In this document: in pieces, positions 1-64,000 of the stretch | Layout of the letters: every line of letters starts with the position of its first letter | Position numbering within the stretch: position 1 is the stretch's first letter | IMG/VR virus record: IMGVR_UViG_3300029505_000004 | Location: 460 to 64,459 of that record | Reading direction: 5' to 3' (one strand) | DNA length: 64,000 bases | Source: a virus | Made by a program: the position numbers and the translations under genes | The notes under the pieces: generated by a model | Seen by the model: only the letters and a program-made list of their open reading frames with translations | Database searches by the model: none | What the model was told of the DNA's origin: nothing

Positions 1-5
1 AACAA

Positions 6-818
6 ATGCTCAACAAGTACCTTGTTCATAATCTGTTCAGGAAATGGACGGGAAATTTCATGGATCAAGATACCGGGGAAGTTGTAAGTCTTGACAGAAA
101 CGAACTTATTCTTGAAGCCGGAACATATCTGGGTAAGGAAGAATGTTCTACTATCAACTTCTACATGCAGGAAGGATCAATCACGGAAGTGGAAGTATCT
201 AACCAGAAAAGAATGGCATTCGAGAACGACCGAGACGCGCTAGTTCCTTACATCGCACAGGTTATGCTGGACAAGAAGAAAAAATTCCTGTTGAAGGCTC
301 AAAATATTGATCAGGCAAGAGAAATAGTAAAAGACTATACAGAACTGAACTTTAAAAGCCCCTATCGTATAACTCTTCTTAAAGAATTTGACTATTGCAC
401 AATTCTGGTAGACAAACTTTCTGTTACCCCAATCGACGAAATAGGCAAACTTGCTATTGAATTTTCTGATCTTTACTCTGAAGAACAGATCAAAGCCCTT
501 ATGGGAGAAGGTGAAGAAGATATTCCGGAACCTAAATTCTACAACATCGAAGCAAGAATAATACTCACCGGACCTAAAGAAGAATATAAAGAGGAAACAA
601 ACCAGACGTTTGTCGTGGAAACCTATAATGCGGAACGTGCAATGCTAATCATTAATAAGTATCTCAATGATAAGCAGGATGAACTTGAAAAAGCCGCAAA
701 AGAAAAAGGACGGGAATTCGATAGAAAGATCATTCACGCAAGTATAGAACAATCTTCCATCATTCCTGTGAACTCATATATTCCAGAAGAATTCAGTATA
801 GCCTATGCAGAAAAATAG
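6..818 (+). CDS. hypothetical protein, first visible gene of the + strand early operon
   Basis: 270-aa ORF. It overlaps the next gene by 14 nt. No motif recognised. The ATG lies 5 nt from the window edge, so the true start could be upstream. Confidence 0.55.
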   Translation: MLNKYLVHNLFRKWTGNFMDQDTGEVVSLDRNELILEAGTYLGKEECSTINFYMQEGSITEVEVSNQKRMAFENDRDALVPYIAQVMLDKKKKFLLKAQNIDQAREIVKDYTELNFKSPYRITLLKEFDYCTILVDKLSVTPIDEIGKLAIEFSDLYSEEQIKALMGEGEEDIPEPKFYNIEARIILTGPKEEYKEETNQTFVVETYNAERAMLIINKYLNDKQDELEKAAKEKGREFDRKIIHASIEQSSIIPVNSYIPEEFSIAYAEK

Positions 819-1221
819 AATTAGCCTTACCGATTTTCTAAAACAACAGAAAAAATCATCTGGTAAGCATGATGATGAAGAACACCGCATACAATGTTCT
901 TGTGTAAAATGGTTCAGGATGCAATATCCCCAATACCAGAATATCCTGTTTGCTATTCCTAATGCTGCAAGAAGAACCCCCCGAATTGGGGCTTACATGA
1001 AGGATGAAGGTATGCTTCCCGGTGTAGCTGATCTCATATTTCTGAAAAGTAACCGCAATTACAGTGCGCTATGTATTGAGATGAAAACTAAAGACGGAAG
1101 GCAAAGCGAATCACAGAAGAAATGGGAAAAAGCTGCAAAGGAAAATGGAAGTCATTATATCGTATGCCGGTCGTTTGACGAATTCAGAAAAGTAGTAACA
1201 GATTATATCAATGATATGTAA
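805..1221 (+). CDS. VRR-NUC domain nuclease (PD-(D/E)XK fold)
   Basis: 138 aa. Motifs: HRIQCSCVKWF...GVADLIFL...ALCIEMKTKDGRQSESQKKW. The D...E-x-K arrangement and size are typical of phage VRR-NUC proteins. Confidence 0.8.
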   Translation: MQKNRISLTDFLKQQKKSSGKHDDEEHRIQCSCVKWFRMQYPQYQNILFAIPNAARRTPRIGAYMKDEGMLPGVADLIFLKSNRNYSALCIEMKTKDGRQSESQKKWEKAAKENGSHYIVCRSFDEFRKVVTDYINDM

Positions 1222-1874
1222 TGAACCGAAAATCATTCTTGCTGTATCTCGATACGCTGGACGTTATTCAGGAACTTACCGATGCACAGATCGGTAAACT
1301 ATTCCGGGCCATCGTATCTTATCAGCACGGACTTGATGATCCAGATAACAGAGAATATGAAGAATTGCTGTCCGGAGATTCCCTGTTAAAGATTGCGTTT
1401 ACTCCTTTCAAATCCCAGTTTGACAGAGATTTTCTTAAATACAAAGAAGTGTGCGAGAAAAGAGCAAATGCCGGAAGGAAAGGAGGAATAGCAAAGGCAA
1501 GTAAGGCACCTGCAGGACCGGTAAATCCGGTTCCTGTAAAGCCTGTTAAAGCTTTTGGAGACATTATCCAAGAACTTAATTCCGATCAGTTATGGATCGA
1601 ACAAATGTGCCGTCAGTCCGGAATAGGCGCAAAGACTTTTCTGGGAATTTTACCGGAACAAATTAATAAGTTCTTTGACTATATCTCTGCAACCGGACAG
1701 GAAGATACCGTGCTAACCACATCTGATGCAAAGAAACGGTTTTTCTGGTGGTGGAAAAATCAGGGTATAGAATCTATTAAACCAACCAATAATGGAAGAA
1801 AAACAAACATTAGCACAAAACCAGATATTCAACCTAGTAAACCGCCTGAAAAAGACTATTCTGGTTCATTCTGA
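1221..1874 (+). CDS. putative DNA-binding / replication-associated protein (DUF6291-like N-terminus)
   Basis: 217 aa. N-terminus FLLYLDTLDVIQELTDAQIGKLFRAIVSYQ resembles phage replication/DnaD-like helper proteins (from memory). TAATG start-stop overlap with the upstream gene. Sits directly upstream of an AAA+ loader-like gene. Confidence 0.5.
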   Translation: MNRKSFLLYLDTLDVIQELTDAQIGKLFRAIVSYQHGLDDPDNREYEELLSGDSLLKIAFTPFKSQFDRDFLKYKEVCEKRANAGRKGGIAKASKAPAGPVNPVPVKPVKAFGDIIQELNSDQLWIEQMCRQSGIGAKTFLGILPEQINKFFDYISATGQEDTVLTTSDAKKRFFWWWKNQGIESIKPTNNGRKTNISTKPDIQPSKPPEKDYSGSF

Positions 1875-2529
1875 GTATGACTTGACCGACTTTGATGAAT
1901 TTGACCGGCATTGCCTTATGATTGAACAGATAGGTGCTGCATACATGGGGCGAGAATTCAGGGAGTTTGTTATTGACAGTTACAATAAAGATGTTATAAG
2001 ATTTCTTGTTTACTACTTCAACAACTGCAAGCTGGCTGAGAGTATCTTTCCCGACAAAGAATTTAAAGTTTACAAGAACCTTATGATCCTGGGATCTCCG
2101 GGAACAGGAAAGACATTGCTTATGCAGATATTTTCAGACTATCTTATGCTGACAGGAAACCCCAACCGGTTCTATAACGTGTCTGTAACCCAAATGATGA
2201 ATTACTACAAGATGAACGGGCATATAGACAGGTATACATACAACGAAAATTCCGGCAAAGGAAGTATAGAAGGTGATCCATTCAACATCTGTATTAATGA
2301 CATCGGTCTGGAAACAGAGAATCAGAAAAGCTATGGTACTTCACTTGATCTAGTAATAGATGAATTCCTGTATGCCAGATATGAGATATTTCAGAACCAG
2401 TTTAAGAAATGCCATATAACCAGCAATCTTTCACCTGATGAATTCAAAGAAAGGTTTGGATATCGGCTGGTAGACCGGTTCAAGAGTTTTAACGTAATAC
2501 CTTTATTAGGAGATAGTAGAAGAATATGA
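1792..2529 (+). CDS. DnaC/IstB-like AAA+ ATPase (putative helicase loader)
   Basis: Walker A MILGSPGTGKTLLMQ and Walker B-like ICINDIG. The start is uncertain: ATG 1792 overlaps the previous gene by 83 nt, and the next in-frame ATG is near 1918. Confidence 0.7.
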   Translation: MEEKQTLAQNQIFNLVNRLKKTILVHSEYDLTDFDEFDRHCLMIEQIGAAYMGREFREFVIDSYNKDVIRFLVYYFNNCKLAESIFPDKEFKVYKNLMILGSPGTGKTLLMQIFSDYLMLTGNPNRFYNVSVTQMMNYYKMNGHIDRYTYNENSGKGSIEGDPFNICINDIGLETENQKSYGTSLDLVIDEFLYARYEIFQNQFKKCHITSNLSPDEFKERFGYRLVDRFKSFNVIPLLGDSRRI

Positions 2530-2918
2530 TCAGACAAGACCAGTTTCCCCTTACATCATATCCCGGAAAATCATTCCAGAAGGAATACAGGGGAACAGAT
2601 ATCGTAATAGTGATATCAGCAGGACGCGGGATAGACTGCATTGTTATGAAGGACAATAAGGTTTTCTGGAAAGATCACCGGAAGTTTATAAAAGTCAGTG
2701 ACTATTTTAAACAAGCAGAACAACAAATAGATTTCTTGATCGAAGGAAGAACAGATTTACGCCTTCAAATGATGCAGCAGCAGCTTGATACGATTAAGGA
2801 TAAAGCTATGCGTGCGGCAAAACAAGCTATGGCTACCGCTTTATCATTATCGAAAGATCGCAAAGATCTGATGGATTTTTTTGATTTTGAAATTAAAAAA
2901 CAATTTGGGAAAATATGA
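2526..2918 (+). CDS. hypothetical protein
   Basis: 130-aa ORF with ATGA start-stop overlaps on both sides (translational coupling). Confidence 0.6.
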   Translation: MIRQDQFPLTSYPGKSFQKEYRGTDIVIVISAGRGIDCIVMKDNKVFWKDHRKFIKVSDYFKQAEQQIDFLIEGRTDLRLQMMQQQLDTIKDKAMRAAKQAMATALSLSKDRKDLMDFFDFEIKKQFGKI

Positions 2919-3307
2919 TAAACGATAAACTAATGTCATTTATGTGCTCAAGAATTCCTTTCGGGTTGAAGGTGTTTTCTTCGGAATATGGAATTCTGGA
3001 ATTGGAAAGTGTAAGCCGTGATGGAATGGTTGAACTTAGAGGGAATAATGAATCTTCTGTTTATACCCAATTCTTTAACGTAAAACCAATATTATATCCT
3101 GCTGAAATGTTTTTGAATGATGTTGTTGTATGCGTCAGTCAAAGCACTGTGAAATATGTTATAAATGGTATTTTCCCATATTTTACCGACCAGCTTGGAT
3201 TTGTCAATGAAGGTCTGGCCGTCTCGGTTTTCGATTTACCTTTTGATCCGTACATGAAATATGACGGGAACCAATTTAAAGTAGGAACACAAAACATAGT
3301 AAAATGA
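2915..3307 (+). CDS. hypothetical protein
   Basis: 130-aa ORF with ATGA overlaps on both sides. Confidence 0.6.
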   Translation: MINDKLMSFMCSRIPFGLKVFSSEYGILELESVSRDGMVELRGNNESSVYTQFFNVKPILYPAEMFLNDVVVCVSQSTVKYVINGIFPYFTDQLGFVNEGLAVSVFDLPFDPYMKYDGNQFKVGTQNIVK

Positions 3308-3663
3308 TACCTCTGGGATTTATTACAGCCTTACAAGGCTTAGAAAGTATTCTAGCCAAAACATATAACAAAAGTATATATATGGGAACAAAGTTAATAA
3401 CACTTCCTTATTCTGAATATCAGGAATTACTTCAAAAGGCAAATGCCACCAATTACCAGTTGATTAAAGAATCGGAGAACATCAGGAAGGAATACGAATC
3501 ACTCCTTGAGAAAAGCAACAATTTATACAAAAATTATTTTGAACTGTATACAAAGCAAAAAGAAGAAATCAAAGAAATGGAACGAGTAATTACTCAGCTT
3601 AAAATGGAGTTAAGCAAGAAATGGTGGAAACGTATCTTTAATCATAAAAAACTGGAATTATGA
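3304..3663 (+). CDS. hypothetical coiled-coil protein
   Basis: 119 aa. K/E-rich heptad-like C-terminal half. ATGA overlaps on both sides. Confidence 0.6.
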   Translation: MIPLGFITALQGLESILAKTYNKSIYMGTKLITLPYSEYQELLQKANATNYQLIKESENIRKEYESLLEKSNNLYKNYFELYTKQKEEIKEMERVITQLKMELSKKWWKRIFNHKKLEL

Positions 3664-4289
3664 CAAAGGAAGAAGCAAACAATATCATAGCAGGAAATGA
3701 AGCTATGGTGATCGGATGCACTTACAACGTGCTATTTACAAATGATATAGTGATAGGTCTTACGATAGAAGCTGTTGAATCTATCAGGAAATCTCCATTA
3801 TACCGGTTTGATACCAAAAGAAAAGTAAATATAGTAGAGAAAGATCGCTTGAAATATGAAAGGTTGATAAATGAAGTAATTGGTAACACAAGTTCTTTCT
3901 TTGCTGACGCAAACGACATTTTTCTTGAAGATATTCAGAAGCATGTAGATATACTGTACTACTCGATTAAAAGAGAATTTGATAAAGTGAATTTATCTTT
4001 TTCCGGCATAATAGCACGCATGGAACTTGCCAGAACATTGTGTGAATTCTCATGCCTTCAACTGGATAAAAGAGAAGAGGAACTTCAAGAGAAGGACAAG
4101 CGTTTCAAGAAATTCGGCATTGACTATTTACGTTTGACGAATCTTTTACGGTCGTTATCCGAAACAATGAAAACCTTAAATGTACCCTGTACGGTAAATC
4201 TTAATACTGAAGAATGTACAAAAGCAATTAATATATTATCTGTTAAACTTGCTGATGCGAATACAATCGCAAAAGCTATATCCGCATAA
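3660..4289 (+). CDS. hypothetical protein
   Basis: 209-aa ORF, coupled to the upstream gene. Confidence 0.6.
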   Translation: MTKEEANNIIAGNEAMVIGCTYNVLFTNDIVIGLTIEAVESIRKSPLYRFDTKRKVNIVEKDRLKYERLINEVIGNTSSFFADANDIFLEDIQKHVDILYYSIKREFDKVNLSFSGIIARMELARTLCEFSCLQLDKREEELQEKDKRFKKFGIDYLRLTNLLRSLSETMKTLNVPCTVNLNTEECTKAINILSVKLADANTIAKAISA

Positions 4290-4292
4290 GTT

Positions 4293-4508
4293 ATGAAGAA
4301 ATCACAAGATCCGATAGTCCAGCGTAAAGTAGATCTGGAAGAAAACCCTAAAGGAACCATGCTCAAAGTATCTCAGCAAAGAGATCTGGAGGAAAACGGA
4401 AGATATGTTCCAGTTCCGGGAGATAAAAATCACACAATGATTTTCGTCCGTAATGGTGATGATCCAGAAAAGAGAATTGCTGCATATCTGGAAAGAACTA
4501 GATATTAA
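4293..4508 (+). CDS. hypothetical small protein
   Basis: 71-aa ORF that fills the gap in the operon 3 nt after the previous stop. Confidence 0.5.
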   Translation: MKKSQDPIVQRKVDLEENPKGTMLKVSQQRDLEENGRYVPVPGDKNHTMIFVRNGDDPEKRIAAYLERTRY

Positions 4509-4526
4509 TTTTTAAAATAATACATT

Positions 4527-5399
4527 ATGAAAAAGACTTATAAATTTGAACTTCCACAAAACAAGGAATTAAAAAGCGCAAATACACGTGTAGAAGATGG
4601 GAAACTTTTTGTTGATGTTGAGTTTCAAGAGAAGTTTGATCCGAAAGATGGTGATTTTCTGTATTGTAAAGACTGTGGAGTTTTCATTTGCAGAGGTAAT
4701 TCACCTTATGAAGGAACATTGAGAGCATATATTGGTATTAATAGAGGTGGGGAATTAGTAGATCAACCAGAATTGTTTCTTAATACAACATATTGGTGCT
4801 GGATGGGAGATTGTAGGTATGCCACACCCGAAGAAAAAGCTGCCTTCCTTGAAAGGCTTGAAAAGAAATGTCACAAGAAATGGAATTCGGAAAAGAAATG
4901 CTTGGAAGATATCTATATACCTAAATTTGGGGATATTGTAAGAATTGATCATCCAGACATTAATGAATACAAAAGACAGTATGTAATAAGCATATTCCCA
5001 GATAAGGAAGTTCCTAATACAAGTGTTAGTGGTTTCTTTGATGTATGCGGAATAGATATGGATGGAAATCTGTTTTTTGAGGGTAAAGCTTACTATAATT
5101 ACGGATATGTATCTCCTGCATCAGAATCAGAGAAACAAGAACTGTTTAGCAAACTAGAAGATGTAGGCCTTAGATGGAATTCTGAAACTAAGAGTTTTGA
5201 AAATATAAGATGGAGAGCAGGTCAACTTTGTGAATATTATTCAATAGATTTCAATTATACAATAAAAAGATATGTTGAATCTTTTTCTATTGAAGATTTT
5301 AAGAGATATACAAATGGTAATTACTTCCGCACACCCGAAGCCGCCCAAAAGGTAGCCGACCAGATAAAAGATATTTTCAAAAAAAGTAAAGTTGAATGA
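4527..5399 (+). CDS. hypothetical protein
   Basis: 290-aa ORF. ATGA overlap with the next gene. Confidence 0.6.
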   Translation: MKKTYKFELPQNKELKSANTRVEDGKLFVDVEFQEKFDPKDGDFLYCKDCGVFICRGNSPYEGTLRAYIGINRGGELVDQPELFLNTTYWCWMGDCRYATPEEKAAFLERLEKKCHKKWNSEKKCLEDIYIPKFGDIVRIDHPDINEYKRQYVISIFPDKEVPNTSVSGFFDVCGIDMDGNLFFEGKAYYNYGYVSPASESEKQELFSKLEDVGLRWNSETKSFENIRWRAGQLCEYYSIDFNYTIKRYVESFSIEDFKRYTNGNYFRTPEAAQKVADQIKDIFKKSKVE

Positions 5400-5716
5400 C
5401 TATGGATAAAGAAGATATCGAAAAAGCAGCAGCCGAATATGCAAATGAAGCTTGCCGTCCACTATGGAGAACAGGTAACGAACAGGTCTGTATGACCGAT
5501 TTCATAGAAGGTGTAAAATGGCGAATAAATTCAGTTTGGCATTACGATAAATCAATGCCTAATATAAATGAGCCATTTTTACTAATAGATCATAAGTGGG
5601 CATTAGTTTTACGGATAGGTTGCGAAAGAGACTGGGCTATTATGATAAAGGATAAAATATTTGTTAAATGGGCATACATTAAGGATTTAATACCAAATAA
5701 GGAGGGAGAACAATGA
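5396..5716 (+). CDS. hypothetical protein
   Basis: 106-aa ORF, coupled on both sides. Confidence 0.6.
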   Translation: MTMDKEDIEKAAAEYANEACRPLWRTGNEQVCMTDFIEGVKWRINSVWHYDKSMPNINEPFLLIDHKWALVLRIGCERDWAIMIKDKIFVKWAYIKDLIPNKEGEQ

Positions 5717-6024
5717 TAGATGAATTACCTAATAATATACACCCCGATGTTTTACGGAAAGTCACATCATTAAGATCTTATGCAAGAGACATAATTTCAG
5801 AAGCTAAATATCAACTTGGTGGAGAGTTCCCAAAAGGTAAAAGGGTGGCAATAAATAAGGCTGTACCATTTAGTGATAACCTTAGAATGATTGAGACTAA
5901 ACAAGCATTTGAAGTGCTCAAGAGGTATTTAAGACGAAAGTATAGCCGATTGCATTATGAAGAATATATTGGAGGATATGAAGTACGTTTCTGTATTTCG
6001 TTTTACACAGATAAGGAGGACTAA
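5713..6024 (+). CDS. hypothetical protein
   Basis: 103-aa ORF. GGAGG at 5701-5705, 7 nt before the ATG. Confidence 0.6.
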   Translation: MIDELPNNIHPDVLRKVTSLRSYARDIISEAKYQLGGEFPKGKRVAINKAVPFSDNLRMIETKQAFEVLKRYLRRKYSRLHYEEYIGGYEVRFCISFYTDKED

Positions 6025-6026
6025 TT

Positions 6027-6131
6027 ATGACAGAGCAAGAATTAGACAATATATGCGAACAGACACAATGCGATGGGGATTGCGTTCAATGTCCGATATT
6101 TGCAGAGTATATAAGCGGAAAGGAAGAATGA
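6027..6131 (+). CDS. small Cys-rich protein (34 aa), below the ORF-track cutoff
   Basis: Hand translation: MTEQELDNICEQTQCDGDCVQCPIFAEYISGKEE. AGGAGG at 6014-6019, 7 nt before the ATG. It fills a gap otherwise covered only by implausible overlapping ORFs. Confidence 0.4.
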   Translation: MTEQELDNICEQTQCDGDCVQCPIFAEYISGKEE

Positions 6132-6134
6132 TAT

Positions 6135-6314
6135 ATGAGGAAAGATGAATTGGTAGTATTAAGGTTTCATACAAAAGAAGATTTAGATAAAGCATTGTCA
6201 TTTTTGAGCAATAAGTCAAAACGTGAAATACTACCAAAAACTAATACTGGGTATTATGTGAAAATATCAAAAAGTAGTGCCATAAAGATAGAAAAGGAAT
6301 TGAATAAAAAGTAG
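6135..6314 (+). CDS. small hypothetical protein (59 aa), below the ORF-track cutoff
   Basis: Hand translation: MRKDELVVLRFHTKEDLDKALSFLSNKSKREILPKTNTGYYVKISKSSAIKIEKELNKK. AGGAAG lies 8 nt upstream of the ATG. Confidence 0.4.
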   Translation: MRKDELVVLRFHTKEDLDKALSFLSNKSKREILPKTNTGYYVKISKSSAIKIEKELNKK

Positions 6315-6345
6315 ATGTTATTTTCGTAAAAGTGGAGGAATGATT

Positions 6346-6756
6346 ATGAACAGAGAAATAAAATTCAGAGGAAAATCAGAAGTCACAAATGAGTGGGTTT
6401 ACGGCTCACTTGTAAAGGTTGGGAACGAAAGTCATATAGTCGGATTTGATGAAGTAGACTTAGACGGACATCATCTAAGCTATTGCAGTGATAGACCGAT
6501 ATTCACGAAACAGGGAACAATAGGCCAGTTTACCGGGAAATATGATAAAAACGGAAAAGAAATATACGAAGGAGATATATTAAGACATCTAAATGGAAAT
6601 ACATTTCAAGTTTTATACTCTAATCGCACTACTTCTTTTATTCTTATATCTATTTCTCACAAAGAAGTTGGTTTAGATTTGGGTATTTATGATACTGAAA
6701 ATTGTTTTGAGGTAATTGGTAACATATACGATAATAAAGAACTTTTGGAGGAATAA
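6346..6756 (+). CDS. YopX family protein
   Basis: MNREIKFRGK...EWVYG...GQFTGKYDKNGKEIYEGDIL...EVIGNIYDNKELLE is the classic YopX pattern. Start moved to ATG 6346, which is 7 nt after GGAGG at 6334-6338; the track start 6340 is too close to the RBS. Confidence 0.8.
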   Translation: MNREIKFRGKSEVTNEWVYGSLVKVGNESHIVGFDEVDLDGHHLSYCSDRPIFTKQGTIGQFTGKYDKNGKEIYEGDILRHLNGNTFQVLYSNRTTSFILISISHKEVGLDLGIYDTENCFEVIGNIYDNKELLEE

Positions 6757-6759
6757 ATT

Positions 6760-7278
6760 ATGAAACCAATTCTTGATGCTTGCTGCGGTGGGAAAATGTT
6801 TTATTTTGATAAATCAGACAATAGAGTTTTATTTCAAGATATTCGCAAAGTAAAGACAACTCTTTGTGATGGTAGAATCTTTGAAGTAAATCCTGATGTT
6901 CAATGTGATTTTACTAAAATGCCATACGGAGATGATACTTTTTCTATGGTAGTATTTGATCCACCTCATTTAGTTTACAGCCGGGGGAAAAAGTCTAAAA
7001 TGGTTGACTTGTATGGATGCTTAAGTGACAAAGCAATGCCAACAGGGTATCAACAAATTAAATATGGAGCATTATATTCCGATTGGCGAGATATGCTTTC
7101 AAAAGGTTTTAAAGAGTGCTTTAGGGTATTAAAATCAGGTGGATTTTTGATTTTTAAGTGGAATGATACAGATATAAAGGTTTCTGAGATTTTAAAGTTG
7201 ACACCTGAAAAACCTGTATTTGGTCATATATCAGGGAAACGCTCTAATACTCATTGGATTTGTTTTATGAAAGAATAA
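6760..7278 (+). CDS. putative SAM-dependent (DNA) methyltransferase
   Basis: Motif I-like ILDACCGGKMF and motif IV-like VVFDPPH, then FRVLKSGGFLIFKW. Small phage MTase architecture. GGAGG 8 nt upstream of the ATG. Confidence 0.65.
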   Translation: MKPILDACCGGKMFYFDKSDNRVLFQDIRKVKTTLCDGRIFEVNPDVQCDFTKMPYGDDTFSMVVFDPPHLVYSRGKKSKMVDLYGCLSDKAMPTGYQQIKYGALYSDWRDMLSKGFKECFRVLKSGGFLIFKWNDTDIKVSEILKLTPEKPVFGHISGKRSNTHWICFMKE

Positions 7279-7280
7279 TA

Positions 7281-7583
7281 ATGCTTAAAAGGGGATCATT
7301 TTCGGTTAAATTCCTTGCGGAAGGTGTATTGTTCCGTGAGGAATACGAACTTCCTTACAGAACGGAAGAACCGGTTTACTGGGCAAGAAATATGCTTAAT
7401 ACACATTCCACTTTATACCAAAACGCCTTAGAAAGAATTGCGAAAGACTTAGGAATATCTTTTTCTTATAAAAGAAAAGGATGGGAAAATAGAAGAATGG
7501 TTTGTTTTTTAGGGCTTGGATTGAAGGGAATTGATATAATTGAGATTAATGAAATACACAATCATTTAATATTGGAGGACTGA
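7281..7583 (+). CDS. hypothetical protein
   Basis: ORF frame 7254-7583. The ATG at 7281, directly after the upstream stop, was chosen as the start. Confidence 0.5.
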   Translation: MLKRGSFSVKFLAEGVLFREEYELPYRTEEPVYWARNMLNTHSTLYQNALERIAKDLGISFSYKRKGWENRRMVCFLGLGLKGIDIIEINEIHNHLILED

Positions 7584-7586
7584 GAT

Positions 7587-7889
7587 ATGAAAGCAAAAGT
7601 AAAAGCAACCGGAAAAGTAGTTGAAGCAGTAATAGATAAATGTTCTGTACCTGCATCCGGATATGGAGCAAAGTTTGTTTATGACTGTTCGGATGGAAAA
7701 AAATATTTTGATACCGAATTGGATTTTATCAATGTTTACCCAGATTGGCAGCAGATAAGAATACATGCTTCAATTGCAGCAATGCAAGGATGTTTGGCGA
7801 ATAATACTTTTTATGCTACCAAAGAAAATATTACAAAGTTGTCTGTCGGATTTGCTGATGCGCTGATTGAAGAACTTAAAAAAAAGTAA
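7587..7889 (+). CDS. hypothetical protein
   Basis: 100-aa ORF. GGAGG at 7574-7578, 8 nt upstream of the ATG. Confidence 0.55.
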   Translation: MKAKVKATGKVVEAVIDKCSVPASGYGAKFVYDCSDGKKYFDTELDFINVYPDWQQIRIHASIAAMQGCLANNTFYATKENITKLSVGFADALIEELKKK

Positions 7890-7890
7890 T

Positions 7891-8364
7891 ATGGGAAAGG
7901 AAGAAAAAGCAATGAGATACGTGCAGGATAAGATGTTCCCGCACATTATTAATGCTTCACGAATAACTGATCCATGTTTTACAAGAGATGATCTGAGAAA
8001 AGCGTATGAATCCGGATATGATGAGGGCTATTCTGAAGGAAGAACAGAAAATCTACTTGATCAATTAAAAAAGAATAAAGATGAAGAAGCAGAATTGATC
8101 TGTAAGAGAAAACAGGATGAAGCGTGGACTGAATTTAAAAAGATTTTCTATAATATGGAGACAAAGGAAGATAAAGCAAAAAAGTATGCTGAAGGACTTA
8201 ATAAAGTAGGCCAGTCTTTTGATATATATTATGTTGAGCAAGCTTTTCTGGATGGCTGGGAAGAATGTATGAAATATCTTAAATCTTTACCTTTAGATGA
8301 AGCTTCTAACAGAATTTTATATCATGGGACTAAAATAGGTGATAAATCAACTTTTAATGATTAA
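7891..8364 (+). CDS. hypothetical protein
   Basis: ORF frame 7867-8364. The ATG at 7891 follows the upstream stop (7887-7889). Confidence 0.5.
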   Translation: MGKEEKAMRYVQDKMFPHIINASRITDPCFTRDDLRKAYESGYDEGYSEGRTENLLDQLKKNKDEEAELICKRKQDEAWTEFKKIFYNMETKEDKAKKYAEGLNKVGQSFDIYYVEQAFLDGWEECMKYLKSLPLDEASNRILYHGTKIGDKSTFND

Positions 8365-8432
8365 GTGATATGGAAACAAAATATGTAAGAGTGCCATTTG
8401 ATGTTGAATTATGATAACTGGGAGGAATAGAT

Positions 8433-9038
8433 ATGCAAAAGATAATGTTCAACGACAAATACGGCTTAACTAAAGCCGTATTGGAAGGAAGAAAGACGCA
8501 GACAAGAAGAATTATCCCAAAGGATTTTTTCACTTTGCAATGGGACGTAAGGGATGATACTCTTGTTGTAGAGAACGAATGGGGTGATTTTATTGATATA
8601 AGAAACACCAAATTCTGCATGTTTAAGAAGGATGAAATTGTGGCGGTTGCTCAAAGTTACAAAGACTGTGGAGGTTTTATGGAGGATGGTACTCCAAGAT
8701 GGGATTACATATCATGTATTGTCGGAAACAAAAATGCAGGTTGGTCTAACAAGATGTTTGTAAAGCCAGAACTTATGCCGCATCAAATTCGCATGAAAAA
8801 CGTAAGAATTGAGCGTTTACAAGATATTTCGGATGAGGATTGCTTGGCTGAAGGAATAGAGTTTGACGCAAAAGCGAAATCATTTTATTGTGGGATGAAT
8901 GTATTGAACAATTCTAAAATTTGGCTAGGTTGTAGCCCTCGTGAAGCCTATGCCACATTGATTGACAAAGTAGGCAAGAAAGGTGATTGGAATAAGAATC
9001 CGTATGTATTTGCTTATGAATTTGAACTTATAAAATAA
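8433..9038 (+). CDS. ASCH/PUA-like domain protein
   Basis: N-terminal LTKAVLEGRKTQTRRII motif, typical of ASCH-type phage proteins (recognised from memory). GGAGG 7 nt upstream of the ATG. Confidence 0.55.
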   Translation: MQKIMFNDKYGLTKAVLEGRKTQTRRIIPKDFFTLQWDVRDDTLVVENEWGDFIDIRNTKFCMFKKDEIVAVAQSYKDCGGFMEDGTPRWDYISCIVGNKNAGWSNKMFVKPELMPHQIRMKNVRIERLQDISDEDCLAEGIEFDAKAKSFYCGMNVLNNSKIWLGCSPREAYATLIDKVGKKGDWNKNPYVFAYEFELIK

Positions 9039-9045
9039 TTGAATT

Positions 9046-9579
9046 ATGGAATTTAAAGTCGGTGATATAGTAAAGGTAAAAGATATTCAGGATTTGATTA
9101 AAAGAGGTAAATGTGACGAAAAGACTGCACGCCATATTTCAGGTGTAGAATTTATAATTAATGCGTTTGTTGTAAAAGCAAATCAATATGAACTTAAATC
9201 CAAAACCGGTTTTACAGTATATTGTTATGAAGATGAAATCGAGAAATGCGAGGATATCGAAAATGAAAGCATAAAGAACGACCGGAAAGACGACAAGGTT
9301 ATGATGGAACTTTTGCCTTGGCCGGAACTGGAAGAAGTCGGGAAAGTATACACTGCAGGAGCAAAAAAATATGGCCCCAACAAATGGCAAAACCTTCCAG
9401 ACGGATATCAGAGATATAAAGGTGCCATGCTCCGGCACCTTACCGAACTGGAAAAGGGTAATGATATTGATCCGGAAACAGGATGCTTGCACGCGGCACA
9501 GATAGTATGGAATGCAATTGCCATGTTGCACTGTAAAATGGAAGAAATGTCTTTAAAAAATAATGTTTGCAATGGATAG
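9046..9579 (+). CDS. DUF5664-like (dATP/dGTP diphosphohydrolase N-terminal-like) domain protein
   Basis: C-terminal half LPWPELEEVGKVYTAGAKKYGPNKWQNL...YKGAMLRHLTELEKGNDIDPETGCLHAAQIVWNAIAML matches the conserved KYG..NW / RH / D.ESG..H pattern of that family. Confidence 0.65.
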   Translation: MEFKVGDIVKVKDIQDLIKRGKCDEKTARHISGVEFIINAFVVKANQYELKSKTGFTVYCYEDEIEKCEDIENESIKNDRKDDKVMMELLPWPELEEVGKVYTAGAKKYGPNKWQNLPDGYQRYKGAMLRHLTELEKGNDIDPETGCLHAAQIVWNAIAMLHCKMEEMSLKNNVCNG

Positions 9580-10042
9580 TTTGAATACGCCAGAAAGATT
9601 GCTTGATAGTTTTACACTTATAGCAATGAATGGGAGAGAAGTTAATGAAGTTGTCTACAAACATATAGCTTTAAAAGCTGTTCAAATGGCTAGACAAGAA
9701 GGATGGATTTGCCCTAAATGCGGAAAGGTTTATTCTCCCAGTGTAGATAATTGCTCAAGCTGCAATGGGGGGAAAGCAAGTCAATATGACAGGGAAAAGG
9801 CCCAAAAAAGACTACATGATTTAGGCATAAATATGGATAAGGTATGTCGTATAAGGCTTTATATACCAGATATTGATTCGGTTAAAATTGAGAATGAATA
9901 TTGGCTTTTTAAAAGCAATGGTGCTGAATTTAAACTGAATTTCTCAGATATGTCAGTCCTGCAATATGTAAAAGGCGAATACATTATAACAGATCTTTCA
10001 AAAACATTGAAAGAACTTATAAAAGGGCACTTAATATATTGA
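9563..10042 (+). CDS. hypothetical protein with zinc-ribbon motif
   Basis: CPKCGKVYSPSVDNCSSC (CxxC-x12-CxxC). 159-aa ORF. Confidence 0.5.
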   Translation: MFAMDSLNTPERLLDSFTLIAMNGREVNEVVYKHIALKAVQMARQEGWICPKCGKVYSPSVDNCSSCNGGKASQYDREKAQKRLHDLGINMDKVCRIRLYIPDIDSVKIENEYWLFKSNGAEFKLNFSDMSVLQYVKGEYIITDLSKTLKELIKGHLIY

Positions 10043-10093
10043 TTTCCCCAACTTGTCAACGCTGTAATACAATAATTCAGTTAATTTGCTGGT

Positions 10094-12601
10094 ATGGAAA
10101 ATGTAAAGATACAATTTAAAGGAATAACCCGTAACACGGACGATGGAATATGCCCGGACGGGGAATGTATGGAACTGATCAACGCAAAGGTGAACAATTC
10201 CAGTATAGAACCTATTGGAAATCCCATTCAGCTAAAACAGACGGTTCATACATACAAGGAAATATATCACCATGCGAACACTAAGAGATATATCGGGATA
10301 ACCGAGGATGGTCAAATGTACGAAATGCCGGAAGATCTTTCTTCTGAAACAATTATGACGGAAGATGTAAAGGCTAAAAGTATTCAATTCATAGGTAACA
10401 CGGTGTCGGTATTAACTGACACCGGTGTTAAATACCTTCTGTTTAAAAACGATGGATATGCTTATCTGGGTGAACTTCCTGATATGCCCGGCATGACTAT
10501 CAGGAAAAAACTTGCCGTGGTAGATGCGGATATAACAGAAGTATCAGAATTAAGCGACACAGAAGTAAGATATGGCAACTTTGTGAAGGTACTGAATAAT
10601 GCAAACAAAAAAGGATATTATTGCTATGCTGCCGCCTTTTGTGCCGCGTTTCGTCTGTTCGATGGAAGTATTGTAAAGACAACAGAAATTCAAATACCTT
10701 TCCTCGGCTACGATGATATAATGTCATATAATTATAATTCATCTGACAGCGGAAGCGTCAGTGTAGAAATGAAAGGTGGGTTGAGTGATACCCAGTTCAT
10801 TCAGGTAAATACGTCTAATGGTGCCAAAGCTGCATTGTTGTGTTTTAAGCCGGAATTTGTTTTTGACGACTATGATCTGTCGGCATGGGCAGATATCATT
10901 TTGAGCATTGATATTTTCTCTACTGACAGCCTGAGATTTAAAGTCAGTGATCTGTACGACAATATAGAATCCGCTACTACCAGAGCGTCTAATATAAGCC
11001 TGATGTATAATATTGCGGAATTGAAGATCGGAGAAACTACCATTGTACCCGACCTAGATGTATCATCCGACAACATGGCCGTACAGAAAAGCATGGTTGA
11101 CGGATTTGGGTATAATCACAAGGTTAATGCTTCAAAGTCTTATTCGTACAATAACAGGCTTCATCTTTTCGGAATAACAAAGACTTTATTTGAAGGCTAT
11201 AAAATAGTAGCGGGGGCAGAAAATTATACTTTTGATGTATACACCTATATCCACACCTCTAACGGTGATAAAATTGTTCATTCATCACAAAAGGGATCTT
11301 ACATTCCGTCATTCATAATTTATCCTGATAGCCGGGCATACAAAATTGTTGTAAACTGTGCTTCGATCAATAAAGGAAAAACTTTCCTTTTAAACAGCAG
11401 CAATTATTTCAATTTCTCTTATTATTGCAGGTCATTTCAGGACGTATTGATATCAACCAAATACCGGTGCAGGACAAGTTATTTCACCGACACCACTACT
11501 GATTATTTTGTAGATATGCAATACTTGGTACGGCCAACAGATAATATTGATTATTCCAAAGATAATATATTATTGGCTTCCAATGTAAACAATCCGTTCT
11601 ACTTCCCTGCCGATCAGACCTACCAGTTTCAGACACCTATTGTCGGGGTGCAGTCAAATGTGATAGCAATGTCTCAGGGCCAGTTCGGACAGTTCCCTTT
11701 GTATGTGTTTACAAAGGACGGAATATATGCAATGTCTGTCGGATCCGGAACACTGGCCTACTCTACCCAGACACCGGTAACAAGAGACGTATGTAACAAT
11801 CCGGATTCTATATGTGGGCTTGATACAATGGTAGCCTTTTCTACCGAAAGGGGCCTTATGGTAATAGATGGTGCTACTACCCAGCTGATATCGGAAAAGA
11901 TATACGGATTTCTGCCTTCATGTTCCATATCTTCACCGATCATTACCCGTATACTCGCTGTTGCCGGTCTGGATTCATGCCTGTCAAGCGTTGTGTTCCC
12001 GGACTATCTGGAAACGGCAAAAGTGGGATATAACTACGAAACAAAGGAAGTCGTGGTAGCAAACGGGGATTTCCCCTACTCTTATGTATATTCCCTTAAA
12101 ACCGGAGAATGGCATAAGATCTCACAACAGATAGATTCTTTTGTGAATTCCTATCCGTATACCTGGGCAATGATCGGAACGCAAATACTTGATCTGAATA
12201 ACATGCACCGGAGTGTTTCAAAGATAGCCCTTGTTACCAGACCTATTAAGATGGGAACACTTACGCATAAAAGAATACTCCAGACCGCCTTGAGAGGAAT
12301 AGTCAAGAGAAGCCTGTCAGATCTTTACATTAAGGGAGAACCGGTAATGTTCAGAGGTGAAGGAGTAGATATCTTCTCTGATGTCGGAATGTATATTCTG
12401 GCTTCCAATGATGCGGAACATTTTGAACTTGTTGCAAAGAAAGAAAAAATGATTGATATCCGGGATCTTGTCACAAAGATGAACAAGAGCAAACCATACA
12501 AGTATTTTATGATATGCCTTGTCGGTGGTGTACGAACTGACGTTTCAGTGAACTACATTGAAATGATGGTAGACGAAAGCTTTACTAACAGGCTCAGATA
12601 A
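10094..12601 (+). CDS. large hypothetical protein (835 aa), last gene of the + strand block
   Basis: Long uninterrupted ORF ending at a strong bidirectional terminator. No catalytic motif seen. The beta-rich, repeat-like composition suggests a possible virion protein. Confidence 0.7.
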   Translation: MENVKIQFKGITRNTDDGICPDGECMELINAKVNNSSIEPIGNPIQLKQTVHTYKEIYHHANTKRYIGITEDGQMYEMPEDLSSETIMTEDVKAKSIQFIGNTVSVLTDTGVKYLLFKNDGYAYLGELPDMPGMTIRKKLAVVDADITEVSELSDTEVRYGNFVKVLNNANKKGYYCYAAAFCAAFRLFDGSIVKTTEIQIPFLGYDDIMSYNYNSSDSGSVSVEMKGGLSDTQFIQVNTSNGAKAALLCFKPEFVFDDYDLSAWADIILSIDIFSTDSLRFKVSDLYDNIESATTRASNISLMYNIAELKIGETTIVPDLDVSSDNMAVQKSMVDGFGYNHKVNASKSYSYNNRLHLFGITKTLFEGYKIVAGAENYTFDVYTYIHTSNGDKIVHSSQKGSYIPSFIIYPDSRAYKIVVNCASINKGKTFLLNSSNYFNFSYYCRSFQDVLISTKYRCRTSYFTDTTTDYFVDMQYLVRPTDNIDYSKDNILLASNVNNPFYFPADQTYQFQTPIVGVQSNVIAMSQGQFGQFPLYVFTKDGIYAMSVGSGTLAYSTQTPVTRDVCNNPDSICGLDTMVAFSTERGLMVIDGATTQLISEKIYGFLPSCSISSPIITRILAVAGLDSCLSSVVFPDYLETAKVGYNYETKEVVVANGDFPYSYVYSLKTGEWHKISQQIDSFVNSYPYTWAMIGTQILDLNNMHRSVSKIALVTRPIKMGTLTHKRILQTALRGIVKRSLSDLYIKGEPVMFRGEGVDIFSDVGMYILASNDAEHFELVAKKEKMIDIRDLVTKMNKSKPYKYFMICLVGGVRTDVSVNYIEMMVDESFTNRLR

Positions 12602-12631
12602 AAAAGGGGAAGTGAAAACTTCCCTTTTTTT
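12601..12631. terminator. bidirectional rho-independent terminator between convergent gene blocks
   Basis: AAAAAG-GGGAAGT-GAAA-ACTTCCC-TTTTTTT: a 7-bp stem with a GAAA loop, an A-run upstream and a T-run downstream. Confidence 0.75.
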
Positions 12632-13058
12632 ATATCCCCATTTCTGCGGCCCTTCGCCTTACTTTGGGTGCTAATGCACAAATACTGTTTTTAAGCCGGT
12701 CCAATGCCTGATCCTTTTCTGTCGGATCTACATTATAACCGTTGTCCGAAAGCCATTTGTAGGATATGTATTCTACCATGTAATCACCCAGAAGCCGGTC
12801 AACACATTTGGTTATCTCTTCCTTCTTCGGCCTTTGGCTGGTTATTTCGATACTGTCCTCTGTGATTATAACTTCTACCAGCCTTTTCTGGGCATAGAAG
12901 TTTATCTCGTTCAGGGCTTCATCAAAATAATCTCCCAGAATATCCGATTCGTCTTTGCTTGCCTGAATGATTTTTGACAAAGGATTTTCCTGCTTTTTGG
13001 CTTCGCCGATATAGTAGGTTTTAGTGAAAACCTTGTCTATTATTTGCTGTTTGTTCAT
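12630..13058 (-). CDS. hypothetical structural protein, paralog 1 of 3 (head-tail connector/adaptor-like)
   Basis: KTYYIGEAKKQENPLSKIIQASKDESDILGDYFDEALNEI aligns by eye with the next gene. Position at the distal end of the late operon. Confidence 0.6.
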   Translation of the reverse strand: MNKQQIIDKVFTKTYYIGEAKKQENPLSKIIQASKDESDILGDYFDEALNEINFYAQKRLVEVIITEDSIEITSQRPKKEEITKCVDRLLGDYMVEYISYKWLSDNGYNVDPTEKDQALDRLKNSICALAPKVRRRAAEMGI

Positions 13059-13519
13059 GTTCTTTCAGGTTTAAGCCGTCTGGCCGAAAGCTGAATAAGT
13101 TCCGTTTCCAGACGGATCAGCATTTCTTCAAACCTTTTTGCTTCGTCTGATTTGATCACATTGAGCCAGCTTCGCAAAATAGCCGTTGACATGTAGTTTG
13201 TTATATAATCTACAAGCTGATCCTGCAGGTCCGGTGTGTTGGCGGCTGCTTTTACTGTAAATGTGATATTTCCATCTCCATCTGTGTAGCTTGTCTCTCC
13301 TAACATTCTCGACAGAAGATTACAAACAACCGATGTGGCGTCAGATACATAATCTTTCAAAATCGGATCATCATCATCTGAAGCCTGTATCTTTGCGGAT
13401 ATTTCCACCAGACGGGGATCTGATTTCGCTGATTCACCGATGTAATACGCTTGATCCTTTACTCTCAACAGGAGATCTCTTACAACCACCTGCGGTGTTA
13501 AACTTTTACTTCCTTCCAT
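13055..13519 (-). CDS. hypothetical structural protein, paralog 2 of 3
   Basis: QAYYIGESAKSDPRLVEISAKIQASDDDDPILKDYVSDATSVV is similar to paralog 1. ATGA overlap with the neighbouring gene. Confidence 0.6.
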   Translation of the reverse strand: MEGSKSLTPQVVVRDLLLRVKDQAYYIGESAKSDPRLVEISAKIQASDDDDPILKDYVSDATSVVCNLLSRMLGETSYTDGDGNITFTVKAAANTPDLQDQLVDYITNYMSTAILRSWLNVIKSDEAKRFEEMLIRLETELIQLSARRLKPERT

Positions 13520-13941
13520 TATCTCTGCGGTTTTTTACGTTCACACAATAATTTTGTTATGTTTGTAGCATTAATTACAACTTTGTCTGCATAATACTTC
13601 ACATCATCCCTGTTGGTCATGGCAAACCATCTTTGACAGATTGAGTTAGATATATAGTTGGTCAGACACTGGGTAAGTGTAGTTAGTGCCGCGTCTTTCC
13701 AGTTTACAGGAAGATCAAAGTCTATGCTTATTTCTCCCTCTCCAAAAGACAAAGTACCATACGAAGATATTACATCACTTAATTCTGCGGCAGATTCCTT
13801 CATAAGCGGCTGAACAATCTTCATTTCATCTTCCGTAAGCGAAAGCTTGTCTATATTATCCAGAGCCTTTCCGGTGTGCGCGGTGATTGCATACACATCT
13901 TCGTATATCTTACTTTCCTGAATTGTTACGTTTACTTCCAT
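13519..13941 (-). CDS. hypothetical structural protein, paralog 3 of 3 (more diverged)
   Basis: Start set at MEVNVTIQESKIYEDVYAITAH (internal ATG at 13941). Similar length and pattern to paralogs 1 and 2. Confidence 0.55.
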   Translation of the reverse strand: MEVNVTIQESKIYEDVYAITAHTGKALDNIDKLSLTEDEMKIVQPLMKESAAELSDVISSYGTLSFGEGEISIDFDLPVNWKDAALTTLTQCLTNYISNSICQRWFAMTNRDDVKYYADKVVINATNITKLLCERKKPQR

Positions 13942-14411
13942 AATTTCCTGATAAAAAAATAATATATCAGATAACCGGATCCGGCCAGAACTAAAGACCA
14001 TAAAACCCATGATATCCATACCGGATTTACTTTCTTCTCTTCTGTCTTGCTATATTCTGTTTCCGTATAGGTAGAATCCCTTATGTTAGATCCGGACTTG
14101 ATCTGTTCCTGACTGAATACTTCTGTCTCGGCCCGAGAATTTCCGGTGTAATCTGTTTCTGTCTGAACAGTAGAAACAACATGCTGTTTGCCTGTGCTGT
14201 CTGGTTCTGAAAAGAACGTCTCGGTCTTTTTGATCTTATAATTTCCAAAGACTACTTCTTTTTGAAACACATGATCATTCCTAGAGGAAATAAGAGAATC
14301 CCATTTGCTTCTCACATTCTCCAGAGAAGTGTTCAACGTTTCTTCCGATTTGTACTTTCTGGAAGCACAGGCTGTAAAAAGCAATAATACTATGAATGCA
14401 AATACTTTCAT
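13932..14411 (-). CDS. u-spanin-like lipoprotein (N-terminal lipobox plus C-terminal TM helix)
   Basis: MKVFAFIVLLLFTAC signal/lipobox. C-terminal WISWVLWSLVLAGSGYLIYYFFI followed by RKLWK. ATGA-coupled to the endolysin. Confidence 0.6.
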   Translation of the reverse strand: MKVFAFIVLLLFTACASRKYKSEETLNTSLENVRSKWDSLISSRNDHVFQKEVVFGNYKIKKTETFFSEPDSTGKQHVVSTVQTETDYTGNSRAETEVFSQEQIKSGSNIRDSTYTETEYSKTEEKKVNPVWISWVLWSLVLAGSGYLIYYFFIRKLWK

Positions 14412-14926
14412 GCTTCAAATTTAAATTTGTTGATACGGTTCATCCATCCTTTCTTGTATTTTTTGTTGGTCGGCCTTGCCTTGCAGATTTCATCAATGTA
14501 TTTAATACGGTCATTCTTGATCTGGAAGTACAAAGACATGGGATCCATTGCGTTCAATGCAGCAATAGTCTTATCACCTACAATTCCATCAACCGTTACG
14601 CCAAGTATTTTCTGTGGCCTTTTAATTCCATGAACACCGGAAGCCCACACCCAATCAACAAGTATATTGGCAACAGACTGATTTTCTATCCGGTCAGCCT
14701 GCCATCTGTCCCAGAACATTGTTTTGAGAATTTCCGTCCATTCTTCATCACTGATGTTTTTCAGATCGTCAATAGAAGGATCTGGAAGCCCTTTCCTTTT
14801 TCTGTATTCCTTGTATGTAGTAAGGGTTATTCCCCTGTTGGTTGCTCCACCCAGATCATCCGGATCGTTTACAAAACCACCTTCACATTTCAGGATAAAT
14901 GGTTTCAATTTATTCACGTTTGCCAT
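14408..14926 (-). CDS. endolysin, GH108 muramidase with PG_binding_3-like C-terminus
   Basis: FILKCEGGFVNDPDDLGGATNRGIT is the GH108 signature. C-terminal VDGIVGDKTIAAL is a peptidoglycan-binding motif. Confidence 0.85.
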   Translation of the reverse strand: MANVNKLKPFILKCEGGFVNDPDDLGGATNRGITLTTYKEYRKRKGLPDPSIDDLKNISDEEWTEILKTMFWDRWQADRIENQSVANILVDWVWASGVHGIKRPQKILGVTVDGIVGDKTIAALNAMDPMSLYFQIKNDRIKYIDEICKARPTNKKYKKGWMNRINKFKFEA

Positions 14927-15392
14927 TGTTTACCTCCTTATCTTCTTTTAAAATGCACTTGACTTCTTCATCATTTACGTCTACTGCTTTTTTCGCAAAG
15001 ACACGTGCGGCTCCAAGCATATCAATCTTGATTCCTTTAGGTTTAAGAATATTGCCTATAATGCTGCATAATTCGATAAATGAGACCAGCAAACAGGCGT
15101 ATACGTCTATATCCCAGCCTTTACCGCTTGCTACATTAATCATACAAACCGCACATACAAAAGCAAAGTATGTGGTTATTTTACCCATAGTGGCACGTAT
15201 AGCACGCGAAAAGCGAACCGTCTCACCCATAAGAAGGCTTTTCCTTACGCCGAATGCCAGATCTGCCATGATAACAACAAAACTAACAATTAACCAGGGT
15301 ATCATGTGTTGTAATGATTCCATGATAAATGCAGTTGCTACACTGGCAAAGCTTCCTTGAATTGTTCCTGAAATAATACCTTTTTCTTCCAT
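14910..15392 (-). CDS. holin-like membrane protein
   Basis: Start set at MEEKGIISG (15392). Several hydrophobic helices (FASVATAFIM, IPWLIVSFVVIMADLAF, YFAFVCAVCMINVA, ACLLVSFIELCSIIG). Sits directly upstream of, and overlaps, the endolysin. Confidence 0.65.
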   Translation of the reverse strand: MEEKGIISGTIQGSFASVATAFIMESLQHMIPWLIVSFVVIMADLAFGVRKSLLMGETVRFSRAIRATMGKITTYFAFVCAVCMINVASGKGWDIDVYACLLVSFIELCSIIGNILKPKGIKIDMLGAARVFAKKAVDVNDEEVKCILKEDKEVNNGKRE

Positions 15393-15500
15393 GTTGTCGT
15401 GTTTTTGACAAAAATAGTAATTATATGCAAAAACAAAGAAGAGGTACAAGCAATTATCTAACCGCCTGTACCTCTTTGATAAACATATTTCCCAATTCAA

Positions 15501-16049
15501 CTACATAGGGGAATTGCTGTACATTTTCCCTTTGAAGTATTTCCTTACATTAAATCCCATGTCTATGTCCTTCAGCTTTTCTACGGCTTTCCGGTAGCAT
15601 GACAAAGCCATCTTTTCATTGGGAACTTTACGGGGATCATCATAGCCCATATCCATAGCAATGCTCAGACCGTGATCACTATAACATACGTTTGCTGTAA
15701 CGTACAGGGCGTATGAATTATAGTAAGGCTTTTCTTCAATCACACCGTTAAGAGATTGAACCGCTTTTGTGAATACTTCATAGGTCCAGTGGAAACCTTT
15801 TGTCCCGTCCTGATTAACCGTCCGGTTGCTGATGTTTACAGCTTCTTTGTCCGAAAGATAATTCTTCCAGCATACTTCTTCAAGGTGTGACAGCCAGCTT
15901 TCTGCCAGATCCGGATGAACTTTTGCTACTTCTTTGAAAACCCACATTTCAGATTCTCCGAAAATCTTCATGTTGGCCGGATCCTTTGAGGAAACCATCT
16001 TGTGATAGAGTTCCTCATATCTCTGTATCATTTCGTCCGCTTTCATCAT
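15501..16049 (-). CDS. hypothetical protein
   Basis: 182-aa ORF in the - strand operon. No motif recognised. Confidence 0.6.
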   Translation of the reverse strand: MMKADEMIQRYEELYHKMVSSKDPANMKIFGESEMWVFKEVAKVHPDLAESWLSHLEEVCWKNYLSDKEAVNISNRTVNQDGTKGFHWTYEVFTKAVQSLNGVIEEKPYYNSYALYVTANVCYSDHGLSIAMDMGYDDPRKVPNEKMALSCYRKAVEKLKDIDMGFNVRKYFKGKMYSNSPM

Positions 16050-16108
16050 ATCTTTTGTTTTAAGTTATCCCCACCAAACACTGGTGGGGAGTTTTTAACA
16101 TATACTAC

Positions 16109-16522
16109 TTATGCAGGATATGTAGCGGCAATGGTCAAGGGGGTTGCCATACTTACACCGTATGCCAAGTTGCAGTTGCATTTATCTTTAATGTTGTCAG
16201 GACTGATTACTGTCTGCAATGCTGTTAGTGCAATTGTAGGCACTGCATTTTCGGCTCCGATAAACGCCACTCTAAACTGTTCGTTAAACTGTTTAGGAAT
16301 TGCCCTGCAAGAACCTTTAGGGGTGTAGAGAAAGCTTCCTGCTGCATTGATTGTTACTACCGTTTGAGTGCCGGTTGTTGTCTGGCTTAATACGGAAAAT
16401 GTTACGCCGCCAGTGGGCATAATAGAACCCGTTGCACAGTAAGGCTGGCATACGTTTCTGACAATATCAACTAAATACTGTTGTGATGTTGCCGCAATTG
16501 TGATAGGTGCTAATGTTACCAT
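16109..16522 (-). CDS. hypothetical protein (T/A/V-rich, beta-type composition)
   Basis: 137-aa ORF. Tight spacing with the upstream gene. Confidence 0.55.
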   Translation of the reverse strand: MVTLAPITIAATSQQYLVDIVRNVCQPYCATGSIMPTGGVTFSVLSQTTTGTQTVVTINAAGSFLYTPKGSCRAIPKQFNEQFRVAFIGAENAVPTIALTALQTVISPDNIKDKCNCNLAYGVSMATPLTIAATYPA

Positions 16523-16530
16523 ATATCCAA

Positions 16531-17058
16531 TTATTTTGTGTTTGGTGCAGGACTTTCAGCCGCCTGCGCTTCGGCTTTCTTTGTATCACTTGTTTTTACT
16601 ACGTAGTCTGTCGTTTGGCCTACCGGAAGGTTGTAGTTAAGCAAATTCTTCAGTTCTGTCAGATCTTCTTTGTTAAAGGTCAGTTTACCTTCCATAAGTT
16701 TCAATTCGCCTGATTCAAGGGCCTTGTCAACAATCCCGTGAGCCATAGCCGGGATAGATTCATCAGGCACACTTGAAAGGTATTTACCCAGCATTGGCTG
16801 TACAATGCTATTGGTGATAGGTTCTATCATGGGTGCCAGTTCTTGAGTAAGTGACCAGCTGGGAGAAACAATACCCATCTGTCGTACTTTATTCTCAATC
16901 ATCTGTAATGCTGGGAATGAGGACATTTTTGCTTGTGAAAGCTGCAACACAACCGGCTGCAACCATCTGTTCAGAACTGCCGCTAGTATCTGAGAGTTAG
17001 TATATTGCATAATGTTTGTCGTTTTATAGGTCGGAGCGTACCTAAACGCCCCGGCCAT
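16531..17058 (-). CDS. hypothetical protein
   Basis: 175-aa ORF, 13 nt downstream of the previous gene in the same operon. Confidence 0.6.
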   Translation of the reverse strand: MAGAFRYAPTYKTTNIMQYTNSQILAAVLNRWLQPVVLQLSQAKMSSFPALQMIENKVRQMGIVSPSWSLTQELAPMIEPITNSIVQPMLGKYLSSVPDESIPAMAHGIVDKALESGELKLMEGKLTFNKEDLTELKNLLNYNLPVGQTTDYVVKTSDTKKAEAQAAESPAPNTK

Positions 17059-17071
17059 TTAAGAATTGATT

Positions 17072-17560
17072 TTACTGGTTGCTGCAACAAGTGTCGCACA
17101 CTTTGTTCTGCGGAACAACCAACTGAGACAGAGATTGCAGCTGTGCAATTTGCTGGCCCAGACAGCTGATGTTGGCAGTAGCAGTAGCGTTGTAAGTAGC
17201 CTGCTGCAAGTTGACAGCGTTCTGTGCGTCTCTGAAGTTTTCCAGTTTTGTAGCAACCTTACCGATTTCACCCTGCAAGTAAGCAGTAGCTTCAACGATC
17301 TTCTGATCAGTGTACACCTGAGAACGCAACAGGGCATTTTCAGATTTCAAAGAATCAGCTTCGCGAGTAAGGTTCAATTCATAACGGTTTACAGCCATGT
17401 TTTCAGAACAGCCGCAGTTTCCGTTGTTCCAGCCACCGAGAAAGTTTCCACCATTAAATCCCAGGAAAGAAGCCGTACCGAGTGCTCCCAAAACCGTGTT
17501 CAGATTACCCTGTCCCTGTCCGGTGACATTGTAGTTCTTGCCGTTTACATCTAATGTCAT
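17072..17560 (-). CDS. hypothetical protein: Gly/Asn-rich N-terminus, coiled coil, C-terminal Cys cluster
   Basis: GFNGGNFLGGWNNGNCGC ... heptad-like LKSENALLRSQ / LQQATYNATATAN ... CDTCCSNQ. First gene after the divergent intergenic region shared with the LuxR-type gene. Confidence 0.6.
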   Translation of the reverse strand: MTLDVNGKNYNVTGQGQGNLNTVLGALGTASFLGFNGGNFLGGWNNGNCGCSENMAVNRYELNLTREADSLKSENALLRSQVYTDQKIVEATAYLQGEIGKVATKLENFRDAQNAVNLQQATYNATATANISCLGQQIAQLQSLSQLVVPQNKVCDTCCSNQ

Positions 17561-17638
17561 AGTGTTGTGAATTTAATTTGCCTTCTTATTGCTTCCGGCA
17601 TTGCAAACTAGGATAATTATCAGTATCTTAGCTGAGCA

Positions 17639-17646
17639 CAAAGATA
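17639..17646 (-). promoter_or_regulatory. candidate Bacteroidota-type -7 box (TATCTTTG on the - strand)
   Basis: The + strand reads CAAAGATA, which is TAnnTTTG on the - strand, about 80 nt upstream of the 17560 start. Single-motif evidence only. Confidence 0.25.
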
Positions 17647-17652
17647 TATGAC

Positions 17653-17952
17653 ATGAAACACGACGACAATGGGGTAAAAACCTCAATTTCTAAAAGAGAA
17701 ATGGAAGTGATGGAAGAACTGTCACACGGACTTACAGAAAAAGAAATAGGCGAGAAATTATTTATCTCGCCCAAAACTGTAAATAACCATCTTAGTAATA
17801 TACGCGAAAAGATAGGTGTTACTAAAAATGTAGAAGTAGTTGCCTACTATATTGCAAATTTGCGTGGTAAAAAGTTTGATTTAAAGCTGTTGCATGAATA
17901 TGGGATAAGTATATTTATTCTTCTCTTAAATGTGTGTTCTCTGAACAGATAA
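17653..17952 (+). CDS. LuxR/GerE-type HTH transcriptional regulator with hydrophobic C-terminal tail
   Basis: SKREMEVMEELSHGLTEKEIGEKLFISPKTVNNHLSNIREKIGV is a canonical GerE HTH. The C-terminus ISIFILLLNVCSL is hydrophobic. Confidence 0.8.
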   Translation: MKHDDNGVKTSISKREMEVMEELSHGLTEKEIGEKLFISPKTVNNHLSNIREKIGVTKNVEVVAYYIANLRGKKFDLKLLHEYGISIFILLLNVCSLNR

Positions 17953-18376
17953 TTTTACCTACTCTATATGTAATTCGGAACACCAGCCATGTGATAATTG
18001 ACATTATCGCAATAGACAATGATATGCTAAAATACTTAGCTAGTCCTATAATTTTATGATAGTATAAAATATTTATTACGTGAGACAACATAGAAAATAT
18101 TATAGACATCTTATACCATTTACACATGTTTTTACTTCTTGATAGCACTAATTGCAACCAGAATATAGAATGACCTGATAAATTTGCGTTATAACTTGCA
18201 TATAGAGGGCTATAATTCTTTGTGTAGAAACATATAACGCTAATGCAATACATTATTGAAGATATAAATGGAACATACATAATCATAAACCTTTCATACA
18301 TTCCATATATCTTTTTAAAATAAAGAAGGTGTGAATATATCACACCTTTTAAACGACTTTTAAATTCTCTTTTCAT
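17915..18376 (-). CDS. multi-pass membrane protein, function unknown
   Basis: 153 aa with at least 4 hydrophobic segments. Its 3' end overlaps the LuxR-type gene convergently by 38 nt. Confidence 0.55.
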   Translation of the reverse strand: MKREFKSRLKGVIYSHLLYFKKIYGMYERFMIMYVPFISSIMYCISVICFYTKNYSPLYASYNANLSGHSIFWLQLVLSRSKNMCKWYKMSIIFSMLSHVINILYYHKIIGLAKYFSISLSIAIMSIITWLVFRITYRVGKIICSENTHLREE

Positions 18377-18543
18377 TTTGGAATTCCATTAGTACCTTCA
18401 CCTGGCAAAGGAACTTCGCCGTTTTCTTGTTCATCACCGGTAGGCTGCGGGGTTGCTGCAATAATTTCATCAATCAAAGCCTTTGCTTCTTCCGGCTTGT
18501 TTTCGTCAATCAGGACTTTTACCTGTTTCAATTTTTCTACCAT
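18373..18543 (-). CDS. small acidic protein (56 aa), below the ORF-track cutoff
   Basis: Hand translation: MVEKLKQVKVLIDENKPEEAKALIDEIIAATPQPTGDEQENGEVPLPGEGTNGIPK. ATGA overlap with the downstream membrane-protein gene. Confidence 0.4.
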   Translation of the reverse strand: MVEKLKQVKVLIDENKPEEAKALIDEIIAATPQPTGDEQENGEVPLPGEGTNGIPK

Positions 18544-18623
18544 ACAAAACTAGATTATAAGTTAAACATCACGACTACAAATATATTAATTTATTTCTAT
18601 GTACAGATGCAAAAAAGGGAATA

Positions 18624-18812
18624 TTACAGATTCCAATATGACCTGTTTATTTTCCCTTGATTTTCTGTTGTTTCTTTATCGCTTTCTAAAATTTTATTAT
18701 TTATTATTGGCTGTTCAACTTCTCCTTCTTCCGGTGGTGCCGGAGATCTGTTACTCTTTATGTCACCAATGACATTCGTATTGATAACAGATCCTATAAT
18801 GTTTGTTTTCAT
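18624..18812 (-). CDS. hypothetical small protein
   Basis: 62-aa ORF with ATGA overlap to the upstream gene. Confidence 0.4.
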   Translation of the reverse strand: MKTNIIGSVINTNVIGDIKSNRSPAPPEEGEVEQPIINNKILESDKETTENQGKINRSYWNL

Positions 18813-19081
18813 GCTGTCGTGTATTCTGCTGATGTTACTTTGGAATAACTGATAACCTTGATCTTTTTCGGGATAAGAACCTGTATATCCACATCAATCA
18901 CGGTTTTGTTGGCATATCGTTCTGCTTCAATAATATCAGCCCATTTCTCACCGCTGGTTTTCTGCATGATATTAAGCTGTGCCGCTTTTCCCCTTTCTAT
19001 GTGAAGGTTGAAGTCTGATGATACGGATATCTCATCGGATATCCATGCAAGTCCGTTCTGTGTAAAATTGAGTTGTGCCAT
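18809..19081 (-). CDS. hypothetical protein
   Basis: 90-aa ORF in the late operon. Confidence 0.55.
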   Translation of the reverse strand: MAQLNFTQNGLAWISDEISVSSDFNLHIERGKAAQLNIMQKTSGEKWADIIEAERYANKTVIDVDIQVLIPKKIKVISYSKVTSAEYTTA

Positions 19082-19111
19082 AATCGTTTTATTTTGTTTT
19101 CACAAATATAG

Positions 19112-19150
19112 TAAAAAAGCCTGCCGATTAATATAGCAGGCTTTGTTTTA
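19112..19150 (-). terminator. rho-independent terminator (attenuator) inside the late operon
   Basis: Stem AGCCTGC...GCAGGCT (19118-19142). On the - strand it is followed by TTTTTT. Confidence 0.6.
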
Positions 19151-19181
19151 GGAAATAAATACCATTTATCGCAAGCGTCTG

Positions 19182-19595
19182 TTAATCAAGCATGATTTTC
19201 AGGAGATCCAGTTTAGACATAGGCCACTTGTTTTCCTTTGCCAGTTGGATTGCTCCTTCATCGGAAATCTTTTCAAGAGTTACTTCTACTTCCTTTTCAA
19301 GTTCCGGTTCACAGGCTGCATCTACCTTCTTCTGGTATGGCGCAAAGAAATTATTAAGTTCTTCCTTTTCACTCTCCGGAAGTTCATTCCATTTGCGGGC
19401 CTTTTCCTGCATTTCGTCAAAGTTTTTAGGCTTGAACTTTTCCTGTGCATCCTTCAGAAGTGCATCATAGGCTTCCACATGCTTGCGCATTTCCTTCCGG
19501 TTCTTAATTATACTGACTGCATCTTTGTCGTTTACACTTGTGATCACTGCATCATCCAGCATTTTGTATGCTATAACTACGGTTTTAAGTTTCAT
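19182..19595 (-). CDS. hypothetical acidic helical protein
   Basis: 137-aa ORF. Confidence 0.6.
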   Translation of the reverse strand: MKLKTVVIAYKMLDDAVITSVNDKDAVSIIKNRKEMRKHVEAYDALLKDAQEKFKPKNFDEMQEKARKWNELPESEKEELNNFFAPYQKKVDAACEPELEKEVEVTLEKISDEGAIQLAKENKWPMSKLDLLKIMLD

Positions 19596-19608
19596 AGAGA
19601 TATAATTT

Positions 19609-20253
19609 TTAGTTTGCTACTTCTACATAAATTCCTACAAGTCCGGACAAGTCCTGATATACGGCCTGTTCGGTGTTTCTGGTACATTTGTACGTGATAC
19701 CATTCTGGGAGTAATACTTTCCTTCAAATAACTCCATGTTGTTATTGTACGGAATAGGATCTTCTTTTGTCCCGGCATTGGTTTCGTTGATTTCTTCGTA
19801 CAGTGCTGCCGTGTCAACACTAGGAGGTTGGTTTTCCAGTACATTTTCAATAGTCTGTTTCACTTTGTAAAGCCTGTCCTGATAAAGCACCTTGTAATCT
19901 TTTTCAAGTTTCTGACTGATGAAATTTTCCCAGGCTGGGTACAGGTTCTTAAACTGCAATGCCTGTTCGTCCGTAAGGTTCATGGTGTTTATCTGTGATG
20001 CAAACAGCCCTATCATCTGATTTACCTGTTCTTCAGGATAGACTACCTGACCTCTTGCAGCTTTCTTTGCCTTGAAGATACGTTCCGCATCTTCTTTGGT
20101 GATTTCAGTCCATTCATCGTTACTTTCATTCAAAGGGATATATACCTGTTTAGCCACTACCCGATCTTCATCTTTTGTTGCGGAAGATTGCGTAAGAAAC
20201 TTACCATACATCGGGGATATCCACTTACCTTCTTGTTCTGTTCTTATTTCCAT
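19609..20253 (-). CDS. hypothetical protein (tail-associated by position)
   Basis: 214-aa ORF between tail-fibre-proximal genes. Confidence 0.6.
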   Translation of the reverse strand: MEIRTEQEGKWISPMYGKFLTQSSATKDEDRVVAKQVYIPLNESNDEWTEITKEDAERIFKAKKAARGQVVYPEEQVNQMIGLFASQINTMNLTDEQALQFKNLYPAWENFISQKLEKDYKVLYQDRLYKVKQTIENVLENQPPSVDTAALYEEINETNAGTKEDPIPYNNNMELFEGKYYSQNGITYKCTRNTEQAVYQDLSGLVGIYVEVAN

Positions 20254-20255
20254 AA

Positions 20256-21419
20256 TTAAAAATCTGTTTTTCTTATTGTAACTTCAAGTCTTGATAATTC
20301 TATATAACTGGAATTCCACCATATAACGACAGCTTTAGTTACACTTTCGTCTATGTCGTTTGTGGTAAAATCGAAGCTGTCTACTATCGGATAATACCTG
20401 ATTTCACCGGCTGCTACCGTTAATTCTCCAGCAGGGCCAGTTTCGTACCACGGCTGCTCATACTTATAATTGACATTGCCCGACTTGTATCTGTACACTG
20501 CAATCTTACTACCAGCTCCCAGCGTACCTCCTGAAAATCCAACGGCTGTAATACCAAACGTAATGTTGTACAGGCGCAATCTCTTAATATCGGAATTGCT
20601 TTGCAGAACCTCACCACGCGGAGTAACAAAGTCGTATGGCTTGGTAGAAAATACTTTAACTTTATACAAGGTTGTTGTATCTTCCGTTGCCTTCATGTTT
20701 CTGTACCTTCCTTTTACATCTTTTGCCATAAGGTGCATACATACGGTATCTTTAGGGGACATTCCGATAAACTCCAGATCTTCCGCGCTTATCTCCAGCA
20801 TTGTCTGATGTTTGGGCTGAAACTCCACCAGTTTGTAATATCCAGTTTTGCCCTGCACCCAAATTCGGAACACCAAAGTAACACCGCCTGCCACATCGTA
20901 TATATCATTAAGAGTAAGTTCAGTTTCTCTCTTTTCCGGCATATATATCGGCACTCGCAAACTTTGTCCTATTACAACATATTCCGGCACTACCAATGTG
21001 ATCATATCACTTGTCGCTTTTGCGTCATACCCGGCAAAGTCCCCTAACCGGTAGGGTGCATTTTGACCACCCGGAACTGGTATATAAGACCATGGAACGT
21101 CATTTGGAGAATTGTTTTCCAAATTATCAATAATGGGTATGTTTATATTACATGTTCCATTCTTTCCGATCCACCATTTATCTTTGATAGTAACCAGTTG
21201 ACCGTCCCAGGAATCAACGACAAATGCTCCGGGGTTATCTCTCGTAAAGTTTACAGCGCCAATATCAGAAGGCTTATATTTTGCAAACATATTAATGTTT
21301 GCTCCGCTTTGAAATGCTGTAATAGCATTGTTGTTTACAACACCACCATTGGCATTAAGTGTATCTCTCACATCATCCCATTTCAGGTTTTCGGTTGGTA
21401 AAATATCGTAAACTGCCAT
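20256..21419 (-). CDS. hypothetical tail/receptor-binding-associated protein
   Basis: 387-aa ORF immediately downstream of the fibre cluster. No motif recognised. Confidence 0.6.
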   Translation of the reverse strand: MAVYDILPTENLKWDDVRDTLNANGGVVNNNAITAFQSGANINMFAKYKPSDIGAVNFTRDNPGAFVVDSWDGQLVTIKDKWWIGKNGTCNINIPIIDNLENNSPNDVPWSYIPVPGGQNAPYRLGDFAGYDAKATSDMITLVVPEYVVIGQSLRVPIYMPEKRETELTLNDIYDVAGGVTLVFRIWVQGKTGYYKLVEFQPKHQTMLEISAEDLEFIGMSPKDTVCMHLMAKDVKGRYRNMKATEDTTTLYKVKVFSTKPYDFVTPRGEVLQSNSDIKRLRLYNITFGITAVGFSGGTLGAGSKIAVYRYKSGNVNYKYEQPWYETGPAGELTVAAGEIRYYPIVDSFDFTTNDIDESVTKAVVIWWNSSYIELSRLEVTIRKTDF

Positions 21420-21421
21420 AG

Positions 21422-21631
21422 TTATTCCTCCTTAATTTTAGTGTAACAAGTTAAATTACCTTCGACCTTAAGGTCTCCTAGTACAACAACATCACCTTTA
21501 ATAGTGACATTGCCATAGATAACACCTTCATGCGGAAGGTACACTTCTTTCTCAACCACCTTTTCAATTACCTTTTCGGTTGGGATATCGAGCTTAAATA
21601 CCCGAATCATCCAAAGTACGAACTTCTTCAT
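21422..21631 (-). CDS. small hypothetical protein with beta-helix-like repeat
   Basis: EGVIYGNVTIKGDVVVLGDLKVEGNLTCY is bactofilin-like in pattern. Overlaps the fibre gene's 3' end by 38 nt. Confidence 0.4.
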   Translation of the reverse strand: MKKFVLWMIRVFKLDIPTEKVIEKVVEKEVYLPHEGVIYGNVTIKGDVVVLGDLKVEGNLTCYTKIKEE

Positions 21632-24600
21632 AGCCTAGCTTTTTAAGTTGTTTTTTTAATATGACTATTTCTCTTTCAAGTTTCTTGATTTTCTTATCGG
21701 TTCTTGTTTCATAAGTTAGCAAGTGTCTGGCCGTATGAACGGCAAACGTATATGCTACTGTTGCATAGTCCATAGATAGGAAATTATCATTATCATTAAC
21801 GGCCCACGGAAGTATCTTCTGTGCGTATTGTGCAGATCCTCCCAAGTTCAGTCTATTTTGATTCATGCCATGTTTATTCCATCTGTAAATAAACGAAGGT
21901 GCATTTGCAATTTCTAACAGAGATAGATTGACTTGCTGCATGATTGATTTGTATCGTATATCTGATCCATAGAATGAACTTCCTCCTTCTGTAAGAATAT
22001 TACCACTAAACCACAGTACATTATCTCTACCTCTAATTTCCAACTGCGCTTTTCTAGTTCTATTAGTTTCATATTGGCAAACCTCAAATGTCATAGATCC
22101 CCAACTACCATCATTAGATCTATATGTGCCTATTCCATATCCAGTAGTCCATCCTCCAGCCATTCTGTCTTGCCATCCTAAAACATATCTGTATTTATAG
22201 CTAGGAATTACAGGCACTGCTTTACACCATAAGTTAGATCTATCTATACTAAATTCTTCATTTGCCGTAGATGTATAATTACTTTCTATACTTCTACATA
22301 AAATATCTCCATTTACATCTAGCTTAGCGGCAGGGGAAGTTGTTCCTATACCTACATTACCACCTCCATTACAACATAATAGATTATTGCCTGTATTGTG
22401 CTGCAAATATAATGCGGCAGAATAATTATTTATTTCATCAATTCGTTGATCTCTATTTCCGCCATTGTTATCGCATTCCATTCTAATATGGTTTCCTGTA
22501 TAAGCATATCCCGAAATAACCCCATTTACATTTAAAGGATGATTTCCTGTTGCAGGATGGGCATAACCTATATTAACATTTTTAAACCAAGCCGTACCAG
22601 TAATACCTATCGCCCAGTTTTCAACTCCATTATGAGAAGCAATGTCTTGCGTATAAACCCAACTTGCATTATTGGAATTTCCTAGATATAAAGGACTATC
22701 ATCTGAGTTTCTTATTCTTGTACAAGTAGATATTTCTCCGCTTACATTTTCGGTTCCATTAAAGCTACGTCCCCACAATGTGCGTGCTGTCTGTAACTTA
22801 GTAGCTGATGCAACATTGTCTGTAAGAAATGCAACTGTTGACCACGATTGCCATGTTTCTGTAGATACGTCTGACCTGCTTCTATAATATATTCTGTTTG
22901 TATTCTTCCAAGCTAAAAGTAATTCACCGCATCCTCCACCTCTAACACTTAATAAGTTACCAAACGATACTGGATAACCATTATTATACACTTGGTACAA
23001 TCTAACTCCTGCAGCTGGCATTGTAGTTCCGGATATTGCAGTTTTATTACCTTGAGAAGTAAGACCTATAACATTTGCATTTAGAGTTACATTTGCAGAT
23101 CCGTCTAAACTTACAGATCCGGATAAATACGAACCTAACGTTATAGTTCTAGCTGTTGCCCATTTACTTGCCGTAGCTGCATTTCCTGTAATTCCTATAC
23201 CCCATGTACCACTAGCACCACTACCCGTTTTAGTCGGAGCGTCTGTAATTCCGTACCCGGCCAAAGTAGTTGGTTTGCCGGAAGTAATATTGCTCCAAGA
23301 ATGGTTATGACTGCTAGCAGCAGCACCAACGCTAGATGCTGTTATATTTATACTTTTAGCAGCAGTAGCATTGTAGGTAAATTGGTTAGTTCCCTCTGTT
23401 GTTCCTCCGTTCAGCTTTACCACTAGATTTTGCTTGCTAGTAACCTCTGAAATAGTCGGCCAACGAGTAACATATGCCGAAGGTGCGGATTTCAAAAGCG
23501 CATCCCATCCGCTGTTAAGATCCGAAATAGTAGCAATACTAACAGCTGTAAGCCATGCAGGTTTTTGCGCTGCTAGTACAGAATCCCAGCTAGAATGCAG
23601 GTCAGTAATATTTGCAATATTTGTAGCAAATACCGAAGGCTTTCCGGAAATATTGCCCCATGCAACGCTACCAGCTTCTCCACCTCCTACTGCGACAAGT
23701 TTTCCGTTTTCCTTCTTTATAGTAGTACCATCTACTACCACTCCATCCATGACTGTAGACGCGGAAACCGGATCTATTGCATAGGTAGTAATACCCCCTG
23801 TTACGGCTAGATTTCCCTCTAGGGTAATTACTCCGTCTGCGGTTTTATGAAGGCGAATACCGTTGATGTAGACGCTATCGGTAGCCCTAACATTGGCAGA
23901 AGATAATATGTCACCCATCACGTGCAGCTTGGTCGATGGGCTATCTACCCCAATACCAACATTCCCAGATTTTCCAGTTATGACAACTTTTGTAGTTAGT
24001 GTAGGTGTAGTTCCAGCACCTCCGACAGCACTTTGGATAAGTAATTTATTATTATCATCTGTATTAGCAAAATTGGGTATAATTTTAAATTGATCTCCAA
24101 AATTAGTTTCTTTCCAATAGATTCCGTTACTTCCTAATGATATCTGCCCACTAACGTTACTTGACCCATCAAAGTTGTTTCCCCACAAAGAACGAGCAGT
24201 CTGTAACTTAGTAGCTGATCCAGCATTACCTGTAACATTGATTCCCCATGTTCCACTGGCTCCGCTTCCGGTCTTTGTTGGGTACTTGTTATCAGATTCT
24301 GTCTTTGTATAAGCATCTGTGATACCATATCCGGACAGGGTTGAAGGCTTTCCGCTAGTTATATCAGACCATGCATGTTTATGTCCACTAAGGCTAAACG
24401 TACTTCCCTTGGTCAGAGTAAGAGTGTGACCGCTAATAGATGCGGCAGTTACGGCATTACCTGTTCCGGTAACACTGACAGCATTAATTCCATCTGTTAT
24501 ACCATAGCCAGCTAATGTTGTAGCTTTAACAGCATAGTTTTTTCCTGACACCCAACTTTCGGTTGCGTACCCTGTCAAAGCAGTAGTAAGGTGCGACTTA

Positions 24601-26561
24601 TTGATCTGTTCCGTGGTAGATCCGGCCAATGCAGTCCACATGGCAGACTTGTCAAAAGATGATCCGCTACCCTCTCTTGCTTTCAAAACTCTTGATCCGT
24701 CAACTTCTTGCCAGTATATTGTATCGTTGTCAATCGGGAGACCATCGTAAATTGTATCAAAACTTTGCCCATTGCTAGCGTACATAGTCAAAGCCCCGGT
24801 TAATGCCAGATTCCCTTCCAGCATTAACGCACCATCCTCCAGCTTCCTCAGCTTAATTCCGGCAATAGTAACCCAGTCCGATACTGCCAGCGAAGGTGCT
24901 GTAATAGCTCCGGATGCCTTGATAGCGGCTGTATTCAATACAGAGGAAAAAGTCTTTTCCCCTGTGATCGTTTGCTTGGTTGCCAACGTAACAAACGTGC
25001 TATCTACATATTTTTTGTCGGCCTTTGTTCCTAGGATCTCTGCTAGATTATCCGTTTCTGCCATTCCGGACAAAAACGCTTCCAGTTCCTTCCACTTGTT
25101 TATGATGTTATCCGTATCAGAACCTTCTAAGAAGTCATTCAGCTTATTAGACACAGCATTTAAAGCCTCAGTAGTTGCATAGTTCTTGCTAGCCACCCAA
25201 CTTTCGGTAGCGTATCCTTTTCCTGTTACCCAGCTTTCAGTAGCATATCCATCCAAAGCCGTGGTTAGATGCGACTTGTTGATCTGGTTGTCCGAAGATC
25301 CGGAAAGTGCAGACCACATGGCATTTTCATCGAAGGAACTTCCTGCACCAGCATTTTTTATGCGAAGTACATTGTCAGATCCTTTTGTGATAGTTTCTTC
25401 ATCAACAGTTACGCCGTCCATAATGGTAGATACGGATCTACCAGCCGAAGCATAGAAAGTCATTGCTCCGGTAACAGCTACATCTGCATCAATGTAGACA
25501 ACACCGTTTTCTTCGTAGATCTTTTTCTTTGATTCTCCGACTGAAAGACCGGCAGTGAAATGCTTTAATGCTGTTATCTCCTGCTCGGTATCAATAGTTA
25601 CAAATTTTGCCGCTACTTCTTCTTTGGTATAAAATGGTTTTTCTCCTTGAATTTCATACCAATTATAGGTCGGTTTGGTATCTTCGATCCATGTAGGTTT
25701 GCCAGATATATTCCCCCACTGTACAGATCCAGCTTCGCCACCTGATCCTTTTGCCTTTAAAACTCTGGATCCTTCAACTGTTTCCCAATAGATAGTATCG
25801 TTATCAATAGGTAAACCGTCATATATACTACTAACACTTTGACCATCTGTTGCATACATGGTCAAAGCACCGGTGATAGCTACATTTGAATCAATGTATA
25901 AAACACCGTCTTTTTCATAAATTTTCTTTTTGGCTGATCCGATTGATAGACCGGCAGTAAAGTGCTTTAATGCCGTTATCTCCTGTTCGGTGTTGATAGT
26001 TACAAACTCATTACTGAACTGAGAAAACGCGCTTCTTAAATGTGAATAATCAATCTGTTGATCTCCTGGGGTTCCTAAAACATTCCAAAGCTTTGTTTCA
26101 TCTAAACCGGTACTACCACCGCCGGATCCTTTTGCCTTTAATACTCTGGATCCTTCAACTTCTTCCCAGTATATCGTATCGTTATCTATCGGAAGGCCGT
26201 CATAGATAGTTCCTAGCTTCTGTTCACCCAGACCGTAAGTAGTGAGACCTCCTTCGGTAAGAACATTGTACTTTGTCGAAATATATTCATTACCCTGAGA
26301 ATCTTGTTTCAATTCCCAGAATCCGGAAGTGACAGAGTTTATTTCCTTCAGGATTGTGTCGTGAAGGTTTTCTATTTCTTTGAGAACACGTAATGAAGAG
26401 AATACATTTTTATCAGTAGGTTCAGTATTATCACCGACCTTTATAAGATAAAGTTCCAGTGAATCACTGAATATGTTTGACTTTATCTTTATTACTAACT
26501 TATTACCTTCGCGGACCTCAAATGCAAGTTCGCTGTTCTCTTCATCAATGTGATATGGCAT
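21594..26561 (-). CDS. modular tail fibre with C-terminal S74-type intramolecular chaperone
   Basis: Repeated IYDGLPIDNDTIYW.EV.GSRVLKA modules (x3). Repeated tail-fibre-repeat segments (GNA.SATKLQTAR..WG..FDGS.NVSG; SGKP.TL.GYGITDA). C-terminal FYG-SDIRYKS motif (Ser codon at 21963-21965), characteristic of autoproteolytic chaperone domains. Confidence 0.85.
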   Translation of the reverse strand: MPYHIDEENSELAFEVREGNKLVIKIKSNIFSDSLELYLIKVGDNTEPTDKNVFSSLRVLKEIENLHDTILKEINSVTSGFWELKQDSQGNEYISTKYNVLTEGGLTTYGLGEQKLGTIYDGLPIDNDTIYWEEVEGSRVLKAKGSGGGSTGLDETKLWNVLGTPGDQQIDYSHLRSAFSQFSNEFVTINTEQEITALKHFTAGLSIGSAKKKIYEKDGVLYIDSNVAITGALTMYATDGQSVSSIYDGLPIDNDTIYWETVEGSRVLKAKGSGGEAGSVQWGNISGKPTWIEDTKPTYNWYEIQGEKPFYTKEEVAAKFVTIDTEQEITALKHFTAGLSVGESKKKIYEENGVVYIDADVAVTGAMTFYASAGRSVSTIMDGVTVDEETITKGSDNVLRIKNAGAGSSFDENAMWSALSGSSDNQINKSHLTTALDGYATESWVTGKGYATESWVASKNYATTEALNAVSNKLNDFLEGSDTDNIINKWKELEAFLSGMAETDNLAEILGTKADKKYVDSTFVTLATKQTITGEKTFSSVLNTAAIKASGAITAPSLAVSDWVTIAGIKLRKLEDGALMLEGNLALTGALTMYASNGQSFDTIYDGLPIDNDTIYWQEVDGSRVLKAREGSGSSFDKSAMWTALAGSTTEQINKSHLTTALTGYATESWVSGKNYAVKATTLAGYGITDGINAVSVTGTGNAVTAASISGHTLTLTKGSTFSLSGHKHAWSDITSGKPSTLSGYGITDAYTKTESDNKYPTKTGSGASGTWGINVTGNAGSATKLQTARSLWGNNFDGSSNVSGQISLGSNGIYWKETNFGDQFKIIPNFANTDDNNKLLIQSAVGGAGTTPTLTTKVVITGKSGNVGIGVDSPSTKLHVMGDILSSANVRATDSVYINGIRLHKTADGVITLEGNLAVTGGITTYAIDPVSASTVMDGVVVDGTTIKKENGKLVAVGGGEAGSVAWGNISGKPSVFATNIANITDLHSSWDSVLAAQKPAWLTAVSIATISDLNSGWDALLKSAPSAYVTRWPTISEVTSKQNLVVKLNGGTTEGTNQFTYNATAAKSINITASSVGAAASSHNHSWSNITSGKPTTLAGYGITDAPTKTGSGASGTWGIGITGNAATASKWATARTITLGSYLSGSVSLDGSANVTLNANVIGLTSQGNKTAISGTTMPAAGVRLYQVYNNGYPVSFGNLLSVRGGGCGELLLAWKNTNRIYYRSRSDVSTETWQSWSTVAFLTDNVASATKLQTARTLWGRSFNGTENVSGEISTCTRIRNSDDSPLYLGNSNNASWVYTQDIASHNGVENWAIGITGTAWFKNVNIGYAHPATGNHPLNVNGVISGYAYTGNHIRMECDNNGGNRDQRIDEINNYSAALYLQHNTGNNLLCCNGGGNVGIGTTSPAAKLDVNGDILCRSIESNYTSTANEEFSIDRSNLWCKAVPVIPSYKYRYVLGWQDRMAGGWTTGYGIGTYRSNDGSWGSMTFEVCQYETNRTRKAQLEIRGRDNVLWFSGNILTEGGSSFYGSDIRYKSIMQQVNLSLLEIANAPSFIYRWNKHGMNQNRLNLGGSAQYAQKILPWAVNDNDNFLSMDYATVAYTFAVHTARHLLTYETRTDKKIKKLEREIVILKKQLKKLGYEEVRTLDDSGI

Positions 26562-27186
26562 TGCTAATATAGTTTATAGCTATTGTCTGCATTTCCTTTG
26601 CCGTTGACGGATTTTCAAAAATTGAATATACCAGACTGGCCGTCATGTAACACAAAGCATAAAATGCAGGATCGTTTGATTTTAGATTTATCCCGGAAGA
26701 AGGATCGTATGCCGCTTCATACACAAATACGGATATAGTATGGCTTTCGCTGTCTCCCAGACTATAATACTCCAAAGTTTTCTTCCCTTCGGGAGAATAT
26801 GACAATACACACACCGGTTTACTTTTGGTTCCTCTTGTGAATTCGTTTCCTTGCTCTTTAGCCTGTTCGCTGTCTAAAGAATAAGCAATAGAAACAGACC
26901 TTTTCCATCCGTTCATTTTGAAGGCTACAAGCTTCACAAAGTCGTCTGGAAGGACAACATATCCTGTACCGTCTCCGTTAGTAGTAGGGCTTACTGATCC
27001 TTTCTTTGGGTTTATGACAAGGTTCGGAGAATTAAGTATTACAAGGGATAGGGCGTCACCTATACACTCTTCAATGTAATGGTCTATTTTTATTGTATCT
27101 TCGTCAAGAAGGGAAGCATTGGTCTCTTCCCCGATCTCGTTCATTATAGCCTTAACCTTTGCTACTATTTCATCCTTTGTTATCAT
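26545..27186 (-). CDS. hypothetical virion protein
   Basis: 213-aa ORF between the capsid-side genes and the tail fibre. Confidence 0.6.
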   Translation of the reverse strand: MITKDEIVAKVKAIMNEIGEETNASLLDEDTIKIDHYIEECIGDALSLVILNSPNLVINPKKGSVSPTTNGDGTGYVVLPDDFVKLVAFKMNGWKRSVSIAYSLDSEQAKEQGNEFTRGTKSKPVCVLSYSPEGKKTLEYYSLGDSESHTISVFVYEAAYDPSSGINLKSNDPAFYALCYMTASLVYSIFENPSTAKEMQTIAINYISNAISH

Positions 27187-27188
27187 AA

Positions 27189-27653
27189 TTATTTCCAGTT
27201 AGGGAATGATACTCCCAGTTCTTTTGCTTTTGATTTGATACTTTCTTTGTCCTGTAACTCAATAATCGGAACATTGAATTCACGGATAAGAACTTCTTTA
27301 GCTGTCTGTGCGTTTTTTACATCTTGATACACCGTTTCACTTCCGTCCTGCGGTGTCTCCGGTGCAGTGGTTTCAGATTTGGAAGGCTGAGAAGATGTTT
27401 CCGTTTCAACTTCTCCGATCTTATATTTTTTTACAAGTTTGATCCTTCCTTTTAAATACATTTCGTGGTTTTCAATGGCAGTCTGTACAACTGGATCTGA
27501 TGTTGTAAAGCTGGCTGGTACTACCCCCTGCGCATTGATTATGCCATCCTGAAAGTTGATTCTTAACTTGGCTTTGTTTACGGGTATAAGAACACTCATT
27601 TCAACTTTACCGTAAATGCCATATTTCTTTTTATATAAATCTATTTTAGCCAT
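27189..27653 (-). CDS. hypothetical virion protein (possible head decoration, by position)
   Basis: 154-aa ORF directly downstream of the capsid candidate. Confidence 0.55.
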   Translation of the reverse strand: MAKIDLYKKKYGIYGKVEMSVLIPVNKAKLRINFQDGIINAQGVVPASFTTSDPVVQTAIENHEMYLKGRIKLVKKYKIGEVETETSSQPSKSETTAPETPQDGSETVYQDVKNAQTAKEVLIREFNVPIIELQDKESIKSKAKELGVSFPNWK

Positions 27654-27665
27654 AATACAAGGTAA

Positions 27666-27683
27666 GGGCGGTTTTACCCGCCC
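27666..27683. other. GC-rich stem-loop downstream of the capsid candidate
   Basis: GGGCGG-TTTTAC-CCGCCC. The T-run is on the + strand only, so its role for - strand transcription is unclear. Confidence 0.4.
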
Positions 27684-27701
27684 CGCTTTTTAAGTTATAC
27701 A

Positions 27702-29333
27702 TTAAAAGGATTCGTTCTTTGTGTAGATCTCACCTTCGTACTTTTCCCATGCAGAACCGTTCCACTTCCAGAATTCACCGGCTTTACTTCCGGAGATACC
27801 AGTACATGCCTGTTTCAGATAGAAAATCTGACCTGTCTTTGGATCAGCAGGCGCGTCTGTTCCGTTGTCGTGAACTGAAACAACTGTTGCACCCGGCAGA
27901 CTTCCCTTGTAGTCACCTTCTACCCAGATATGTGAGAAGCCTTTCAACGCCAGAGCATTGATAGAGATCACGGCCTGTCTCTTTGCTTCTTCGCCTTCGA
28001 TATCTTCGGTAGACTTTTCTTCGTTCTTGTACCAGTATCTTACCAGACCTTGCATGTCTAAGATTGCTCCAGAGTTTGCATATCCGATAACATCAAGAGT
28101 AGGTTCGTGTTTCAGGTAGAAATCACCGAATACCGTGTGAAGTTTGGTACAAGAGAATCCCCATGTGGTAGCGGAAGTCATGGTGATATCCTTATGCTTG
28201 GTGAAGTCAATGTTCTGGATAGATTCAAGCTGGTCACGGCCCATCAGCCAGAAAGCTTCTTTTGAACAGTCGGATCCGGTAAATTTCAGTTTGGCCAGTG
28301 CAATGATTTCTTCAAACGTCCAGTTGCCGTCGTGCTGCCATTCGCGCTTGATCTGCCATCTGACACCTTCTGTAAAATAAACATCCTGAACTCCCATTTC
28401 ACCGCGGTCTACTTTCACTTTACCTTTCTGGCCGATCCACAGCGTTCTGTTGTTCTTACGTCTGTACTGTTTAACAGCGGCTTCTGCAATAGTAGCCTGC
28501 TGGAACGGGATTCTCTTTTTCTGATGGTCGAAGTAATCAGAAACAATCTGGTTCATAATGCTCTTTTGCAGATAAACTCTGTTGGGAGTAGGAACAACAA
28601 TGTCCGGAGCAACATTTTTCTGGGTTTCAGCACATGCGTTGCTGAGAATTACCAGCTTAGTTCCTGCTTCAATAGTAGGAACATTACAGTACATATCTGT
28701 TGCTTCACTCTTTGGACCGTTGATTGCGCGTACAATCGGGCTTCCATTTTTTGAACTGTCTTTACCTACGATAAACAGCATAAGGTCTACGCCTTCCAGT
28801 TCATTCTGTCCGGTGGGATCATAGCCGTTTACTCCCTTTGCAAGAATAGTTCCATATTCTTGGAACAAGCCTGCATCTTTGGAAGCTACTTCAATGGTTG
28901 CCGTTTCGCTTTCGGCTGCGGTGTATTTTTTTGAAACTTCAACAACGGCTTTCTGTTCGTCAATGATGTAGTGGTCTACCTCAAAGCTTTTAACTTTTAC
29001 CTGACGTTTTGCTTTTCGCATGATACCGTCAAGTACGGTTTCATCGGTCCCGATTTCAAAAATCTGCTCGTCAATCTCAGGTTGGATAAGTCCGTCACCT
29101 CCGACACCGCCGGTTGCCTGTTCAACTCCTGAAACAGTTGTTGCCTGTCCGGGAATTTGTGTTTCAGCACCGGTATGTCCGGGCTGTGCCTGTGCGCCGC
29201 CTTCTGTTACTGCAACGGTAGCCCCTTCTGCTGCAAGCATAAATGGAGATCCTATCAAAACCGACAGAACTGTCAGGCAGACAGACAAAACGCCCCATTT
29301 TTCTTTTTTGATAAATTTGATCAGTTTTTCCAT
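27702..29333 (-). CDS. putative major capsid protein
   Basis: 543 aa. Follows the scaffold-like gene in the canonical order scaffold then capsid. The hydrophobic N-terminus (LSVCLTVLSVLIGSPFML) is atypical. The call rests on position and size only. Confidence 0.5.
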   Translation of the reverse strand: MEKLIKFIKKEKWGVLSVCLTVLSVLIGSPFMLAAEGATVAVTEGGAQAQPGHTGAETQIPGQATTVSGVEQATGGVGGDGLIQPEIDEQIFEIGTDETVLDGIMRKAKRQVKVKSFEVDHYIIDEQKAVVEVSKKYTAAESETATIEVASKDAGLFQEYGTILAKGVNGYDPTGQNELEGVDLMLFIVGKDSSKNGSPIVRAINGPKSEATDMYCNVPTIEAGTKLVILSNACAETQKNVAPDIVVPTPNRVYLQKSIMNQIVSDYFDHQKKRIPFQQATIAEAAVKQYRRKNNRTLWIGQKGKVKVDRGEMGVQDVYFTEGVRWQIKREWQHDGNWTFEEIIALAKLKFTGSDCSKEAFWLMGRDQLESIQNIDFTKHKDITMTSATTWGFSCTKLHTVFGDFYLKHEPTLDVIGYANSGAILDMQGLVRYWYKNEEKSTEDIEGEEAKRQAVISINALALKGFSHIWVEGDYKGSLPGATVVSVHDNGTDAPADPKTGQIFYLKQACTGISGSKAGEFWKWNGSAWEKYEGEIYTKNESF

Positions 29334-29369
29334 AATTTTGCGTGTTATTTTGTGTTTGTGTTGTGGCTG

Positions 29370-30143
29370 TTATGCGTATTTTGCAATGTCAAGAATTGTT
29401 TCTTGTTTCTGCTTCGGTTTCTTGGTCTGCTTGGTATTTGTACCTAGTCCGGTCGGCAGCCCGTCTCCAATCTTGTCATTTCTCATTTTGTTTACGTTTT
29501 CGTTCCTTCCTTTGACTTCTCCGGCCTTCAGTGCATCACTTACGTCTGTGTCGTAATTGAAAGCCTTATCCATCATTTCAAGAAGTTCGGGAGTGTATCT
29601 TCCGGAAAGAATGGGTGATGCAACCCAATCCCACACCTTATCCAGGAATTCATCAACATCATAGCCTTTCTTTTTGCAGAATTGCTCAATTACAGGAGCG
29701 GATGTGTCCATGTTGCTTTTGTATTCTCTTTCCCTTGCAGCACGTTCTTCAGCTTCTTTCTTACGTTCTTCTTCTGCTGCTGCGATATCATCATATTCCG
29801 GCGTTCCTTCTTCTGCTGAAAGGAAATCTCTTCCGTAATATCTTACCAGCGCATTACCGCTGCTTCTCTTGCCGCTTACAATATCAGAAAGAACTTGCGC
29901 TAAACGGGGATCCTGATTGATAGCATCCGAAAGAATCTTCTTCTGTTCATCACTCTTGGTGTAGTAGTCGATCAACATTCCGTATGCTCCTTCTTCATCA
30001 TCAGGGTTATATCCCTGCATCCTTTCCATCATCATTGAGTTAAACCGTTCTTTGTTGGTCGGTTTTCTCTCTGTTTCACTGGCTGCGGTTTCCTGTTCCG
30101 CTGCTGTTTTAGCCATTTCTTCTTTATCCATTTTTGCAGTCAT
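29370..30143 (-). CDS. putative scaffolding protein
   Basis: 257 aa, highly acidic and helical (AAAEEERKKEAEERAAREREY), immediately upstream of the capsid candidate. Confidence 0.45.
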   Translation of the reverse strand: MTAKMDKEEMAKTAAEQETAASETERKPTNKERFNSMMMERMQGYNPDDEEGAYGMLIDYYTKSDEQKKILSDAINQDPRLAQVLSDIVSGKRSSGNALVRYYGRDFLSAEEGTPEYDDIAAAEEERKKEAEERAAREREYKSNMDTSAPVIEQFCKKKGYDVDEFLDKVWDWVASPILSGRYTPELLEMMDKAFNYDTDVSDALKAGEVKGRNENVNKMRNDKIGDGLPTGLGTNTKQTKKPKQKQETILDIAKYA

Positions 30144-30184
30144 TTAGTATATATGCAAAGTAAGACTTTAAAGCAATATTAAAG

Positions 30185-30226
30185 TTGATGATTTGGGTAG
30201 TATAATTGACGATTTGGGTAATAAGG
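30185..30226. repeat. two tandem 21-bp direct repeats in a divergent intergenic region
   Basis: TTGATGATTTGGGTAGTATAA followed by TTGACGATTTGGGTAATAAGG. Confidence 0.8.
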
Positions 30227-30272
30227 CTATTTGTTTGTTTTTTATTATTATCTTTGTGGAAAGCTGCGTTTT

Positions 30273-30677
30273 ATGAAAGAGAATTACATTTCAGAACTTC
30301 GACGACAGCATATAACAGACGCGTTCTTTGAAGCAATAAAGTCTATGAGAAAATTTTCCGTAACACAGGACGATATCATACGTTCGGTTATGATAAAGGG
30401 TGCTCCCAGATTTTATGTCAGTTACGAGAACGCCAGACGTTATGTCTCGAAGATTGAGAGAGGAAAGCCGCTGGGGCTTAAAAATAAGAACACTATCCTT
30501 ATGTATCAGGAGTTGCACAGAAGATACAAAGCCTATAAGGATAAGACAGGATTGGTCGGTTATTCGATCCTGACAAAGATTTTACAGGAAAAAGCACCTT
30601 CCTACTACATTGATCTGAAAACATTCCGGGAAATCATTTACAGCTACTACAAAGAAAGGAAGAAATGCCAGTCATAG
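30273..30677 (+). CDS. hypothetical basic protein (possible DNA-binding or small-terminase role, by position)
   Basis: ATG at 30273 (MKENYISELRRQH...); the track ORF starts at an upstream TTG. Lies two genes upstream of TerL. Confidence 0.5.
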   Translation: MKENYISELRRQHITDAFFEAIKSMRKFSVTQDDIIRSVMIKGAPRFYVSYENARRYVSKIERGKPLGLKNKNTILMYQELHRRYKAYKDKTGLVGYSILTKILQEKAPSYYIDLKTFREIIYSYYKERKKCQS

Positions 30678-31150
30678 TTGTTCTATTTATTATTTGGCTG
30701 CTTTCTTTTTTCTATCCGATCGAAATGCTGGCCGTTACAAACCACTCTTCTTGGTGGACGCTATTCACATATAATCTGGTACATACTTACTTTCTTCATC
30801 TTGCGGTTAATTGCTTTGTGTTCTGGACTTATTACCGCGTTCTTCATAAATCTGATCTTAAATTTTTGCTTCCGGCCTGTGTTATAATACCGGCCATATC
30901 CGGATATCTATCGGCTAAAGATGTTCCAACTTGCGGATTTTCCGCTGTTATTTCCGTGATAATGGGATATTATCTTTCTGGCATAAACAAGAAGCTTTTT
31001 CTGAAATCCATTTCACTTATTATTTTTTCTTATGTTTTTACCGGCTTGTTTGCGCACGGGGTAAACACACTCATCCATGTGTACAGCTTTTCATCCTCGT
31101 ATCTGGCTAGCCTAGTTTACAGGAGGATATTATGCAGGCGCAGGAAATAA
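30665..31150 (+). CDS. rhomboid-family intramembrane serine protease-like protein
   Basis: WTLFTYNLVHTYFLHLAVN reproduces the GlpG TM2 spacing W-x2-F-T-x4-H-x4-H-x3-N. CGFSAVISVIMGY matches the catalytic GxSG...MGY helix. A later AHGVN supplies the candidate His. Hydrophobic throughout. Confidence 0.8.
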   Translation: MPVIVVLFIIWLLSFFYPIEMLAVTNHSSWWTLFTYNLVHTYFLHLAVNCFVFWTYYRVLHKSDLKFLLPACVIIPAISGYLSAKDVPTCGFSAVISVIMGYYLSGINKKLFLKSISLIIFSYVFTGLFAHGVNTLIHVYSFSSSYLASLVYRRILCRRRK

Positions 31151-33147
31151 TAAAGAAAAACCTTGAAAGGCTCAAAGTAATTGAATCGCCTTACAATCCT
31201 CTTACCGGTGAAGGATCTTTTTCTATTGAGAGAGTAAAGGTAGCATGTGAAGATTTTCCTTTGAAGGGAATGTGGCTTCCGGTGGAATTTGCCAATACCG
31301 GCTTCTGTCAGGTTCTCATGTCTCTTGGAATACGTCTGTACATTGAAAGAATAATGCAGCAGGCGTATACAGAATACATGGCTAATCTTCTGTATGTTGA
31401 ATTTTGTCGGCAGAGATTTCTGTATGATTTTGAATTCTGGGCATACAGTACCGCTCTTATTTCTCCAAAGGGGGGTGGAGAGGATATACACTTCCTTCTT
31501 AACAGGGCACAGAGGACCTATCTTTGTACTCTGGAAAAGCTTAGAAAGAATAATGAACCTATCAACATAATACTTTTGAAAGCCCGGCAATGGGGCGGAT
31601 CTACTCTTACTCAGATATACATGCTTTGGATCCAGATCATTCATAGGAAGAACTGGAACAGTGTTATATGCGGTGATGTAGAATCCCAGTCAAACATTGT
31701 TTCGGGTATGCTTTCCAAAGTAATAGAACATTATCCCACATGGGCTACAAATGGTATTTCTTTGAAAACTACTCCGTTTGAAGGATCATCTAAAACAAGA
31801 CAGATACAGTATTGTCAGTGTCTTTACTCAATCGGATCGGCCCAGAAACCGGATAGCCTTCGTTCTCAAAATATATCTATGGCCCACCTGACAGAGGTGG
31901 GTTTGTGGAAGGAAACGAAAGGTAAAAAGCCTGAAGATCTTGTACAGTCTATTTTTGGATCAATCAATGACGGCCCTTACACAGTCAAGGTTCTTGAATC
32001 TACCGCCAAAGGTGTAGGAAACTATTTTCACAGAACATGGCTGAAAGCTGTAAAGGGAGAAAACGACTTTACACCCGTATTTATCCCGTGGTTCCTGATT
32101 GATATGTACTCTACTTACATAGGATATCAGAACTATCTGGATTTCATAGAATCAATGGATGAATACGAACACTACCTTTTTGAGTTGGGTGCTACTCTTG
32201 AAGCTATTGCCTGGTATCGGAAAAAGAAAAAAGGAATGGTTGAGGAATGGCGTATGTGTTCTGAATATCCTTCTGATCCGAAAGAAGCATTTCAGTCAAC
32301 CGGCCGCCCGTTCTTCCCCAGACAATATGTTGAACAGTGTCGTAAATCCTGTATGGATCCGGCTTTCTATGGAGAATTTGTCGGTGACGCAACTAAAGGA
32401 GAAAAAGCATTTGAAAATATACGGTTTGTTGAAGTCGAAAAACCGAAACAGAGAGAAAATGCGCTGCATGTATGGATGCTTCCAGACAAATCAAAAGGGC
32501 TTTACAGATACAGATATATTGTTTCTGTTGATATTGGTGGTACTGGAGATCAGGCAGACTACTCTTCGATTAAAGTATTTGACCGGCTTCCCATGATTGA
32601 AGGCGGTATTCCGGAAGTAGTTGCCGAATGGCATGGTCATATCGAACACGACCTTTTGATATGGAAAGCTGCCCAGATAGCTAAAGCTTATGACACGGCT
32701 TTACTTGTCATTGAATCCAATACATTAGAGACAGAAGGAACAGAAGGAGACAATTTTGAATATGTGCTTGATGAAATTGTTGATTTCTATCCCGACCTGT
32801 ATAGCCGCACAAGTCCGGAACAGATCAAACAGGGAGCACCGGTTAAATATGGTTTCCACACCAACCCTTCAACCAAGCCAATGGTTACCGGGTTCCTGAA
32901 GGCTGCCATGCGTGATTGCCTGTACATAGAACGAAGCTTAGAAACAACGTTTGAATACGACCAGTTTGAAATCAAAGAGGATGGCAAAAAGACTGGTGCT
33001 GTTGAGGGTTGCCATGACGACCGTGTAATGTCTACCGCAATAGGCGTATATGTTTGCTATAAGACAGAGAAACCATACAGGATTGCACAAAAAAATACGG
33101 GCCTTCAAAAGAGAAAAACCCGTATTGTTTCCGAAGCTTCCGTTTAA
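31132..33147 (+). CDS. terL: terminase large subunit
   Basis: ATPase motif LLKARQWGGSTL. Nuclease-domain motifs SVDIGGTGDQADYSSIKVFD and GCHDDRVMSTAIG. 671 aa. Confidence 0.8.
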   Translation: MQAQEIIKKNLERLKVIESPYNPLTGEGSFSIERVKVACEDFPLKGMWLPVEFANTGFCQVLMSLGIRLYIERIMQQAYTEYMANLLYVEFCRQRFLYDFEFWAYSTALISPKGGGEDIHFLLNRAQRTYLCTLEKLRKNNEPINIILLKARQWGGSTLTQIYMLWIQIIHRKNWNSVICGDVESQSNIVSGMLSKVIEHYPTWATNGISLKTTPFEGSSKTRQIQYCQCLYSIGSAQKPDSLRSQNISMAHLTEVGLWKETKGKKPEDLVQSIFGSINDGPYTVKVLESTAKGVGNYFHRTWLKAVKGENDFTPVFIPWFLIDMYSTYIGYQNYLDFIESMDEYEHYLFELGATLEAIAWYRKKKKGMVEEWRMCSEYPSDPKEAFQSTGRPFFPRQYVEQCRKSCMDPAFYGEFVGDATKGEKAFENIRFVEVEKPKQRENALHVWMLPDKSKGLYRYRYIVSVDIGGTGDQADYSSIKVFDRLPMIEGGIPEVVAEWHGHIEHDLLIWKAAQIAKAYDTALLVIESNTLETEGTEGDNFEYVLDEIVDFYPDLYSRTSPEQIKQGAPVKYGFHTNPSTKPMVTGFLKAAMRDCLYIERSLETTFEYDQFEIKEDGKKTGAVEGCHDDRVMSTAIGVYVCYKTEKPYRIAQKNTGLQKRKTRIVSEASV

Positions 33148-35126
33148 GCTGCTTGTTGTATTATTCCGTCTTGTGGAGAAGCATTTGCATCGTTCATCAT
33201 CTTCTCCATAAGTGCCGGATTTTGACTTGCTATCTGTTGCATCAGTGCCGGATCCATCTGTGTCATGTTCTGGTTTTCTGCCATTTCCTGCTCTGCACGT
33301 TTGATACTTTCCAATATCTTTGATGCAAAAGGCAGACTGGAGTTTTCCAGCAAGGTCTTTACGTTGATAGCCTGCATTTCAAACAGCTTCATCAGGAATT
33401 CGTTTTCAAGCATTTGGAATGTAGGTGTATTTGTTCCTTCTGTAAGTTCAAGATCAAGCTGCGCACCCTGAACCTTCTCCGGATCGTAATATTTAGATTC
33501 TTCAGAATAATCTTTTCCTCCCAATTCTATATATCTGGGCGAATCATAATATTGCTGAATGGTCTGCATCAGCTTGAGATCTCTCCTTTTCCGGAAGGCT
33601 TTAAACGAATCGAACAAACCTTTCAGGTTCATAGATGCGTTTTCTGTCTGTTGTGCATAAAGAGAAGCGGCAGTTCCGGATGAAGGATCCTTTCCCTGCA
33701 TAGCTGAGTTTACACCGGCAATATCATTGATCAGTTTTAACTGAAGGCTTAACAGTTCATAGTCCCCCTGAATGGCTCCGGATCCGTTAAGCTGTGTAAT
33801 GACTGAACGAATGTCTTTACCCGGTTTCAGTCGGCAGAAAAGAACTCCGTTATATCTTACGTATTCATCAATGATTTCTTCCCGGCTCATGCTGTCGAAT
33901 GCATCTTCATCCACAACTACCAGACCTTTTGCTGAAGAAGAACGTATAAAGTCTATCAGCGTCATGGTACGGTTGATACTTCTCTGCTGGTCGATAAAGT
34001 CCTCTATGAAATTGAATATCTTTCCGTGTATGATAGGATAAGCATGAAATACATAGTTGTGCTGGCCGTGCCAGTATGGGCTTCTTCCTTCCTGCAAAAC
34101 ATCACCCCACGGGGAAAGATATCTGTAATACCAGTATCTTTCTACTTTGAATTCGTATTCTATCAAAAGAATATCTTCCTCTTCTACTCCAGCTTCAAGT
34201 GCTTCGGATATTCTTTTCTGGTTTATGTATTCCAGCTTATTTACTTCGTTCAATCCGACAAAGCCCCAGCTTCCATCAAGCGTGTCGTGGTAGAAATATG
34301 CGTCCCTGCTCTCCAGCTTCCAGCCTAGGATAACCCGGCAAAGATCTACTTCTGCAGGTGTGTAAAAATCGGCATTTTTCTGGTTGTAACCCTGTACACC
34401 GTCAACGAATGATCTTCTTGGGTGATCATTGGTTCCATATATGCTTTCCAGCCATTCACGATCCTTTTTACTCTTTGCAAAGGCCGCGACTACCTGTTCA
34501 AAGTCCATATCAAAGATTTCACCGATGCAGGTTATATCCCATCCTCGCTGATCTTCTATGTTTGTATTGAAAAATAGCCGTGAGGGATCAACATTGTAAA
34601 CCCATGCATCATTCATGTGCTTGTACTCGTTGTACCCGAACTCTATTCTTTGTGCAATGTAGCCGCCACATTCCAGAACCATAAGGCTGGCTGCGTCCAG
34701 TTCTGTGATCTCGTTAAGTGACTGAGCATATTCCATTGCAATACTCATCATTTCACCGATCTTTGCTTCATCCCGATCTCTTACCGAGCATATAGGTTTT
34801 GTTACGTTTCTTCTGAACTGGCCTTCTATGTTCTTAACAATCGGTGCTATCATGTTGTTTTTCAAAGGAACCTTACCATTTTTCTTGATAAGTTCTCCTT
34901 CAGTCATCATCTTGCCGGTGTCCGGATCCTTTATATAGTCTCCCCATTGATCTTCTTTCGCATACATCAGGGATCTTTCCATTTTCTTACGGGCAGTGTA
35001 AAGGCTGCTCCAGTATGAAGCAAACTCTTCAAGTTCCTCATACGCCGTTCCTCTTGTGCGGTAAACGGTTTCTTTTGTCCTGTCGTCCCGCTTCGGCTTT
35101 ACAGATCTGTTTAAGAATTTATTCAT
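33144..35126 (-). CDS. putative portal protein
   Basis: 660 aa. N-terminal AKEDQWGDY-type motif common in portals. Adjacent to TerL and upstream of scaffold and capsid. Long helical Q/M-rich C-terminus. Confidence 0.65.
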   Translation of the reverse strand: MNKFLNRSVKPKRDDRTKETVYRTRGTAYEELEEFASYWSSLYTARKKMERSLMYAKEDQWGDYIKDPDTGKMMTEGELIKKNGKVPLKNNMIAPIVKNIEGQFRRNVTKPICSVRDRDEAKIGEMMSIAMEYAQSLNEITELDAASLMVLECGGYIAQRIEFGYNEYKHMNDAWVYNVDPSRLFFNTNIEDQRGWDITCIGEIFDMDFEQVVAAFAKSKKDREWLESIYGTNDHPRRSFVDGVQGYNQKNADFYTPAEVDLCRVILGWKLESRDAYFYHDTLDGSWGFVGLNEVNKLEYINQKRISEALEAGVEEEDILLIEYEFKVERYWYYRYLSPWGDVLQEGRSPYWHGQHNYVFHAYPIIHGKIFNFIEDFIDQQRSINRTMTLIDFIRSSSAKGLVVVDEDAFDSMSREEIIDEYVRYNGVLFCRLKPGKDIRSVITQLNGSGAIQGDYELLSLQLKLINDIAGVNSAMQGKDPSSGTAASLYAQQTENASMNLKGLFDSFKAFRKRRDLKLMQTIQQYYDSPRYIELGGKDYSEESKYYDPEKVQGAQLDLELTEGTNTPTFQMLENEFLMKLFEMQAINVKTLLENSSLPFASKILESIKRAEQEMAENQNMTQMDPALMQQIASQNPALMEKMMNDANASPQDGIIQQAA

Positions 35127-35185
35127 GTTTGTGTGATTTTTTACAAAACTAGCTTATTTTCAAATACTAAAGTTGAAATATTGGG

Positions 35186-35220
35186 AAAAGCGGTACGTCA
35201 TTATGGCGCACCGCTTTTTT
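35186..35220 (-). terminator. hairpin terminator/attenuator between the polyvalent gene and the portal
   Basis: Stem GCGGTACG...CGCACCGC (35190-35214), flanked by an A-run and a T-run. Confidence 0.5.
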
Positions 35221-35221
35221 C

Positions 35222-37474
35222 TTATTTCACTTCTTCAAGAAGTTCTCGTCTGGTTTCTATAATCATATCCTCTATTTCTTTTCGATCTTCTCCTTGAGAT
35301 TCTTTTGCCATATCGTTTAGTTTTTTCAACTTCTTCTGATATGGTTTGTATTTCTGGTATTTATCATACAGATCAGAATTCAGCATTTCTTTATACTCAT
35401 CTTTGTTTCCGCTTTTCTTTACACCATTAAGTTCATACTTAAACTGGTCCATTTCATCACGGAGATTAAAGTATTCTGTATTGATTCCAGAAAAAGCATT
35501 TCTTTCATCAACAGTATTAAGGAACCTGTTTACAATAGGAACATTTCTCATCACCAGATCTTCATCTTTCTGCTGTTCGATTAATGACTTTCCACCATAA
35601 TATATCGTTTTCCCAGCCTGATTGAATGTTTTGGCCATACCGCCAAAATAAGATTCAAGAAGGTGTTCTACTTTGGCAGGATTGAAATCTATAAATCCTT
35701 TTCGGAATTCAGATCCCGGACCACTACCGTTGCTGATATCATTCAGGAATTTGGAAGTATCAACAAGCCATCCTGACGTACCTTTATAAACTCTCTTCCA
35801 CTCCGGATCACGTTCGTTAAATGGAGATATCTTTGCTACCGGTTTCCCGGTGAAGTCCTGATTCCAGACATAAGCCTCAAATATTGGAGACATAATATCA
35901 GGCATAAACGTCTTTAAGCCTTCATTCCCTGTTGGATTTAAAGGCAAAAGATCTGCAAGCTGTCCTACTGTTCCTTTTGCGATATTGGTCGCGGAAGGCT
36001 TTTCTTTGCCGGTTGTAATCTGATAAGCATAATCACCCAGCCCGTAGAAAGCCCTTAATTCAATGGGAAGAGGAATAGTCAAAAACGTATCATTACCTGT
36101 ATATATACAGAGATTGTTTCTTCTTACCCATTCCGGCAGATCATTGTACGGATCATCGTCTCCACCGCCAAAGATACTGTACAATACATTGTTTATCATT
36201 GGCATTAAAAATCCTGCTGACATAAATCCGCCTAAAGCTGAATAGAACTTAACCGGTTGTTTGTCATACAGTCTTTTAAAATTGGTTAGAGACTGAACAG
36301 AAGCATTAAAGAAAAGATACAGGTTTCTGAATATACCCGAAGTCATTCCAAAAAATCCGCCGGTTTTATATCCGGCCCCTTTCTTGTTAAAGTTTACAGT
36401 TACTTCTTTCGCATCATTCACAGATTCCGTAATACTTCTACCCATTTGTCTGGAAGTCATGTACGTGGTAAATCGTGAAATATCTTCTGCCCATCTGTTG
36501 AAATCCTCAAGTCTGTCTATTGCAAAATCCATAGCCATCTTTGCGGATCCCATCTCACCGTTTATTTTTGGAAGTTCCTTCCTTACTTTTTTCTTGTACT
36601 TTTCAACATCATTCAGGTGCATGTATCCGGTTTCACCGCCATTCTCGATAAACTCCTGAAAATATCTGTCAGCTTCGGTGTTATTTGGCTTGCCATTCAG
36701 GTTTCTCAATACAACAGGCATGGCTTTCAGTATGTTCTTTCTGAACCTACTTGAATACTTCCCATCTTCTTTTATGCTTACAGCAACATTGGAAAATATC
36801 AGGTCTCTTACAAGGTTGCTTAACACAAAAGCCGGGTTTCTGGTAGTGAAGTTAGCCGCCAACCATCTGTTTGCAGTTGCAATGGATCTGAATATCGGGT
36901 TCTGTTCTACATTCGGGTTAGTCAATCCATTGATTGCCTGCGCTGCTCTTGGATTTCCATTAATGTATATAATATAATCTTTCCCGCCATTCTTTACCTG
37001 AACAACATGCTGGGAGATGTTGTTTTTATTGATCCTATAATTTATATTAAGACCATTTGACTTTTGTGTTGCACGCCCCTCATTTTTTAATTGCTTCATC
37101 TGCTCTTCGTGATTTTTGATCTTTTCAGCAATAGTTTCAGCGTTGTCGCTTTCTTGAATGTATGGCATAGATATATTCCATTCATCTTTTACCGGATCAT
37201 ATACATACCAAGCCTTTTTCAATGTAGCTATATCAGTAGGATGATTTATAACCATACTCATAAAACTTTGCTTCATCATGTTTCTGTTGCCTTGCATGAT
37301 AGCACTTTCGGCCATATTTCCAATTGTGGCAAATATTTCATCAGGAATACTCTTTCTTCCCTTTGCGGATTTCAGTACAGAACTTACAGGATTTCTTTCT
37401 GAATCAATATATTCATAAACATCTTCTGCTGTCTGTTCATCCCATCCGCGCAAGGGTACATAATACATGTACAT
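35222..37474 (-). CDS. C-terminal 750-aa fragment of the IS-split polyvalent protein
   Basis: The ORF begins MYMYYVPLRGW, directly at the IS target-site duplication. Deleting IS plus TSD (1089 nt, 3 x 363) fuses it in frame to ORF 38552-49933. Confidence 0.8.
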   Translation of the reverse strand: MYMYYVPLRGWDEQTAEDVYEYIDSERNPVSSVLKSAKGRKSIPDEIFATIGNMAESAIMQGNRNMMKQSFMSMVINHPTDIATLKKAWYVYDPVKDEWNISMPYIQESDNAETIAEKIKNHEEQMKQLKNEGRATQKSNGLNINYRINKNNISQHVVQVKNGGKDYIIYINGNPRAAQAINGLTNPNVEQNPIFRSIATANRWLAANFTTRNPAFVLSNLVRDLIFSNVAVSIKEDGKYSSRFRKNILKAMPVVLRNLNGKPNNTEADRYFQEFIENGGETGYMHLNDVEKYKKKVRKELPKINGEMGSAKMAMDFAIDRLEDFNRWAEDISRFTTYMTSRQMGRSITESVNDAKEVTVNFNKKGAGYKTGGFFGMTSGIFRNLYLFFNASVQSLTNFKRLYDKQPVKFYSALGGFMSAGFLMPMINNVLYSIFGGGDDDPYNDLPEWVRRNNLCIYTGNDTFLTIPLPIELRAFYGLGDYAYQITTGKEKPSATNIAKGTVGQLADLLPLNPTGNEGLKTFMPDIMSPIFEAYVWNQDFTGKPVAKISPFNERDPEWKRVYKGTSGWLVDTSKFLNDISNGSGPGSEFRKGFIDFNPAKVEHLLESYFGGMAKTFNQAGKTIYYGGKSLIEQQKDEDLVMRNVPIVNRFLNTVDERNAFSGINTEYFNLRDEMDQFKYELNGVKKSGNKDEYKEMLNSDLYDKYQKYKPYQKKLKKLNDMAKESQGEDRKEIEDMIIETRRELLEEVK

Positions 37475-37475
37475 G

Positions 37476-37482
37476 TTATTTA
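37476..37482. repeat. target-site duplication, left copy (TTATTTA)
   Basis: Identical 7-mer at 38565-38571, immediately outside the IS inverted repeats. Confidence 0.8.
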
Positions 37483-38564
37483 TTCCAATCAGCAGTTGAA
37501 CTGCTGTATTTTTATAAGTTTAACCGAGGTCATTTAGACCTCAAAAAAGTTGTAAATAGTTGAAAATTAAGGGATAAAATACTTGCAAAAGTCCTTGAAA
37601 ATCAGTAACTTAAAGTAAAAAACACCCCTATTTTTTGCTTGTTATGATTCCCAAGGACAAAGCTCTAAGACTTATAAGAACCTATATGTATATCTGCAAT
37701 ATGTACGAACAAAGTCTCAAATACCATTGCCAAAGATACAGCAATAATTCGAAACCGTTGTTCTCCGACGAGGAAATTCTCACGATTTATTTCTTTGTCG
37801 GTCATGAGCAGAAGTACACCCTCATCAAGGATATTCACAACTTCGCTAAAGAGTACCTACGCGACTGGTTCCCGAACCTGGTGTCCTATCAGACATTCAA
37901 TTACCGTCTAAATAGGATGGCCGGTGCTGTTACGGAACTGTCCTCACAGTTGTTAAGCATGTTCAAGCCTTCTGACTGTCAGGAAGATACCGTCATTGTT
38001 GACTCGATGCCGATAATCACATGCTGCGGAAGGAACCGTACAGGTAAGGTCGCCAGGGATATTGCCGACAAGGGATACTGTTCCACCAAGAACCTGTACT
38101 ATCATGGAATAAAGCTTCACATGGTAGGCTATCGAAGGAAAGGACATCTCCCGCATCCATGCCAGATCGCACTGTCGCCAGCATCCGAGAATGACCTGAA
38201 GGTCTTCCAGAGCGAATGCATGCCGAATCTTTTTAACAAGAAGATCTTCGCTGACAAGATATACCGAAGCTGTGACTACTGGGAGCTGGAGAGACGCGAT
38301 AAGGACAATGAGTTCTACGCTCCCGTCAAGTCCATCAAAGGGGCTTCCGAGGAAGAAAAGCAGAGAAGCAAGGCTGCAAATGACCTTTATTCTCAAGCCG
38401 TTTCTGCTGTTAGGGAACCCATTGAGGCACTCTTCAGTTGGCTGAACGAAAAAACAAATATTCAAAGAGCTTCAAAGTGCCGCTCTACTTGCGGACTGCT
38501 AATTCATACGATGGGAAAGGTTGCCATCGCATTTTTATACCTTATTTTCAACTACTGATTCAAA
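37483..38564 (+). mobile_element. insertion sequence, 1082 bp, DDE transposase (IS982-like / IS4-IS5 superfamily)
   Basis: Terminal inverted repeats TTCCAATCAGCAGTTGAA (37483-37500) and TTTGAATCAGTAGTTGAA (reverse complement of 38547-38564), 15/18 identical. Flanked by a perfect 7-bp direct repeat. Single transposase ORF. Confidence 0.85.
37644..38558 (+). CDS. DDE transposase
   Basis: ATG at 37644 (MIPKDKALRL...). The N-terminal FSDEEILTIYFF and later VDSMPI / ADKGY / FADKIY segments fit DDE_Tnp_1-type transposases. The stop lies inside the right IR. Confidence 0.8.
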   Translation: MIPKDKALRLIRTYMYICNMYEQSLKYHCQRYSNNSKPLFSDEEILTIYFFVGHEQKYTLIKDIHNFAKEYLRDWFPNLVSYQTFNYRLNRMAGAVTELSSQLLSMFKPSDCQEDTVIVDSMPIITCCGRNRTGKVARDIADKGYCSTKNLYYHGIKLHMVGYRRKGHLPHPCQIALSPASENDLKVFQSECMPNLFNKKIFADKIYRSCDYWELERRDKDNEFYAPVKSIKGASEEEKQRSKAANDLYSQAVSAVREPIEALFSWLNEKTNIQRASKCRSTCGLLIHTMGKVAIAFLYLIFNY

Positions 38565-41500
38565 TTATTTACATTAGAGTATTGTTCCTTTCCCATCATT
38601 CCGCTATCATAAGCCTTACGCAATGTGGTTTTGGTTGCATCGTTGATCTTATTCCACAACTCTTTTACATCATATGTCTGTTCAAAGTCCTTGACGTAAT
38701 TAAGCGCATCTTCTTGGAAGTTATCATGTTCTTCTCCGTCCATACTGTTAAGAATGGCCTGTGTAGCTGAATAGTCATTTACACCTCCAATATAATCACT
38801 CAGTTCTTTCAGGTATTCATATCCTGAATATAACTTCCTCAGTCTTTCCTTTTCATCTTTAAAATCCTGAATTAATTGATCCGCATTGCCCTTTTTGTTT
38901 TTGATAACTTCATCAAGCCGTTCCCGGAATGTAAGTTCTACGTTTCTTTCAATTCCGTGGGCCAACATCATATACCGTTCAATACCCTTTTGAGTAAGGC
39001 CGTACTTCTTCATCATCTTACCGGCTTCCTGAAGCATTGGCTGATAATGTTTCTTATAATACACTTCTGCTTCGGAAGTGTTTTTTGAACTTAACTGGTT
39101 TTCTGCCATGTATGCGTTCTCAAATGACTTTATAGGTTTACCGGAAACTTTAGCAATTACTTCCTGAAGGTTTTTCAAAGCAAGCATACTGTCTTGATAT
39201 GCTTCCTGTGCCTTATATTTCCATCCTTTCAAAGATTGCTCATACATACCTATACTTCCGTCTGTATCTTCCCTAAAGTAGTTACCTACTCCCATCTGGT
39301 ACTGCATGGCAACATCTTTGGCCAGATCAAGCGGTTTGTTTTTGTCTAGGTTCTGGCGGCTTCTCCAAAGGATATATTGAAGTTCATTATCACTTATTTT
39401 TATGTTAATGCCCATACGTCTCATAAGTGAATTGAATGCCTGTTTTATCCTTTGCCATACAGAAACGTCTACTCCGTTTTCAGCCATTCTTGCCATGTAT
39501 TCCTCTGTGGCTATACGTGAATTATATCCATATCTGGGAAGAGTATCAATAATTTTCTTCCTTACTTCATCGGTAACATTGGCAAAAACATCATCAAGAA
39601 AATCATCCATACGATCTTCTCCTACAAGCTGTCTCAATCCGTAATGTGCAACACCTTCGTGAAGGATAGTCTGGTTCACATCTTCCATGCTGGTAGCGTT
39701 AGGAAGATATACATACACTTTGTTGTCTGACAAAGAATACCATCCCTTTACTTTCCTTCCTTTTTCAATGGCAGATCTTACTGAGTTATCCTTTATCTGG
39801 TCAACAGAAGTTATAACCTCTACCGGAACATTCAACTTTTTAGATGTTTCTTCTACATCTTCCGATTTTATGTTGTTTAAGTCCTGATTTTCTTCCGAAA
39901 CCCTAAAACGCACATCTTCGCTATTCTCCAGTTTTGCCTTCTTTGATACGGTTACTCCCATCTTACTTAACCGGTCAAGAACTTTAGACAGGTTATCGGA
40001 AGAAATATCCGCAACCATGTAATTACCCCTAGTTGTAAACTCTTTGTTGTCAGCAAGTGAACGTAACTTGTTGTCCTCAAAGAATTCTCCACCTTGTTTT
40101 TTGGATTTAGGAACCTTTAAAGCATATCCGGATCTCCAGCCGGTGTTTTTCTCCACAATGACACGTTTATCTTCACTGATAACAGTTTCACCCTGCTGTA
40201 TCTGGATAAGTCTGCTGCTGATAGGAGCACTTGTTGTAAGATTTTCCGGCTTGAAGCTATCAGACATCAGAATACCCTGTTTCGTATCACCTTCAATAGT
40301 AGAATATGAAACCAGATATCCTTTTACGTTTTCTGATTTTTTTGTATCAACTAGGGCCTGCAGAAGGTTACCTGTAACAATATAGGCCTTCTTTCTTGTC
40401 TGGGTAGGCACATAAGAATCCCAGGTATCAACATTAAGATCCTTCAGGTAAGTCGGCTGCATCATTGTGTTCATACGGATCGAATTGAAAGCTTTTTCCT
40501 GATTTAACGGTATTTCTACTTTCCTTCTTCCGTCAAGAGTGGCAAAAATGGCAGTAGAAGAACTCGGTGAATAGTCCTTACTGAACTTGTACCCCAAAAA
40601 CATACCACGACTTGGCATAATTGTTACCAGTGTTTCGTCAAGATTGAATGGTATTACAAGAGGTTTCATAGGAGTAAACGAATTGATCTGCTTGCGAATG
40701 TTTTCCCTTCGGGCTTCAATTACGTTCTTCTGTTTTATGAAGCTTTCTTTCGATTTCTTCATAATATCCTCTACAACTACCTCGGACATTTTTTCAATTT
40801 CTTCGTCCGTAAACTCATTCTTTCCGTTTTTGCGGGCTTCTTTAGACTTTTCGATGTAGTTCTTCTTGGCTTTTTCAGAACGCTCTAACGCGCTTTGATC
40901 AAGCCTTTCTTTCAGAGTGGCAATTTTACCATCATACAATGAATTTATTTCCTTAACTCTATTGTCCAGCCATTCATTGAAAGGTTCTCCAGAAGTCATA
41001 CGACTAACTGTTGACTTGATTTCTTCCGCTTTCATGGGCTTTTTAAGGACATCTACTTCTACTTCTTCCAGATAAGTGTTATCCGCAAAGGCATTACCGC
41101 TATTGGGATCCGTTCCCGGCTTCCATATCTTTTTGCTGATAGTTTTGGCCTTCAACGGCATAGTGGTAATTTCAAGATCGTTTTCTCCGGCGTCATTAAG
41201 AAGCTGGATCTTTACATTGTATGCGTCTGTGATATCCTTGAAAACTTCTTCCTGTTCTTTTACAGGCAGGAATGGAAGATATCTGGCTATTTTGGCCGCA
41301 CACCCTTCTTTACCTGCGGTGTTGGTATCTCCTGACTGGGATTCTTCTCCTTCGCTTGTGAGGATTTTAAGAGGATCACCCAGTTTTTCGGACAACTCCG
41401 GATGCTCAAGCATATACTGCCATGTCACATCGTCACCGTACTTGTTGAGGTAATCAACAACTTCCATTTCGTTGAACTTGGATTTCTGAGAAGATGTAGT

Positions 41501-44500
41501 ATTTGCATCAAGAGACTTAAGTTTTGCCTTGAACATCATCTGTAATCTTTGTTCTGCCGGGATAGACGACATGATATACTCATATTTTCCTCTGAACTTC
41601 TGGCCGGTTCTGTCTATACGTCCTCGCATCTGCACTTCATCATTGATATCACTCTGGAACTGGGCAAACACCATGACGCGCTGACGCTGATCCTCAAACT
41701 TGGGTGAAGCATGAAGGGATATACCTGTACTACCAGACTTGTTTACCATAAGCACGTCAAGTTGTCCGTTGTTGAAATCACGTGCGGCAGACTTCTTATC
41801 ACGGTCCTTACGGTTCTGTATGACATACTTTCCGTTTTCGTCCTGAACCATCTCAAGTGTTCTACCTGTGATTTCTCCAACCTTATATCCTGCCTTCTGG
41901 ATCTTCATCTTAATTGCGTCCATAGGGCTTATAGGAAGGTCCGCGGAAAGGTTTTCAATCTTTTCCCTGATCTCGTAATACTTGTTTTGTCCGGCTTCCG
42001 GAAGGTCGTTCACAGTGAAGAACTTGTTTTCCTTTTCTCCCTTCAGGTTGGTTTCCGTATATCTCATAACTCCGTCAAGCGCACGCATAAGAGTTGCTGA
42101 GAAGTTTGGCACCTTATCCATAGGAGTGTCTTTAGGTGCTTCATCCAGAAATCCTTCCATCGTATTGGTGAAGGATATTACAGGCTTAAAACCATTCTTA
42201 AGGTTTTCAATAACCCTGTTGGCGACTGCATCTGCCTTAAGAGAGAAAAGCAACTGATTTACCAGATTATACATTTTGCTGGCAAATGGTGTATTGGTTA
42301 CTCCCAGTTCTGCGGTACCCTGCTGGAGATCGGAATAACCGCCTTGTTCGGACAATTCTTCGGAAATGCCTTCGACAATAGGTGTAATGTAGTCTTTCTG
42401 GAACGCCCTGATATCACTGAATATTGAAGATACTTCATCGAATTGTTTTCTCTGAACCGCATCTTCTTCTTCACTTACCGGCATCCAGTCAATAGTTACA
42501 CCTTGAAAACTTCTTTCTCTTCGGATCATCTGTCCGGATTGAACAAGCTGTTTGGACATGATCTCCTGCAATGTAACACCACCTTGAGATATTGCTTCGA
42601 TCATATCCTGTGGTGATATGCCAGACTTGGAAAGGTCGGTTTTCATTGCATATATAGGCATGTTATCCGCACGTTTGGCGAATGTGGCAGACAGGAATGT
42701 TACTCCTTTTACCTTTGGCATGATATACTGCATGTACATGGATCCACCGCCACTTCCACCGGCTGTATGACTTTCATCTAGGATCATAATGTTATCCTTT
42801 GACAAGGCTTGAATAACATCACGTCTTTCCTGACCGCTCTTGTCTGCTGCCGAAGGAGATTTCTTCTTATAACTCTTGTCTTTTTCAGCTATTCCATCTT
42901 CTTTTGGCTCATATTCTTTCGTTCCATTATTGATCTGGGAATATGTAGTTATGACGTAATCATACTCTTCTGGAAGCTTTCCGTTCTTCATAATGTAGTC
43001 AAACACTCTTTTCTTCTCCTTGTCGGTAGGAAGTTTGTGTACTACATTCCCGGACGCATCAGTAATAGCTGCGTTTTTTGGATCTGACGCGATGATAAAC
43101 GGCCTTAAATCTCCGCTGCCTATATCTGCAAGGTCTCTGTAATTATCAGAGAAAAGCGCGGGCTTCTGAGTGAAGTATATAGGGTTATAACCCTTCCTTA
43201 CCGCATATCTGATTAAGGCTGCACCCTGACGGCCCTTTCCGACACCGGTCATATCTCCGATAATGAATCCGTTTCCTTTATTCATCTGGTTTATAGCCAA
43301 AGAAACAGAATCAATCTGTTCAGCGGCCAGATAACTGAACAGTTCGTCTTTGCTTGAATATCCAAGCTGGTCAACCAAGAACTGGTCTACATCACCAATG
43401 TTAGCCAGAGAATCGGCAAGAACTTGTGCTTGATTTGCCGGAACAACTGACATAAGTGTACCGGACTGGCTTCTGTTGGGATATGGGACTTTTTCATCAC
43501 TGAGGTTTACTGATAATCTGCTTCTGCCGGTGTTATCTCCTGAATCAGATCTGACAGATCCACCATTCCGGCTTCCTCCGGTACTTCCTCCGTTATCAGA
43601 TCCTCGCTGCTCTTGAACAGGTTCAACGCTTCCTGCATTTGATCTGTCCGCATTATCCAATTTGCCAGCATTTTCTTCTGCTGTGGATCGTTCAGCCTGC
43701 TCTGGTCCGGATGCGGTAGTATTACCGGTGCTTCCCATGTCATTGTCAGATCCGACTTTTTTGTCTGGTCGTACGGATTTTCCCCGTTCTCCAGACTTTG
43801 GTCTATTGCTGACATTATTGTTTGCTCCACTTCCTTCTGTGTCAGTGGTCCGGGTTTCTCCTTCTGTACCGTTAAAGAGATCCCCCATTTGCTGTAATGA
43901 ACGTATATCATCTTGAACTCGGTTATATAATTCTTCAAAGCTGTTTATCTGTTCCGCTCTTGCTTTGCTCTTAACCGGTGGAGCAATAAGTTTAAACGGA
44001 CCAGTTTTTCTTCCGTTGATAAGGATAATACGAACGTCATATTTAGTTCCGTTCCTCTTGTACATATCCCCGTTAAGGTTGATAACATCAACCACATTAT
44101 AGTGTGAGTAAAGATACGCAAAAAGTTTCATATCTTTGCTCTGCATCGCACCATTATCTCGATAAGAAGTATTTCCACCGATAACAATAGCCGCCCTTCC
44201 GTTATCCTTCATGGATTCAAGCGCATTAATAGCCATCAAACCTTCCAGAGAACTGATCTTGATCTGTCCGTCGTCGAATTCTTTTGCGGTTGTCGATCCA
44301 AATGGGGGATTTGTCAGAACTGCGTCAACAGATCCTTCAAATGGTATCAGTGCATCCTGATTGGTTACCTGGGCATATCCCAGCGTACGAAGGTTTTCCA
44401 GTCTCCTTTCATCAATATCATTAACATGTACAGTATTGGCCGGGAAAGCTATTGTTAGTGCGCCATTCCCTGCTGAAGGTTCCAGAACGCTTTCAACCGT

Positions 44501-47500
44501 TTTGCCATCCTTGACAAACTTCCCCATTACATATCCGAAGGGAGTAGGCGTACTGTATTGCTGGCGTTCAAACCTTGTGCTGTCTCTTGCATTAAGAAGA
44601 GGTTGCATATTGTACATATCGACAATAGTGTCATATCCCTGCTTTTGTTTTGTTGCGTCTCCGTTAATGTAGGATTCAGCTATTAATCTTGTCTCGTTGG
44701 TCATTGCCAGTTCAACAAGTTCCTGCATATCTGTTGCTGACATGTCAGAAAGCATGTCATAACCCTTAAGGATATCTTTAACTTCCTTCATGGTTAGGGG
44801 ATCTACCTGTTCATCATTTCTCTTAGCTATTGCCTTCTCTGCAATTTTAACGCCAATTATAGAAACGGCTTCTTTCTCCTGCTCGGCTTTTTTCTGGTAT
44901 TCCTCAGAGTTGCCAAAGAGATCAGAAGGTGATTTTTTTACATCATTACTGGAAGTTGCCTTTTCTATTTCCTTCTCTTTAGCAACATTTTCTATCTGCT
45001 GCATTACATCAGGAACAGACTTATCGAAGTTGGTTACATCAAACTGACTGACTTCGCTGTCCGGGCTCATTCTTTCCGACAAGCCGTTTTCTATTGATTG
45101 CGGCATATATCTTGCGGAGCTATAAAATGACTTCAAGTAAGGCCTGATAACGTCTCCAAGATCATCTACCATTGCTTTGCAATAGTCTGCAAACTTGACT
45201 GCACCGCGTTCTATGTGGTACACAGCCATTTCTGCGCCAATAGCAATAATTTCAGGATCAATACCGGCATTTAGCTGGCCCAACTTCTGTTTAAGTCTAT
45301 TTTTAAGTTCCTGGTAACGTTCATCGGAAACAATGTTGTTACTTTTTGCAGGTGTATCTTCTGCGTTAGTGGTTGTTTCCTTTTCGGAAACAGGCACTAC
45401 ACTCTTATACTCAGCAAAAGGTTTGGTTTTTCTGTGGGATGAATTAACCCACTTCTTAAACTCTTCTTTGGAAACACGTGTTATGTTTCCTAGTCCGGTC
45501 CAGTCTTTTGAGTAATTAGCCATGTATGCGCGTTTGGCCGCAAGGGCTGATTTAAACCCATACATAACCTTGTGTTCGTCAAATGTTCCATCAGGGTTTA
45601 CCTGATCAATAACAAACACATCACCAGTTTCCGGGTTATCAGAAAGGAATACATCAATGTGATCACCATCTACGCCCTCGGTACCGTGGATATATCCATA
45701 GTCGTTGTTCATGGTAACAGACCATTCATTACCATCTGCGTCTTTTCCAGAACGTACAGATCCCTTCGGGTTTTCAATAGTTACATCGTACCCGTCAATC
45801 TTAACATGGCCTTTCTTGTAGTTACCGGCTTCCTTCTGTGCTTCAGTTGGATTTTGATCTACTTCCGCACGTGCAGCTTCGATATCGGTTTTTACTGTTC
45901 CTTCTGGTTCAGGTACCACGCTACCGCTTTTGCCATCAGTTTTAATTGCTGGCTCCGGTTGTTCTTCGACTTCTCCAGTTCTTCCTTCGTTATCACTTTC
46001 GCGTTCAGGCTGAACTGTATTGCCTTGTTCACTGTCTGTTTGTCCTTCAGTGCTTCCTGCACTTTCTGTTTCTGCTCTTCGTTCATAGTCGTTAATGATT
46101 TGCTCAAAGATAGTATTTAATTCTTCATCTGTTACGGATGAATACAAGTTATTAAGTTCTTCTTCGATATAGTCTGAATATGCAATCCATTCAGGTACCG
46201 ACATTCTGTTTTCAGAAGCTTCCCATTCAATAAGCTGGCGTTCCTGATCTTCTTCATATCCCGGAATGTTTTCTTCGATATCGGTTCCATGCATGTTTTT
46301 TGCGGCGTCCCACATCTTAGAAGGACTTCCATATTCTTGGAAAGCATTAATGATCATGTTGAACACGTCCTGATCAGTAACCATTCCCTGCAAGTTCTCC
46401 GGCATATCAGCATGGATCTGTTCTGCTGCGGCTTCTGGCGTTAAACCATCGGAAGATAATGCCCATACAAGCTTTTTCCTTTCTTCCGGTGAGTTGGAAT
46501 AGCCCAGATGTGAAGAAAGGCCCTGTGCTCCTTCTGTGTCAGACAGAGAGAACGAAACGCGGCCTGTTGCTATTTCTCGCAAAACATGTTCCTGTGGAGT
46601 TATGGAAGGGCCTAGATCTGCATCTTCTTTGACATAACGAACCTTTTTCCGCGGTTCCTTGCGTTCAAAGGCTCCTGCATCAATCTTCTTCTGAACTTCC
46701 TGCTGTGCAGCTTGCTGTTCTTCGGCTGTCATGGATGCAAGACGTTGCTGGTTTTCTTTAGCCTTTTCTTCTGCCTGAGCAATAAGTCCGGTAGGCCTTT
46801 TTGCTTCAAGATCCGCTGCAACCTGATTCCAATAGGATATCTTGTCATTGATAGCTTTTTTTGCCTTCTTTGTCTCAATAATTCCCTGAATAGTGTTTCC
46901 GGAAGATTTTTTCTTTTCAACTTTTTTTAGTTCGTTATTATAATACTCAATCATCTGCGTTACGGTGTCCTTCGCATCATCAACATTATCACTGATTTCC
47001 AGCAATGCGGCAGAAGTATCTGCAATCGGTGCGGCTTCAAAGTCTTGTTCACCTCTTTCGTTAAGAGGAATGCGAGACATGGCAGTCTGATTTTCCTGAA
47101 CCGGTTGTTCAGAAGTTTCTTCCTGTACAGGCTGTTCAGCTACAGAAGGCTGTGTTTCTTCTCCATTAGCTGGCTGTTGGCCGTTGATGGCATTTCTTAT
47201 TTCTTCTTCGGACATCAGCTGTGACTGGGCTGGCGTTCCATTTTCATCAAGAAGGTACACTTCATATCCGTCTGGAGTTACCCTGTTGACTTCATAATTG
47301 TTTCCACCCATTGTAAATCTGGTTTCTGGTCCTATGGGCTGTTGTTCTTGGGCCGGAATAGAATTAATCTGTGCTTCTTCGGCTTGCAAGACTTCTTCTT
47401 GCGCATCATTACCGGCACGCTGGATCATTTCTTCTGCCGGTGTATTATCTACAAGAGAACTGAACATAGATACAGGAGCCATTTTCACACGTCCATCTTC

Positions 47501-49933
47501 CGACATGTAGTATATGGTCTTATCAGATTGATTTTCATCAACTTTACCTTCGTTATCAAACACAAGGTTTCCGCGAAGAACATTAACAGGATTTTTGGTT
47601 AGCTTGTTATTTACCCGCATGATCGTGCCGGTGGTTGCATTGGTAAGGCTTTCGACTTGTGCTTCCGCTTGTCTCCTTGCATTATCAGCCTGATCTTGCA
47701 CCCAATAATTATAATTAACAAAATCATCATAGGCTTGTTTGTATTTCATTATGTTGTTGGCCGTTTCCGGATCAAATTGAGATATGATAGCCTGATATCC
47801 TTCTTCTGAATTGATGATAGAGTTGAGTTCTTCATCGTTCAAGCTGATCTTAGAACGCGTCTCATTCAGATTGTTGATAATGTTCCTTTTTTCAACAGCA
47901 ATTTCTTCCGGCATCATCTGTTTGTCTGCTTCCTGTAAGGTTTGTTCCTGAAGGACTGAAGATATATACTTGATAGCATTCTTCTTCATATCCGGAGACA
48001 TAGGGCTGGACAGAACATCTTTGACCATGTTGCGGGCCGTTTCAATATCAGCGTCCTGAAGGGCTTCTCTTACACCGGACCAATCTTCGCCCATTGCATC
48101 CTGCATCTGGGTTTCAAAATTACGCATGTTGCGGTAGTTCTTGTATTTATCACGAAGATATCCACCTGTTCCGGCTGCACCAAACAATGCAGACATGGGA
48201 GCAACACCGAGGAACGTATCAATATTCTGATCAAGATCGACAAGCTGTTCAGGTGTCATATCTCCTATTGCGGTAGATACAAGGTTATTGGCAACTTCTT
48301 CGGCATATTCTCCCAATGGATCAGATATCTTGGCACGTCTGGCAATCTCCTGCATTTCCCGGAAGCCTTGACTATTGACAACGTCCTTGAACGCCTTACC
48401 TACTGATGCAGGTATGATCTTTCCAACTTTGTTCGCACCAGTAACACGACCGATATATCCCAACATAGGCGCAAAGTATTCGCCCAGAAGTTCGCTTCCG
48501 GTTTCTGCGGCTGTTGATATTATGGACTTACCGAGTGCTTCCGCTCCAGTCTGTACATTCTCCCGACCATCATAAGATACCGTTCCGTCTGCGTTAGGCT
48601 TAACCTGCACGTCTCCCAGACCTCTACGCTGATAATCTGCGGCCACTCTTGCACTTCCGAATGTGGCGGTGTGCGCTGCAACGTCTCCCAGACCGGCAAC
48701 AGTTCTGGCGGCACCTTTAGCCAGCCCAGTTGTAGCCCGGCCAAGGCCCATTTGTGCAGCCTTATCAGCCGCATACTTAACAATGGCTTTAGACGCTGGT
48801 TTGGTCAAAGCCTGAACTGCACCCATACCGGCAATCATGTCAAGCATGAACGGAAGTGATTCTGCTGTTACACCGCCAGCCTTATAACCTCTTCCAAGAT
48901 CACCGGAATAATACATCTGTGTTGCAGCATTGGTGACAAGAGCCTGCATAAGTGCATCTTCCGAAGGAGTAAGTTCTTCCCCCTTGTCTACTTTGTCCAT
49001 GACTTTCTTTGCGGCAGAATAATTCTTGAGATCCTGCAATCCCATTGCCCATCCGTCCAGTGGTGCGTCCTTGAAACCACGCGCAAACCCGGCAAAGAAG
49101 TTGGTGTTTCCTTTCTTCTTCGCTTCATTGGTAATATTCTGAGCCTGTTCTATTAGGGTAGACGCATATTCCAACTGTTTGTCGGTATCATTCTGCTCCC
49201 CGGCAAGATACGCCTGTGACATGGTTGAGAATATACCGCCATCACCAACAGATCTCACGCGCTGTTGTCTTTCCTTAGCACGTTCCTGCCTTGCCGCATT
49301 GATCAGTTCATTAACGCTGTTGATCTGCTCCTGATTCTGCCTTTTGAACAGTTCAAGATTCTGTTCCTTCATATAGGGATCATTGGCAGACTTCTGTGCC
49401 TGTTCAACTCTCTGCTGTTGGTCAATACCGATTTTACGGACTAGATCCGAAGGATTGTTTTCAAACAGATCTTGCTGGGGCAAAGGCCTTGTGGCAAGAT
49501 TATTCCCCTTGCTCCTGAACATATCAGGAACATTGTCAAGAATGTACCCTTGTGTCTTGGGATCATAAGAAGGCATATCTTGAACTGGCTGTACTTGCGG
49601 CTGTTCCGGCTGAACATTCTGGGTTCTCACATTGGTTGCCGGTTCTTCCTGTGATCTGGCTACCAGTTTGCTCGAAAACGAATCGAAGTCGCCAACATCA
49701 TATCCATCATTTGTAATTGTCTCATACAACGATTTCCGTTTAGTTTCGTCCTGTACATTCTTGCTGAACGAATCGAAGTCGCCAACATCATATCCATCAT
49801 TTGTAATTGTCTCATACAACGATTTCCGTTTAGTTTCGTCCTGTACATTCTTGCTGAACGAATCGAAGTCGCCAATATCATAACCATCTTGGGTTAGTCT
49901 ATCATACAATACTCTTGTCTTATTATCTTCCAT
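38552..49933 (-). CDS. giant polyvalent protein, N-terminal 3793-aa fragment (DarB-like)
   Basis: Carries an N6-adenine MTase, a strawberry-notch/SNF2-like helicase, an HEXXH motif and a pyrophosphatase-like motif. Motifs seen: LEPSAGNG (about 44465-44487) and TNPPFG (about 44299-44316); GDMTGVGKGRQGA (about 43225-43262), ILDESHTAGG (about 42760-42790), STGISLHA and QMRGRIDRTGQ (about 41600-41633); HEGVAH (39644-39661); ENPKGSVRSG...GVDGDHIDVF (about 45645-45800). The last 3 codons and the stop are read from IS sequence. Confidence 0.9.
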   Translation of the reverse strand: MEDNKTRVLYDRLTQDGYDIGDFDSFSKNVQDETKRKSLYETITNDGYDVGDFDSFSKNVQDETKRKSLYETITNDGYDVGDFDSFSSKLVARSQEEPATNVRTQNVQPEQPQVQPVQDMPSYDPKTQGYILDNVPDMFRSKGNNLATRPLPQQDLFENNPSDLVRKIGIDQQQRVEQAQKSANDPYMKEQNLELFKRQNQEQINSVNELINAARQERAKERQQRVRSVGDGGIFSTMSQAYLAGEQNDTDKQLEYASTLIEQAQNITNEAKKKGNTNFFAGFARGFKDAPLDGWAMGLQDLKNYSAAKKVMDKVDKGEELTPSEDALMQALVTNAATQMYYSGDLGRGYKAGGVTAESLPFMLDMIAGMGAVQALTKPASKAIVKYAADKAAQMGLGRATTGLAKGAARTVAGLGDVAAHTATFGSARVAADYQRRGLGDVQVKPNADGTVSYDGRENVQTGAEALGKSIISTAAETGSELLGEYFAPMLGYIGRVTGANKVGKIIPASVGKAFKDVVNSQGFREMQEIARRAKISDPLGEYAEEVANNLVSTAIGDMTPEQLVDLDQNIDTFLGVAPMSALFGAAGTGGYLRDKYKNYRNMRNFETQMQDAMGEDWSGVREALQDADIETARNMVKDVLSSPMSPDMKKNAIKYISSVLQEQTLQEADKQMMPEEIAVEKRNIINNLNETRSKISLNDEELNSIINSEEGYQAIISQFDPETANNIMKYKQAYDDFVNYNYWVQDQADNARRQAEAQVESLTNATTGTIMRVNNKLTKNPVNVLRGNLVFDNEGKVDENQSDKTIYYMSEDGRVKMAPVSMFSSLVDNTPAEEMIQRAGNDAQEEVLQAEEAQINSIPAQEQQPIGPETRFTMGGNNYEVNRVTPDGYEVYLLDENGTPAQSQLMSEEEIRNAINGQQPANGEETQPSVAEQPVQEETSEQPVQENQTAMSRIPLNERGEQDFEAAPIADTSAALLEISDNVDDAKDTVTQMIEYYNNELKKVEKKKSSGNTIQGIIETKKAKKAINDKISYWNQVAADLEAKRPTGLIAQAEEKAKENQQRLASMTAEEQQAAQQEVQKKIDAGAFERKEPRKKVRYVKEDADLGPSITPQEHVLREIATGRVSFSLSDTEGAQGLSSHLGYSNSPEERKKLVWALSSDGLTPEAAAEQIHADMPENLQGMVTDQDVFNMIINAFQEYGSPSKMWDAAKNMHGTDIEENIPGYEEDQERQLIEWEASENRMSVPEWIAYSDYIEEELNNLYSSVTDEELNTIFEQIINDYERRAETESAGSTEGQTDSEQGNTVQPERESDNEGRTGEVEEQPEPAIKTDGKSGSVVPEPEGTVKTDIEAARAEVDQNPTEAQKEAGNYKKGHVKIDGYDVTIENPKGSVRSGKDADGNEWSVTMNNDYGYIHGTEGVDGDHIDVFLSDNPETGDVFVIDQVNPDGTFDEHKVMYGFKSALAAKRAYMANYSKDWTGLGNITRVSKEEFKKWVNSSHRKTKPFAEYKSVVPVSEKETTTNAEDTPAKSNNIVSDERYQELKNRLKQKLGQLNAGIDPEIIAIGAEMAVYHIERGAVKFADYCKAMVDDLGDVIRPYLKSFYSSARYMPQSIENGLSERMSPDSEVSQFDVTNFDKSVPDVMQQIENVAKEKEIEKATSSNDVKKSPSDLFGNSEEYQKKAEQEKEAVSIIGVKIAEKAIAKRNDEQVDPLTMKEVKDILKGYDMLSDMSATDMQELVELAMTNETRLIAESYINGDATKQKQGYDTIVDMYNMQPLLNARDSTRFERQQYSTPTPFGYVMGKFVKDGKTVESVLEPSAGNGALTIAFPANTVHVNDIDERRLENLRTLGYAQVTNQDALIPFEGSVDAVLTNPPFGSTTAKEFDDGQIKISSLEGLMAINALESMKDNGRAAIVIGGNTSYRDNGAMQSKDMKLFAYLYSHYNVVDVINLNGDMYKRNGTKYDVRIILINGRKTGPFKLIAPPVKSKARAEQINSFEELYNRVQDDIRSLQQMGDLFNGTEGETRTTDTEGSGANNNVSNRPKSGERGKSVRPDKKVGSDNDMGSTGNTTASGPEQAERSTAEENAGKLDNADRSNAGSVEPVQEQRGSDNGGSTGGSRNGGSVRSDSGDNTGRSRLSVNLSDEKVPYPNRSQSGTLMSVVPANQAQVLADSLANIGDVDQFLVDQLGYSSKDELFSYLAAEQIDSVSLAINQMNKGNGFIIGDMTGVGKGRQGAALIRYAVRKGYNPIYFTQKPALFSDNYRDLADIGSGDLRPFIIASDPKNAAITDASGNVVHKLPTDKEKKRVFDYIMKNGKLPEEYDYVITTYSQINNGTKEYEPKEDGIAEKDKSYKKKSPSAADKSGQERRDVIQALSKDNIMILDESHTAGGSGGGSMYMQYIMPKVKGVTFLSATFAKRADNMPIYAMKTDLSKSGISPQDMIEAISQGGVTLQEIMSKQLVQSGQMIRRERSFQGVTIDWMPVSEEEDAVQRKQFDEVSSIFSDIRAFQKDYITPIVEGISEELSEQGGYSDLQQGTAELGVTNTPFASKMYNLVNQLLFSLKADAVANRVIENLKNGFKPVISFTNTMEGFLDEAPKDTPMDKVPNFSATLMRALDGVMRYTETNLKGEKENKFFTVNDLPEAGQNKYYEIREKIENLSADLPISPMDAIKMKIQKAGYKVGEITGRTLEMVQDENGKYVIQNRKDRDKKSAARDFNNGQLDVLMVNKSGSTGISLHASPKFEDQRQRVMVFAQFQSDINDEVQMRGRIDRTGQKFRGKYEYIMSSIPAEQRLQMMFKAKLKSLDANTTSSQKSKFNEMEVVDYLNKYGDDVTWQYMLEHPELSEKLGDPLKILTSEGEESQSGDTNTAGKEGCAAKIARYLPFLPVKEQEEVFKDITDAYNVKIQLLNDAGENDLEITTMPLKAKTISKKIWKPGTDPNSGNAFADNTYLEEVEVDVLKKPMKAEEIKSTVSRMTSGEPFNEWLDNRVKEINSLYDGKIATLKERLDQSALERSEKAKKNYIEKSKEARKNGKNEFTDEEIEKMSEVVVEDIMKKSKESFIKQKNVIEARRENIRKQINSFTPMKPLVIPFNLDETLVTIMPSRGMFLGYKFSKDYSPSSSTAIFATLDGRRKVEIPLNQEKAFNSIRMNTMMQPTYLKDLNVDTWDSYVPTQTRKKAYIVTGNLLQALVDTKKSENVKGYLVSYSTIEGDTKQGILMSDSFKPENLTTSAPISSRLIQIQQGETVISEDKRVIVEKNTGWRSGYALKVPKSKKQGGEFFEDNKLRSLADNKEFTTRGNYMVADISSDNLSKVLDRLSKMGVTVSKKAKLENSEDVRFRVSEENQDLNNIKSEDVEETSKKLNVPVEVITSVDQIKDNSVRSAIEKGRKVKGWYSLSDNKVYVYLPNATSMEDVNQTILHEGVAHYGLRQLVGEDRMDDFLDDVFANVTDEVRKKIIDTLPRYGYNSRIATEEYMARMAENGVDVSVWQRIKQAFNSLMRRMGINIKISDNELQYILWRSRQNLDKNKPLDLAKDVAMQYQMGVGNYFREDTDGSIGMYEQSLKGWKYKAQEAYQDSMLALKNLQEVIAKVSGKPIKSFENAYMAENQLSSKNTSEAEVYYKKHYQPMLQEAGKMMKKYGLTQKGIERYMMLAHGIERNVELTFRERLDEVIKNKKGNADQLIQDFKDEKERLRKLYSGYEYLKELSDYIGGVNDYSATQAILNSMDGEEHDNFQEDALNYVKDFEQTYDVKELWNKINDATKTTLRKAYDSGMMGKEQYSNVNNLNQ
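38565..38571. repeat. target-site duplication, right copy (TTATTTA)
   Basis: See the left copy at 37476-37482. Confidence 0.8.
49681..49860. repeat. two identical 90-bp tandem repeats (plus diverged flanking copies) in the 5' end of the polyvalent gene
   Basis: 49681-49770 equals 49771-49860 base for base. A diverged copy starts at 49861. They encode the 30-aa unit DGYD.GDFDSFSKNVQDETKRKSLYETITN. Confidence 0.9.
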
Positions 49934-49934
49934 A

Positions 49935-51029
49935 TCAGAAACCTTCTATTTTTTTCTTTGTGTTTGTTTTTGAAGAGGATCCAAAACCATCAATAGTTTT
50001 CCGATCCTTTTCATAGTTCCCTGTTATATCTCTCTTGTTGTCGATAGATGTCATTATGACTTCTCTCATATCATCAATAGTTGTCGGGTTAGATGTATCC
50101 ATGTTTACTATTTCAGGGAAATATCCAATTTCCACGCCTTCATTGTACATCTTAGCAACATCTTCCGGCTTGTTGAGATCTCTTTGTACGCCATTCTTCC
50201 CAAACCGGACAACAGGATATGTAACCTTTCCTTTCTTGCCCTTAGTTCCGGAAGTTGTGATTTCTCCCTGACGATACTTTTCTCTTTCCATTGCGGCCTT
50301 ATTGTTCATGGCAGCACGGGCTGATGCAGCTTTGTCCTTAACCTTCTGCAAGGCTTTAGCGTCATTGGCTTTCTGTGCCTGCTTAGTCAGGTCCGCGGCA
50401 GTCTGTTTATCCATAAGACCGGCCTTGATAGATGCGTTAAGTTCTGCTAGCATACGATCCTTGTCGGCTTTCAGACGTATAGTCTCCTGCTGGAGCCTTG
50501 CTTCTCTGTCTGCCTTCGCATTGGCCAGTGAATAATTGAGAAGAGTATCATTATATCCGTCACGAAGTCTGTCAAGGGCTTGATTATATGCCGGAACATT
50601 ACTCTTGATAGGTTGAAAAATTCTGGCACCAGCGGCAGAGGAAACTGTCTGTCCAAAAAGGTTCGCTAGGTTTCCCCAGAACTCTGCGGCACGTTGTCTC
50701 TTTATACTTTCCTCGCCAGATTGGTACTTCTGATCAAGAAGGGCCTTAAAGACATCTTCACCATCCTTCACGCGATCAGCAACACTCTTTTGCCGGTTTA
50801 TCTCGTTGGCTGCGTTATTGATCTCTTCGACAGGATTTCTCTGTTCAACCTGATTTTCGGGCTTAAAATCCACTCCAGAAGGATATTTTTGCCCGGAATT
50901 CTGATTTTGGGCGCGTGAGAATTGAAAATTCAGAGACGATCCGGGAGATTCTCCGTAATTTCCCAATCTCGGAAGCCTTGAAGTGTCTACGGGATCAGGT
51001 TTCTTCTTAATGTAGTCGAATAAGCCCAT
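49935..51029 (-). CDS. hypothetical protein, candidate internal/ejection protein
   Basis: 364 aa, Q/A/K-rich coiled regions, immediately upstream of the polyvalent gene. Confidence 0.6.
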   Translation of the reverse strand: MGLFDYIKKKPDPVDTSRLPRLGNYGESPGSSLNFQFSRAQNQNSGQKYPSGVDFKPENQVEQRNPVEEINNAANEINRQKSVADRVKDGEDVFKALLDQKYQSGEESIKRQRAAEFWGNLANLFGQTVSSAAGARIFQPIKSNVPAYNQALDRLRDGYNDTLLNYSLANAKADREARLQQETIRLKADKDRMLAELNASIKAGLMDKQTAADLTKQAQKANDAKALQKVKDKAASARAAMNNKAAMEREKYRQGEITTSGTKGKKGKVTYPVVRFGKNGVQRDLNKPEDVAKMYNEGVEIGYFPEIVNMDTSNPTTIDDMREVIMTSIDNKRDITGNYEKDRKTIDGFGSSSKTNTKKKIEGF

Positions 51030-51541
51030 TATCTACCCCCTTTCTTCTTGTCATACATCGAGAAGGCACTACCGATAAGGCCAAGTCCATTCGACATAAG
51101 TTGCGCACCTCCCTGCTCATTCATCTGGCTCTGTCCAAGTCTTGCATTGAGAATTGCATTTTGGTTCTGCTGATTTGCTGCATCAACTTGCATTTTACGC
51201 TGTGTAGCCTGTGCAGCCAGACCGGTTGCAGTGTTATCCAGTATCTCATTGTTCGCCTGTTGTTGTGCTACGGCGGCTTCTGGAGTTGATCCCATAACAG
51301 CGGCAGTTGCACGTGCTTCCTGATTCTGCTTTTTCAGAGTGTTTTCCACTCTCTTCATTGCGGCCTGTGCTTCGGCTGATTCCATGTAGTTCTGGTAATA
51401 GTTACGATTATACCAGGCATTGTTCTTAGATTCCTGTTCATTGATAAGCCGCTGCTGCTCGCGTGCAGCTTTGGCCGACTTAATTCCCCCGAATATTCCG
51501 GAAGCTAAACCGCCCACGGCTCCTAATATTGCTCCTATCAT
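51029..51541 (-). CDS. hypothetical protein with Gly-zipper N-terminal helix, candidate internal/ejection protein
   Basis: MIGAILGAVGGLASGIFGGI, then a Q/N/A-rich helical region, then C-terminal GLGLIGSAF. First gene of the late - strand operon. Confidence 0.6.
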   Translation of the reverse strand: MIGAILGAVGGLASGIFGGIKSAKAAREQQRLINEQESKNNAWYNRNYYQNYMESAEAQAAMKRVENTLKKQNQEARATAAVMGSTPEAAVAQQQANNEILDNTATGLAAQATQRKMQVDAANQQNQNAILNARLGQSQMNEQGGAQLMSNGLGLIGSAFSMYDKKKGGR

Positions 51542-51632
51542 AATACGTATTATTTTGGTTTATATTGTTAAAGCAAAGAAAGCTAATAATCAGTTATATA
51601 GGTTGCAGTGTTGGGTAATTGTTTTTCGACAT

Positions 51633-51760
51633 TAGTTACAAATGTTGTAACTTTATGTAACTCTTTATATATTTGAACTACAAATAGTTACAACGGCACC
51701 TAAATGTTAATAGTTATTAATTGGTGCATTTTTGTAACTGGTTACAAGAATAGTTACAAC
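51633..51760. promoter_or_regulatory. cluster of GTTACAA/TTGTAAC motifs (operator-like) in a divergent intergenic region
   Basis: Six copies in about 130 bp, including the palindromes GTTACAAATGTTGTAAC (51635-51651) and TTGTAACTGGTTACAA (51732-51747), and TAGTTACAAC at 51685 and 51751. Confidence 0.45.
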
Positions 51761-51761
51761 T

Positions 51762-52319
51762 ATGGCAGAAAAAGAAGAAAAAAAGAAGAGAAACAGACCT
51801 TGTAAAGTGAAGGAAAAAGAGCAGTCGTTAAAGCTGACATATACTGATGAAGATCGCATCAAGGTTGTTCGCCTGTTGATAGACAACGGGATGAACTATG
51901 TTCTTACGCATCGGCAGACCGGCATTAATTCAGCCACAATCAAGCAATGGTATTACAGGTATAAGAAGGATATCGAAGAAAGTAGTACAGCTACTATGAT
52001 TGCCGAAAAGGTAGAGATCGACTTTGCTCGCGCAAAATTGGAACTCCTGCAAAATAACTTCTCCAAATTAAACACTCTTGCTGATGCAGCAATAATGCGT
52101 GCTATTGCCTTGTGTCAGGTCGAAACAGATCTTAATAAGCTGAATGGCACATTAAAGATCATCTTCGACTTGATATGTAAGTTCAACGAATCTTCTCAAG
52201 AGCAACAACAGACTTCTGGCGCAACCATCAACTTCATACAGGAAAGTATTGTCCAGCTAAACCAACTGAAGCAAGATCAGATAGACAAACTAAAGGAAAG
52301 CGCAAAAGATAAGAATTAA
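51762..52319 (+). CDS. HTH DNA-binding protein (regulator, excisionase or small-terminase-like; unresolved)
   Basis: Basic N-terminus, then DEDRIKVVRLLIDNGMNYVLTHRQTGINSATIKQWYYRY, an HTH pattern of transposase-OrfA / TerS type. Convergent with the integrase. Confidence 0.6.
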   Translation: MAEKEEKKKRNRPCKVKEKEQSLKLTYTDEDRIKVVRLLIDNGMNYVLTHRQTGINSATIKQWYYRYKKDIEESSTATMIAEKVEIDFARAKLELLQNNFSKLNTLADAAIMRAIALCQVETDLNKLNGTLKIIFDLICKFNESSQEQQQTSGATINFIQESIVQLNQLKQDQIDKLKESAKDKN

Positions 52320-52321
52320 AA

Positions 52322-52358
52322 TAAAAGCCTGTGCAGCGTTTAACTCACAGGCTTTTTT
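52322..52358. terminator. bidirectional terminator between the HTH gene and the integrase
   Basis: AAAAGCCTGTG...CACAGGCTTTTTT (stem 52326-52353). Confidence 0.7.
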
Positions 52359-52360
52359 AA

Positions 52361-53596
52361 TTATATCCGCATCATTAAAGCTTCATTCCTCAACTCCAGA
52401 TAAGGCTTGTACTTGTCCGGATCATTGACATAATCACACACTCTTGCAACACATATACTGGCTTGCTGGCTCCTGATTTTGGTATAATATCTTATAATGC
52501 CTTTGGCCCGATCGCTATGTCCCAGACAATAATTGATAACTCCGTCCGGCATACCCAGGTCACATGCGAATTGAGCAAAACATTTCCGCGCTGAATAGAA
52601 TATTACTTTCTCTTCTATTCCCAGTTCTTCCGCAAGAAGCGACAAACAATAAGATACATACTGGGAAAAGTTATGATAGGTGTAATTATACCCGAAATCA
52701 AGCTTTCCATCACTCTTGATCCATTCCTGATAATACTTCTTGATATTCTCCGGCATGGTAAAAGATATCCGGTTCTCCTGCTGTGTCCTTCCTGCTGACT
52801 TGGTTCTTACATAGCTGACATCTTCCTTCCGGAAGTCTACGTTCATAAGGTCTATCAGATTCATGCCGCCCAGAGAGAAGGAAAGCATAAACAGATCTCT
52901 TGCCATTCTTAACCTCTTTCTTTCCGGATTGCTGTACATGATCTTACGGAAAGATTCAATACTTAACGATACATCGCGGACCGGTGCCGGTGATATCTTG
53001 GTTGTCGCGAACGGATGAATAGAATAAGTTACCATCTGATCCGATACGGCTTTGTTCACAATGACCTTAATGTGGCTTAGTATAGTATTGATATACGTTT
53101 GGGTTTTCCCGGCCTTCTTTAGTTTATCAGCAAAAGATTTAATCAGGACCGGTGTTATATCCTGCATATCTATATCTCCATTGCAATACTCACAAAAGTA
53201 ACGGGATGATCTCTCCATCAGTTTTGCATACGATGATCTGTTGTTGTCCAGAAGATAACTCACATACTCGTTAGATATTCCGCGAAATGTGACTTCCGTG
53301 TCAGAAGGCCCGGCCTTGATGATGTCTCTCAATTGCTCGCAGGTGTAGATGCCGGTGTTGCGAATGTTATCCAGCCGTTCTTCGTACAGATCCATCATTG
53401 CACGCAACTTTTTATTGAGTGCTGATGCATCCGGGTGCTTGACGATCTTCCCATTTTTAAGCTGGCTTGGATCTGCCAGAATGATTGATGTTACGATGTA
53501 ACTTGTACGCGACTTGTGACGGACCGCAATTCTCAATTTATGCGTTCCATTGATAAGTTGTCTTTCGGGGATAATTACAGGATTGATTGTTGCCAT
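52361..53596 (-). CDS. int: tyrosine-type site-specific integrase
   Basis: 411 aa. Bacteroidota phage-integrase layout, with candidate catalytic-region motifs ARDLFMLSF, SARKCFAQF and LGHSDRAKGIIRYY. Adjacent to a tRNA-derived att core. Confidence 0.9.
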   Translation of the reverse strand: MATINPVIIPERQLINGTHKLRIAVRHKSRTSYIVTSIILADPSQLKNGKIVKHPDASALNKKLRAMMDLYEERLDNIRNTGIYTCEQLRDIIKAGPSDTEVTFRGISNEYVSYLLDNNRSSYAKLMERSSRYFCEYCNGDIDMQDITPVLIKSFADKLKKAGKTQTYINTILSHIKVIVNKAVSDQMVTYSIHPFATTKISPAPVRDVSLSIESFRKIMYSNPERKRLRMARDLFMLSFSLGGMNLIDLMNVDFRKEDVSYVRTKSAGRTQQENRISFTMPENIKKYYQEWIKSDGKLDFGYNYTYHNFSQYVSYCLSLLAEELGIEEKVIFYSARKCFAQFACDLGMPDGVINYCLGHSDRAKGIIRYYTKIRSQQASICVARVCDYVNDPDKYKPYLELRNEALMMRI

Positions 53597-53741
53597 AGCT
53601 GATCTTCAAATTAAAGGTAATTTTTTGGGTACTCTTTTTCTTCCAAAAGTGGAAGAATTTTCCTTTTTTTTGAAGGTTGCCGGAGTTTTTGTGAGAAAAT
53701 CAATAGGGTAAACTCCTTATTTTTCAGCCTGTTATGAATTG

Positions 53742-53783
53742 AGCCGAAAGCGGGACTCGAACCCGCGACTTACTCATTACGAA
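53742..53783 (-). other. attP core candidate: 3' half of a tRNA-Thr(CGT) gene (anticodon loop to discriminator)
   Basis: The - strand reads TTCGTAA (anticodon loop, CGT), TGAGT, AAGTC, then the T-arm GCGGG-TTCGAGT-CCCGC, then TTTCGGC-T. No matching 5' half (acceptor GCCGAAA, D-arm) exists upstream. Confidence 0.6.
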
Positions 53784-53879
53784 TGCAATATCCGACTACC
53801 CTTTAATGTATTGGTTTTTAATCAGTTATAAAGATTTTTTGAAATTTAAAAGGTACTTTTTTGGTATTCAGTTACTCTT

Positions 53880-54098
53880 CTAATAACATATTTTACAAGG
53901 CCGTCTTGATTTCTTTGCTTTCTCCAGCGATATTTCTTTAACATCACCAGAACAATTCCTAAGACCTTTGCAGTCTTTGTATTTATGATATACTTTAGCT
54001 TTTGGCCCGGTACAGATATAAACCGTATCTGATTTATCACTTTGTAAGCCGCACGAAATTAATGCAGCACATGCCATTATACCCAATAACATCTTCAT
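53880..54098 (-). CDS. small lipoprotein with Cys-rich C-terminal motif (moron candidate)
   Basis: Lipobox AALISC. C-terminal YHKYKDCKGLRNC...RRPCKICY. Confidence 0.6.
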   Translation of the reverse strand: MKMLLGIMACAALISCGLQSDKSDTVYICTGPKAKVYHKYKDCKGLRNCSGDVKEISLEKAKKSRRPCKICY

Positions 54099-54622
54099 AG
54101 TTCTTCATTATTAGAATTTATACTTTGTTCATTTAAAGAGTTGTTCCAGTAGCTAAGTGTAAAATACCAATACATTTCACCACCTTTTGATTCTGCGTAT
54201 TTAAAAGTTATAAGACAAGAATTAAATTCATCAAAAAAATACTTCTTTTTCGTGTTACTCTCATCCACTTCGTACTGATTTATTATATCGTATTTTTCAT
54301 CTAACTTATCTTTAAAGAAATTATAATCTTCTAGTGCGTCAGACCTTCTTTTATAAGGAATGCTAAAATCTATCGAATAGAACTCTTCATTATAAAATTG
54401 CATTTCTACAAATTTCCATGAATAACCTGCAAAATCTTGATCATAAAGCATTAAAGAGTTTTGATCTTCTCTAAAGTATATGTTATCTCTATTAAGTCCG
54501 CTTTTAATAACCTTTTTATTCAATCCGAAAAAATATCCCCAAAATTTATTTTGCACAGTTTGTTGGCAAAAGATATTTAATGAAAAGAAAAACAGACAAA
54601 TAAAAATTATATATTTTTTCAT
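54095..54622 (-). CDS. secreted hypothetical protein (moron candidate)
   Basis: Signal-peptide-like MKKYIIFICLFFFSLNIFCQQ. ATGA-coupled to the lipoprotein gene. Confidence 0.6.
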   Translation of the reverse strand: MKKYIIFICLFFFSLNIFCQQTVQNKFWGYFFGLNKKVIKSGLNRDNIYFREDQNSLMLYDQDFAGYSWKFVEMQFYNEEFYSIDFSIPYKRRSDALEDYNFFKDKLDEKYDIINQYEVDESNTKKKYFFDEFNSCLITFKYAESKGGEMYWYFTLSYWNNSLNEQSINSNNEEL

Positions 54623-54624
54623 GC

Positions 54625-55245
54625 TTATAATCTTATACTTCCAACAACTAAATTATACGATCTTATATCCTCTTTGGGTATCGAGAAGTCTGGAAACTCC
54701 GGATTGAAGGACTTGCACACAATATAATCTCCATTATCATATATCCTTTTAATGACAACGCCTTGAGTTGTATCTAATACATGTACTCTTCCCCATTGAA
54801 GAAACCTCTTTTCGTTTACCCGCAAACACGCCACTTCATCACCGGCAAAATATTCCGGCTCCATACTCCGGCCGACTATTCTGATAGTAAAATCATATCT
54901 GGGGAAAACTCCTATTATAGGAACCTGTTCGCATTGATACTCCGCCACACCCTCTACTGTTTCGGTGAGTGTGCCTGCTGCCGCATCATAGGGTATTCTG
55001 GGGCGAGTATTATTCTTATCGAAGAACTGTTCTTTAGAGATAACCATATCACCTACTCCATTTAAAAGCCAGTCTGAATTCAAATCAGGATAAACACAGA
55101 GTATTCTCTGTAATTTATCCGCTCCTATGCCTTTAGAAATGTTGTTTACAAATCCATTGCTCAAGCCAACGGACTTTTCAAAACGACTTTGGCTAAGCCC
55201 TTTGTGCTTTATAAAAGCAACAAGTCTATCTTTTACGGTAAGCAT
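54625..55245 (-). CDS. CI/LexA-like repressor (XRE HTH plus S24 peptidase)
   Basis: N-terminal HTH LSQSRFEKSVGLSNGFVNNISKG. C-terminal S24 motifs VGRSMEP (Ser) and VVIKRI (Lys). Confidence 0.85.
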   Translation of the reverse strand: MLTVKDRLVAFIKHKGLSQSRFEKSVGLSNGFVNNISKGIGADKLQRILCVYPDLNSDWLLNGVGDMVISKEQFFDKNNTRPRIPYDAAAGTLTETVEGVAEYQCEQVPIIGVFPRYDFTIRIVGRSMEPEYFAGDEVACLRVNEKRFLQWGRVHVLDTTQGVVIKRIYDNGDYIVCKSFNPEFPDFSIPKEDIRSYNLVVGSIRL

Positions 55246-55266
55246 ACAATATATAATTAATGTTAA

Positions 55267-55317
55267 TTACAGAAATTTCTCTATGTTTTTATACTCGCTT
55301 TACAGAGATTTCTCTAT
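55267..55317. promoter_or_regulatory. paired operator candidates in the repressor/early divergent region
   Basis: TTACAGAAATTTCTCTAT (55267-55284) and TTACAGAGATTTCTCTAT (55300-55317), 17/18 identical, starts 33 bp apart. Core AGAAATTTCT is palindromic. Confidence 0.55.
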
Positions 55318-55322
55318 CTTTG
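55315..55322 (+). promoter_or_regulatory. candidate Bacteroidota-type -7 box (TATCTTTG) for rightward early transcription
   Basis: Matches TAnnTTTG and overlaps the second operator copy. Confidence 0.35.
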
Positions 55323-55454
55323 CACAGAACAAAGTAAGTAAGTAAACGCAAAGCAAGAAAAAAAGAGCGACTACCGGAGTAGACACTACACACACATTCT
55401 ATAAATACAAAGATAGGAAATTCTTTTGTTCTTGCCGCATAAACACAGGAAAAT

Positions 55455-55676
55455 ATGTCGGATAAAATAACAGTAACAGACATTCAGAGGATTGAGCCGG
55501 GTACCTCAATGACGTGGACACTCCCTCCTGCTAAATGCTTGTCAGCAAAAGCAATGGCATACGAATATGCCTTCAAGAAGAAGGATCCTCGCATAGAGAG
55601 ATACAAGGTAAGTATCAACACCAAAGAATCAAAGATAACCATTACAGCAATACCAGTTAAACCCAAACAATTATGA
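55455..55676 (+). CDS. hypothetical early protein
   Basis: 73-aa ORF, first gene rightward of the switch region. Confidence 0.55.
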   Translation: MSDKITVTDIQRIEPGTSMTWTLPPAKCLSAKAMAYEYAFKKKDPRIERYKVSINTKESKITITAIPVKPKQL

Positions 55677-55891
55677 TGAACAGAATTTCTAAAACAGCTT
55701 TAGCCGCTATTACGGCAATTATCTTAATCGGTTTTCTAGTCAATAACCGGAAAGACTATTCTTCAGATGTTATCAGCCAGATCAATGAAAATGCAAAGGC
55801 TTCCATCATGTATAAGCTGGGGCCGGATGCAACAGATACCGAGATCGCGCGCGAATACCTAACCAATAAAGACTTCTACGATGCTCAATGA
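55673..55891 (+). CDS. small membrane-anchored protein
   Basis: 72 aa. TM segment ALAAITAIILIGFLV. ATGA overlap with the neighbouring gene. Confidence 0.55.
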   Translation: MMNRISKTALAAITAIILIGFLVNNRKDYSSDVISQINENAKASIMYKLGPDATDTEIAREYLTNKDFYDAQ

Positions 55892-56111
55892 AACGGCAAT
55901 AATGATCACGATGAACAATAAGACGTTTGGCCTTCGTGAATCAGCGTCTATTGTCGGTGGAATGTCACGTTTGCAAAAGCTTCTTGACAACGGATCTATA
56001 AGGTTCCACAAGAAGAGTGACAAACAAAATGCCAAGACGTTCTGCAATGCGTGGGACGTTCTGAAAAATGCTTCGATTGAACGTGCCATAGTAGGCCGTC
56101 CAAGAAAGTAA
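55881..56111 (+). CDS. hypothetical small protein (possible HTH)
   Basis: 76-aa ORF ending 4 nt before tRNA-Arg. The start is uncertain. Confidence 0.45.
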   Translation: MLNETAIMITMNNKTFGLRESASIVGGMSRLQKLLDNGSIRFHKKSDKQNAKTFCNAWDVLKNASIERAIVGRPRK

Positions 56112-56115
56112 GATA

Positions 56116-56187
56116 CGCTTTGTAGTTCAACGGATAGAACGGAAGTTTCCTAAACTTCAAATCCGGGTTCGATCCCCGGCAAAGTGA
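56116..56187 (+). tRNA. tRNA-Arg (anticodon CCT)
   Basis: Hand-folded cloverleaf: acceptor CGCTTTG/CAAAGTG, D-stem GTTC/GAAC, anticodon stem GAAGT/ACTTC with loop TTCCTAA, T-arm CCGGG-TTCGATC-CCCGG. No encoded CCA. Confidence 0.85.
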
Positions 56188-56548
56188 CACAATAAAATAG
56201 ATCTTTGACATGCTTAACATACAAACATGTACTGACGTTAAGAAATGACATCTAGCGGAAACGCGGTTATGGTGTCTGGGCTTGTCAGTACATTATCAAG
56301 TCCAAAACAATTGCTGATTAAACGGCTGGGTATGTCCCTTAATGACAAGATCGCGCTTGCGGCCACCCCTGTGGTAAGATTCCACCAGATTATTCTGTGA
56401 CAGGTTGAAGCCTTCGAGGGGTACTGCCAAAGTTCATAAGGTTTTTTTTCTAAGCTAGGATTGTCTTTTGGGTTAATTTATTTTGTTTAAATGGTTTTTT
56501 ATCTTTCCTGCTGGTCTGTGAAGATCGGCAGGTTTCTTTAAAAAACAC

Positions 56549-56622
56549 GGATCAGTAGCTTAGTTGGTGAAAGCGGCGGCCTCATAAGCCGAAGATCCAC
56601 GGTTCAAGCCCGTGCTGATCCA
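56549..56622 (+). tRNA. tRNA with CAT anticodon (elongator Met or Ile2)
   Basis: Acceptor GGATCAG/CTGATCC, D-stem GCTT/AAGC, anticodon loop CTCATAA, T-arm CACGG-TTCAAGC-CCGTG. The 1:72 pair is Watson-Crick, so it is not initiator-like. Confidence 0.85.
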
Positions 56623-56669
56623 CGCTTGTAGAAAAGCAATTCTATTTTCTTAATCTTAACCACTGGACA

Positions 56670-56734
56670 GGGGCTGTAGATCAATGTAGATCATCACTTC
56701 GGTGAAGATGCGGATTCGTAACCCGCCAGCTCCA
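56670..56734 (+). ncRNA. tRNA-like element lacking an anticodon loop
   Basis: Acceptor GGGGCTG/CAGCTCC (7 bp, one G-U). D-stem GATC/GATC. T-arm GCGG(A)-TTCGTAA-(C)CCGC. The anticodon arm is replaced by TCAC-TTCG-GTGA (4-bp stem, UUCG tetraloop). Total 65 nt. Confidence 0.45.
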
Positions 56735-56788
56735 CAATACTTGTAACTAACAGCAAAGGTGGTGTGAATGCGCCAGGGCTTGTGATCA

Positions 56789-56821
56789 AGGAATGCGTTG
56801 GGAATGCGTTGGGAATGCGTG
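56789..56821. repeat. 3 x 11-bp tandem repeat
   Basis: AGGAATGCGTT GGGAATGCGTT GGGAATGCGTG. Confidence 0.85.
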
Positions 56822-56903
56822 TCTGGTGATATGGGGCCTAGTATGTCAGGCGGCGGCGGTGATGAACCGTGGGCACCGTGGAAAAGCGTGATAGATAAAC
56901 AGA

Positions 56904-56938
56904 GCAAGACGTCCCGCAAGACGTCCCGCAAGATGTCC
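56904..56938. repeat. 3 x 12-bp tandem repeat
   Basis: GCAAGACGTCCC GCAAGACGTCCC GCAAGATGTCC. Confidence 0.85.
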
Positions 56939-57080
56939 TTGAGAGACCAAGTACGCGAGCCAGTAAGCATCATTAATGGGAAGAGTTGCCGGTTAAATTC
57001 AATAGCGTATCTCTTTTTTTTTTAAAAAAAGTCGTCCGCTAAATGGGAAAGCTACACCCTATTCCTAAAAAAACCTGGCA

Positions 57081-57134
57081 TTTGCTAGCAATTGCTAGCA
57101 TTTGGTAGCATTTGCTAGGTTTGCTAGCAATTGC
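57081..57134. repeat. iteron array A: five and a half copies of a 10-bp unit wTTGCTAGCA
   Basis: TTTGCTAGCA ATTGCTAGCA TTTGGTAGCA TTTGCTAGG TTTGCTAGCA ATTGC. Helical (9-10 bp) phasing. Palindromic core TGCTAGCA. Confidence 0.85.
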
Positions 57135-57263
57135 TTTCACTCGCCAAAAAAATACGCTAAATTCTTCTATTTTTGGAAGAATAAATCAATTTTCGATGAA
57201 ATATTTTTACATGGTTAATTAGTTGTATTTCAGCGAGTAAAGTATCATCAAAGAGGTTGAAGT

Positions 57264-57298
57264 CTAGCAAATGCTAGCAAATGCTAGCAAATGCTACA
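57264..57298. repeat. iteron array B: three to four copies of the same unit in inverted orientation
   Basis: TCTAGCAAA TGCTAGCAAA TGCTAGCAAA TGCTAC. TGCTAGCAAA is the reverse complement of TTTGCTAGCA. Confidence 0.85.
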
Positions 57299-57370
57299 TG
57301 ATATATGATATATATAATAAGATAATATATATTATTAACCCCTTTATATTTCCCCTTAGAACTTTCAGCT

Positions 57371-57400
57371 TGTCCGGTCATATCCGGACAGGCTTTTTTT
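57371..57400 (+). terminator. rho-independent terminator-like hairpin
   Basis: TGTCCGG-TCATAT-CCGGACA followed by GGCTTTTTTT. Confidence 0.55.
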
Positions 57401-57421
57401 ATAACCTAAAACTTAATCACA

Positions 57422-57595
57422 ATGGAAGAAAAAAACATTCTGCTGATCGGACAGGATTCTCAAGGTAATCTGGTTCTGGTTAAACGTCCTGAAGATGGAA
57501 CTTCATTTTCTGAACAGACGCTGAAATTAAATGAAGAAGATCAGGTTCTTCTGAAAAACTATTTGTCAACCATTAAAACAAAATCAAATGAGTAA
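57422..57595 (+). CDS. small hypothetical protein (57 aa), below the ORF-track cutoff
   Basis: Hand translation: MEEKNILLIGQDSQGNLVLVKRPEDGTSFSEQTLKLNEEDQVLLKNYLSTIKTKSNE. Its stop overlaps the RecT-like start by 8 nt. Confidence 0.45.
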   Translation: MEEKNILLIGQDSQGNLVLVKRPEDGTSFSEQTLKLNEEDQVLLKNYLSTIKTKSNE

Positions 57596-58532
57596 CGTAT
57601 CAATGAAATTAAGCGAATTCCAGAAGTTCAATTCTGAAAACATTCTGGAGTATGATGTAGTCCAGGAAAAGGTTGTTGAATTATACAACATGATCTGGGG
57701 GCAAGGCGGTGAATCCTTCATCGAACGTGAGACACAGAACTTCCTGAAGATTATCCGGGAAAGCAAAGCCTTAAAAGCATGTACGGCTTTCTCGGTATAT
57801 ACTTGCATGATTGATCTTGCAGTTACCGGCCTGACAGTTGAACCGGGCGCACAGGCAATGGCTTATCTGATCCCACGCAATGTATGTATCGGGAAAAGCC
57901 CAAACAACGGACAGGATATCTACGAAGCGCGCTGTCAGTTGAAAATCTCCGGATATGGCGAATTATCCATGCGTACAGCTTCCGGCCAGATCCTTTATGC
58001 TGACAATCCTATCATAGTATACGACAATGATGATTTTTCCTGCTCAGTTTCCGGAGATGTCAAGAATGTGGAATATAAGTGCAACCTTCCGCACAAAGGA
58101 CATCAGATAATCGGTTGCTTTGTCCGCATAGTAAGGCCAGACCACTCTGTCGATTATTCCTGGCTCCTTGAAGAAGAGATTGAACGCCTGAAAGGTTACT
58201 CCTTAAAAGCAAACAGAAAATGGAATGATAGGGACAGAAAATGGGAATTAAAGGCTAATGATCTCTATTCATCTAATGATGGCCAGATAGATTCCGGTTT
58301 TCTGATCGCCAAGACTATCAAACACGCCTTCAAGACTTATCCCAAATTGAGGATCGGTAAATACACCAGTCTCCAGTCTGACGATAATACACAGGATCCG
58401 GCAATGGATATCTATCAGGTCCAACAGCCAGAACAGGACAGACCATTCGGCCCTGATGTGAACAACATTGCTCAGGGTGTCAGAATAGAACCTAAAGATA
58501 CAGACCAGAAAAGTGATGATACACCATTTTAA
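57588..58532 (+). CDS. recT: RecT-family single-strand annealing protein
   Basis: ALKACTAFSVYTCMIDLAVTGLTVEPGAQAMAYLIPR matches the conserved RecT core (C/T..S......A..GL...P....AYLIP). Confidence 0.8.
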   Translation: MSNVSMKLSEFQKFNSENILEYDVVQEKVVELYNMIWGQGGESFIERETQNFLKIIRESKALKACTAFSVYTCMIDLAVTGLTVEPGAQAMAYLIPRNVCIGKSPNNGQDIYEARCQLKISGYGELSMRTASGQILYADNPIIVYDNDDFSCSVSGDVKNVEYKCNLPHKGHQIIGCFVRIVRPDHSVDYSWLLEEEIERLKGYSLKANRKWNDRDRKWELKANDLYSSNDGQIDSGFLIAKTIKHAFKTYPKLRIGKYTSLQSDDNTQDPAMDIYQVQQPEQDRPFGPDVNNIAQGVRIEPKDTDQKSDDTPF

Positions 58533-58543
58533 CAAAAATCATT

Positions 58544-59725
58544 ATGGAAAAACAGCTAATTAACTACAATGACATTACTAGCATTGCGCAGATTGCGCCT
58601 GATGCGGTAACCAACAACCAGACTTCGGCAGCGGCATGTTTACAATACGGGGAAAATCTTCTCCGTATTGTCGAAGAAGAAGGAATGAATGATGAAATAG
58701 ATGAAAAGCTGGCCAACTATATCAAAAGGTCCAGATCTACCATTCAGGCTATGACGGACCGGAGAAAGCCGGTTACCCAGTTGTTTGACAATATCCGTTC
58801 AGGATTTACTCAGCTTGAATCAAGCATAGATCCAAAGGTAGCCGGATCCCCGGCAAACAAAGCCCAGAAGCTTCGCGATGATTATGCGAGAAAGAAACAT
58901 GAAGAAGAACAGAAAAGAAGGAAGGAAGCAGAACTTCTTGCACGGAAGCAACAGGAAAGGGCCAAGTACCGTGAAGATCTGGAACAGGAATTGTTCGGGT
59001 TCTTCAACCAGAAAACAACTCAGTCTATCAACAAGCTGATAACTCTTAATAAGTCAATCACATTGCAAACCTTTGACGCGGTTTCAGCTGATATACAATC
59101 TTTCGACTGTACTTTCCCCGTTTCCGAACTTTCCAGATACACATTCGGAGTAATGCTTCCTTCTTCTCTTGATATGACAGAGATACAGACTATCCAGAAA
59201 GAAGTTCTCCAGAAAGGTCAGGCAATGATGGAACAATACAACTTTGACGTGCAGGATCAGAAGGACAGCATAATGCAGGTACTTCCTTCCAAGTACAACG
59301 AACTTCTTGCTATCGAAGAACAAAGAAAGACAGACGAACAGGCTGCCTTGTTGAGAGAAGAAGAAATGAAGCGCAAGGAAGCTGAAGAACAGGCCCGTCA
59401 GGATCTCCAGAGGAAACAGGCAGAAGAACTTCTTAAGCAACAGTCTGCCGCGGCCAACTTGTTTCAGGCTTCTTCTACAACTTTTGTCAGTTCTCCGGAA
59501 AAGAAGATTAAAGTCAAGAAATGTGTTAATGTTCTTAACCCGATAGGATATGCAGAGATATTCAACTACTGGTGGATAAACGAAGGCCAGCACTTGAATG
59601 AAGAAGAAATGAAGAAAATATTCAAGAAGCAGATCACTTATGCAGAGAAGGCTGCAAACCAGGCAAGGCCAGACTTCATCCAGTCAGACAATATACAATA
59701 CATTGATGATGTGAAAGCGAAATGA
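58544..59725 (+). CDS. hypothetical coiled-coil protein of the recombination module
   Basis: 393 aa with long E/K/Q-rich helices. Lies between the RecT-like and nuclease genes. Confidence 0.6.
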   Translation: MEKQLINYNDITSIAQIAPDAVTNNQTSAAACLQYGENLLRIVEEEGMNDEIDEKLANYIKRSRSTIQAMTDRRKPVTQLFDNIRSGFTQLESSIDPKVAGSPANKAQKLRDDYARKKHEEEQKRRKEAELLARKQQERAKYREDLEQELFGFFNQKTTQSINKLITLNKSITLQTFDAVSADIQSFDCTFPVSELSRYTFGVMLPSSLDMTEIQTIQKEVLQKGQAMMEQYNFDVQDQKDSIMQVLPSKYNELLAIEEQRKTDEQAALLREEEMKRKEAEEQARQDLQRKQAEELLKQQSAAANLFQASSTTFVSSPEKKIKVKKCVNVLNPIGYAEIFNYWWINEGQHLNEEEMKKIFKKQITYAEKAANQARPDFIQSDNIQYIDDVKAK

Positions 59726-60372
59726 ATCCGGATAATTACTACAACAGAAACGAAATCAGCAATTCGGATCTTACAGAGTTAAAGAATCTTCTTTATCCCC
59801 GGCTTCAGTTCGGGGATAAAGAAAAGATCTTTGCCTTCGGATCTCTTGTGGATGCAATAATCACGGAACCTGCAAGGGTAAACTACTTTCAGCTAAAGGT
59901 TGATGATGTTCAATATACGGAAGATGATTTTGCACTTGCACGCGAAATGCACAAGTCACTTCTGATGGAAGCCAGAAAAGATCAGTTCCTAGCTTACGTG
60001 CTTGAAAATTCCGATACACAGAAGTTCATGGTAAAGGAACGGGAGTTTGACTATTGCGACTTTAAGTTCACTTTACCTACGCGATGTAAATGGGACTGGT
60101 TCCTGTCGGCTGCCGGTTTTGGCGGTGATCTGAAAACCACGTTCGCCAGATCGCAACAGGAGTTTGACGAAGCAGTAGACTTCTTCGACTGGGACAGAAG
60201 TCGCGCATGGTATATGGATATTGCCGGATCAGATAAAGACTTCATCTATGCGATAAGTAAGAAAAACTGCAAGATCTTCAAAAAATTCATTGAGAGAGGT
60301 GATCAAGTGTATAGACGTGGCTTTGACAAGTATAACGAATTGGCGTTCAAATATTATCTGTTTGTGTTATGA
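59722..60372 (+). CDS. PD-(D/E)XK-type exonuclease candidate (RecT partner)
   Basis: FGSLVDAIITEP ... GGDLKTT (a D/E-x-K-like motif). Position downstream of RecT. ATGA overlaps. Confidence 0.6.
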   Translation: MNPDNYYNRNEISNSDLTELKNLLYPRLQFGDKEKIFAFGSLVDAIITEPARVNYFQLKVDDVQYTEDDFALAREMHKSLLMEARKDQFLAYVLENSDTQKFMVKEREFDYCDFKFTLPTRCKWDWFLSAAGFGGDLKTTFARSQQEFDEAVDFFDWDRSRAWYMDIAGSDKDFIYAISKKNCKIFKKFIERGDQVYRRGFDKYNELAFKYYLFVL

Positions 60373-60803
60373 AGATATTGTGTGTTGTTACTGAAAATGG
60401 TCTAGCCCCAAAGTATGACAGTGACCGGGAAGAGTTTTCCCGGCTTAAAAGAAACACTGATGTTTTGGTAGAGGTGGGGCAAAAGAGAAATTATGAGTTT
60501 CACAAAAAATTCTTTGCCCTTCTTAAGTTGACATACGATAACTTCCCGGAATGGATGGAAGATAATCTGAATGTACATTCTGTTGAGGATCTCAGGACGC
60601 GTCTTAAGATTGATCTGGGCCTGTACGAAGTTTCGCATTACGGGAACCAGTCTGTAATTATACCGAAATCTATTGCATTTGACAAGATGGATGAAACTGA
60701 ATTTGAAAAGTTCTACAAAATGTCAGTAAATCACATTTTGAAAAACTATCTCAAAGGAGTAACTAACGAGCAAATTGAGGAAGAAATATGGAAGTTCCTA
60801 TAA
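60369..60803 (+). CDS. hypothetical protein
   Basis: 144-aa ORF, coupled on both sides. Confidence 0.6.
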   Translation: MKILCVVTENGLAPKYDSDREEFSRLKRNTDVLVEVGQKRNYEFHKKFFALLKLTYDNFPEWMEDNLNVHSVEDLRTRLKIDLGLYEVSHYGNQSVIIPKSIAFDKMDETEFEKFYKMSVNHILKNYLKGVTNEQIEEEIWKFL

Positions 60804-62221
60804 AACTTAATATTACCCCCTATGATTATCAAAAGGAAGGAATTGAAAAAGGGCTGGAGTGGAAAAGGCTTTTTTTAGGCGATGAACCGGGCCTGGGGAA
60901 GACATGCCAGTCTATCGGTATTGTTAATACCGCAAAGGCATACCCTGCTCTGGTTATCTGTCCATCTTCCCTTAAGATAAACTGGAAAAGAGAATTTGAG
61001 AAATTCGCCGGGGCCGAAGCTATTGTTCTTAACGACAATATAAAAGCTACATGGGGGTACATGCTGCAAATGCACAACATGGACGTTTGCATCTGCAATT
61101 ACGAAAGCCTTCGAAAGTATTTTGTTTGGGAGTATAAAAAAGGCTACCGTCTGAAGGATATAGTATTCAGCCCATTTATCAGCCTGTTCAAGTCTGTAAT
61201 TATCGACGAAAGCCACCGCTGCAAAGATCCGGGAGCGCAACAGTCTAAGTTTGTAGCCGGTCTTGCTGCCGGGAAAGAATATGTTATGCTGCTAACCGGT
61301 ACACCGGTAGTAAACCGGCCAAGAGATCTGATAGCCCAGCTTGCTATTATAGACCGCTTAAAAGAGTTTGGAGGAACAAGCTATTTCACGGCCCGGTATG
61401 GGGATGGCGAAAATCTGACAGAATTGTCAGAAAAGCTATACGAAACATGTCTTGTCCGAAGGGAAAAGAAAGATGTTCTTACCCAGCTTCCGGATAAAAC
61501 AAGAATGGATATCTATATCGACATAGAGAAGGAAGCACCACAAGAGTATTATGAAGCTTACAAGATGGCGGAAGAAAACCTGAAGGAGTATCTATTAACA
61601 TACAAGTCATGTACTGAATGGCAAGCGCGGGCAAAGATGCGTAACAAAGCCCTAGTTCAGTTCATGGAGTTAAGATCTCTTGTTGGAATATGCAAGGTCA
61701 AACCTGTGATAGATTTTATCAAAGATTTTGTTGCAACAGGGAAAAAGATCGTTGTTTTCTGTTCATCTCATTCGATTGTTGATTCCATAAAAAAGGCTTT
61801 TCCTAAAGCGGTAATGGTTACCGGCCGCGAAAACTATGTACAGAAGCAAGCAGCGGTAGATGTGTTTCAAAACCGACCGGAAATCCAAGTGATTATCTGT
61901 TCTATAAAGGCTGCCGGTGTTGGAATTACCCTGACAGCTTCTTCTACTGTTTTGTTCATCGAACAGCCGTGGACCTATGCTGATCTTGTTCAATGCGAGG
62001 ACCGTTGCCATCGTATAGGGCAGAAGGATAACGTAACCGTATACAATGCTCTGGGAAATAACAGCATTGATCACAGGATATACAATCTAATACAAAACAA
62101 GAGAAGCATATCCAATCAGATAATGGCTTCTTCTGATGACATACCAAAGGATGAATGTTATTTTGACGAACTTGTAAATCTCGTATTGAATGACACAAAA
62201 AAGCAAAATAGCAATACTTGA
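60788..62221 (+). CDS. SNF2-family helicase
   Basis: Motif I GDEPGLGKTCQS. Motif II IIDESHRCK. C-terminal motifs AAGVGITLTAS and QCEDRCHRIGQ. Confidence 0.9.
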   Translation: MEVPIKLNITPYDYQKEGIEKGLEWKRLFLGDEPGLGKTCQSIGIVNTAKAYPALVICPSSLKINWKREFEKFAGAEAIVLNDNIKATWGYMLQMHNMDVCICNYESLRKYFVWEYKKGYRLKDIVFSPFISLFKSVIIDESHRCKDPGAQQSKFVAGLAAGKEYVMLLTGTPVVNRPRDLIAQLAIIDRLKEFGGTSYFTARYGDGENLTELSEKLYETCLVRREKKDVLTQLPDKTRMDIYIDIEKEAPQEYYEAYKMAEENLKEYLLTYKSCTEWQARAKMRNKALVQFMELRSLVGICKVKPVIDFIKDFVATGKKIVVFCSSHSIVDSIKKAFPKAVMVTGRENYVQKQAAVDVFQNRPEIQVIICSIKAAGVGITLTASSTVLFIEQPWTYADLVQCEDRCHRIGQKDNVTVYNALGNNSIDHRIYNLIQNKRSISNQIMASSDDIPKDECYFDELVNLVLNDTKKQNSNT

Positions 62222-62441
62222 ATGCCTTGAGTATGTAATATCTCTTTTCCCGGAAACAAACAGAGGTTACAATGCATCAAGGCCATATCGTAAAGCACTG
62301 AAAGAATTTATCCGTGATAATAATTTAGACCATGAAAGAAAAGAAAATACCATTCCGGAGAAAATCTCCGCTTCGGAAGGTAAGACTAAGGAGAACAAGC
62401 AAAAGGCAGGAAGCACTGAACAGGAAGATATCGGCCATTAA
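62190..62441 (+). CDS. hypothetical protein (doubtful; overlaps the next gene by 110 nt)
   Basis: 83-aa ORF. The C-terminal third overlaps the HNH-like gene in another frame. Confidence 0.35.
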   Translation: MTQKSKIAILECLEYVISLFPETNRGYNASRPYRKALKEFIRDNNLDHERKENTIPEKISASEGKTKENKQKAGSTEQEDIGH

Positions 62442-62679
62442 GAGAGATCTTTCTCAAAGGTGTTGTATATGTGGACGTGAAGCGGTGGATCCCGCTCACC
62501 TTCTTCCGCGTTCAACTTATCCGGAATATTATGCAGAGAAATGGAATATAGTTCCAATGTGTAGAGAACATCACAGACTATATGACAATAATCTTGAATT
62601 CCGTCAACAACAGATCCAATTGTTTAACATCGTGCTGGAACATGATGAATGTGCAGCACACAGATATTTCAGAATATGA
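62332..62679 (+). CDS. HNH/NinG(Rap)-like endonuclease
   Basis: Basic N-terminus, then CCICGREAVDPAHLLPRS...VPMCREHHRLYDNN (CxxC...H...C..HH pattern). Confidence 0.6.
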   Translation: MKEKKIPFRRKSPLRKVRLRRTSKRQEALNRKISAIKRDLSQRCCICGREAVDPAHLLPRSTYPEYYAEKWNIVPMCREHHRLYDNNLEFRQQQIQLFNIVLEHDECAAHRYFRI

Positions 62680-63203
62680 ATATAACAAAATCAATAGCAG
62701 AACAAGTAGCATTAAGGATGATACAGCCTATTGCCGAACGCATCAGTAACGAAAATGATACATTAAACGAAATAGTGAATGAAATAGCTATTAGAAGTAT
62801 TCCAAAACAAGTTTATAATACTTACAAAGAATATCCAAGATTCTTTGCAACAACAAGATGTATCTATCTGGTAAATGGAACACAGATTACTAGGGTTGAA
62901 GTCAAAAACAGGTTTCCTACTGCTAGTTCAACTGGAGGATTGAACGTACCATGTAAACCTGAAGAAATGGAAACTGTATCAGAAATTCAGAATAGAATAC
63001 AAGAGTTGAGAGATGAAAAAAGTAGAACATATAATTCGATTGTAAATACTCTTATTTCTTTGAAAACATCAAAAAAAGTAATGGAGTGTTTTCCCGAAGC
63101 GTATGAATATATAAAAGCGTATGAGAATAAAACAACAAATGAAGTATCTCTTCCGGTTGAGACTATAATGAACACAATAAATATAAAAATAATTAAGTTA
63201 TGA
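62676..63203 (+). CDS. hypothetical protein
   Basis: Start set at MNITKSIAEQ (ATGA overlap with the upstream stop); the track ORF starts at 62649. Confidence 0.55.
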   Translation: MNITKSIAEQVALRMIQPIAERISNENDTLNEIVNEIAIRSIPKQVYNTYKEYPRFFATTRCIYLVNGTQITRVEVKNRFPTASSTGGLNVPCKPEEMETVSEIQNRIQELRDEKSRTYNSIVNTLISLKTSKKVMECFPEAYEYIKAYENKTTNEVSLPVETIMNTINIKIIKL

Positions 63204-64000
63204 AAAATTACACACCTGAAAAAATTACAAGCCTTAAAGAGAATGAAATTTTTGTTTTTGGATCGAATCTCAATGGAAATCATGCTGGCGGTGCTGCCTG
63301 TTTAGCGGTAGAAAAATTTGGCGCGCAAATGGGAAATCCTGAAGGAATACAAGGCCAGTCTTATGCTATTCCTACATTGGATAAAAATATGGATCGTATT
63401 AATCTTACTGACTTGGAACAGTCAATATGCAGATTTTACCAATATGCCGAGGAAAACCCAGGGAAGGTATTCTACATGACAAAAATAGGTTGCGGCATTG
63501 CCGGATATGAATTGTCAGATATTGCCACAGTGGTTAATTGCCGTAATATTCCGGATAATGTAATTATACCAGAAGAATTTACACATATTCCGGGGTATAA
63601 GGGATTTGATGAAAATATGCAGTGCCGTGGATTTCAGTATCAAGAAGGTAATACATACCATGAATATGGTAATATAGAAGCGTGTCAGAGTGGATTTCAT
63701 TTTTGCAAATATCCTCTTGATATTTTTAGTTACTATCCTCCTGCTAAGAACAGATTTTGCAAAGTAGAAGGATTTGGGAAAGTATCTAATGACACAGGTG
63801 ATACGAAGGTGGCTGTTTCCGACTTAAAAGTAAAGGCAGAAATTGGTATATCAGGCCTTGTAAAGGCCGCTATTGAGTACACAAGAAAGAGGTGTACGAA
63901 TAAATGTAATGCAAAAGAAGGAGAACCAGCGACCGCCGGATCTTATGGTGCAGCGACCGCCGGAGATAATGGTGCAGCGACCGCCGGAGATAATGGTGCA
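63200..64000 (+). CDS. partial CDS (runs off the window): conserved phage FGSN..G.H.GGAA / SYAIPT domain, a Cys-rich GFHFC domain and ATAG repeats
   Basis: Not in the ORF track because it has no stop. Hand translation is open from ATG 63200 to 64000. Motifs: FVFGSNLNGNHAGGAA, GQSYAIPT, CQSGFHFCKYPLDIFSYY, then GAATAGDNGAATAGDNGA encoded by 24-bp DNA repeats. Confidence 0.6.
   Translation, partial: MKNYTPEKITSLKENEIFVFGSNLNGNHAGGAACLAVEKFGAQMGNPEGIQGQSYAIPTLDKNMDRINLTDLEQSICRFYQYAEENPGKVFYMTKIGCGIAGYELSDIATVVNCRNIPDNVIIPEEFTHIPGYKGFDENMQCRGFQYQEGNTYHEYGNIEACQSGFHFCKYPLDIFSYYPPAKNRFCKVEGFGKVSNDTGDTKVAVSDLKVKAEIGISGLVKAAIEYTRKRCTNKCNAKEGEPATAGSYGAATAGDNGAATAGDNGA

Follow-up and report, generated by a model that had tools for sequence, protein, structure and literature searches.

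A giant gene interrupted by an insertion sequence

The window analysed here is a stretch of 64,000 nucleotides from a viral record (IMG/VR IMGVR_UViG_3300029505_000004, positions 460 to 64,459). The open reading frames of the window place the gene of a polyvalent protein on its minus strand at positions 35222-49933, bearing out the coordinates, strand and size of about 4540 aa put forward in a sequence-only reading of the same DNA. As it stands, the gene consists not of one but of two ORFs in the same frame, ORF A and ORF B (Table 1). Deletion of 1089 nt, comprising an insertion sequence (IS) and one copy of the target-site duplication, yields a single 13,623-nt ORF encoding 4540 aa. The proposal of one reading frame, once restored, therefore stands after the deletion, although the split is caused by the IS and involves no frameshift. 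A frameshift or sequencing error was rejected as the cause, since what separates the ORFs is an entire IS, its inverted repeats and target duplication included, and an intron, an intein or stop-codon recoding was rejected as well, since all three minus-strand frames across the gap are stop-rich and its plus strand encodes a transposase.

Table 1. Features of the interrupted gene, its insertion sequence and the adjoining portal gene, in window coordinates; amino acid (aa) positions refer to the restored 4540-aa protein unless stated otherwise.
Feature	Position	Strand	Details and evidence
ORF A	38552..49933	-	3793 aa
5' gene part	38565..49933	-	codons 1-3789 and two bases of codon 3790
90-nt tandem repeat, 2.4 copies	49677..49888	-	30-aa N-terminal repeat, aa 16-86; TRF, 98% matches
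LPD14 domain	48128..48514	-	aa 474-602; Pfam PF18827, E 6e-43
Polyvalent-type InPase domain	45446..45844	-	aa 1364-1496, motif DGDHID; Pfam PF18823, E 6e-58
N6-adenine MTase core	43964..44566	-	~aa 1790-1990; EPSAGNG (motif I) at 1818, NPPFG (motif IV) at 1875
G/S/N/D/R-rich low-complexity linker	43484..43843	-	aa 2031-2150; composition count
Strawberry-notch-type SF2 ATPase/helicase	41165..43330	-	aa 2202-2923; Pfam AAA_34 E 9e-17, Helicase_C_4 E 3e-23
Conserved alpha/beta domain with HExxxH	39239..39829	-	LHE[AGV]V[AG]H.GLR (HExxxH at aa 3425) and downstream ATEEY; alignment of 20 homologs
Target-site duplication, copy 1	38565..38571	-	TAAATAA
IS982-family insertion sequence	37483..38564	+	1082 bp; 18-bp imperfect terminal inverted repeats, 15/18 matching
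IS transposase ORF	37635..38558	+	307 aa from TTG; likely ATG start at 37644
Target-site duplication, copy 2	37476..37482	-	TAAATAA
3' gene part	35222..37475	-	aa 3791-4540; most of the conserved C-terminal module
ORF B	35222..37474	-	750 aa
LPD38 domain	35534..36157	-	ORF B residues 440-647 = restored aa 4230-4437; Pfam PF18857, E 5e-42
P22-like portal gene	33144..35126	-	immediately downstream; Pfam P22_portal, E 7e-37

In its present form, ORF A runs into the element, which contributes three further residues (LNQ) and the stop codon, whereas ORF B starts at an in-frame ATG one base past the target duplication, which corresponds to the conserved Met of the motif MYxYY[IV]PLRG. The 5' part of the gene is colinear with gp3 of the relative BS-TP4 as far as gp3 residue 4622, and both BS-TP4 gp3 and gp55 of BKO1-TP3 are colinear residue for residue at the junction. 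For annotation, a pair of large ORFs with a transposase upstream of a portal gene should accordingly be interpreted as one disrupted gene.

The transposase matches the NCBIfam IS982 model NF033520 (E 3e-32) with a score of 112 bits, below the equivalog cutoff of 130 bits, suggesting that the IS is a divergent member of the IS982 family. Against Pfam, it scores 25.9 for DDE_Tnp_1_3 (cutoff 27) and 24.2 for DDE_Tnp_1 (cutoff 23). The element shares with the IS982 family a length of about 1 kb, a single DDE transposase, terminal inverted repeats, a short target duplication and occurrence in multiple copies. Seven full-length copies and many fragments were found in Bacteroidales genomes, the full-length copies (91-99% identity) residing in Phocaeicola, Alistipes, Dysgonomonas and other members of the order. 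The copy in an Alistipes chromosome is flanked by an identical TAAATAA duplication; several other copies lack a clean one. Initial boundaries with a 28-nt inverted repeat and an ATGT duplication were dropped because they did not restore the frame, and alignment with homologs gave the correct ones, which leave one end ambiguous by a single base (1082 or 1083 bp, with a 7- or 6-bp duplication). An exact copy of the predicted empty site, a 26-mer, is carried by seven IMG/VR contigs of 98-99% identity, all of which continue without interruption across the junction; the IS-free allele is seen in contigs of sample 3300045988. The IS junction itself was found nowhere else in the viral and metagenome contigs searched.

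Genomic context and relatives

The window contains phage genes only. Besides the portal gene, they include a terminase-like gene and genes for an SU10-like capsid protein, an integrase and an S24 repressor. If the window represents a packaged genome, the IS-bearing variant must be viable. The giant gene had been placed between candidate internal or ejection proteins and the portal; the portal gene does adjoin it, but the two ORFs upstream have no family match. BS-TP4 and BKO1-TP3 present the same order of two small ORFs, giant gene and P22-like portal gene, followed by divergent genes, and the giant gene lies beside the portal gene throughout the lineage, metagenomic relatives included.

The giant genes of these two relatives, both temperate Bacteroides phages, are uninterrupted and longer than the gene in the window. 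BS-TP4 gp3 (5391 aa, PQ571277) has 38% identity to aa 1482-3791 and 37% identity to the last 750 aa of the restored protein, and its alignment is continuous across the IS junction. BKO1-TP3 gp55 (5553 aa, PQ571269), annotated as "DarB-like antirestriction", does not align to aa 1670-3357, the MTase-helicase part. The nucleotide identity of both is too low for megablast; INPHARED contained no near-identical phage, and the relatives with 98-99% nucleotide identity are all IMG/VR contigs. The size and domain combination, previously judged unusual, are not so for this lineage in view of relatives of 5391, 5553 and 5956+785 aa and of the pairing of an MTase with a Strawberry-notch helicase described in PMC5512222.

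The central enzyme modules differ even among 98%-identical relatives, whereas the N- and C-terminal parts are conserved in the lineage. One such relative (L009, 98% identical) carries an InPase, LPD23 and a region with HEVQH in place of aa 1348-3346, and another (L006) has a 258-aa insert at position 3345. The locus thereby offers a well-delimited Bacteroidales phage polyvalent protein in which the variation of the central cassette is mapped against 98%-identical relatives.

Domain composition of the restored protein

The restored ORF holds LPD14, InPase, N6_Mtase, AAA_34 with Helicase_C_4, and LPD38, and thus at least two unrelated enzyme or effector domains. All motifs quoted in the sequence-only reading are present in the sequence, and the tandem-repeat N-terminus, the G/S/N/R-rich linker and the resemblance to inorganic pyrophosphatase that it described were recovered by TRF, by composition count and by the match to PF18823, respectively. 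The repeat region is matched twice by phrog_24532, and the InPase segment also matches in sequence the C-terminus of the Pa193 portal (PDB 9b41_L, E 8e-29). For the proposed N6-adenine MTase, a profile match to Pfam N6_Mtase (PF02384) was obtained when the segment was scanned alone, with 24.1 bits against a cutoff of 20.4, together with weak PDB matches to type I M subunits. The "strawberry-notch/SNF2-like helicase" proved to be of the Strawberry-notch type, matching AAA_34 and Helicase_C_4 but none of the SNF2-type families; its motifs GVGKGRQ, DESH and QMRGRIDRTGQ lie at aa 2230, 2386 and 2768. LPD14 is an additional domain, absent from the modules listed previously.

A lineage-conserved C-terminal region

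The C-terminal ~1200 aa conserved in the lineage contain, besides the HExxxH domain and a helical region, the PLRG/LPD38 module, which is itself ~800 aa long. In the AF2 model (pLDDT ~80-90), the HExxxH domain is composed of strands followed by a helix that bears the motif. The domain has no Pfam match at E values up to 10 and no significant fold match in the PDB using Foldseek, with anthrax lethal factor (6zxj_I) and MATCAP (7z6s_C) as the best zincin-like PDB matches at E ~2.6. The HEGVAH sequence had been taken for a metallopeptidase motif, but its six residues read H-E-x-x-x-H as opposed to the HExxH of zincins, and a zincin protease is unsupported given the lack of a Pfam match and of a significant Foldseek match.

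The 3' part of the gene opens at a near-invariant M-Y-x-Y-Y-[IV]-P-L-R-G-[WF] motif. The PLRGW stretch matches no Pfam family, leaving the earlier comparison with PLxRFG-type C-terminal domains unsupported. By tblastn, the C-terminal module is matched in 359 phage records, among them those of Vibrio, Stx, Ralstonia and Burkholderia phages. In BFVD, it matches the final segments of numerous polyvalent proteins of phages, which, going by their names, bear a lysozyme, RelA/SpoT, a methylase or a helicase. Furthermore, phrog_14770 covers both halves of the gene, its positions 2712-3419 matching the 3' part. The matches in protein databases are all of 1307 aa or less and evidently fragments of giant genes, so that their lengths are unusable as evidence for stand-alone forms. 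Hydrophobicity in the module peaks at no more than 1.43 (19-residue Kyte-Doolittle window), a modest value, and clear membrane-spanning segments were rejected on this basis. The structural model of the module is of medium confidence (pLDDT 65) and has no PDB relative at E < 1, making any role proposed for it conjectural.

Relationship to other polyvalent and DarB-like proteins

As judged from its sequence, the 4540-aa product is a phage-type polyvalent protein (Iyer, Burroughs, Anand, de Souza, Aravind 2017, PMC5512222) that shares its C-terminal module with "DarB-like" virion proteins of the Bcep22 gp75 type. The Pfam matches and the P22-like portal neighbour uphold the initial view of a multi-domain polyvalent protein gene in the morphogenesis region. 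In common with the phage-type proteins of Iyer et al., it presents many unrelated domains in one polypeptide, a portal-terminase context, and InPase and LPD38, two domains reported to be restricted to phage-type polyvalent proteins (PMC5512222). The same study proposes a methylase-helicase dyad model, with a Strawberry-notch variant "in a few instances" (PMC5512222). It also describes a hub MPTase (HExxH) that is common but not obligatory; here, the motif is HExxxH, and it is not covered by the Pfam models from that work.

Gp75 of the Burkholderia phage Bcep22 and JC1 gp69 represent a class of likewise giant proteins (4515-4602 aa) encoded in the morphogenesis module, with a central MTase and SF2 ATPase. 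JC1 gp69 (DarB-like, 4515 aa) was found in CsCl-purified virions with 51 peptides (PMC9144972). Bcep22 gp75 aligns by BLASTP to aa 3742-4498 (E 2e-31), LPD38 being present in both proteins, and a second conserved stretch covers aa 1532-1619 with 42% identity. The remaining domains differ: gp75 has an SLT lytic transglycosylase (residues 74-165), for which the 4540-aa protein gives no Pfam match, an Eco57I-type MTase, SNF2-rel_dom/ResIII/Helicase_C and LPD3, as opposed to LPD14, InPase, N6_Mtase and the Strawberry-notch helicase. Moreover, gp75 deserves the term DarB-like on sequence grounds (E 5e-20, 6e-19 and 3e-16 against P1 DarB), whereas the 4540-aa protein does not.

P1 DarB (2255 aa), which protects DNA from type I restriction enzymes (summarised in PMC5512222), resembles the 4540-aa protein in that a single polypeptide holds an N6-adenine MTase and, after it, an SF2 ATPase, and in that its gene adjoins the portal gene. 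In the MTase, 135 residues align at 24% identity (pairwise E 2e-4 to 6e-4), including the motifs EPSAG.G and N.PFG, and both proteins match PF02384. In contrast, the helicases yield no significant alignment, that of P1 DarB matching SNF2-rel_dom/ResIII/Helicase_C and that of the 4540-aa protein only AAA_34/Helicase_C_4; P1 DarB is not recovered by tblastn with the MTase-helicase region at E 1e-5, and it lacks the InPase, LPD14, LPD38 and repeat modules. The combination of MTase and helicase had been read as the hallmark of DarB. The name of the BKO1-TP3 homolog and phrog_10089 ("DarB-like antirestriction"), which matches both halves of the gene (ORF B at E 2e-19), agree with this reading; the alignment to P1 DarB itself is weak and confined to the MTase. 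The "DarB-like" label thus denotes, in this lineage, a shared C-terminal module and functional analogy and not orthology to P1 DarB.

Proposed role and alternative explanations

Polyvalent proteins like the 4540-aa product are already known in other phages, whose virions presumably carry them and inject them along with the DNA. If P1 DarB, Bcep22 gp75 and JC1 gp69 are taken as analogues, the protein would be synthesised late, enter the capsid and leave it together with the DNA. The C-terminal module may mediate incorporation and ejection, a role proposed because distant phages share it. In the model of Iyer et al. 2017, restriction of the incoming DNA would be countered by the MTase-translocase pair, through modification or shielding, and the InPase would remove pyrophosphate or a nucleotide signal. 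For the 4540-aa protein, its packaging, its ejection and its anti-restriction role are each assigned by analogy. We favour, with a probability of roughly 0.72, an interpretation of the locus as the gene of a phage-type polyvalent protein, ancestrally of 4540 aa and now interrupted by an IS982-family element, with a virion-delivered anti-restriction role in a temperate, podovirus-like phage of Bacteroidales.

It is possible, if unlikely, that the main role of the protein lies in structure or ejection and not in anti-restriction, its conserved N- and C-terminal parts building or traversing an ejection conduit or organising the DNA in the head, and its enzyme domains being incidental cargo, for instance for nucleotide signalling or early transcription and replication. 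Such a role would agree with the sharing by distant phages of the C-terminal module and not of the MTase-helicase pair, with the complete lack of MTase and helicase in one 98%-identical relative, and with the invariable proximity of the portal gene in the lineage; InPase is also found fused to portals (PMC5512222), as in the C-terminus of Pa193 gp19, which is unmodelled in the structure. The modest hydrophobicity (at most 1.43), the lack of a clear membrane-spanning segment or of fold likeness to ejection proteins solved in the PDB, and the protection that P1 DarB confers on DNA against type I restriction (PMC5512222) point away from it. A structural function is nonetheless compatible with a virion-delivered anti-restriction protein, the difference being mainly one of emphasis.

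The other alternatives concern the split. The IS lies ~50 aa within the conserved C-terminal module, the most conserved of the protein, and the gene as found in the window is probably non-functional, the most likely consequence being that the delivered effector no longer works in the present (pro)phage. An assembly artefact, in which a host repeat was misjoined into the phage contig and the real gene is intact, is conceivable in that the IS is multicopy in Bacteroidales and often located at MAG contig ends, a sign of the difficulty it poses to assemblers. We consider this extremely improbable: the element is complete (1082 bp) and bounded by its own inverted repeats, the phage sequence is duplicated in a perfect 7-bp direct repeat, and excision of the element with one copy restores the frame exactly, which together indicate real transposition and not a misjoin; the independent Alistipes chromosomal copy shows the TAAATAA duplication too. 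Alternatively, the split gene might still work as a 3793-aa payload and a 750-aa C-terminal protein, the latter expressed from a promoter in or through the IS end, and the insertion be tolerated or even selected. This would be in keeping with the start of ORF B at the conserved in-frame Met of MYxYY[IV]PLRG, with full-length module proteins of ~500-1250 aa and little N-terminal extension in BFVD (M1IP02, S0A237, A0A8S5QA82) and with a metagenomic relative (L036) in two pieces of 5956 and 785 aa, divided by one in-frame TAG that precedes the same Met by 6 codons. However, homology to Bcep22 gp75 starts at aa 3742, ~50 aa before the break, and that to close relatives is continuous from aa 3357; homology thus spans the break, and the IS cuts a conserved region and not a linker. 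The other starts checked at or near this Met are, L042 apart, artefacts or decay, namely a contig end (L037), a scaffold gap (L034), a 1-nt frameshift (L035) and a truncated remnant (L040/L041), and a natural two-gene layout at the same Met was rejected for these examples, again with L042 apart. In addition, the 150 nt upstream of ORF B, read by eye, contain no match to the Bacteroides -33/-7 promoter consensus, and the IS junction was seen in no viral or metagenome contig as against seven instances of the empty site. Two working polypeptides thus appear distinctly doubtful.

Under the favoured loss of function, the IS-split allele constitutes a natural knock-out in which the payload is separated from most of the conserved C-terminal module, and, should the source strain be available, its comparison with IS-free relatives could reveal if packaging or delivery depends on the LPD38 module and if the phage can do without the protein.

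We also entertain, with little credence, a broader reading that takes the HExxxH/ATEEY domain for a zincin-like autoprocessing protease not described before and the PLRG/LPD38 module for a universal "chassis" serving capsid incorporation and ejection. Within it, the IS-split form may alternatively be a viable two-gene version, and short conserved junctions, such as D-V-R-F-R at aa 3340-3344, might be cleavage sites or in-frame recombination joints; if so, near-identical phages would swap anti-defence payload cassettes through such joints. The D-V-R-F-R sequence is the point at which the cassettes of the 98%-identical relatives diverge.

An insertion sequence divides a giant polyvalent-protein gene

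Examination of the sequence alone had suggested one reading frame at window positions 35222-49933, encoding a DarB-like polyvalent protein of about 4540 aa. The frame is indeed the same throughout, but in the window it is carried by two ORFs (A and B) split by an insertion sequence (IS) that this reading had missed. The gap between them has stops in all three minus-strand frames and holds a 307-aa ORF matching Pfam DDE_Tnp_1_3 and DDE_Tnp_1, as well as the NCBIfam IS982 transposase model (E 3e-32; 112 bits, below the equivalog cutoff of 130 bits). The IS ends were set by comparing its junctions with the uninterrupted homologs of the temperate Bacteroides phages BS-TP4 (gp3, 5391 aa; PQ571277) and BKO1-TP3 (gp55, 5553 aa; PQ571269), in which the alignment of ORF A ends and that of ORF B starts at the same residue (4622 and 4789, respectively).

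The IS is bracketed by a perfect 7-bp duplication (TAAATAA). Deletion of the IS and one copy of the duplication (1089 nt = 3 x 363) yields an ORF of 13,623 nt encoding 4540 aa (the restored protein, to which aa numbers refer), with the junction ...KEQYSNVNN/MYMYYVPLRGW... spaced as in the homologs. Seven IMG/VR contigs contain the predicted empty-site 26-mer exactly; each shares 98-99% identity with the restored gene and is continuous across the junction without the IS. Full-length IS copies (91-99% identity) are found in the genomes of Phocaeicola, Alistipes, Dysgonomonas and other Bacteroidales; the TAAATAA duplication also flanks one Alistipes copy, and a Phocaeicola MAG holds a copy at 99.4% identity together with many IS fragments at contig ends. 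Searches of viral and metagenome collections did not recover the IS-phage junction; on the evidence of these collections, the insertion appears to be private to this genome. The target duplication makes an assembly artefact very improbable, as a chimeric join would not leave such a duplication together with an exactly restorable frame; the interruption is a recent, real transposition.

Features of the giant gene and its surroundings (aa, residues of the restored protein)
Feature	Position	Strand	Details
ORF A	38552..49933	minus	3793 aa
ORF B	35222..37474	minus	750 aa
Insertion sequence	37483..38564		1082 bp; terminal inverted repeats 15/18 matching
Transposase ORF in gap	37635..38558	plus	307 aa; DDE transposase model matches
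30-aa repeat	49677-49888		90-nt tandem repeat, 2.4 copies, 98% matches
LPD14	aa 474-602		Pfam, E 6e-43
InPase	aa 1364-1496 (45446-45844)		Pfam, E 6e-58
Low-complexity linker	aa 2031-2150		G, S, N, D, R abundant
AAA_34	aa 2202-2491		Pfam, E 9e-17
Helicase_C_4 (Strawberry-notch C-terminal domain)	aa 2683-2923		Pfam, E 3e-23
LPD38	ORF B residues 440-647		Pfam, E 5e-42
P22-like portal	downstream of giant gene		E 7e-37

Domains of the restored protein

The sequence-only reading was largely right as a whole: the N-terminal repeat, the inorganic-pyrophosphatase segment and the G/S/N/R-rich linker (in which D is also abundant) that it had listed were all recovered. The N6-adenine methyltransferase (MTase) it had named gave no Pfam match when the whole protein was scanned; scanned alone, the segment matches N6_Mtase above the Pfam threshold (24.1 bits against 20.4, E 3e-5), presents motif I (EPSAGNG, aa 1818) followed by motif IV (NPPFG, aa 1875), and shows weak PDB matches to type I M subunits. 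The InPase domain provides the sole sequence match to a solved structure, namely residues 636-763 at the C-terminus of the portal of Pseudomonas phage Pa193 (PDB 9b41, chain L; E 8e-29). The cryo-EM model of this portal covers residues 94-528, leaving the InPase-matching domain unmodelled (PMC11456595), and InPase-portal fusions were already recorded by Iyer et al. (PMC5512222). Between InPase and MTase lies a helical stretch (aa 1532-1619; 45077-45340) that shares 42% identity with residues 1344-1433 of Bcep22 gp75 (E 2e-17); as no Pfam model covers it, it may be a conserved and so far undescribed domain of this protein class.

The HEGVAH metallopeptidase did not hold up as proposed, and the domain is at most a candidate protease. 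The motif (aa 3425) spells H-E-x-x-x-H rather than the H-E-x-x-H of zincins, and the domain has no Pfam match even allowing E up to 10. In 20 homologs the motif is strongly conserved as LHE[AGV]V[AG]H.GLR, with ATEEY further downstream, which marks it as functionally important. The AlphaFold2 model of aa 3345-3790 (pLDDT 75, higher over the HExxxH domain) consists of strands followed by the motif-bearing helix; no PDB match was better than E 1.6, and two zincin-type proteases appear among the matches only at E ~2.6.

Classification and relationship to DarB

Of the 3427 positions of PHROG 14770, 674-2134 align with ORF A and 2712-3419 with ORF B, the succession expected for a single split gene; PHROG 10089 ("DarB-like antirestriction") and PHROG 616 also match. 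The protein fits the phage-type polyvalent class of Iyer et al. 2017, who found InPase and LPD38 to be phage-type-specific and described the methylase-helicase dyad and, for a few cases, a Strawberry-notch variant of it (PMC5512222). The earlier description of its size and domain combination as unusual was overstated, and the protein is a new example of an already known kind.

"DarB-like polyvalent" was right in kind, if DarB-like is taken loosely. The alignment with P1 DarB is limited to 135 MTase residues (24% identity, E 6e-4), and the helicase, previously read as strawberry-notch/SNF2-like, matches Strawberry-notch families and not the SNF2-rel_dom/ResIII and Helicase_C families that accompany N6_Mtase in P1 DarB. 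In contrast, Bcep22 gp75, with an Eco57I-type MTase model, has the same helicase families as P1 DarB and aligns with it over both MTase and helicase (E 5e-20, 6e-19 and 3e-16). The only records that tblastn recovered with the MTase-helicase region were BS-TP4 and two from Acinetobacter phages; P1 was not among them. The protein may thus work like DarB, but by sequence it does not belong to the DarB family.

A common C-terminal module and a variable central cassette

The PLRGW stretch, formerly likened to a "PLxRFG" family, has no Pfam family match, which leaves that assignment unsupported; its PLRG motif is close to invariant across homologs. No PDB relative was found for the structure model of ORF B (pLDDT 65), and the hydrophobic peaks of ORF B are not pronounced enough to be assigned as transmembrane segments. 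Searches by tblastn with ORF B returned 359 phage records, including Vibrio, Stx-converting, Ralstonia GP4-like and Bcep22-like Burkholderia phages, the last of which have the matching gene annotated as DarB-like. BLASTP aligned aa 3742-4498 with Bcep22 gp75 (E 2e-31), besides the short match at aa 1532-1619, and the ORF B model, compared with BFVD, matches the final pieces of many split giant phage proteins, whose parent proteins are named for lysozyme, RelA/SpoT, methylase or helicase domains. These results indicate that a C-terminal module of ~800 aa is common to many distant phages, the remainder of the protein being variable. Among the matches listed, at least 120 database homologs of ORF B all measure 1307 aa or less, against 4500-6700 codons in the real genes; those inspected were pieces produced by contig ends, gaps or frameshifts, and giant genes are accordingly under-represented by the protein lengths in that collection.

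The central cassette differs even between close relatives. In a 98% identical viral contig, L009 (IMGVR_UViG_3300045988_112129), aa 1348-3346 (39896-45892, InPase-MTase-linker-helicase) are replaced by 1109 aa comprising a different InPase, LPD23 and an HEVQH region, and another, L006 (IMGVR_UViG_3300045988_108815), has 258 additional residues at aa 3345; the flanks of both remain 98-99% identical to the window gene. The break points fall on short shared sequences (GSVVPEPEGTV; ENSEDVRFR / ENQDLNNIK). The tripeptide RFR is found repeatedly on or close to module boundaries (window 39902-39916, aa 3340-3344, DVRFR; L009 residues 1456 and 1790; BS-TP4 and BKO1-TP3 residue 2202). The restored protein contains two, against ~0.3 expected from composition, one of them exactly at the cassette junction; the recurrence could reflect a linker, a cleavage site or chance.

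Proposed role and probable consequence of the split

By analogy with P1 DarB and JC1 gp69, the latter present in CsCl-purified virions (51 unique peptides; PMC9144972), the intact protein is probably packaged in the head and ejected along with the DNA. We propose that incorporation or ejection is mediated by the conserved C-terminal module, the central cassette being an exchangeable payload. Here the payload consists of an InPase and of an adenine MTase coupled to a dsDNA translocase; the coupled pair would work on the entering genome to counter restriction. A mainly structural or ejection role is also compatible with the data, differing from this payload model mostly in emphasis.

Judged from the Bcep22 gp75 alignment, the IS cuts ~50 aa inside the C-terminal module and leaves a payload ORF without most of it, while ORF B may lack a promoter of its own. 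Most probably the function has been lost. The window may be an integrated prophage, in which such decay would be cost-free, or a packaged genome. A two-gene form that is still functional is possible but not favoured. Of the apparent database precedents checked, all but one (L042, below) were traced to a contig end, a scaffold gap, a frameshift, a truncated remnant or a single in-frame TAG.

In the metagenomic relative L036 (Logan SRR33171483_2986, 9979-9984), a single in-frame TAG six codons upstream of the conserved MYQYYIPLRGF separates a 5956-aa ORF from a 785-aa ORF; it aligns with a Gln of the restored protein and may reflect nonsense mutation, an error in sequencing, or suppression or recoding of the codon. 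In another relative, L042 (ENA ERZ28614406 scaffold_21399, 1-55), the sequence directly upstream of the conserved Met, 55 nt to the contig end, is unrelated to the polyvalent gene and could represent another insertion or a different upstream module.

Genome context

The order of giant gene then portal is kept in all relatives examined. A terminase-like gene, an SU10-like capsid protein and a tyrosine integrase lie near the giant gene, and the two ORFs upstream of it have no family match. The remainder of the window is also phage and includes RecT, a PDDEXK nuclease, and the S24 repressor, SNF2 helicase, Nmad5 domain protein and two tRNAs described below; the window shows no host flank. The region 52361-56623 encodes a Bacteroides-type tyrosine integrase (Arm-DNA-bind_5, SAM-like and catalytic domains) and the LexA/CI-like S24 repressor, indicating a temperate phage, and also holds the tRNA-Arg(CCT) and tRNA-Met genes. 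At 60788-63203 (plus strand), the SNF2-type helicase (477 aa) is followed by the Nmad5 (nucleotide-modification-associated) domain protein, a pair that points to a separate module for DNA modification in the early region. A 1655-aa ORF at 21594-26561 (minus strand), with a weak C-terminal match to the Peptidase_S74 chaperone, occupies the position of BS-TP4 gp14, a reported DGR target (PMC12694917).

Follow-up and report, generated by a model that had tools for sequence, protein, structure and literature searches.

Insertion of an IS982-like element splits a predicted DarB-like polyvalent gene in a temperate Bacteroidales gut phage

Insertion sequences (ISs) are uncommon in phages, and 92% of the phages surveyed by Leclercq and Cordaux carried none (PMC3429520). 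The window analyzed here, a 64,000-nt stretch of a virus genome (IMG/VR record IMGVR_UViG_3300029505_000004), holds a transposase gene between two open reading frames (ORFs) of 3793 and 750 aa that are annotated on the opposite strand. We asked whether these ORFs are separate genes or parts of one gene split by an IS, and what such an insertion would mean for the phage. A preliminary description, made from the letters of the window, had proposed an IS with boundaries defined to the base. The insertion comprises the following features.

37483-38564, plus strand: complete IS982-like insertion sequence, 1082 bp; its ends match other full-length copies, and it is missing from phages with an empty site
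37483-37500, plus strand: left terminal inverted repeat (IRL), TTCCAATCAGCAGTTGAA; pairs with the right repeat at 15 of 18 positions and is the same in all copies
38547-38564, minus strand: right terminal inverted repeat (IRR), reverse complement TTTGAATCAGTAGTTGAA
37476-37482, no strand: left copy of the 7-bp target-site duplication (TSD), TTATTTA
38565-38571, no strand: right copy of the 7-bp TSD, TTATTTA

Both the 18-bp terminal repeats and the perfect flanking heptamer were recovered as described, and the heptamer could not be extended on either side. When we searched the 64 kb with a degenerate pattern of the inverted repeat, it occurred twice (0.08 expected), and both occurrences were the ends of the IS. 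The boundaries were upheld to the base by empty sites in related phages (see below) and by ten further full-length copies of the element, both ends of which fall on the same bases; the count exceeds ten if additional Bacteroidales copies are included. The assignment of inverted repeats and TSD held in all of these copies. Perfect 7-bp TSDs were seen in copies L019, L027, L088, L097 and L098, and those of L027, L088 and an Alistipes chromosome lie on the same heptamer; the target preference is TTATTTA/TTAATAA. Another copy, L015, was considered as the same locus and rejected, as it has different flanks and no TSD.

An apparent insertion could also be an assembly chimera, in which IS reads from the host chromosome were wrongly assembled into a phage contig whose gene is really intact. 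The element is indeed multi-copy in Bacteroidales, many of its matches are contigs of about 1.1 kb that hold nothing but the IS, and a Logan assembly breaks inside it. A mis-join, however, could not produce a perfect 7-bp target duplication, the duplicated heptamer is the target of the element in independent copies, and both junctions are identical in four assemblies from different pipelines. We consider a chimera exceedingly improbable. We conclude that an IS insertion in a phage gene is cleanly proven here, and that it is a biologically ordinary event.

The interrupted gene and its neighbor are arranged as follows.

38552-49933, minus strand: upstream fragment (3793 aa) of the split polyvalent gene; carries LPD14, InPase, MTase motifs, Sbno-type helicase and HExxH peptidase motif
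35222-37474, minus strand: downstream fragment, 750 aa, with LPD38; begins at the ancestral internal Met3791
33144-35126, minus strand: portal gene, directly downstream of the giant gene

Deletion of 37483-38571 (1089 nt) in silico, followed by translation, gave one ORF of 4540 aa that reads ...EQYSNVNN-MYMYYVPLRGW... across the junction. The insertion lies between codons 3790 and 3791, with the IS oriented opposite to the gene. The ends of the two fragments were also as first reported: the upstream fragment finishes ...NVNNLNQ, its last three residues and stop being derived from the IS, and the downstream fragment begins MYMYY with the ATG at the junction. The insertion had further been called in frame. 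The 1089 nt are a multiple of three, but a functional meaning did not stand, because the IS read in the frame of the giant gene contains 23 stops, the first after 3 codons. The length is thus a coincidence without consequence.

Relatives with the uninterrupted gene were found, and in none of them does one ORF naturally stop and another start here. The exact restored junction (127 of 127 nt), with a single TAAATAA, is present in six IMG/VR phage contigs, and a seventh differs by one mismatch. The flanks of these empty-site phages are 98.2-98.6% identical to the window, the nearest differing by 1.4-1.8%. In the cultured Bacteroides phage BS-TP4 the ortholog, gp3, is one 16,176-nt CDS followed by the portal gene. 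The BS-TP4 protein can be aligned without a break over the junction, where the Met is conserved. In addition, both fragments match phrog_14770 and the DarB-like phrog_10089 collinearly (E = 4.9e-90 and 2.1e-19 for the latter). Taken together, the excision, the empty sites, the single CDS of BS-TP4 and the collinear matches to single PHROG proteins bear out that the two annotated ORFs are one disrupted gene, and the annotation is corrected to a 4540-aa DarB-like polyvalent gene. Two longer matches, L006 (+852 nt) and L012 (+621 nt), were considered as carriers of other mobile insertions; this was rejected, as the extra segments are in-frame protein modules and represent domain variation. Exact look-ups with the portal gene and with the upstream neighbor of the giant gene, made in search of an IS-free twin, returned the same clone only.

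The intact giant gene would span 13.6 kb, or 21.5% of the genome, and it holds two of the nine exact target heptamers. Pfam domains in the fragments are LPD14, InPase, AAA_34, Helicase_C_4 and LPD38, and the gene also has MTase motifs (EPSAGNG...NPPF), an Sbno/SNF2-type helicase and an HExxH peptidase motif. As in phage-type polyvalent proteins, many effector and LPD domains are joined in one polypeptide, among them InPase and LPD38, which Iyer et al. 2017 (PMC5512222) list as phage-type only. The gene also adjoins packaging genes, the portal and a terminase (31132-33147), in the order seen in BS-TP4. A giant multidomain ORF next to portal and terminase is likewise shared with DarB-like antirestriction proteins and the giant virion proteins of Bcep22-like phages; in contrast to these polyvalent and DarB-like proteins, the gene here is interrupted. 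DarB-like antirestriction proteins are carried in the virion and shield incoming DNA from restriction. By its domain content and its sequence similarity to phrog_10089, we assign the gene as a predicted DarB-like anti-defence polyvalent gene with a putative role of this kind. The split leaves all recognizable enzymatic modules on the 3793-aa ORF and the LPD38 module on the 750-aa ORF. Because the junction region is conserved down to 36% identity, the insertion may fall within a folded domain and not in a linker.

What kind of element caused the split can be read from its transposase gene.

37644-38558, plus strand: transposase gene, 304 aa; ATG at 37644 and stop inside the IRR; DDE residues D120, D204 and E261

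The three DDE residues are invariant in 13 transposase sequences, down to 44% identity, and most homologs are also 304 aa long. The protein matches the IS982 model NF033520 of NCBIfam over profile positions 1-237 of 243 (E = 3.3e-32), although its score of 112 bits falls short of the curated cut-off (130); in Pfam it scores 25.9 against DDE_Tnp_1_3 (cut-off 27) and 24.2 against DDE_Tnp_1 (cut-off 23). The IS982 family has an atypical DDE transposase without K/R at E+6/7 and with a semi-conserved K/R about 17 aa past the E (PMC7335449). Here, E+6/7 are L267 and N268, and E+17 is a nearly invariant K278. The layout is also that of the family: 1082 bp, one 304-aa ORF, 18-bp inverted repeats (15 of 18), and direct repeats on insertion, here a 7-bp TSD proven by the empty sites. 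A close parallel is IS1187 of Bacteroides fragilis, an IS982-family member of 1028 bp with inverted repeats of 21/22 and a 7-bp direct repeat (PMC7335449). Both measure about 1 kb, carry one ORF that ends in the right inverted repeat, and have terminal inverted repeats, a 7-bp duplication, a DDE transposase without K/R at E+6/7 but with K at about E+17, and Bacteroidales hosts. The termini differ from those of the family, which usually begin 5'-AC (57 of 69 ISfinder members; consensus AC(N)6T(N)5TT), whereas in all copies of this element the ends are TTCCAATCAG... and TTTGAATCAG... and begin TTCC/TTTG. Its relatives are labelled only "transposase" or "IS4/IS5 family" in their sources. The identification as an IS with an IS982-type DDE transposase is upheld; judged from its sequence, the element is an intact IS982-like IS, and it looks like part of a divergent Bacteroidales clade of such elements.

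Copies of the element at 92-100% identity are found in MAGs and genomes labelled Phocaeicola, Alistipes, Dysgonomonas, Bacteroides and Cryptobacteroides; one Phocaeicola MAG copy is 99.4% identical to the phage IS, and chromosomal copies come as close as 0-1 nt to it. The insertion is very recent, because the IS differs from these chromosomal copies by 0-1 nt. Searches of annotated phage and plasmid collections with the IS DNA gave no matches, and tblastn of the transposase against phages gave one weak partial match.

The map of this Bacteroidales gut phage is circular and about 64.3 kb long, and its temperate nature is shown by two features and a host junction.

53741-53785, minus strand: attP core; its 45 nt match the 3' part of a bacterial tRNA-Thr(CGT) gene exactly
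52361-53596, minus strand: phage integrase, adjoining attP

The integrase and the tRNA 3'-end core are those of a temperate, tRNA-integrating phage, and in contig L110 a bacterial flank meets the phage at the position of the attP core. This flank, on the attB side, codes for a 58-aa fragment of an acetyl-CoA hydrolase, for which a search gave no named protein. A single collapsed 90-nt repeat unit sets apart the four assemblies that hold the insertion, which are otherwise 100% identical, and the differing fragment lengths (3725, 3717 and 3763 aa) reflect contig ends or repeat collapse. We rejected the idea that they sample an evolving lineage, as they are one identical clone; they may stem from one sample or cohort and so may not be independent.

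Such a clone could represent a decaying prophage: a defective element that is inherited vertically, no longer yields infectious particles and has the IS among its lesions. This would fit the integrated form at tRNA-Thr, the restriction of the insertion to one identical clone, its position in a conserved region and the fact that prophage genes of gut Bacteroidia are commonly hit by ISs (PMC10592638). The IS-bearing clone is, however, seen not only integrated but also read through attP in the contig of the window, and this read-through in one scaffold points indirectly to excision. Two assemblies are also circular permutations of each other without host flanks, and together with the read-through this suggests that the DNA was excised or replicating. 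No damage was seen in the other large ORFs for structure and replication, and the close identity to chromosomal copies marks a very recent event. We therefore regard a decaying prophage as somewhat unlikely.

The locus is almost certainly the product of a single recent transposition of an IS982-like IS into the polyvalent gene of a temperate phage, which split the gene. In the sequence of events that we propose, an intact 1082-bp IS would have moved from a Bacteroidales chromosome into the phage, most likely during lysogeny, because the phage integrates at tRNA-Thr. The DDE transposase would have made staggered cuts at TTATTTA, and repair of the gaps would have left the 7-bp duplication. Insertion at codon 3790/3791 would then have produced a 3793-aa ORF ending in LNQ and a 750-aa ORF starting at an internal Met. 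The giant accessory gene appears to tolerate the insertion because it makes up about 21.5% of the genome and is probably dispensable in a permissive host, and the added 1.7% of genome length presumably still fits the capsid. Transcription probably traverses the IS, which would leave the portal and the 750-aa piece open to expression; within the IS, no terminator-like sites were found on the strand of the giant gene. Expression of the downstream fragment is possible.

A further reading goes beyond tolerance and holds that the split is adaptive, with separation or silencing of LPD38 selected for a benefit to the phage or lysogen, or with the IS supplying an outward promoter as a regulatory switch. 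The downstream ATG lies one base past the TSD in an A-rich, unstructured context, and the IS982-family IS1187 supplies Bacteroides promoters, for example for cfiA (PMC7335449). Against this, the insertion occurs in one clone only, all relatives keep a single ORF, and the outward-facing left end has no Bacteroides -7 motif close to it; on that strand the IS contains a single TAnnTTTG, which is about 250 nt upstream. The -7 motif occurs at chance frequency (69 found, 65.5 expected), and sigma-70-like promoter matches were at chance level and misplaced, a hybrid match having its -10 downstream of the ATG. An adaptive fission or switch is very improbable.

Returning to a single recent transposition, we also considered that the IS-bearing genome is fully infectious, that its polyvalent protein tolerates fission and that the phage actively moves the IS between Bacteroidales genera, and we regard this as unlikely. 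If it were so, the 3793-aa effector and the 750-aa LPD38 parts would be made separately, and the phage would offer a natural experiment on which module packaging and delivery need. In any case, no new kind of system is revealed. As in other IS-carrying phages and prophages (PMC3429520; P. gingivalis phage011a, PMC10367356; PMC10592638), the IS is nearly identical to chromosomal copies and sits in an accessory gene, here of a temperate Bacteroidales phage; in contrast to those cases, the insertion here is documented at the base level with empty-site alleles, and both integrated and attP forms of the IS-bearing genome are evidenced. The locus is thus a base-resolved case of an IS caught in a phage genome with the pre-insertion allele at hand. 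It also defines an unnamed IS982-like element by its exact ends and target preference, and it offers a testable case of whether temperate gut phages ferry ISs and whether polyvalent proteins tolerate splitting.

Three minor features lie in the left part of the IS.

37490-37516, plus strand: hairpin CAGCAG-TTGAA-CTGCTG with a T-run, in and beside the IRL; terminator-like
37524-37544, no strand: second stable hairpin at the left end of the IS, GAGGTC/GACCTC
37556-37580, plus strand: subterminal repeat similar to the inner segment of the right end, with 4 edits across 24 nt

The preliminary description had also noted a subterminal copy of the inner inverted repeat and took it as a sign of multiple transposase-binding sites, which it may be. 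This copy is real, as no shuffle out of 2000 matched the similarity of 37556-37580 to the inner right end; it was not found in the 70%-identical copy L027. The left end of the IS folds strongly on the minus strand (z = -4.06). The first hairpin is the sole terminator-like site within 37200-38800 and would protect the transposase gene from inward transcription. L027 has a hairpin at the same place with another sequence (GCCTC/GAGGC).

The insertion sequence (IS) at 37483-38564 is antisense to the giant polyvalent gene, which it splits, and the reading frames concerned are:
38552-49933, minus strand: upstream fragment of the giant gene, with C-terminus NVNNLNQ and stop
35222-37474, minus strand: downstream fragment, with its ATG start one base past the target-site duplication
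37644-38558, plus strand: transposase ORF of 304 aa, ending inside the right terminal inverted repeat

All coordinates of the preliminary description proved correct. The inverted repeats, 37483-37500 (TTCCAATCAGCAGTTGAA) and the reverse complement of 38547-38564 (TTTGAATCAGTAGTTGAA), are 15/18 identical and are directly abutted by the duplication TTATTTA at 37476-37482 and 38565-38571, which cannot be extended on either side. A degenerate repeat pattern found only two sites in the 64-kb window, both of them the IS ends, against 0.08 expected. In-silico removal of 37483-38571 (1089 nt) produced a single 4540-aa ORF reading ...GKEQYSNVNN-MYMYYVPLRGW..., and, as had been claimed, the LNQ and stop of the upstream fragment are IS-encoded. 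The description of the insertion as in frame holds for its length, 1089 being a multiple of three, but not for any functional meaning, as the IS contains 23 stop codons in the giant-gene frame.

We searched IMG/VR with 601 aa spanning the restored junction and recovered 14 loci. In six of the 14 the 127-nt restored junction is present without any mismatch and has TAAATAA just once; a seventh locus has it with one mismatch. The flanks of these empty-site loci share 98.2-98.6% identity with the window. The alignment runs unbroken across the junction in relatives with 72-74% protein identity and in three cultured phages of Bacteroides, BKO1-TP3, BS-TP4 and BF1-TP2. The BS-TP4 ortholog is annotated as a single 16,176-nt CDS with the portal directly downstream, the same gene order as in the window, and the Met that opens the 750-aa ORF was ancestrally an internal residue, kept even there. 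Both fragments are also collinear on the same single-protein PHROGs: on phrog_14770 (3427 positions) the upstream fragment matches to about 2134 and the downstream fragment at 2712-3419, and both match phrog_10089, "DarB-like antirestriction". Because empty sites and uninterrupted relatives were found, we conclude that the split is not native: the relatives have single-ORF alleles with no stop and start of their own at the junction, and the assignment of repeats and duplication holds against other IS copies.

These other copies come from 73 loci that were returned when one genome of each species was scanned. Ten full-length copies (1082-1084 bp) aligned from IS base 1 to 1082 with identical termini. 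Perfect 7-bp duplications of this same heptamer flank the copy in a complete Alistipes chromosome, where it reads TTATTTA, as well as a 70%-identical copy and one on an IMG/VR contig, both with TAAATAA; further copies use TTAATAA. Several MAG contigs have imperfect flanks, still of the same AT-rich pattern, which may reflect chimeric assembly over a repeat, or decay. Copies differing by only 1 nt, with identical transposase, have SusD and GH43 neighbours at chromosomal sites of the usual Bacteroidales kind, and the copy in a Phocaeicola MAG reaches 99.4% identity; by this near-identity, the phage copy came very recently from a host chromosome. The Phocaeicola sp. copy (L015 1340-2421, JAXEBI010000134.1) is flanked by TTACTAA and TAATATT with no 7-bp match, which may be because copies have recombined or because the MAG contig is chimeric. 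Two unrelated contigs listed as "viral", L088 3258-4341 (IMG/VR UViG_3300029875_000140) and L089 (UViG_3300029612_000398), hold 92%-identical copies; that of L088 has a perfect TAAATAA duplication and is apparently intergenic by the ORF list.

The transposase has the modal length of its homologs and matched nearly the full NCBIfam IS982 profile (E = 3.3e-32; 112 bits against a curated cut-off of 130), while matches to Pfam DDE_Tnp_1 and DDE_Tnp_1_3 were marginal. D120, D204 and E261 are invariant down to 44% identity, K278 (E+17) is nearly so, and K/R is absent at E+6/7, a pattern that agrees with the "atypical DDE" described for the IS982 family (PMC7335449). Size and a single ORF ending within the right repeat also agree with this family, and its member IS1187 of B. 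fragilis likewise makes a 7-bp duplication, whereas the element's termini lack the usual 5'-AC. We file it as a putative divergent, unnamed IS982-like IS.

The predicted 3793-aa product retains LPD14, InPase, MTase motifs, an Sbno-type helicase and an HExxH motif, and the predicted 750-aa product retains LPD38. Because we found no terminator-like structure in the IS on the strand of the giant gene, and the ATG of the 750-aa ORF has A-rich, unstructured surroundings, expression of this piece and of the portal is plausible. On the plus strand the left repeat contains a hairpin plus T-run that would stop transcripts entering from outside before they reach the transposase gene. At 37524-37544 the left end of the IS has a stable hairpin with an A-run after it, and the 70%-identical copy (L027) has a hairpin of different sequence (GCCTC/GAGGC) at the equivalent position, so that the structure may be conserved. 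Since the junction region is conserved down to 36% identity, the insertion may break a folded domain. Its location is explained by chance alone, because the giant gene makes up 21.5% of the genome and holds 2/9 exact target heptamers. The IS adds 1.7% to genome length, which would fall inside the cited packaging tolerance of 105-106% (PMC3429520).

Elsewhere in the giant gene, its 5' end contains three tandem 90-nt units (49677-49946), two identical and the third 64% identical, which code for a 30-aa motif that recurs (...YDVGDFDSFSKNVQDETKRKSLYETITNDG...); it is at these units that several assemblies break or collapse one copy. Some 230 aa upstream of the junction, the relatives L006 (3001-5655) and L012 (3001-5424) have an additional module of 207-284 aa, in frame, whose motifs VVYHGT and GFFFTN seem to recall an ART-type domain; the polyvalent gene thus varies by whole domains. 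Still further upstream, loci L001, L002, L004 and L007 also depart from the window over a segment of about 0.8 kb.

The window is phage throughout, with terminase, portal, capsid-like and tail-fibre-like genes, and also encodes an S24 repressor, integrase, RecT, exonuclease and helicase. A same-clone 60.3-kb contig runs from window 55531-64000 through 310 nt into window 1-11874 at 100% identity; because it bridges the window's end to its start, we conclude that the phage has a circular map, of about 64.3 kb with the IS included. In a contig of the same assembly (L110), 541 nt of bacterial DNA, comprising an acetyl-CoA hydrolase N-terminus and then a tRNA-Thr(CGT) gene, joins the phage exactly at 53785. 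As 45 nt match the 3' part of this tRNA at the host-phage junction, they define the att core:
53741-53785, 45 nt: att core (attP), equal to the 3' part of bacterial tRNA-Thr(CGT)

The IS-bearing phage is thus seen integrated at tRNA-Thr, and the contig of the window itself has phage sequence on both sides of the core (attP), which argues, indirectly, that the prophage still excises. The host was placed in the Bacteroidales, the finest rank reached. Within the integrated junction contig (L110 1-586), the bacterial CDS fragment has 56% GC against 40% for the phage. Two tRNAs are phage-encoded, tRNA-Arg(CCT) at 56116-56188 and tRNA-Met(CAT) at 56549-56623. A 24-nt unit (CAGCGACCGCCGGAGATAATGGTG), repeated in tandem about 3.3 times, lies at 63927-64000 and in the 310-nt gap to position 1 (contigs L101 8397-8475 and L102 17-186), with the helicase block on one side and the early genes on the other; the array resembles an iteron array and could be a candidate origin of replication.

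Four assemblies carry the insertion: ERZ28598520, ERZ1303602 (= JGI 3300045988), ERR1190748 and ERZ27272429. Apart from one collapsed 90-nt unit, they are 100% identical over IS, junctions and flanks; they may derive from one sample or cohort, and no spread or post-insertion diversification was seen among the four.

IS elements are uncommon in phages, being absent from 92% of 900 surveyed phage and plasmid-database phages (PMC3429520). They are documented in Bacteroidales prophages (PMC10367356), and in gut Bacteroidia, where IS982-family elements are among the active ISs, insertions in prophage and other mobilome genes occur in nearly every individual (PMC10592638). The insertion in the giant gene is correct and well resolved, and is an event of a kind already known. 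A 66.8-kb contig from another run (L103, Logan SRR27226847_1155), which matches window 1-9886 at 99.8-100% identity, has another IS, not the IS982-like one, at its positions 9828-11421. This ISL3-family element (1594 bp; inverted repeats GGCACAGTTGCA...) has an 8-9-bp duplication, GATATTCA(G), and sits at window ~9083-9091, which is roughly 13 codons inside the ORF 9046-9579 (dGTP_diPhyd_N). This makes two independent IS insertions in one phage species.

Follow-up and report, generated by a model that had tools for sequence, protein, structure and literature searches.

In phage lambda, the replication origin lies within the gene for the O protein: iterons and, after them, an AT-rich region occupy the sequence coding for the linker that joins the origin-binding N-terminal domain to the loader-recruiting C-terminal domain. 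The lambda iterons are palindromes of ~18-19 bp that lie roughly two helical turns apart. The iterons of theta plasmids (RK2 oriV, P1 oriR, pPS10) are 17-22 bp long and are bound by winged-helix Rep proteins. In phage SPP1, the gp38 protein (G38P) binds direct repeats that adjoin an AT-rich unwinding element, once within gene 38 (oriL) and once at an intergenic site (oriR), and the initiator gene is followed by genes for a helicase loader and a helicase (PMC6316719). By analogy, SPP1 oriL/oriR is the closest known system to the locus described here and provides a precedent for a single initiator with both an in-gene and an intergenic origin.

The window analysed in this study, a stretch of 64,000 nucleotides, comes from a temperate Bacteroides-type phage. 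It contains two inverted arrays of 10-bp repeats that, judged from comparative sequence analysis, are probably part of the vegetative (theta-type) replication origin of this phage. The arrays are most likely bound by the phage's own DUF6291 protein, a predicted initiator encoded ~8 kb away. No description of a replication origin with iterons in temperate Bacteroides phages was found in the literature searched.

Like SPP1, the DUF6291 family appears to have in-gene and intergenic origins, composed of repeats and an AT-rich element, and a loader gene downstream of the initiator gene. Unlike SPP1, the window lineage has the intergenic copy only, its 10-bp iterons are arranged in two inverted arrays, and searches by sequence and by fold related DUF6291 to no solved structure, such that a link to gp38 is not demonstrated. 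The likeness to lambda lies in the predicted initiator, which is modelled as two domains joined by a disordered linker, and in the arrays within DUF6291 genes of other phages, which occupy the same position as the iterons in O. However, the units in the window are 10 bp, contiguous and directional, the putative origin is located outside the gene, and the candidate initiator belongs to Pfam DUF6291/DUF7833 rather than Phage_rep_O. With theta plasmids the locus shares repeated (putative) initiator sites beside a repeated AT-rich unwinding element, and an iteron copy number that varies among close relatives. No DnaA box was seen at the locus on inspection by eye.

Genomic context of the repeat locus

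The window encodes an integrase (52361-53596) and an S24 CI-like repressor (54625-55245), the latter facing a set of small rightward genes. A protein identical to the candidate initiator was found encoded on a 1.2-Mb contig, indicating that an integrated form of the phage exists. The repeat locus is located downstream of tRNA-Arg, tRNA-Met and a tRNA-like element, within ~800 bp of non-coding DNA. Directly downstream of it is the early operon, encoding RecT, a PDDEXK-like DUF3799 protein (weak Pfam match), a DUF1367 protein and an SNF2 protein; this agrees with the sequence-only reading, an earlier annotation of the window, which had placed the locus between the tRNA genes and the RecT/SNF2 operon. 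That annotation had also proposed GC skew as a check. A turn was observed near 55-56 kb, but it coincides with a switch in gene strand.

No DNA match to the locus was found among GenBank phages using either megablast or blastn, and a RecT scan of GTDB genomes yielded no match. Three matches to the boxed pattern in GTDB genomes (Elusimicrobiota, Salimicrobium) were in unrelated taxa and were taken as chance.

The surrounding region contains additional repeats and unusual elements. Two copies of ACAGA(A/G)ATTTCTCTAT are present in the interval that separates the CI-like repressor gene from the divergently oriented first rightward gene (55270-55318); these are probably immunity operators and unrelated to the TAGCAA unit of the arrays. 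The tRNA-like element (56670-56734, plus strand) scored 42.7 bits with the Rfam tRNA model and was not called by ARAGORN. Its anticodon arm has a short UUCG-type loop instead of the 7-nt anticodon loop, and the tRNA-like sequence found there in relatives is longer and differs from it. In the near-identical prophage L282, the SNF2 gene (4582-7083) encodes 833 aa compared with 477 aa in the window (60788-62221), and a LAGLIDADG domain separates the SNF2 and Helicase_C domains; this segment is probably an intein or a homing-endonuclease insertion. Two further tandem repeats were detected, one at the start of the gene for a 3793-aa DarB-like protein (49677-49888; 90 bp, 2.4 copies, 98% matches) and one that runs off the end of the window (63927-64000; 24 bp, 3.1 copies).

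Two inverted iteron arrays and an adjoining AT-rich tract

Array A (57078-57135, minus strand) is composed of approximately six 10-bp iterons (Tandem Repeats Finder: period 10, 5.9 copies, 81% matches, one 9-bp unit). The array had previously been delimited to 57081-57134 with 5.5 copies; its presence was confirmed, with the limits and copy number adjusted as given here. Most units read TAGCAA on the minus strand (TTGCTA on the plus strand), while one or two units at the left edge are oppositely oriented. Array B (57264-57296, plus strand) is composed of 3.3 perfect copies of CTAGCAAATG aimed at the AT tract (Tandem Repeats Finder: period 10, 100% matches), in line with the three to four inverted copies noted earlier at 57264-57298. 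An inverted-repeat search paired the two arrays as 33-nt arms, 94% complementary and 145 nt apart. The 8-bp core of the repeat is a palindrome and the directional part, TAGCAA(A/T), is the one conserved in relatives, indicating that arrays A and B are truly inverted.

The iterons are clustered at the locus far above chance. TGCTAGCA occurs seven times within the 64 kb compared with 0.98 expected, a number reached in none of 100 shuffles, and five of the seven copies are at the locus. TAGCAA/TTGCTA occurs 44 times in the window, with nine copies at the locus and a peak of six per 120 bp compared with 0.08 expected.

The arrays are separated by an AT-rich spacer (57136-57263) of 128 bp and 28% GC, which falls within the least stable 5% of 128-bp windows. 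The earlier annotation had described this ~130-bp spacer as AT-rich, which was borne out, and as prone to unwinding, a role that more probably belongs to the tract following array B. This putative DNA unwinding element (57297-57338, plus strand) is composed of GATATAT/GATAAT repeats. Between 57298 and 57337 it forms the least stable 40-mer of the 64 kb (-34.8 kcal/mol compared with a mean of -51.9, sd 3.8; ~4.5 sd), such that an easily melted AT-rich element directly adjoins the iterons, at a position homologous to that of the (GATAGT)n repeats found within other DUF6291 genes. The same 40 nucleotides are 11.6% GC; the tract had been called AT-only, but it contains a few G.

Further elements lie on either side. 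Upstream, a conserved AATAGCG - T10A7 - CGTCCGCTAAATGGG element (57001-57047, plus strand) is situated at a fixed distance from array A and is possibly an auxiliary site. Downstream, the AT tract is followed by an invariant C-rich box, CCCCTTTATATTTCCCCTTAGAAnTTTC (57339-57366, plus strand), which is complementary to the left box CGCTAAATGGG, and then by a terminator-like hairpin (57367-57394, plus strand) with seven T, the element extending to 57401, immediately ahead of the early operon's first gene. A terminator hairpin after the AT tract had also been recognised in the earlier annotation. The array region is flanked by two invariant, mutually complementary boxes at 57037-57047 (CGCTAAATGGG) and 57339-57348 (CCCCTTTATA). 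RNAalifold paired these boxes with each other, and being invariant, they carry no covariation signal. The left box is preceded by a conserved AATAGCG...CGCTA inverted repeat around the T10A7 run (57001-57047).

The locus is conserved in four diverged lineages

Pattern and protein scans of IMG/VR identified four diverged lineages bearing the arrays: the window group, L005/L128, the L023 group and L053/L028. A scan of viral contigs with the 15-mer CCTTTATATTTCCCC returned mostly chance matches, which were filtered using a second motif. The lineages share 59-67% identity across the region, and all four keep the same order of elements: CGCTAAATGGG box, array A, AT spacer, array B, GATA-repeat tract, C-box and terminator. 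A search of related phages for the array had been proposed earlier, and the architecture was thus found to be kept. In all lineages the units of array A are located at fixed offsets of 44/54/64/73/83 from the CGCTAAATGGG box, and the tract after array B is made up of GATAGT/GATAAT/GATATA repeats, reading GATAGTGATAGTGATATATAAT in relatives. Changes within the terminator stem are compensated. The spacer varies in length from 90 to 135 bp and its sequence is not kept. Helical phase between arrays A and B is likewise not conserved across relatives, suggesting that a rigid structure joining them is unlikely.

Within one lineage, L023 and L176/L177/L180 differ by exactly one 10-bp unit in array B, and in the L023 lineage array A is more degenerate than array B. 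A protein-coding reading of the DNA upstream of the arrays (56650-57030) was rejected; open frames are present there, and the frame is not kept between lineages.

Bacteroides phage BKO1-TP3 has the same gene order, with a RecT 43% identical to that of the window. Arrays were absent from the parts of this genome examined, and tblastn found no DUF6291 match. The absence of arrays from syntenic relatives had been put forward as evidence against an origin; in BKO1-TP3 a match to the initiator is missing as well, and all four array-bearing lineages carry both.

Distant DUF6291 genes contain colinear repeats

Distant DUF6291 genes, here meaning those outside the window's own group, were identified in Vibrio, Pseudoalteromonas, Shewanella, Aeromonas, Riemerella, Cellulophaga, Flavobacterium and Olleya phages, and a profile-guided scan gave 80 more viral DUF6291 loci. 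Within IMG/VR contigs, at least 522 stretches encode a DUF6291 relative. Several of the distant genes are annotated 'replication protein', and those inspected are followed by genes for a DnaB-like helicase, a putative replication protein P, a COG1484-based 'DNA replication protein' or a primase/helicase.

At least three GATAGT-type hexamers were present just past the N-domain in 63 of the 64 distinct distant genes, and exact 5-mers recurring at 9-11 bp were present in 49 of the 64. The in-gene order is constant, with repeats of 10-bp period leading into (GATAGT)n hexamers after the part coding for the N-domain. AGCAA was found in all three codon phases (36/34/23) and its commonest spacing by far was 10 bp, indicating that these repeats are selected as DNA and not as peptide. 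On this comparative evidence the in-gene repeats are putative origins of the lambda-O/SPP1-oriL style, lying inside the initiator gene. Within the window's group (12 distinct genes), neither runs of GATAGT-type hexamers nor iterons at 9-11 bp were found inside the gene.

The iterons of DUF6291 genes fall into several classes: TAGCAA, AACCCA, TACCA, TCGCA, ATAAC and ATACGA. Genes of the TAGCAA class (Vibrio phage D478, L021, L216-L219, L221-L223, L226, L227, L233, L240, L247, L253 and L270) carry the exact array B unit CTAGCAAATG running into GATAGT, a typical in-gene sequence being ...GTAGCAAATGCTAGCAAAAGC...CTAGCAGATAGTGATAGT. When aligned, the in-gene arrays of this class are colinear with array B and the AT tract of the four intergenic loci, with TAGCAA..GCTA.CAA invariant and GATA nearly invariant. 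The replication-origin interpretation in the sequence-only reading is therefore strengthened by the same 10-bp unit and GATAGT orientation inside homologous DUF6291 genes, and by a predicted initiator located beside a helicase loader. By the same alignment, array B together with the adjoining AT tract is the conserved core of the putative origin. Since the window lineage has no in-gene repeats and has arrays 7-9 kb upstream, its origin would be a displaced, intergenic one.

The strict pattern TGCTAGCANNTGCTAGCA was rejected as a marker for DUF6291 genes, with such a gene found within 2 kb at only one of 56 viral loci (L021). This palindromic sequence is not the real unit; the directional TAGCAA is, and it was the search from the protein side that succeeded. 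A separate set of repeats was observed in L046, an unrelated high-GC viral contig, where more than 12 GCTAGCA repeats (4750-5060) are found inside a gene for a 371-aa protein (4223-5338, minus strand) with a repetitive ASNxLA linker; possibly this is another origin-in-gene system with a similar core.

A candidate initiator and its link to the iterons

The earlier annotation had named no cognate initiator. A candidate can now be proposed, the product of gene 1221-1874 (plus strand), which is composed of a DUF6291 N-domain (aa 5-92), a disordered linker (aa 86-107) and a DUF7833 C-domain. Immediately downstream is a gene for a DnaC-like helicase loader (1792-2529, plus strand; the L282 equivalent was called at 10698-11309), such that a predicted initiator and a helicase-loading partner are encoded in the same genome. 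We infer the initiator role of the DUF6291 protein from gene context in other phages. An AlphaFold model (pLDDT 67, modest) predicted two helical domains separated by the disordered linker at aa 86-107, and this linker region corresponds to the part that appears to encode the origin in other DUF6291 phages.

Pfam returned only DUF6291 and DUF7833 for this protein and no Phage_rep_O, the best hit in a PDB profile search was an unrelated protein (E-value 0.019), and Foldseek using the moderate-quality model gave no match below E=1. Homology to lambda O/Phage_rep_O, DnaD or G38P was thus found neither by sequence nor by fold, and no mention of DUF6291 was found in the literature searched. An origin inside gene 1221-1874, in the manner of lambda O, had been raised as an objection to an origin at the arrays. 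Lambda-style iterons were absent from this gene, indicating that such an arrangement does not apply here. Isolated iteron-like pieces, GAGCAAATGCC and ATAGCAAAGGCAAG, occur in its linker-coding part (1445-1500) without forming an array, and might be remnants of an origin that lay within the gene in an ancestor.

Tabulating DUF6291 genes revealed that the amino acid motif before a conserved GG partitions with iteron class. Approximately 15 genes of the TAGCAA class have xR[AKSR]x[ASL]G (e.g. RRAEAG, KRALAG, KRSELG), approximately 22 of the AACCCA class have xNxxNG (e.g. RNKNNG), and other classes have other motifs; the partition is clade-structured, and these ~37 cases are not independent. The window protein and those of all array-bearing relatives have KRA(N/S/D)AGRKGG (KRANAGRKGG in the 1221-1874 product), which places the window group in the TAGCAA class. 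In the window relatives the densest TAGCAA cluster precedes the initiator gene by 7.2-9.4 kb, and at other TAGCAA-class loci it is found +166 to +280 nt inside the gene. The initiator is carried by four of four array-bearing lineages, and BKO1-TP3 shows neither a match to the initiator nor, in the parts examined, the arrays. Taken together, the shared unit, the motif partition and the co-occurrence constitute in silico evidence for a specific initiator-iteron link, and the relation between the motif before GG and iteron type suggests a simple recognition code.

A conserved region with a predicted structure upstream of the arrays

A conserved non-coding stretch of ~250 nt (56757-56995, plus strand) is found upstream of the arrays. 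RNAalifold applied to the four lineages folded it into a long irregular hairpin in which 92.6% of cells were paired and 30 of 65 pairs were compensatory, compared with 34-42% paired and 2-7 compensatory pairs in slid controls. The pairing is between 11-nt repeats (56790-56820, GGAATGCGTTG x2.8) and 12-nt repeats (56904-56938, GCAAGACGTCCC x2.9), and in the L053 lineage both repeat families have changed together (GGTGAATGAGTG / GTCACGCAATAT). No other copies of either repeat were found in the window. The many G-U pairs point to a plus-strand RNA. Rfam gave no match to the hairpin, and single-sequence folding of the region gave z = -0.2, such that the support for this structure comes from covariation only.

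By itself, the origin model does not account for what array A, the spacer, the pair of invariant boxes and the terminator do. In a further reading, which we consider unlikely, the whole ~650-nt non-coding block (56750-57400) would be one transcription-coupled origin module. An early plus-strand transcript, whose 5' domain would be conserved and structured with the 11-nt repeats paired to the 12-nt repeats, would continue across both arrays and the unwinding element as far as the conserved terminator. Acting alongside the DUF6291 initiator, it would be an activator or a primer (R-loop, ColE1 RNA II-like), and its 5' domain would be closed by the two invariant, mutually complementary boxes, CGCTAAATGGG and CCCCTTTATA. 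If true, this would be a hybrid RNA-plus-iteron origin, a type not described for tailed phages.

Alternative functions of the arrays

The locus lies in the path of early rightward transcription, and across lineages the conserved terminator is only 20-28 nt before the first early gene, leaving no room for a separate promoter. Such a position would also suit an operator or roadblock for a transcription regulator, possibly the DUF6291 protein itself, that controls read-through into the RecT...SNF2 operon and not replication. It is improbable that this is what the arrays are for. When relatives were compared, no Bacteroides-type -33/-7 promoter (TTTG / TAnnTTTG) proved to be conserved in position, either within the spacer or next to the arrays, and a sigma-70 promoter scan of the region gave chance level only. 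Moreover, the CI/Cro operator repeats (ACAGARATTTCTCTAT, 55270-55318) differ from the TAGCAA arrays, and in most DUF6291 phages these repeats are found in coding sequence, next to AT-rich hexamers and ahead of helicase genes, an arrangement that fits an origin and not an operator. The iterons of iteron plasmids commonly double as autoregulatory operators; because initiator-bound iterons are often operators as well, a regulatory role may coexist with that of an origin.

Arrays A and B could also pair with one another in the plus-strand transcript (or be extruded as a cruciform), forming a long hairpin that acts as an RNA element such as a processing site, an sRNA precursor or an attenuator. In the window the arms are long (33 nt) and 94% complementary, a terminator follows, and the strong RNA-type covariation in the adjoining upstream 250 nt suggests that the region is probably transcribed. 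However, an alignment of six sequences gave a covariation term of +1.64 for the A:B hairpin, only three of 48 pairs were compensatory and variable positions broke pairs, whereas for this set of genomes the neighbouring upstream region yielded 30 compensatory pairs out of 65. Furthermore, the degenerate units in array A of the L023 and L053 lineages have no matching changes in array B, and the in-gene homologues have iterons in one orientation only, which precludes a hairpin there; an RNA role for the paired arrays is accordingly very unlikely. Two repeat clusters around a core are also seen at other kinds of site. Plasmid R1 parC has two blocks of ~10-11 bp repeats around a central region, P1 pac has clusters of hexamers to either side of where cleavage takes place, and the locus resembles these sites in overall shape. 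A centromere-like parS site had been listed as an alternative in the earlier annotation, and found no support here; a partition site of the parC/parS type, or a terminase pac site, is extremely unlikely. No ParA/ParB/ParM/ParR-type genes were detected among the early, immunity and selected structural ORFs scanned, and the phage itself encodes an integrase and a CI-like repressor and is present in integrated form within a 1.2-Mb contig. The gene for the large subunit of terminase (31132-33147) is 26 kb from the locus and not adjacent to it. Unlike R1 parC/ParR, the window shares its repeat unit with predicted replication-initiator genes, and neither partition nor packaging explains why the array B unit is found inside them.

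A model for initiation and its implications

For a replication origin at this locus, the observations comprise the anatomy of the arrays, their conservation, their colinearity with in-gene repeats, motif/iteron covariation and co-occurrence with the initiator; from these we infer binding, unwinding, loader recruitment and a role for array A. The N-terminal DUF6291 domain of the 1221-1874 protein would bind the 10-bp TAGCAA iterons, lying on one face of the helix. An oligomeric initiator complex formed on array B would then destabilise the adjoining GATATAT/GATAAT tract (57298-57337), and the C-terminal DUF7833 domain would recruit the DnaC-like loader, encoded by the adjacent gene, along with the host helicase. 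Additional initiator sites would be provided by array A, which is inverted and ~130 bp upstream and may cooperate with array B by looping of the flexible AT-rich spacer. In most DUF6291 phages the origin would be located in the linker-coding part of the initiator gene, and in the window lineage it would be located in the non-coding region before the early operon.

The locus provides a concrete candidate origin for a group of temperate Bacteroides-type phages. The construction of replicating vectors or reporter phages for gut Bacteroidales would benefit from a defined origin and initiator, and the position of the origin would help to read replication activity from metagenomic coverage. A phage origin of the iteron-plus-DUE kind is known; what appears to be new, on the basis of these sequence comparisons, is the assignment of an origin-binding initiator function to the widespread Pfam family DUF6291, whose putative origin is intergenic in one lineage and located within the initiator gene in others.
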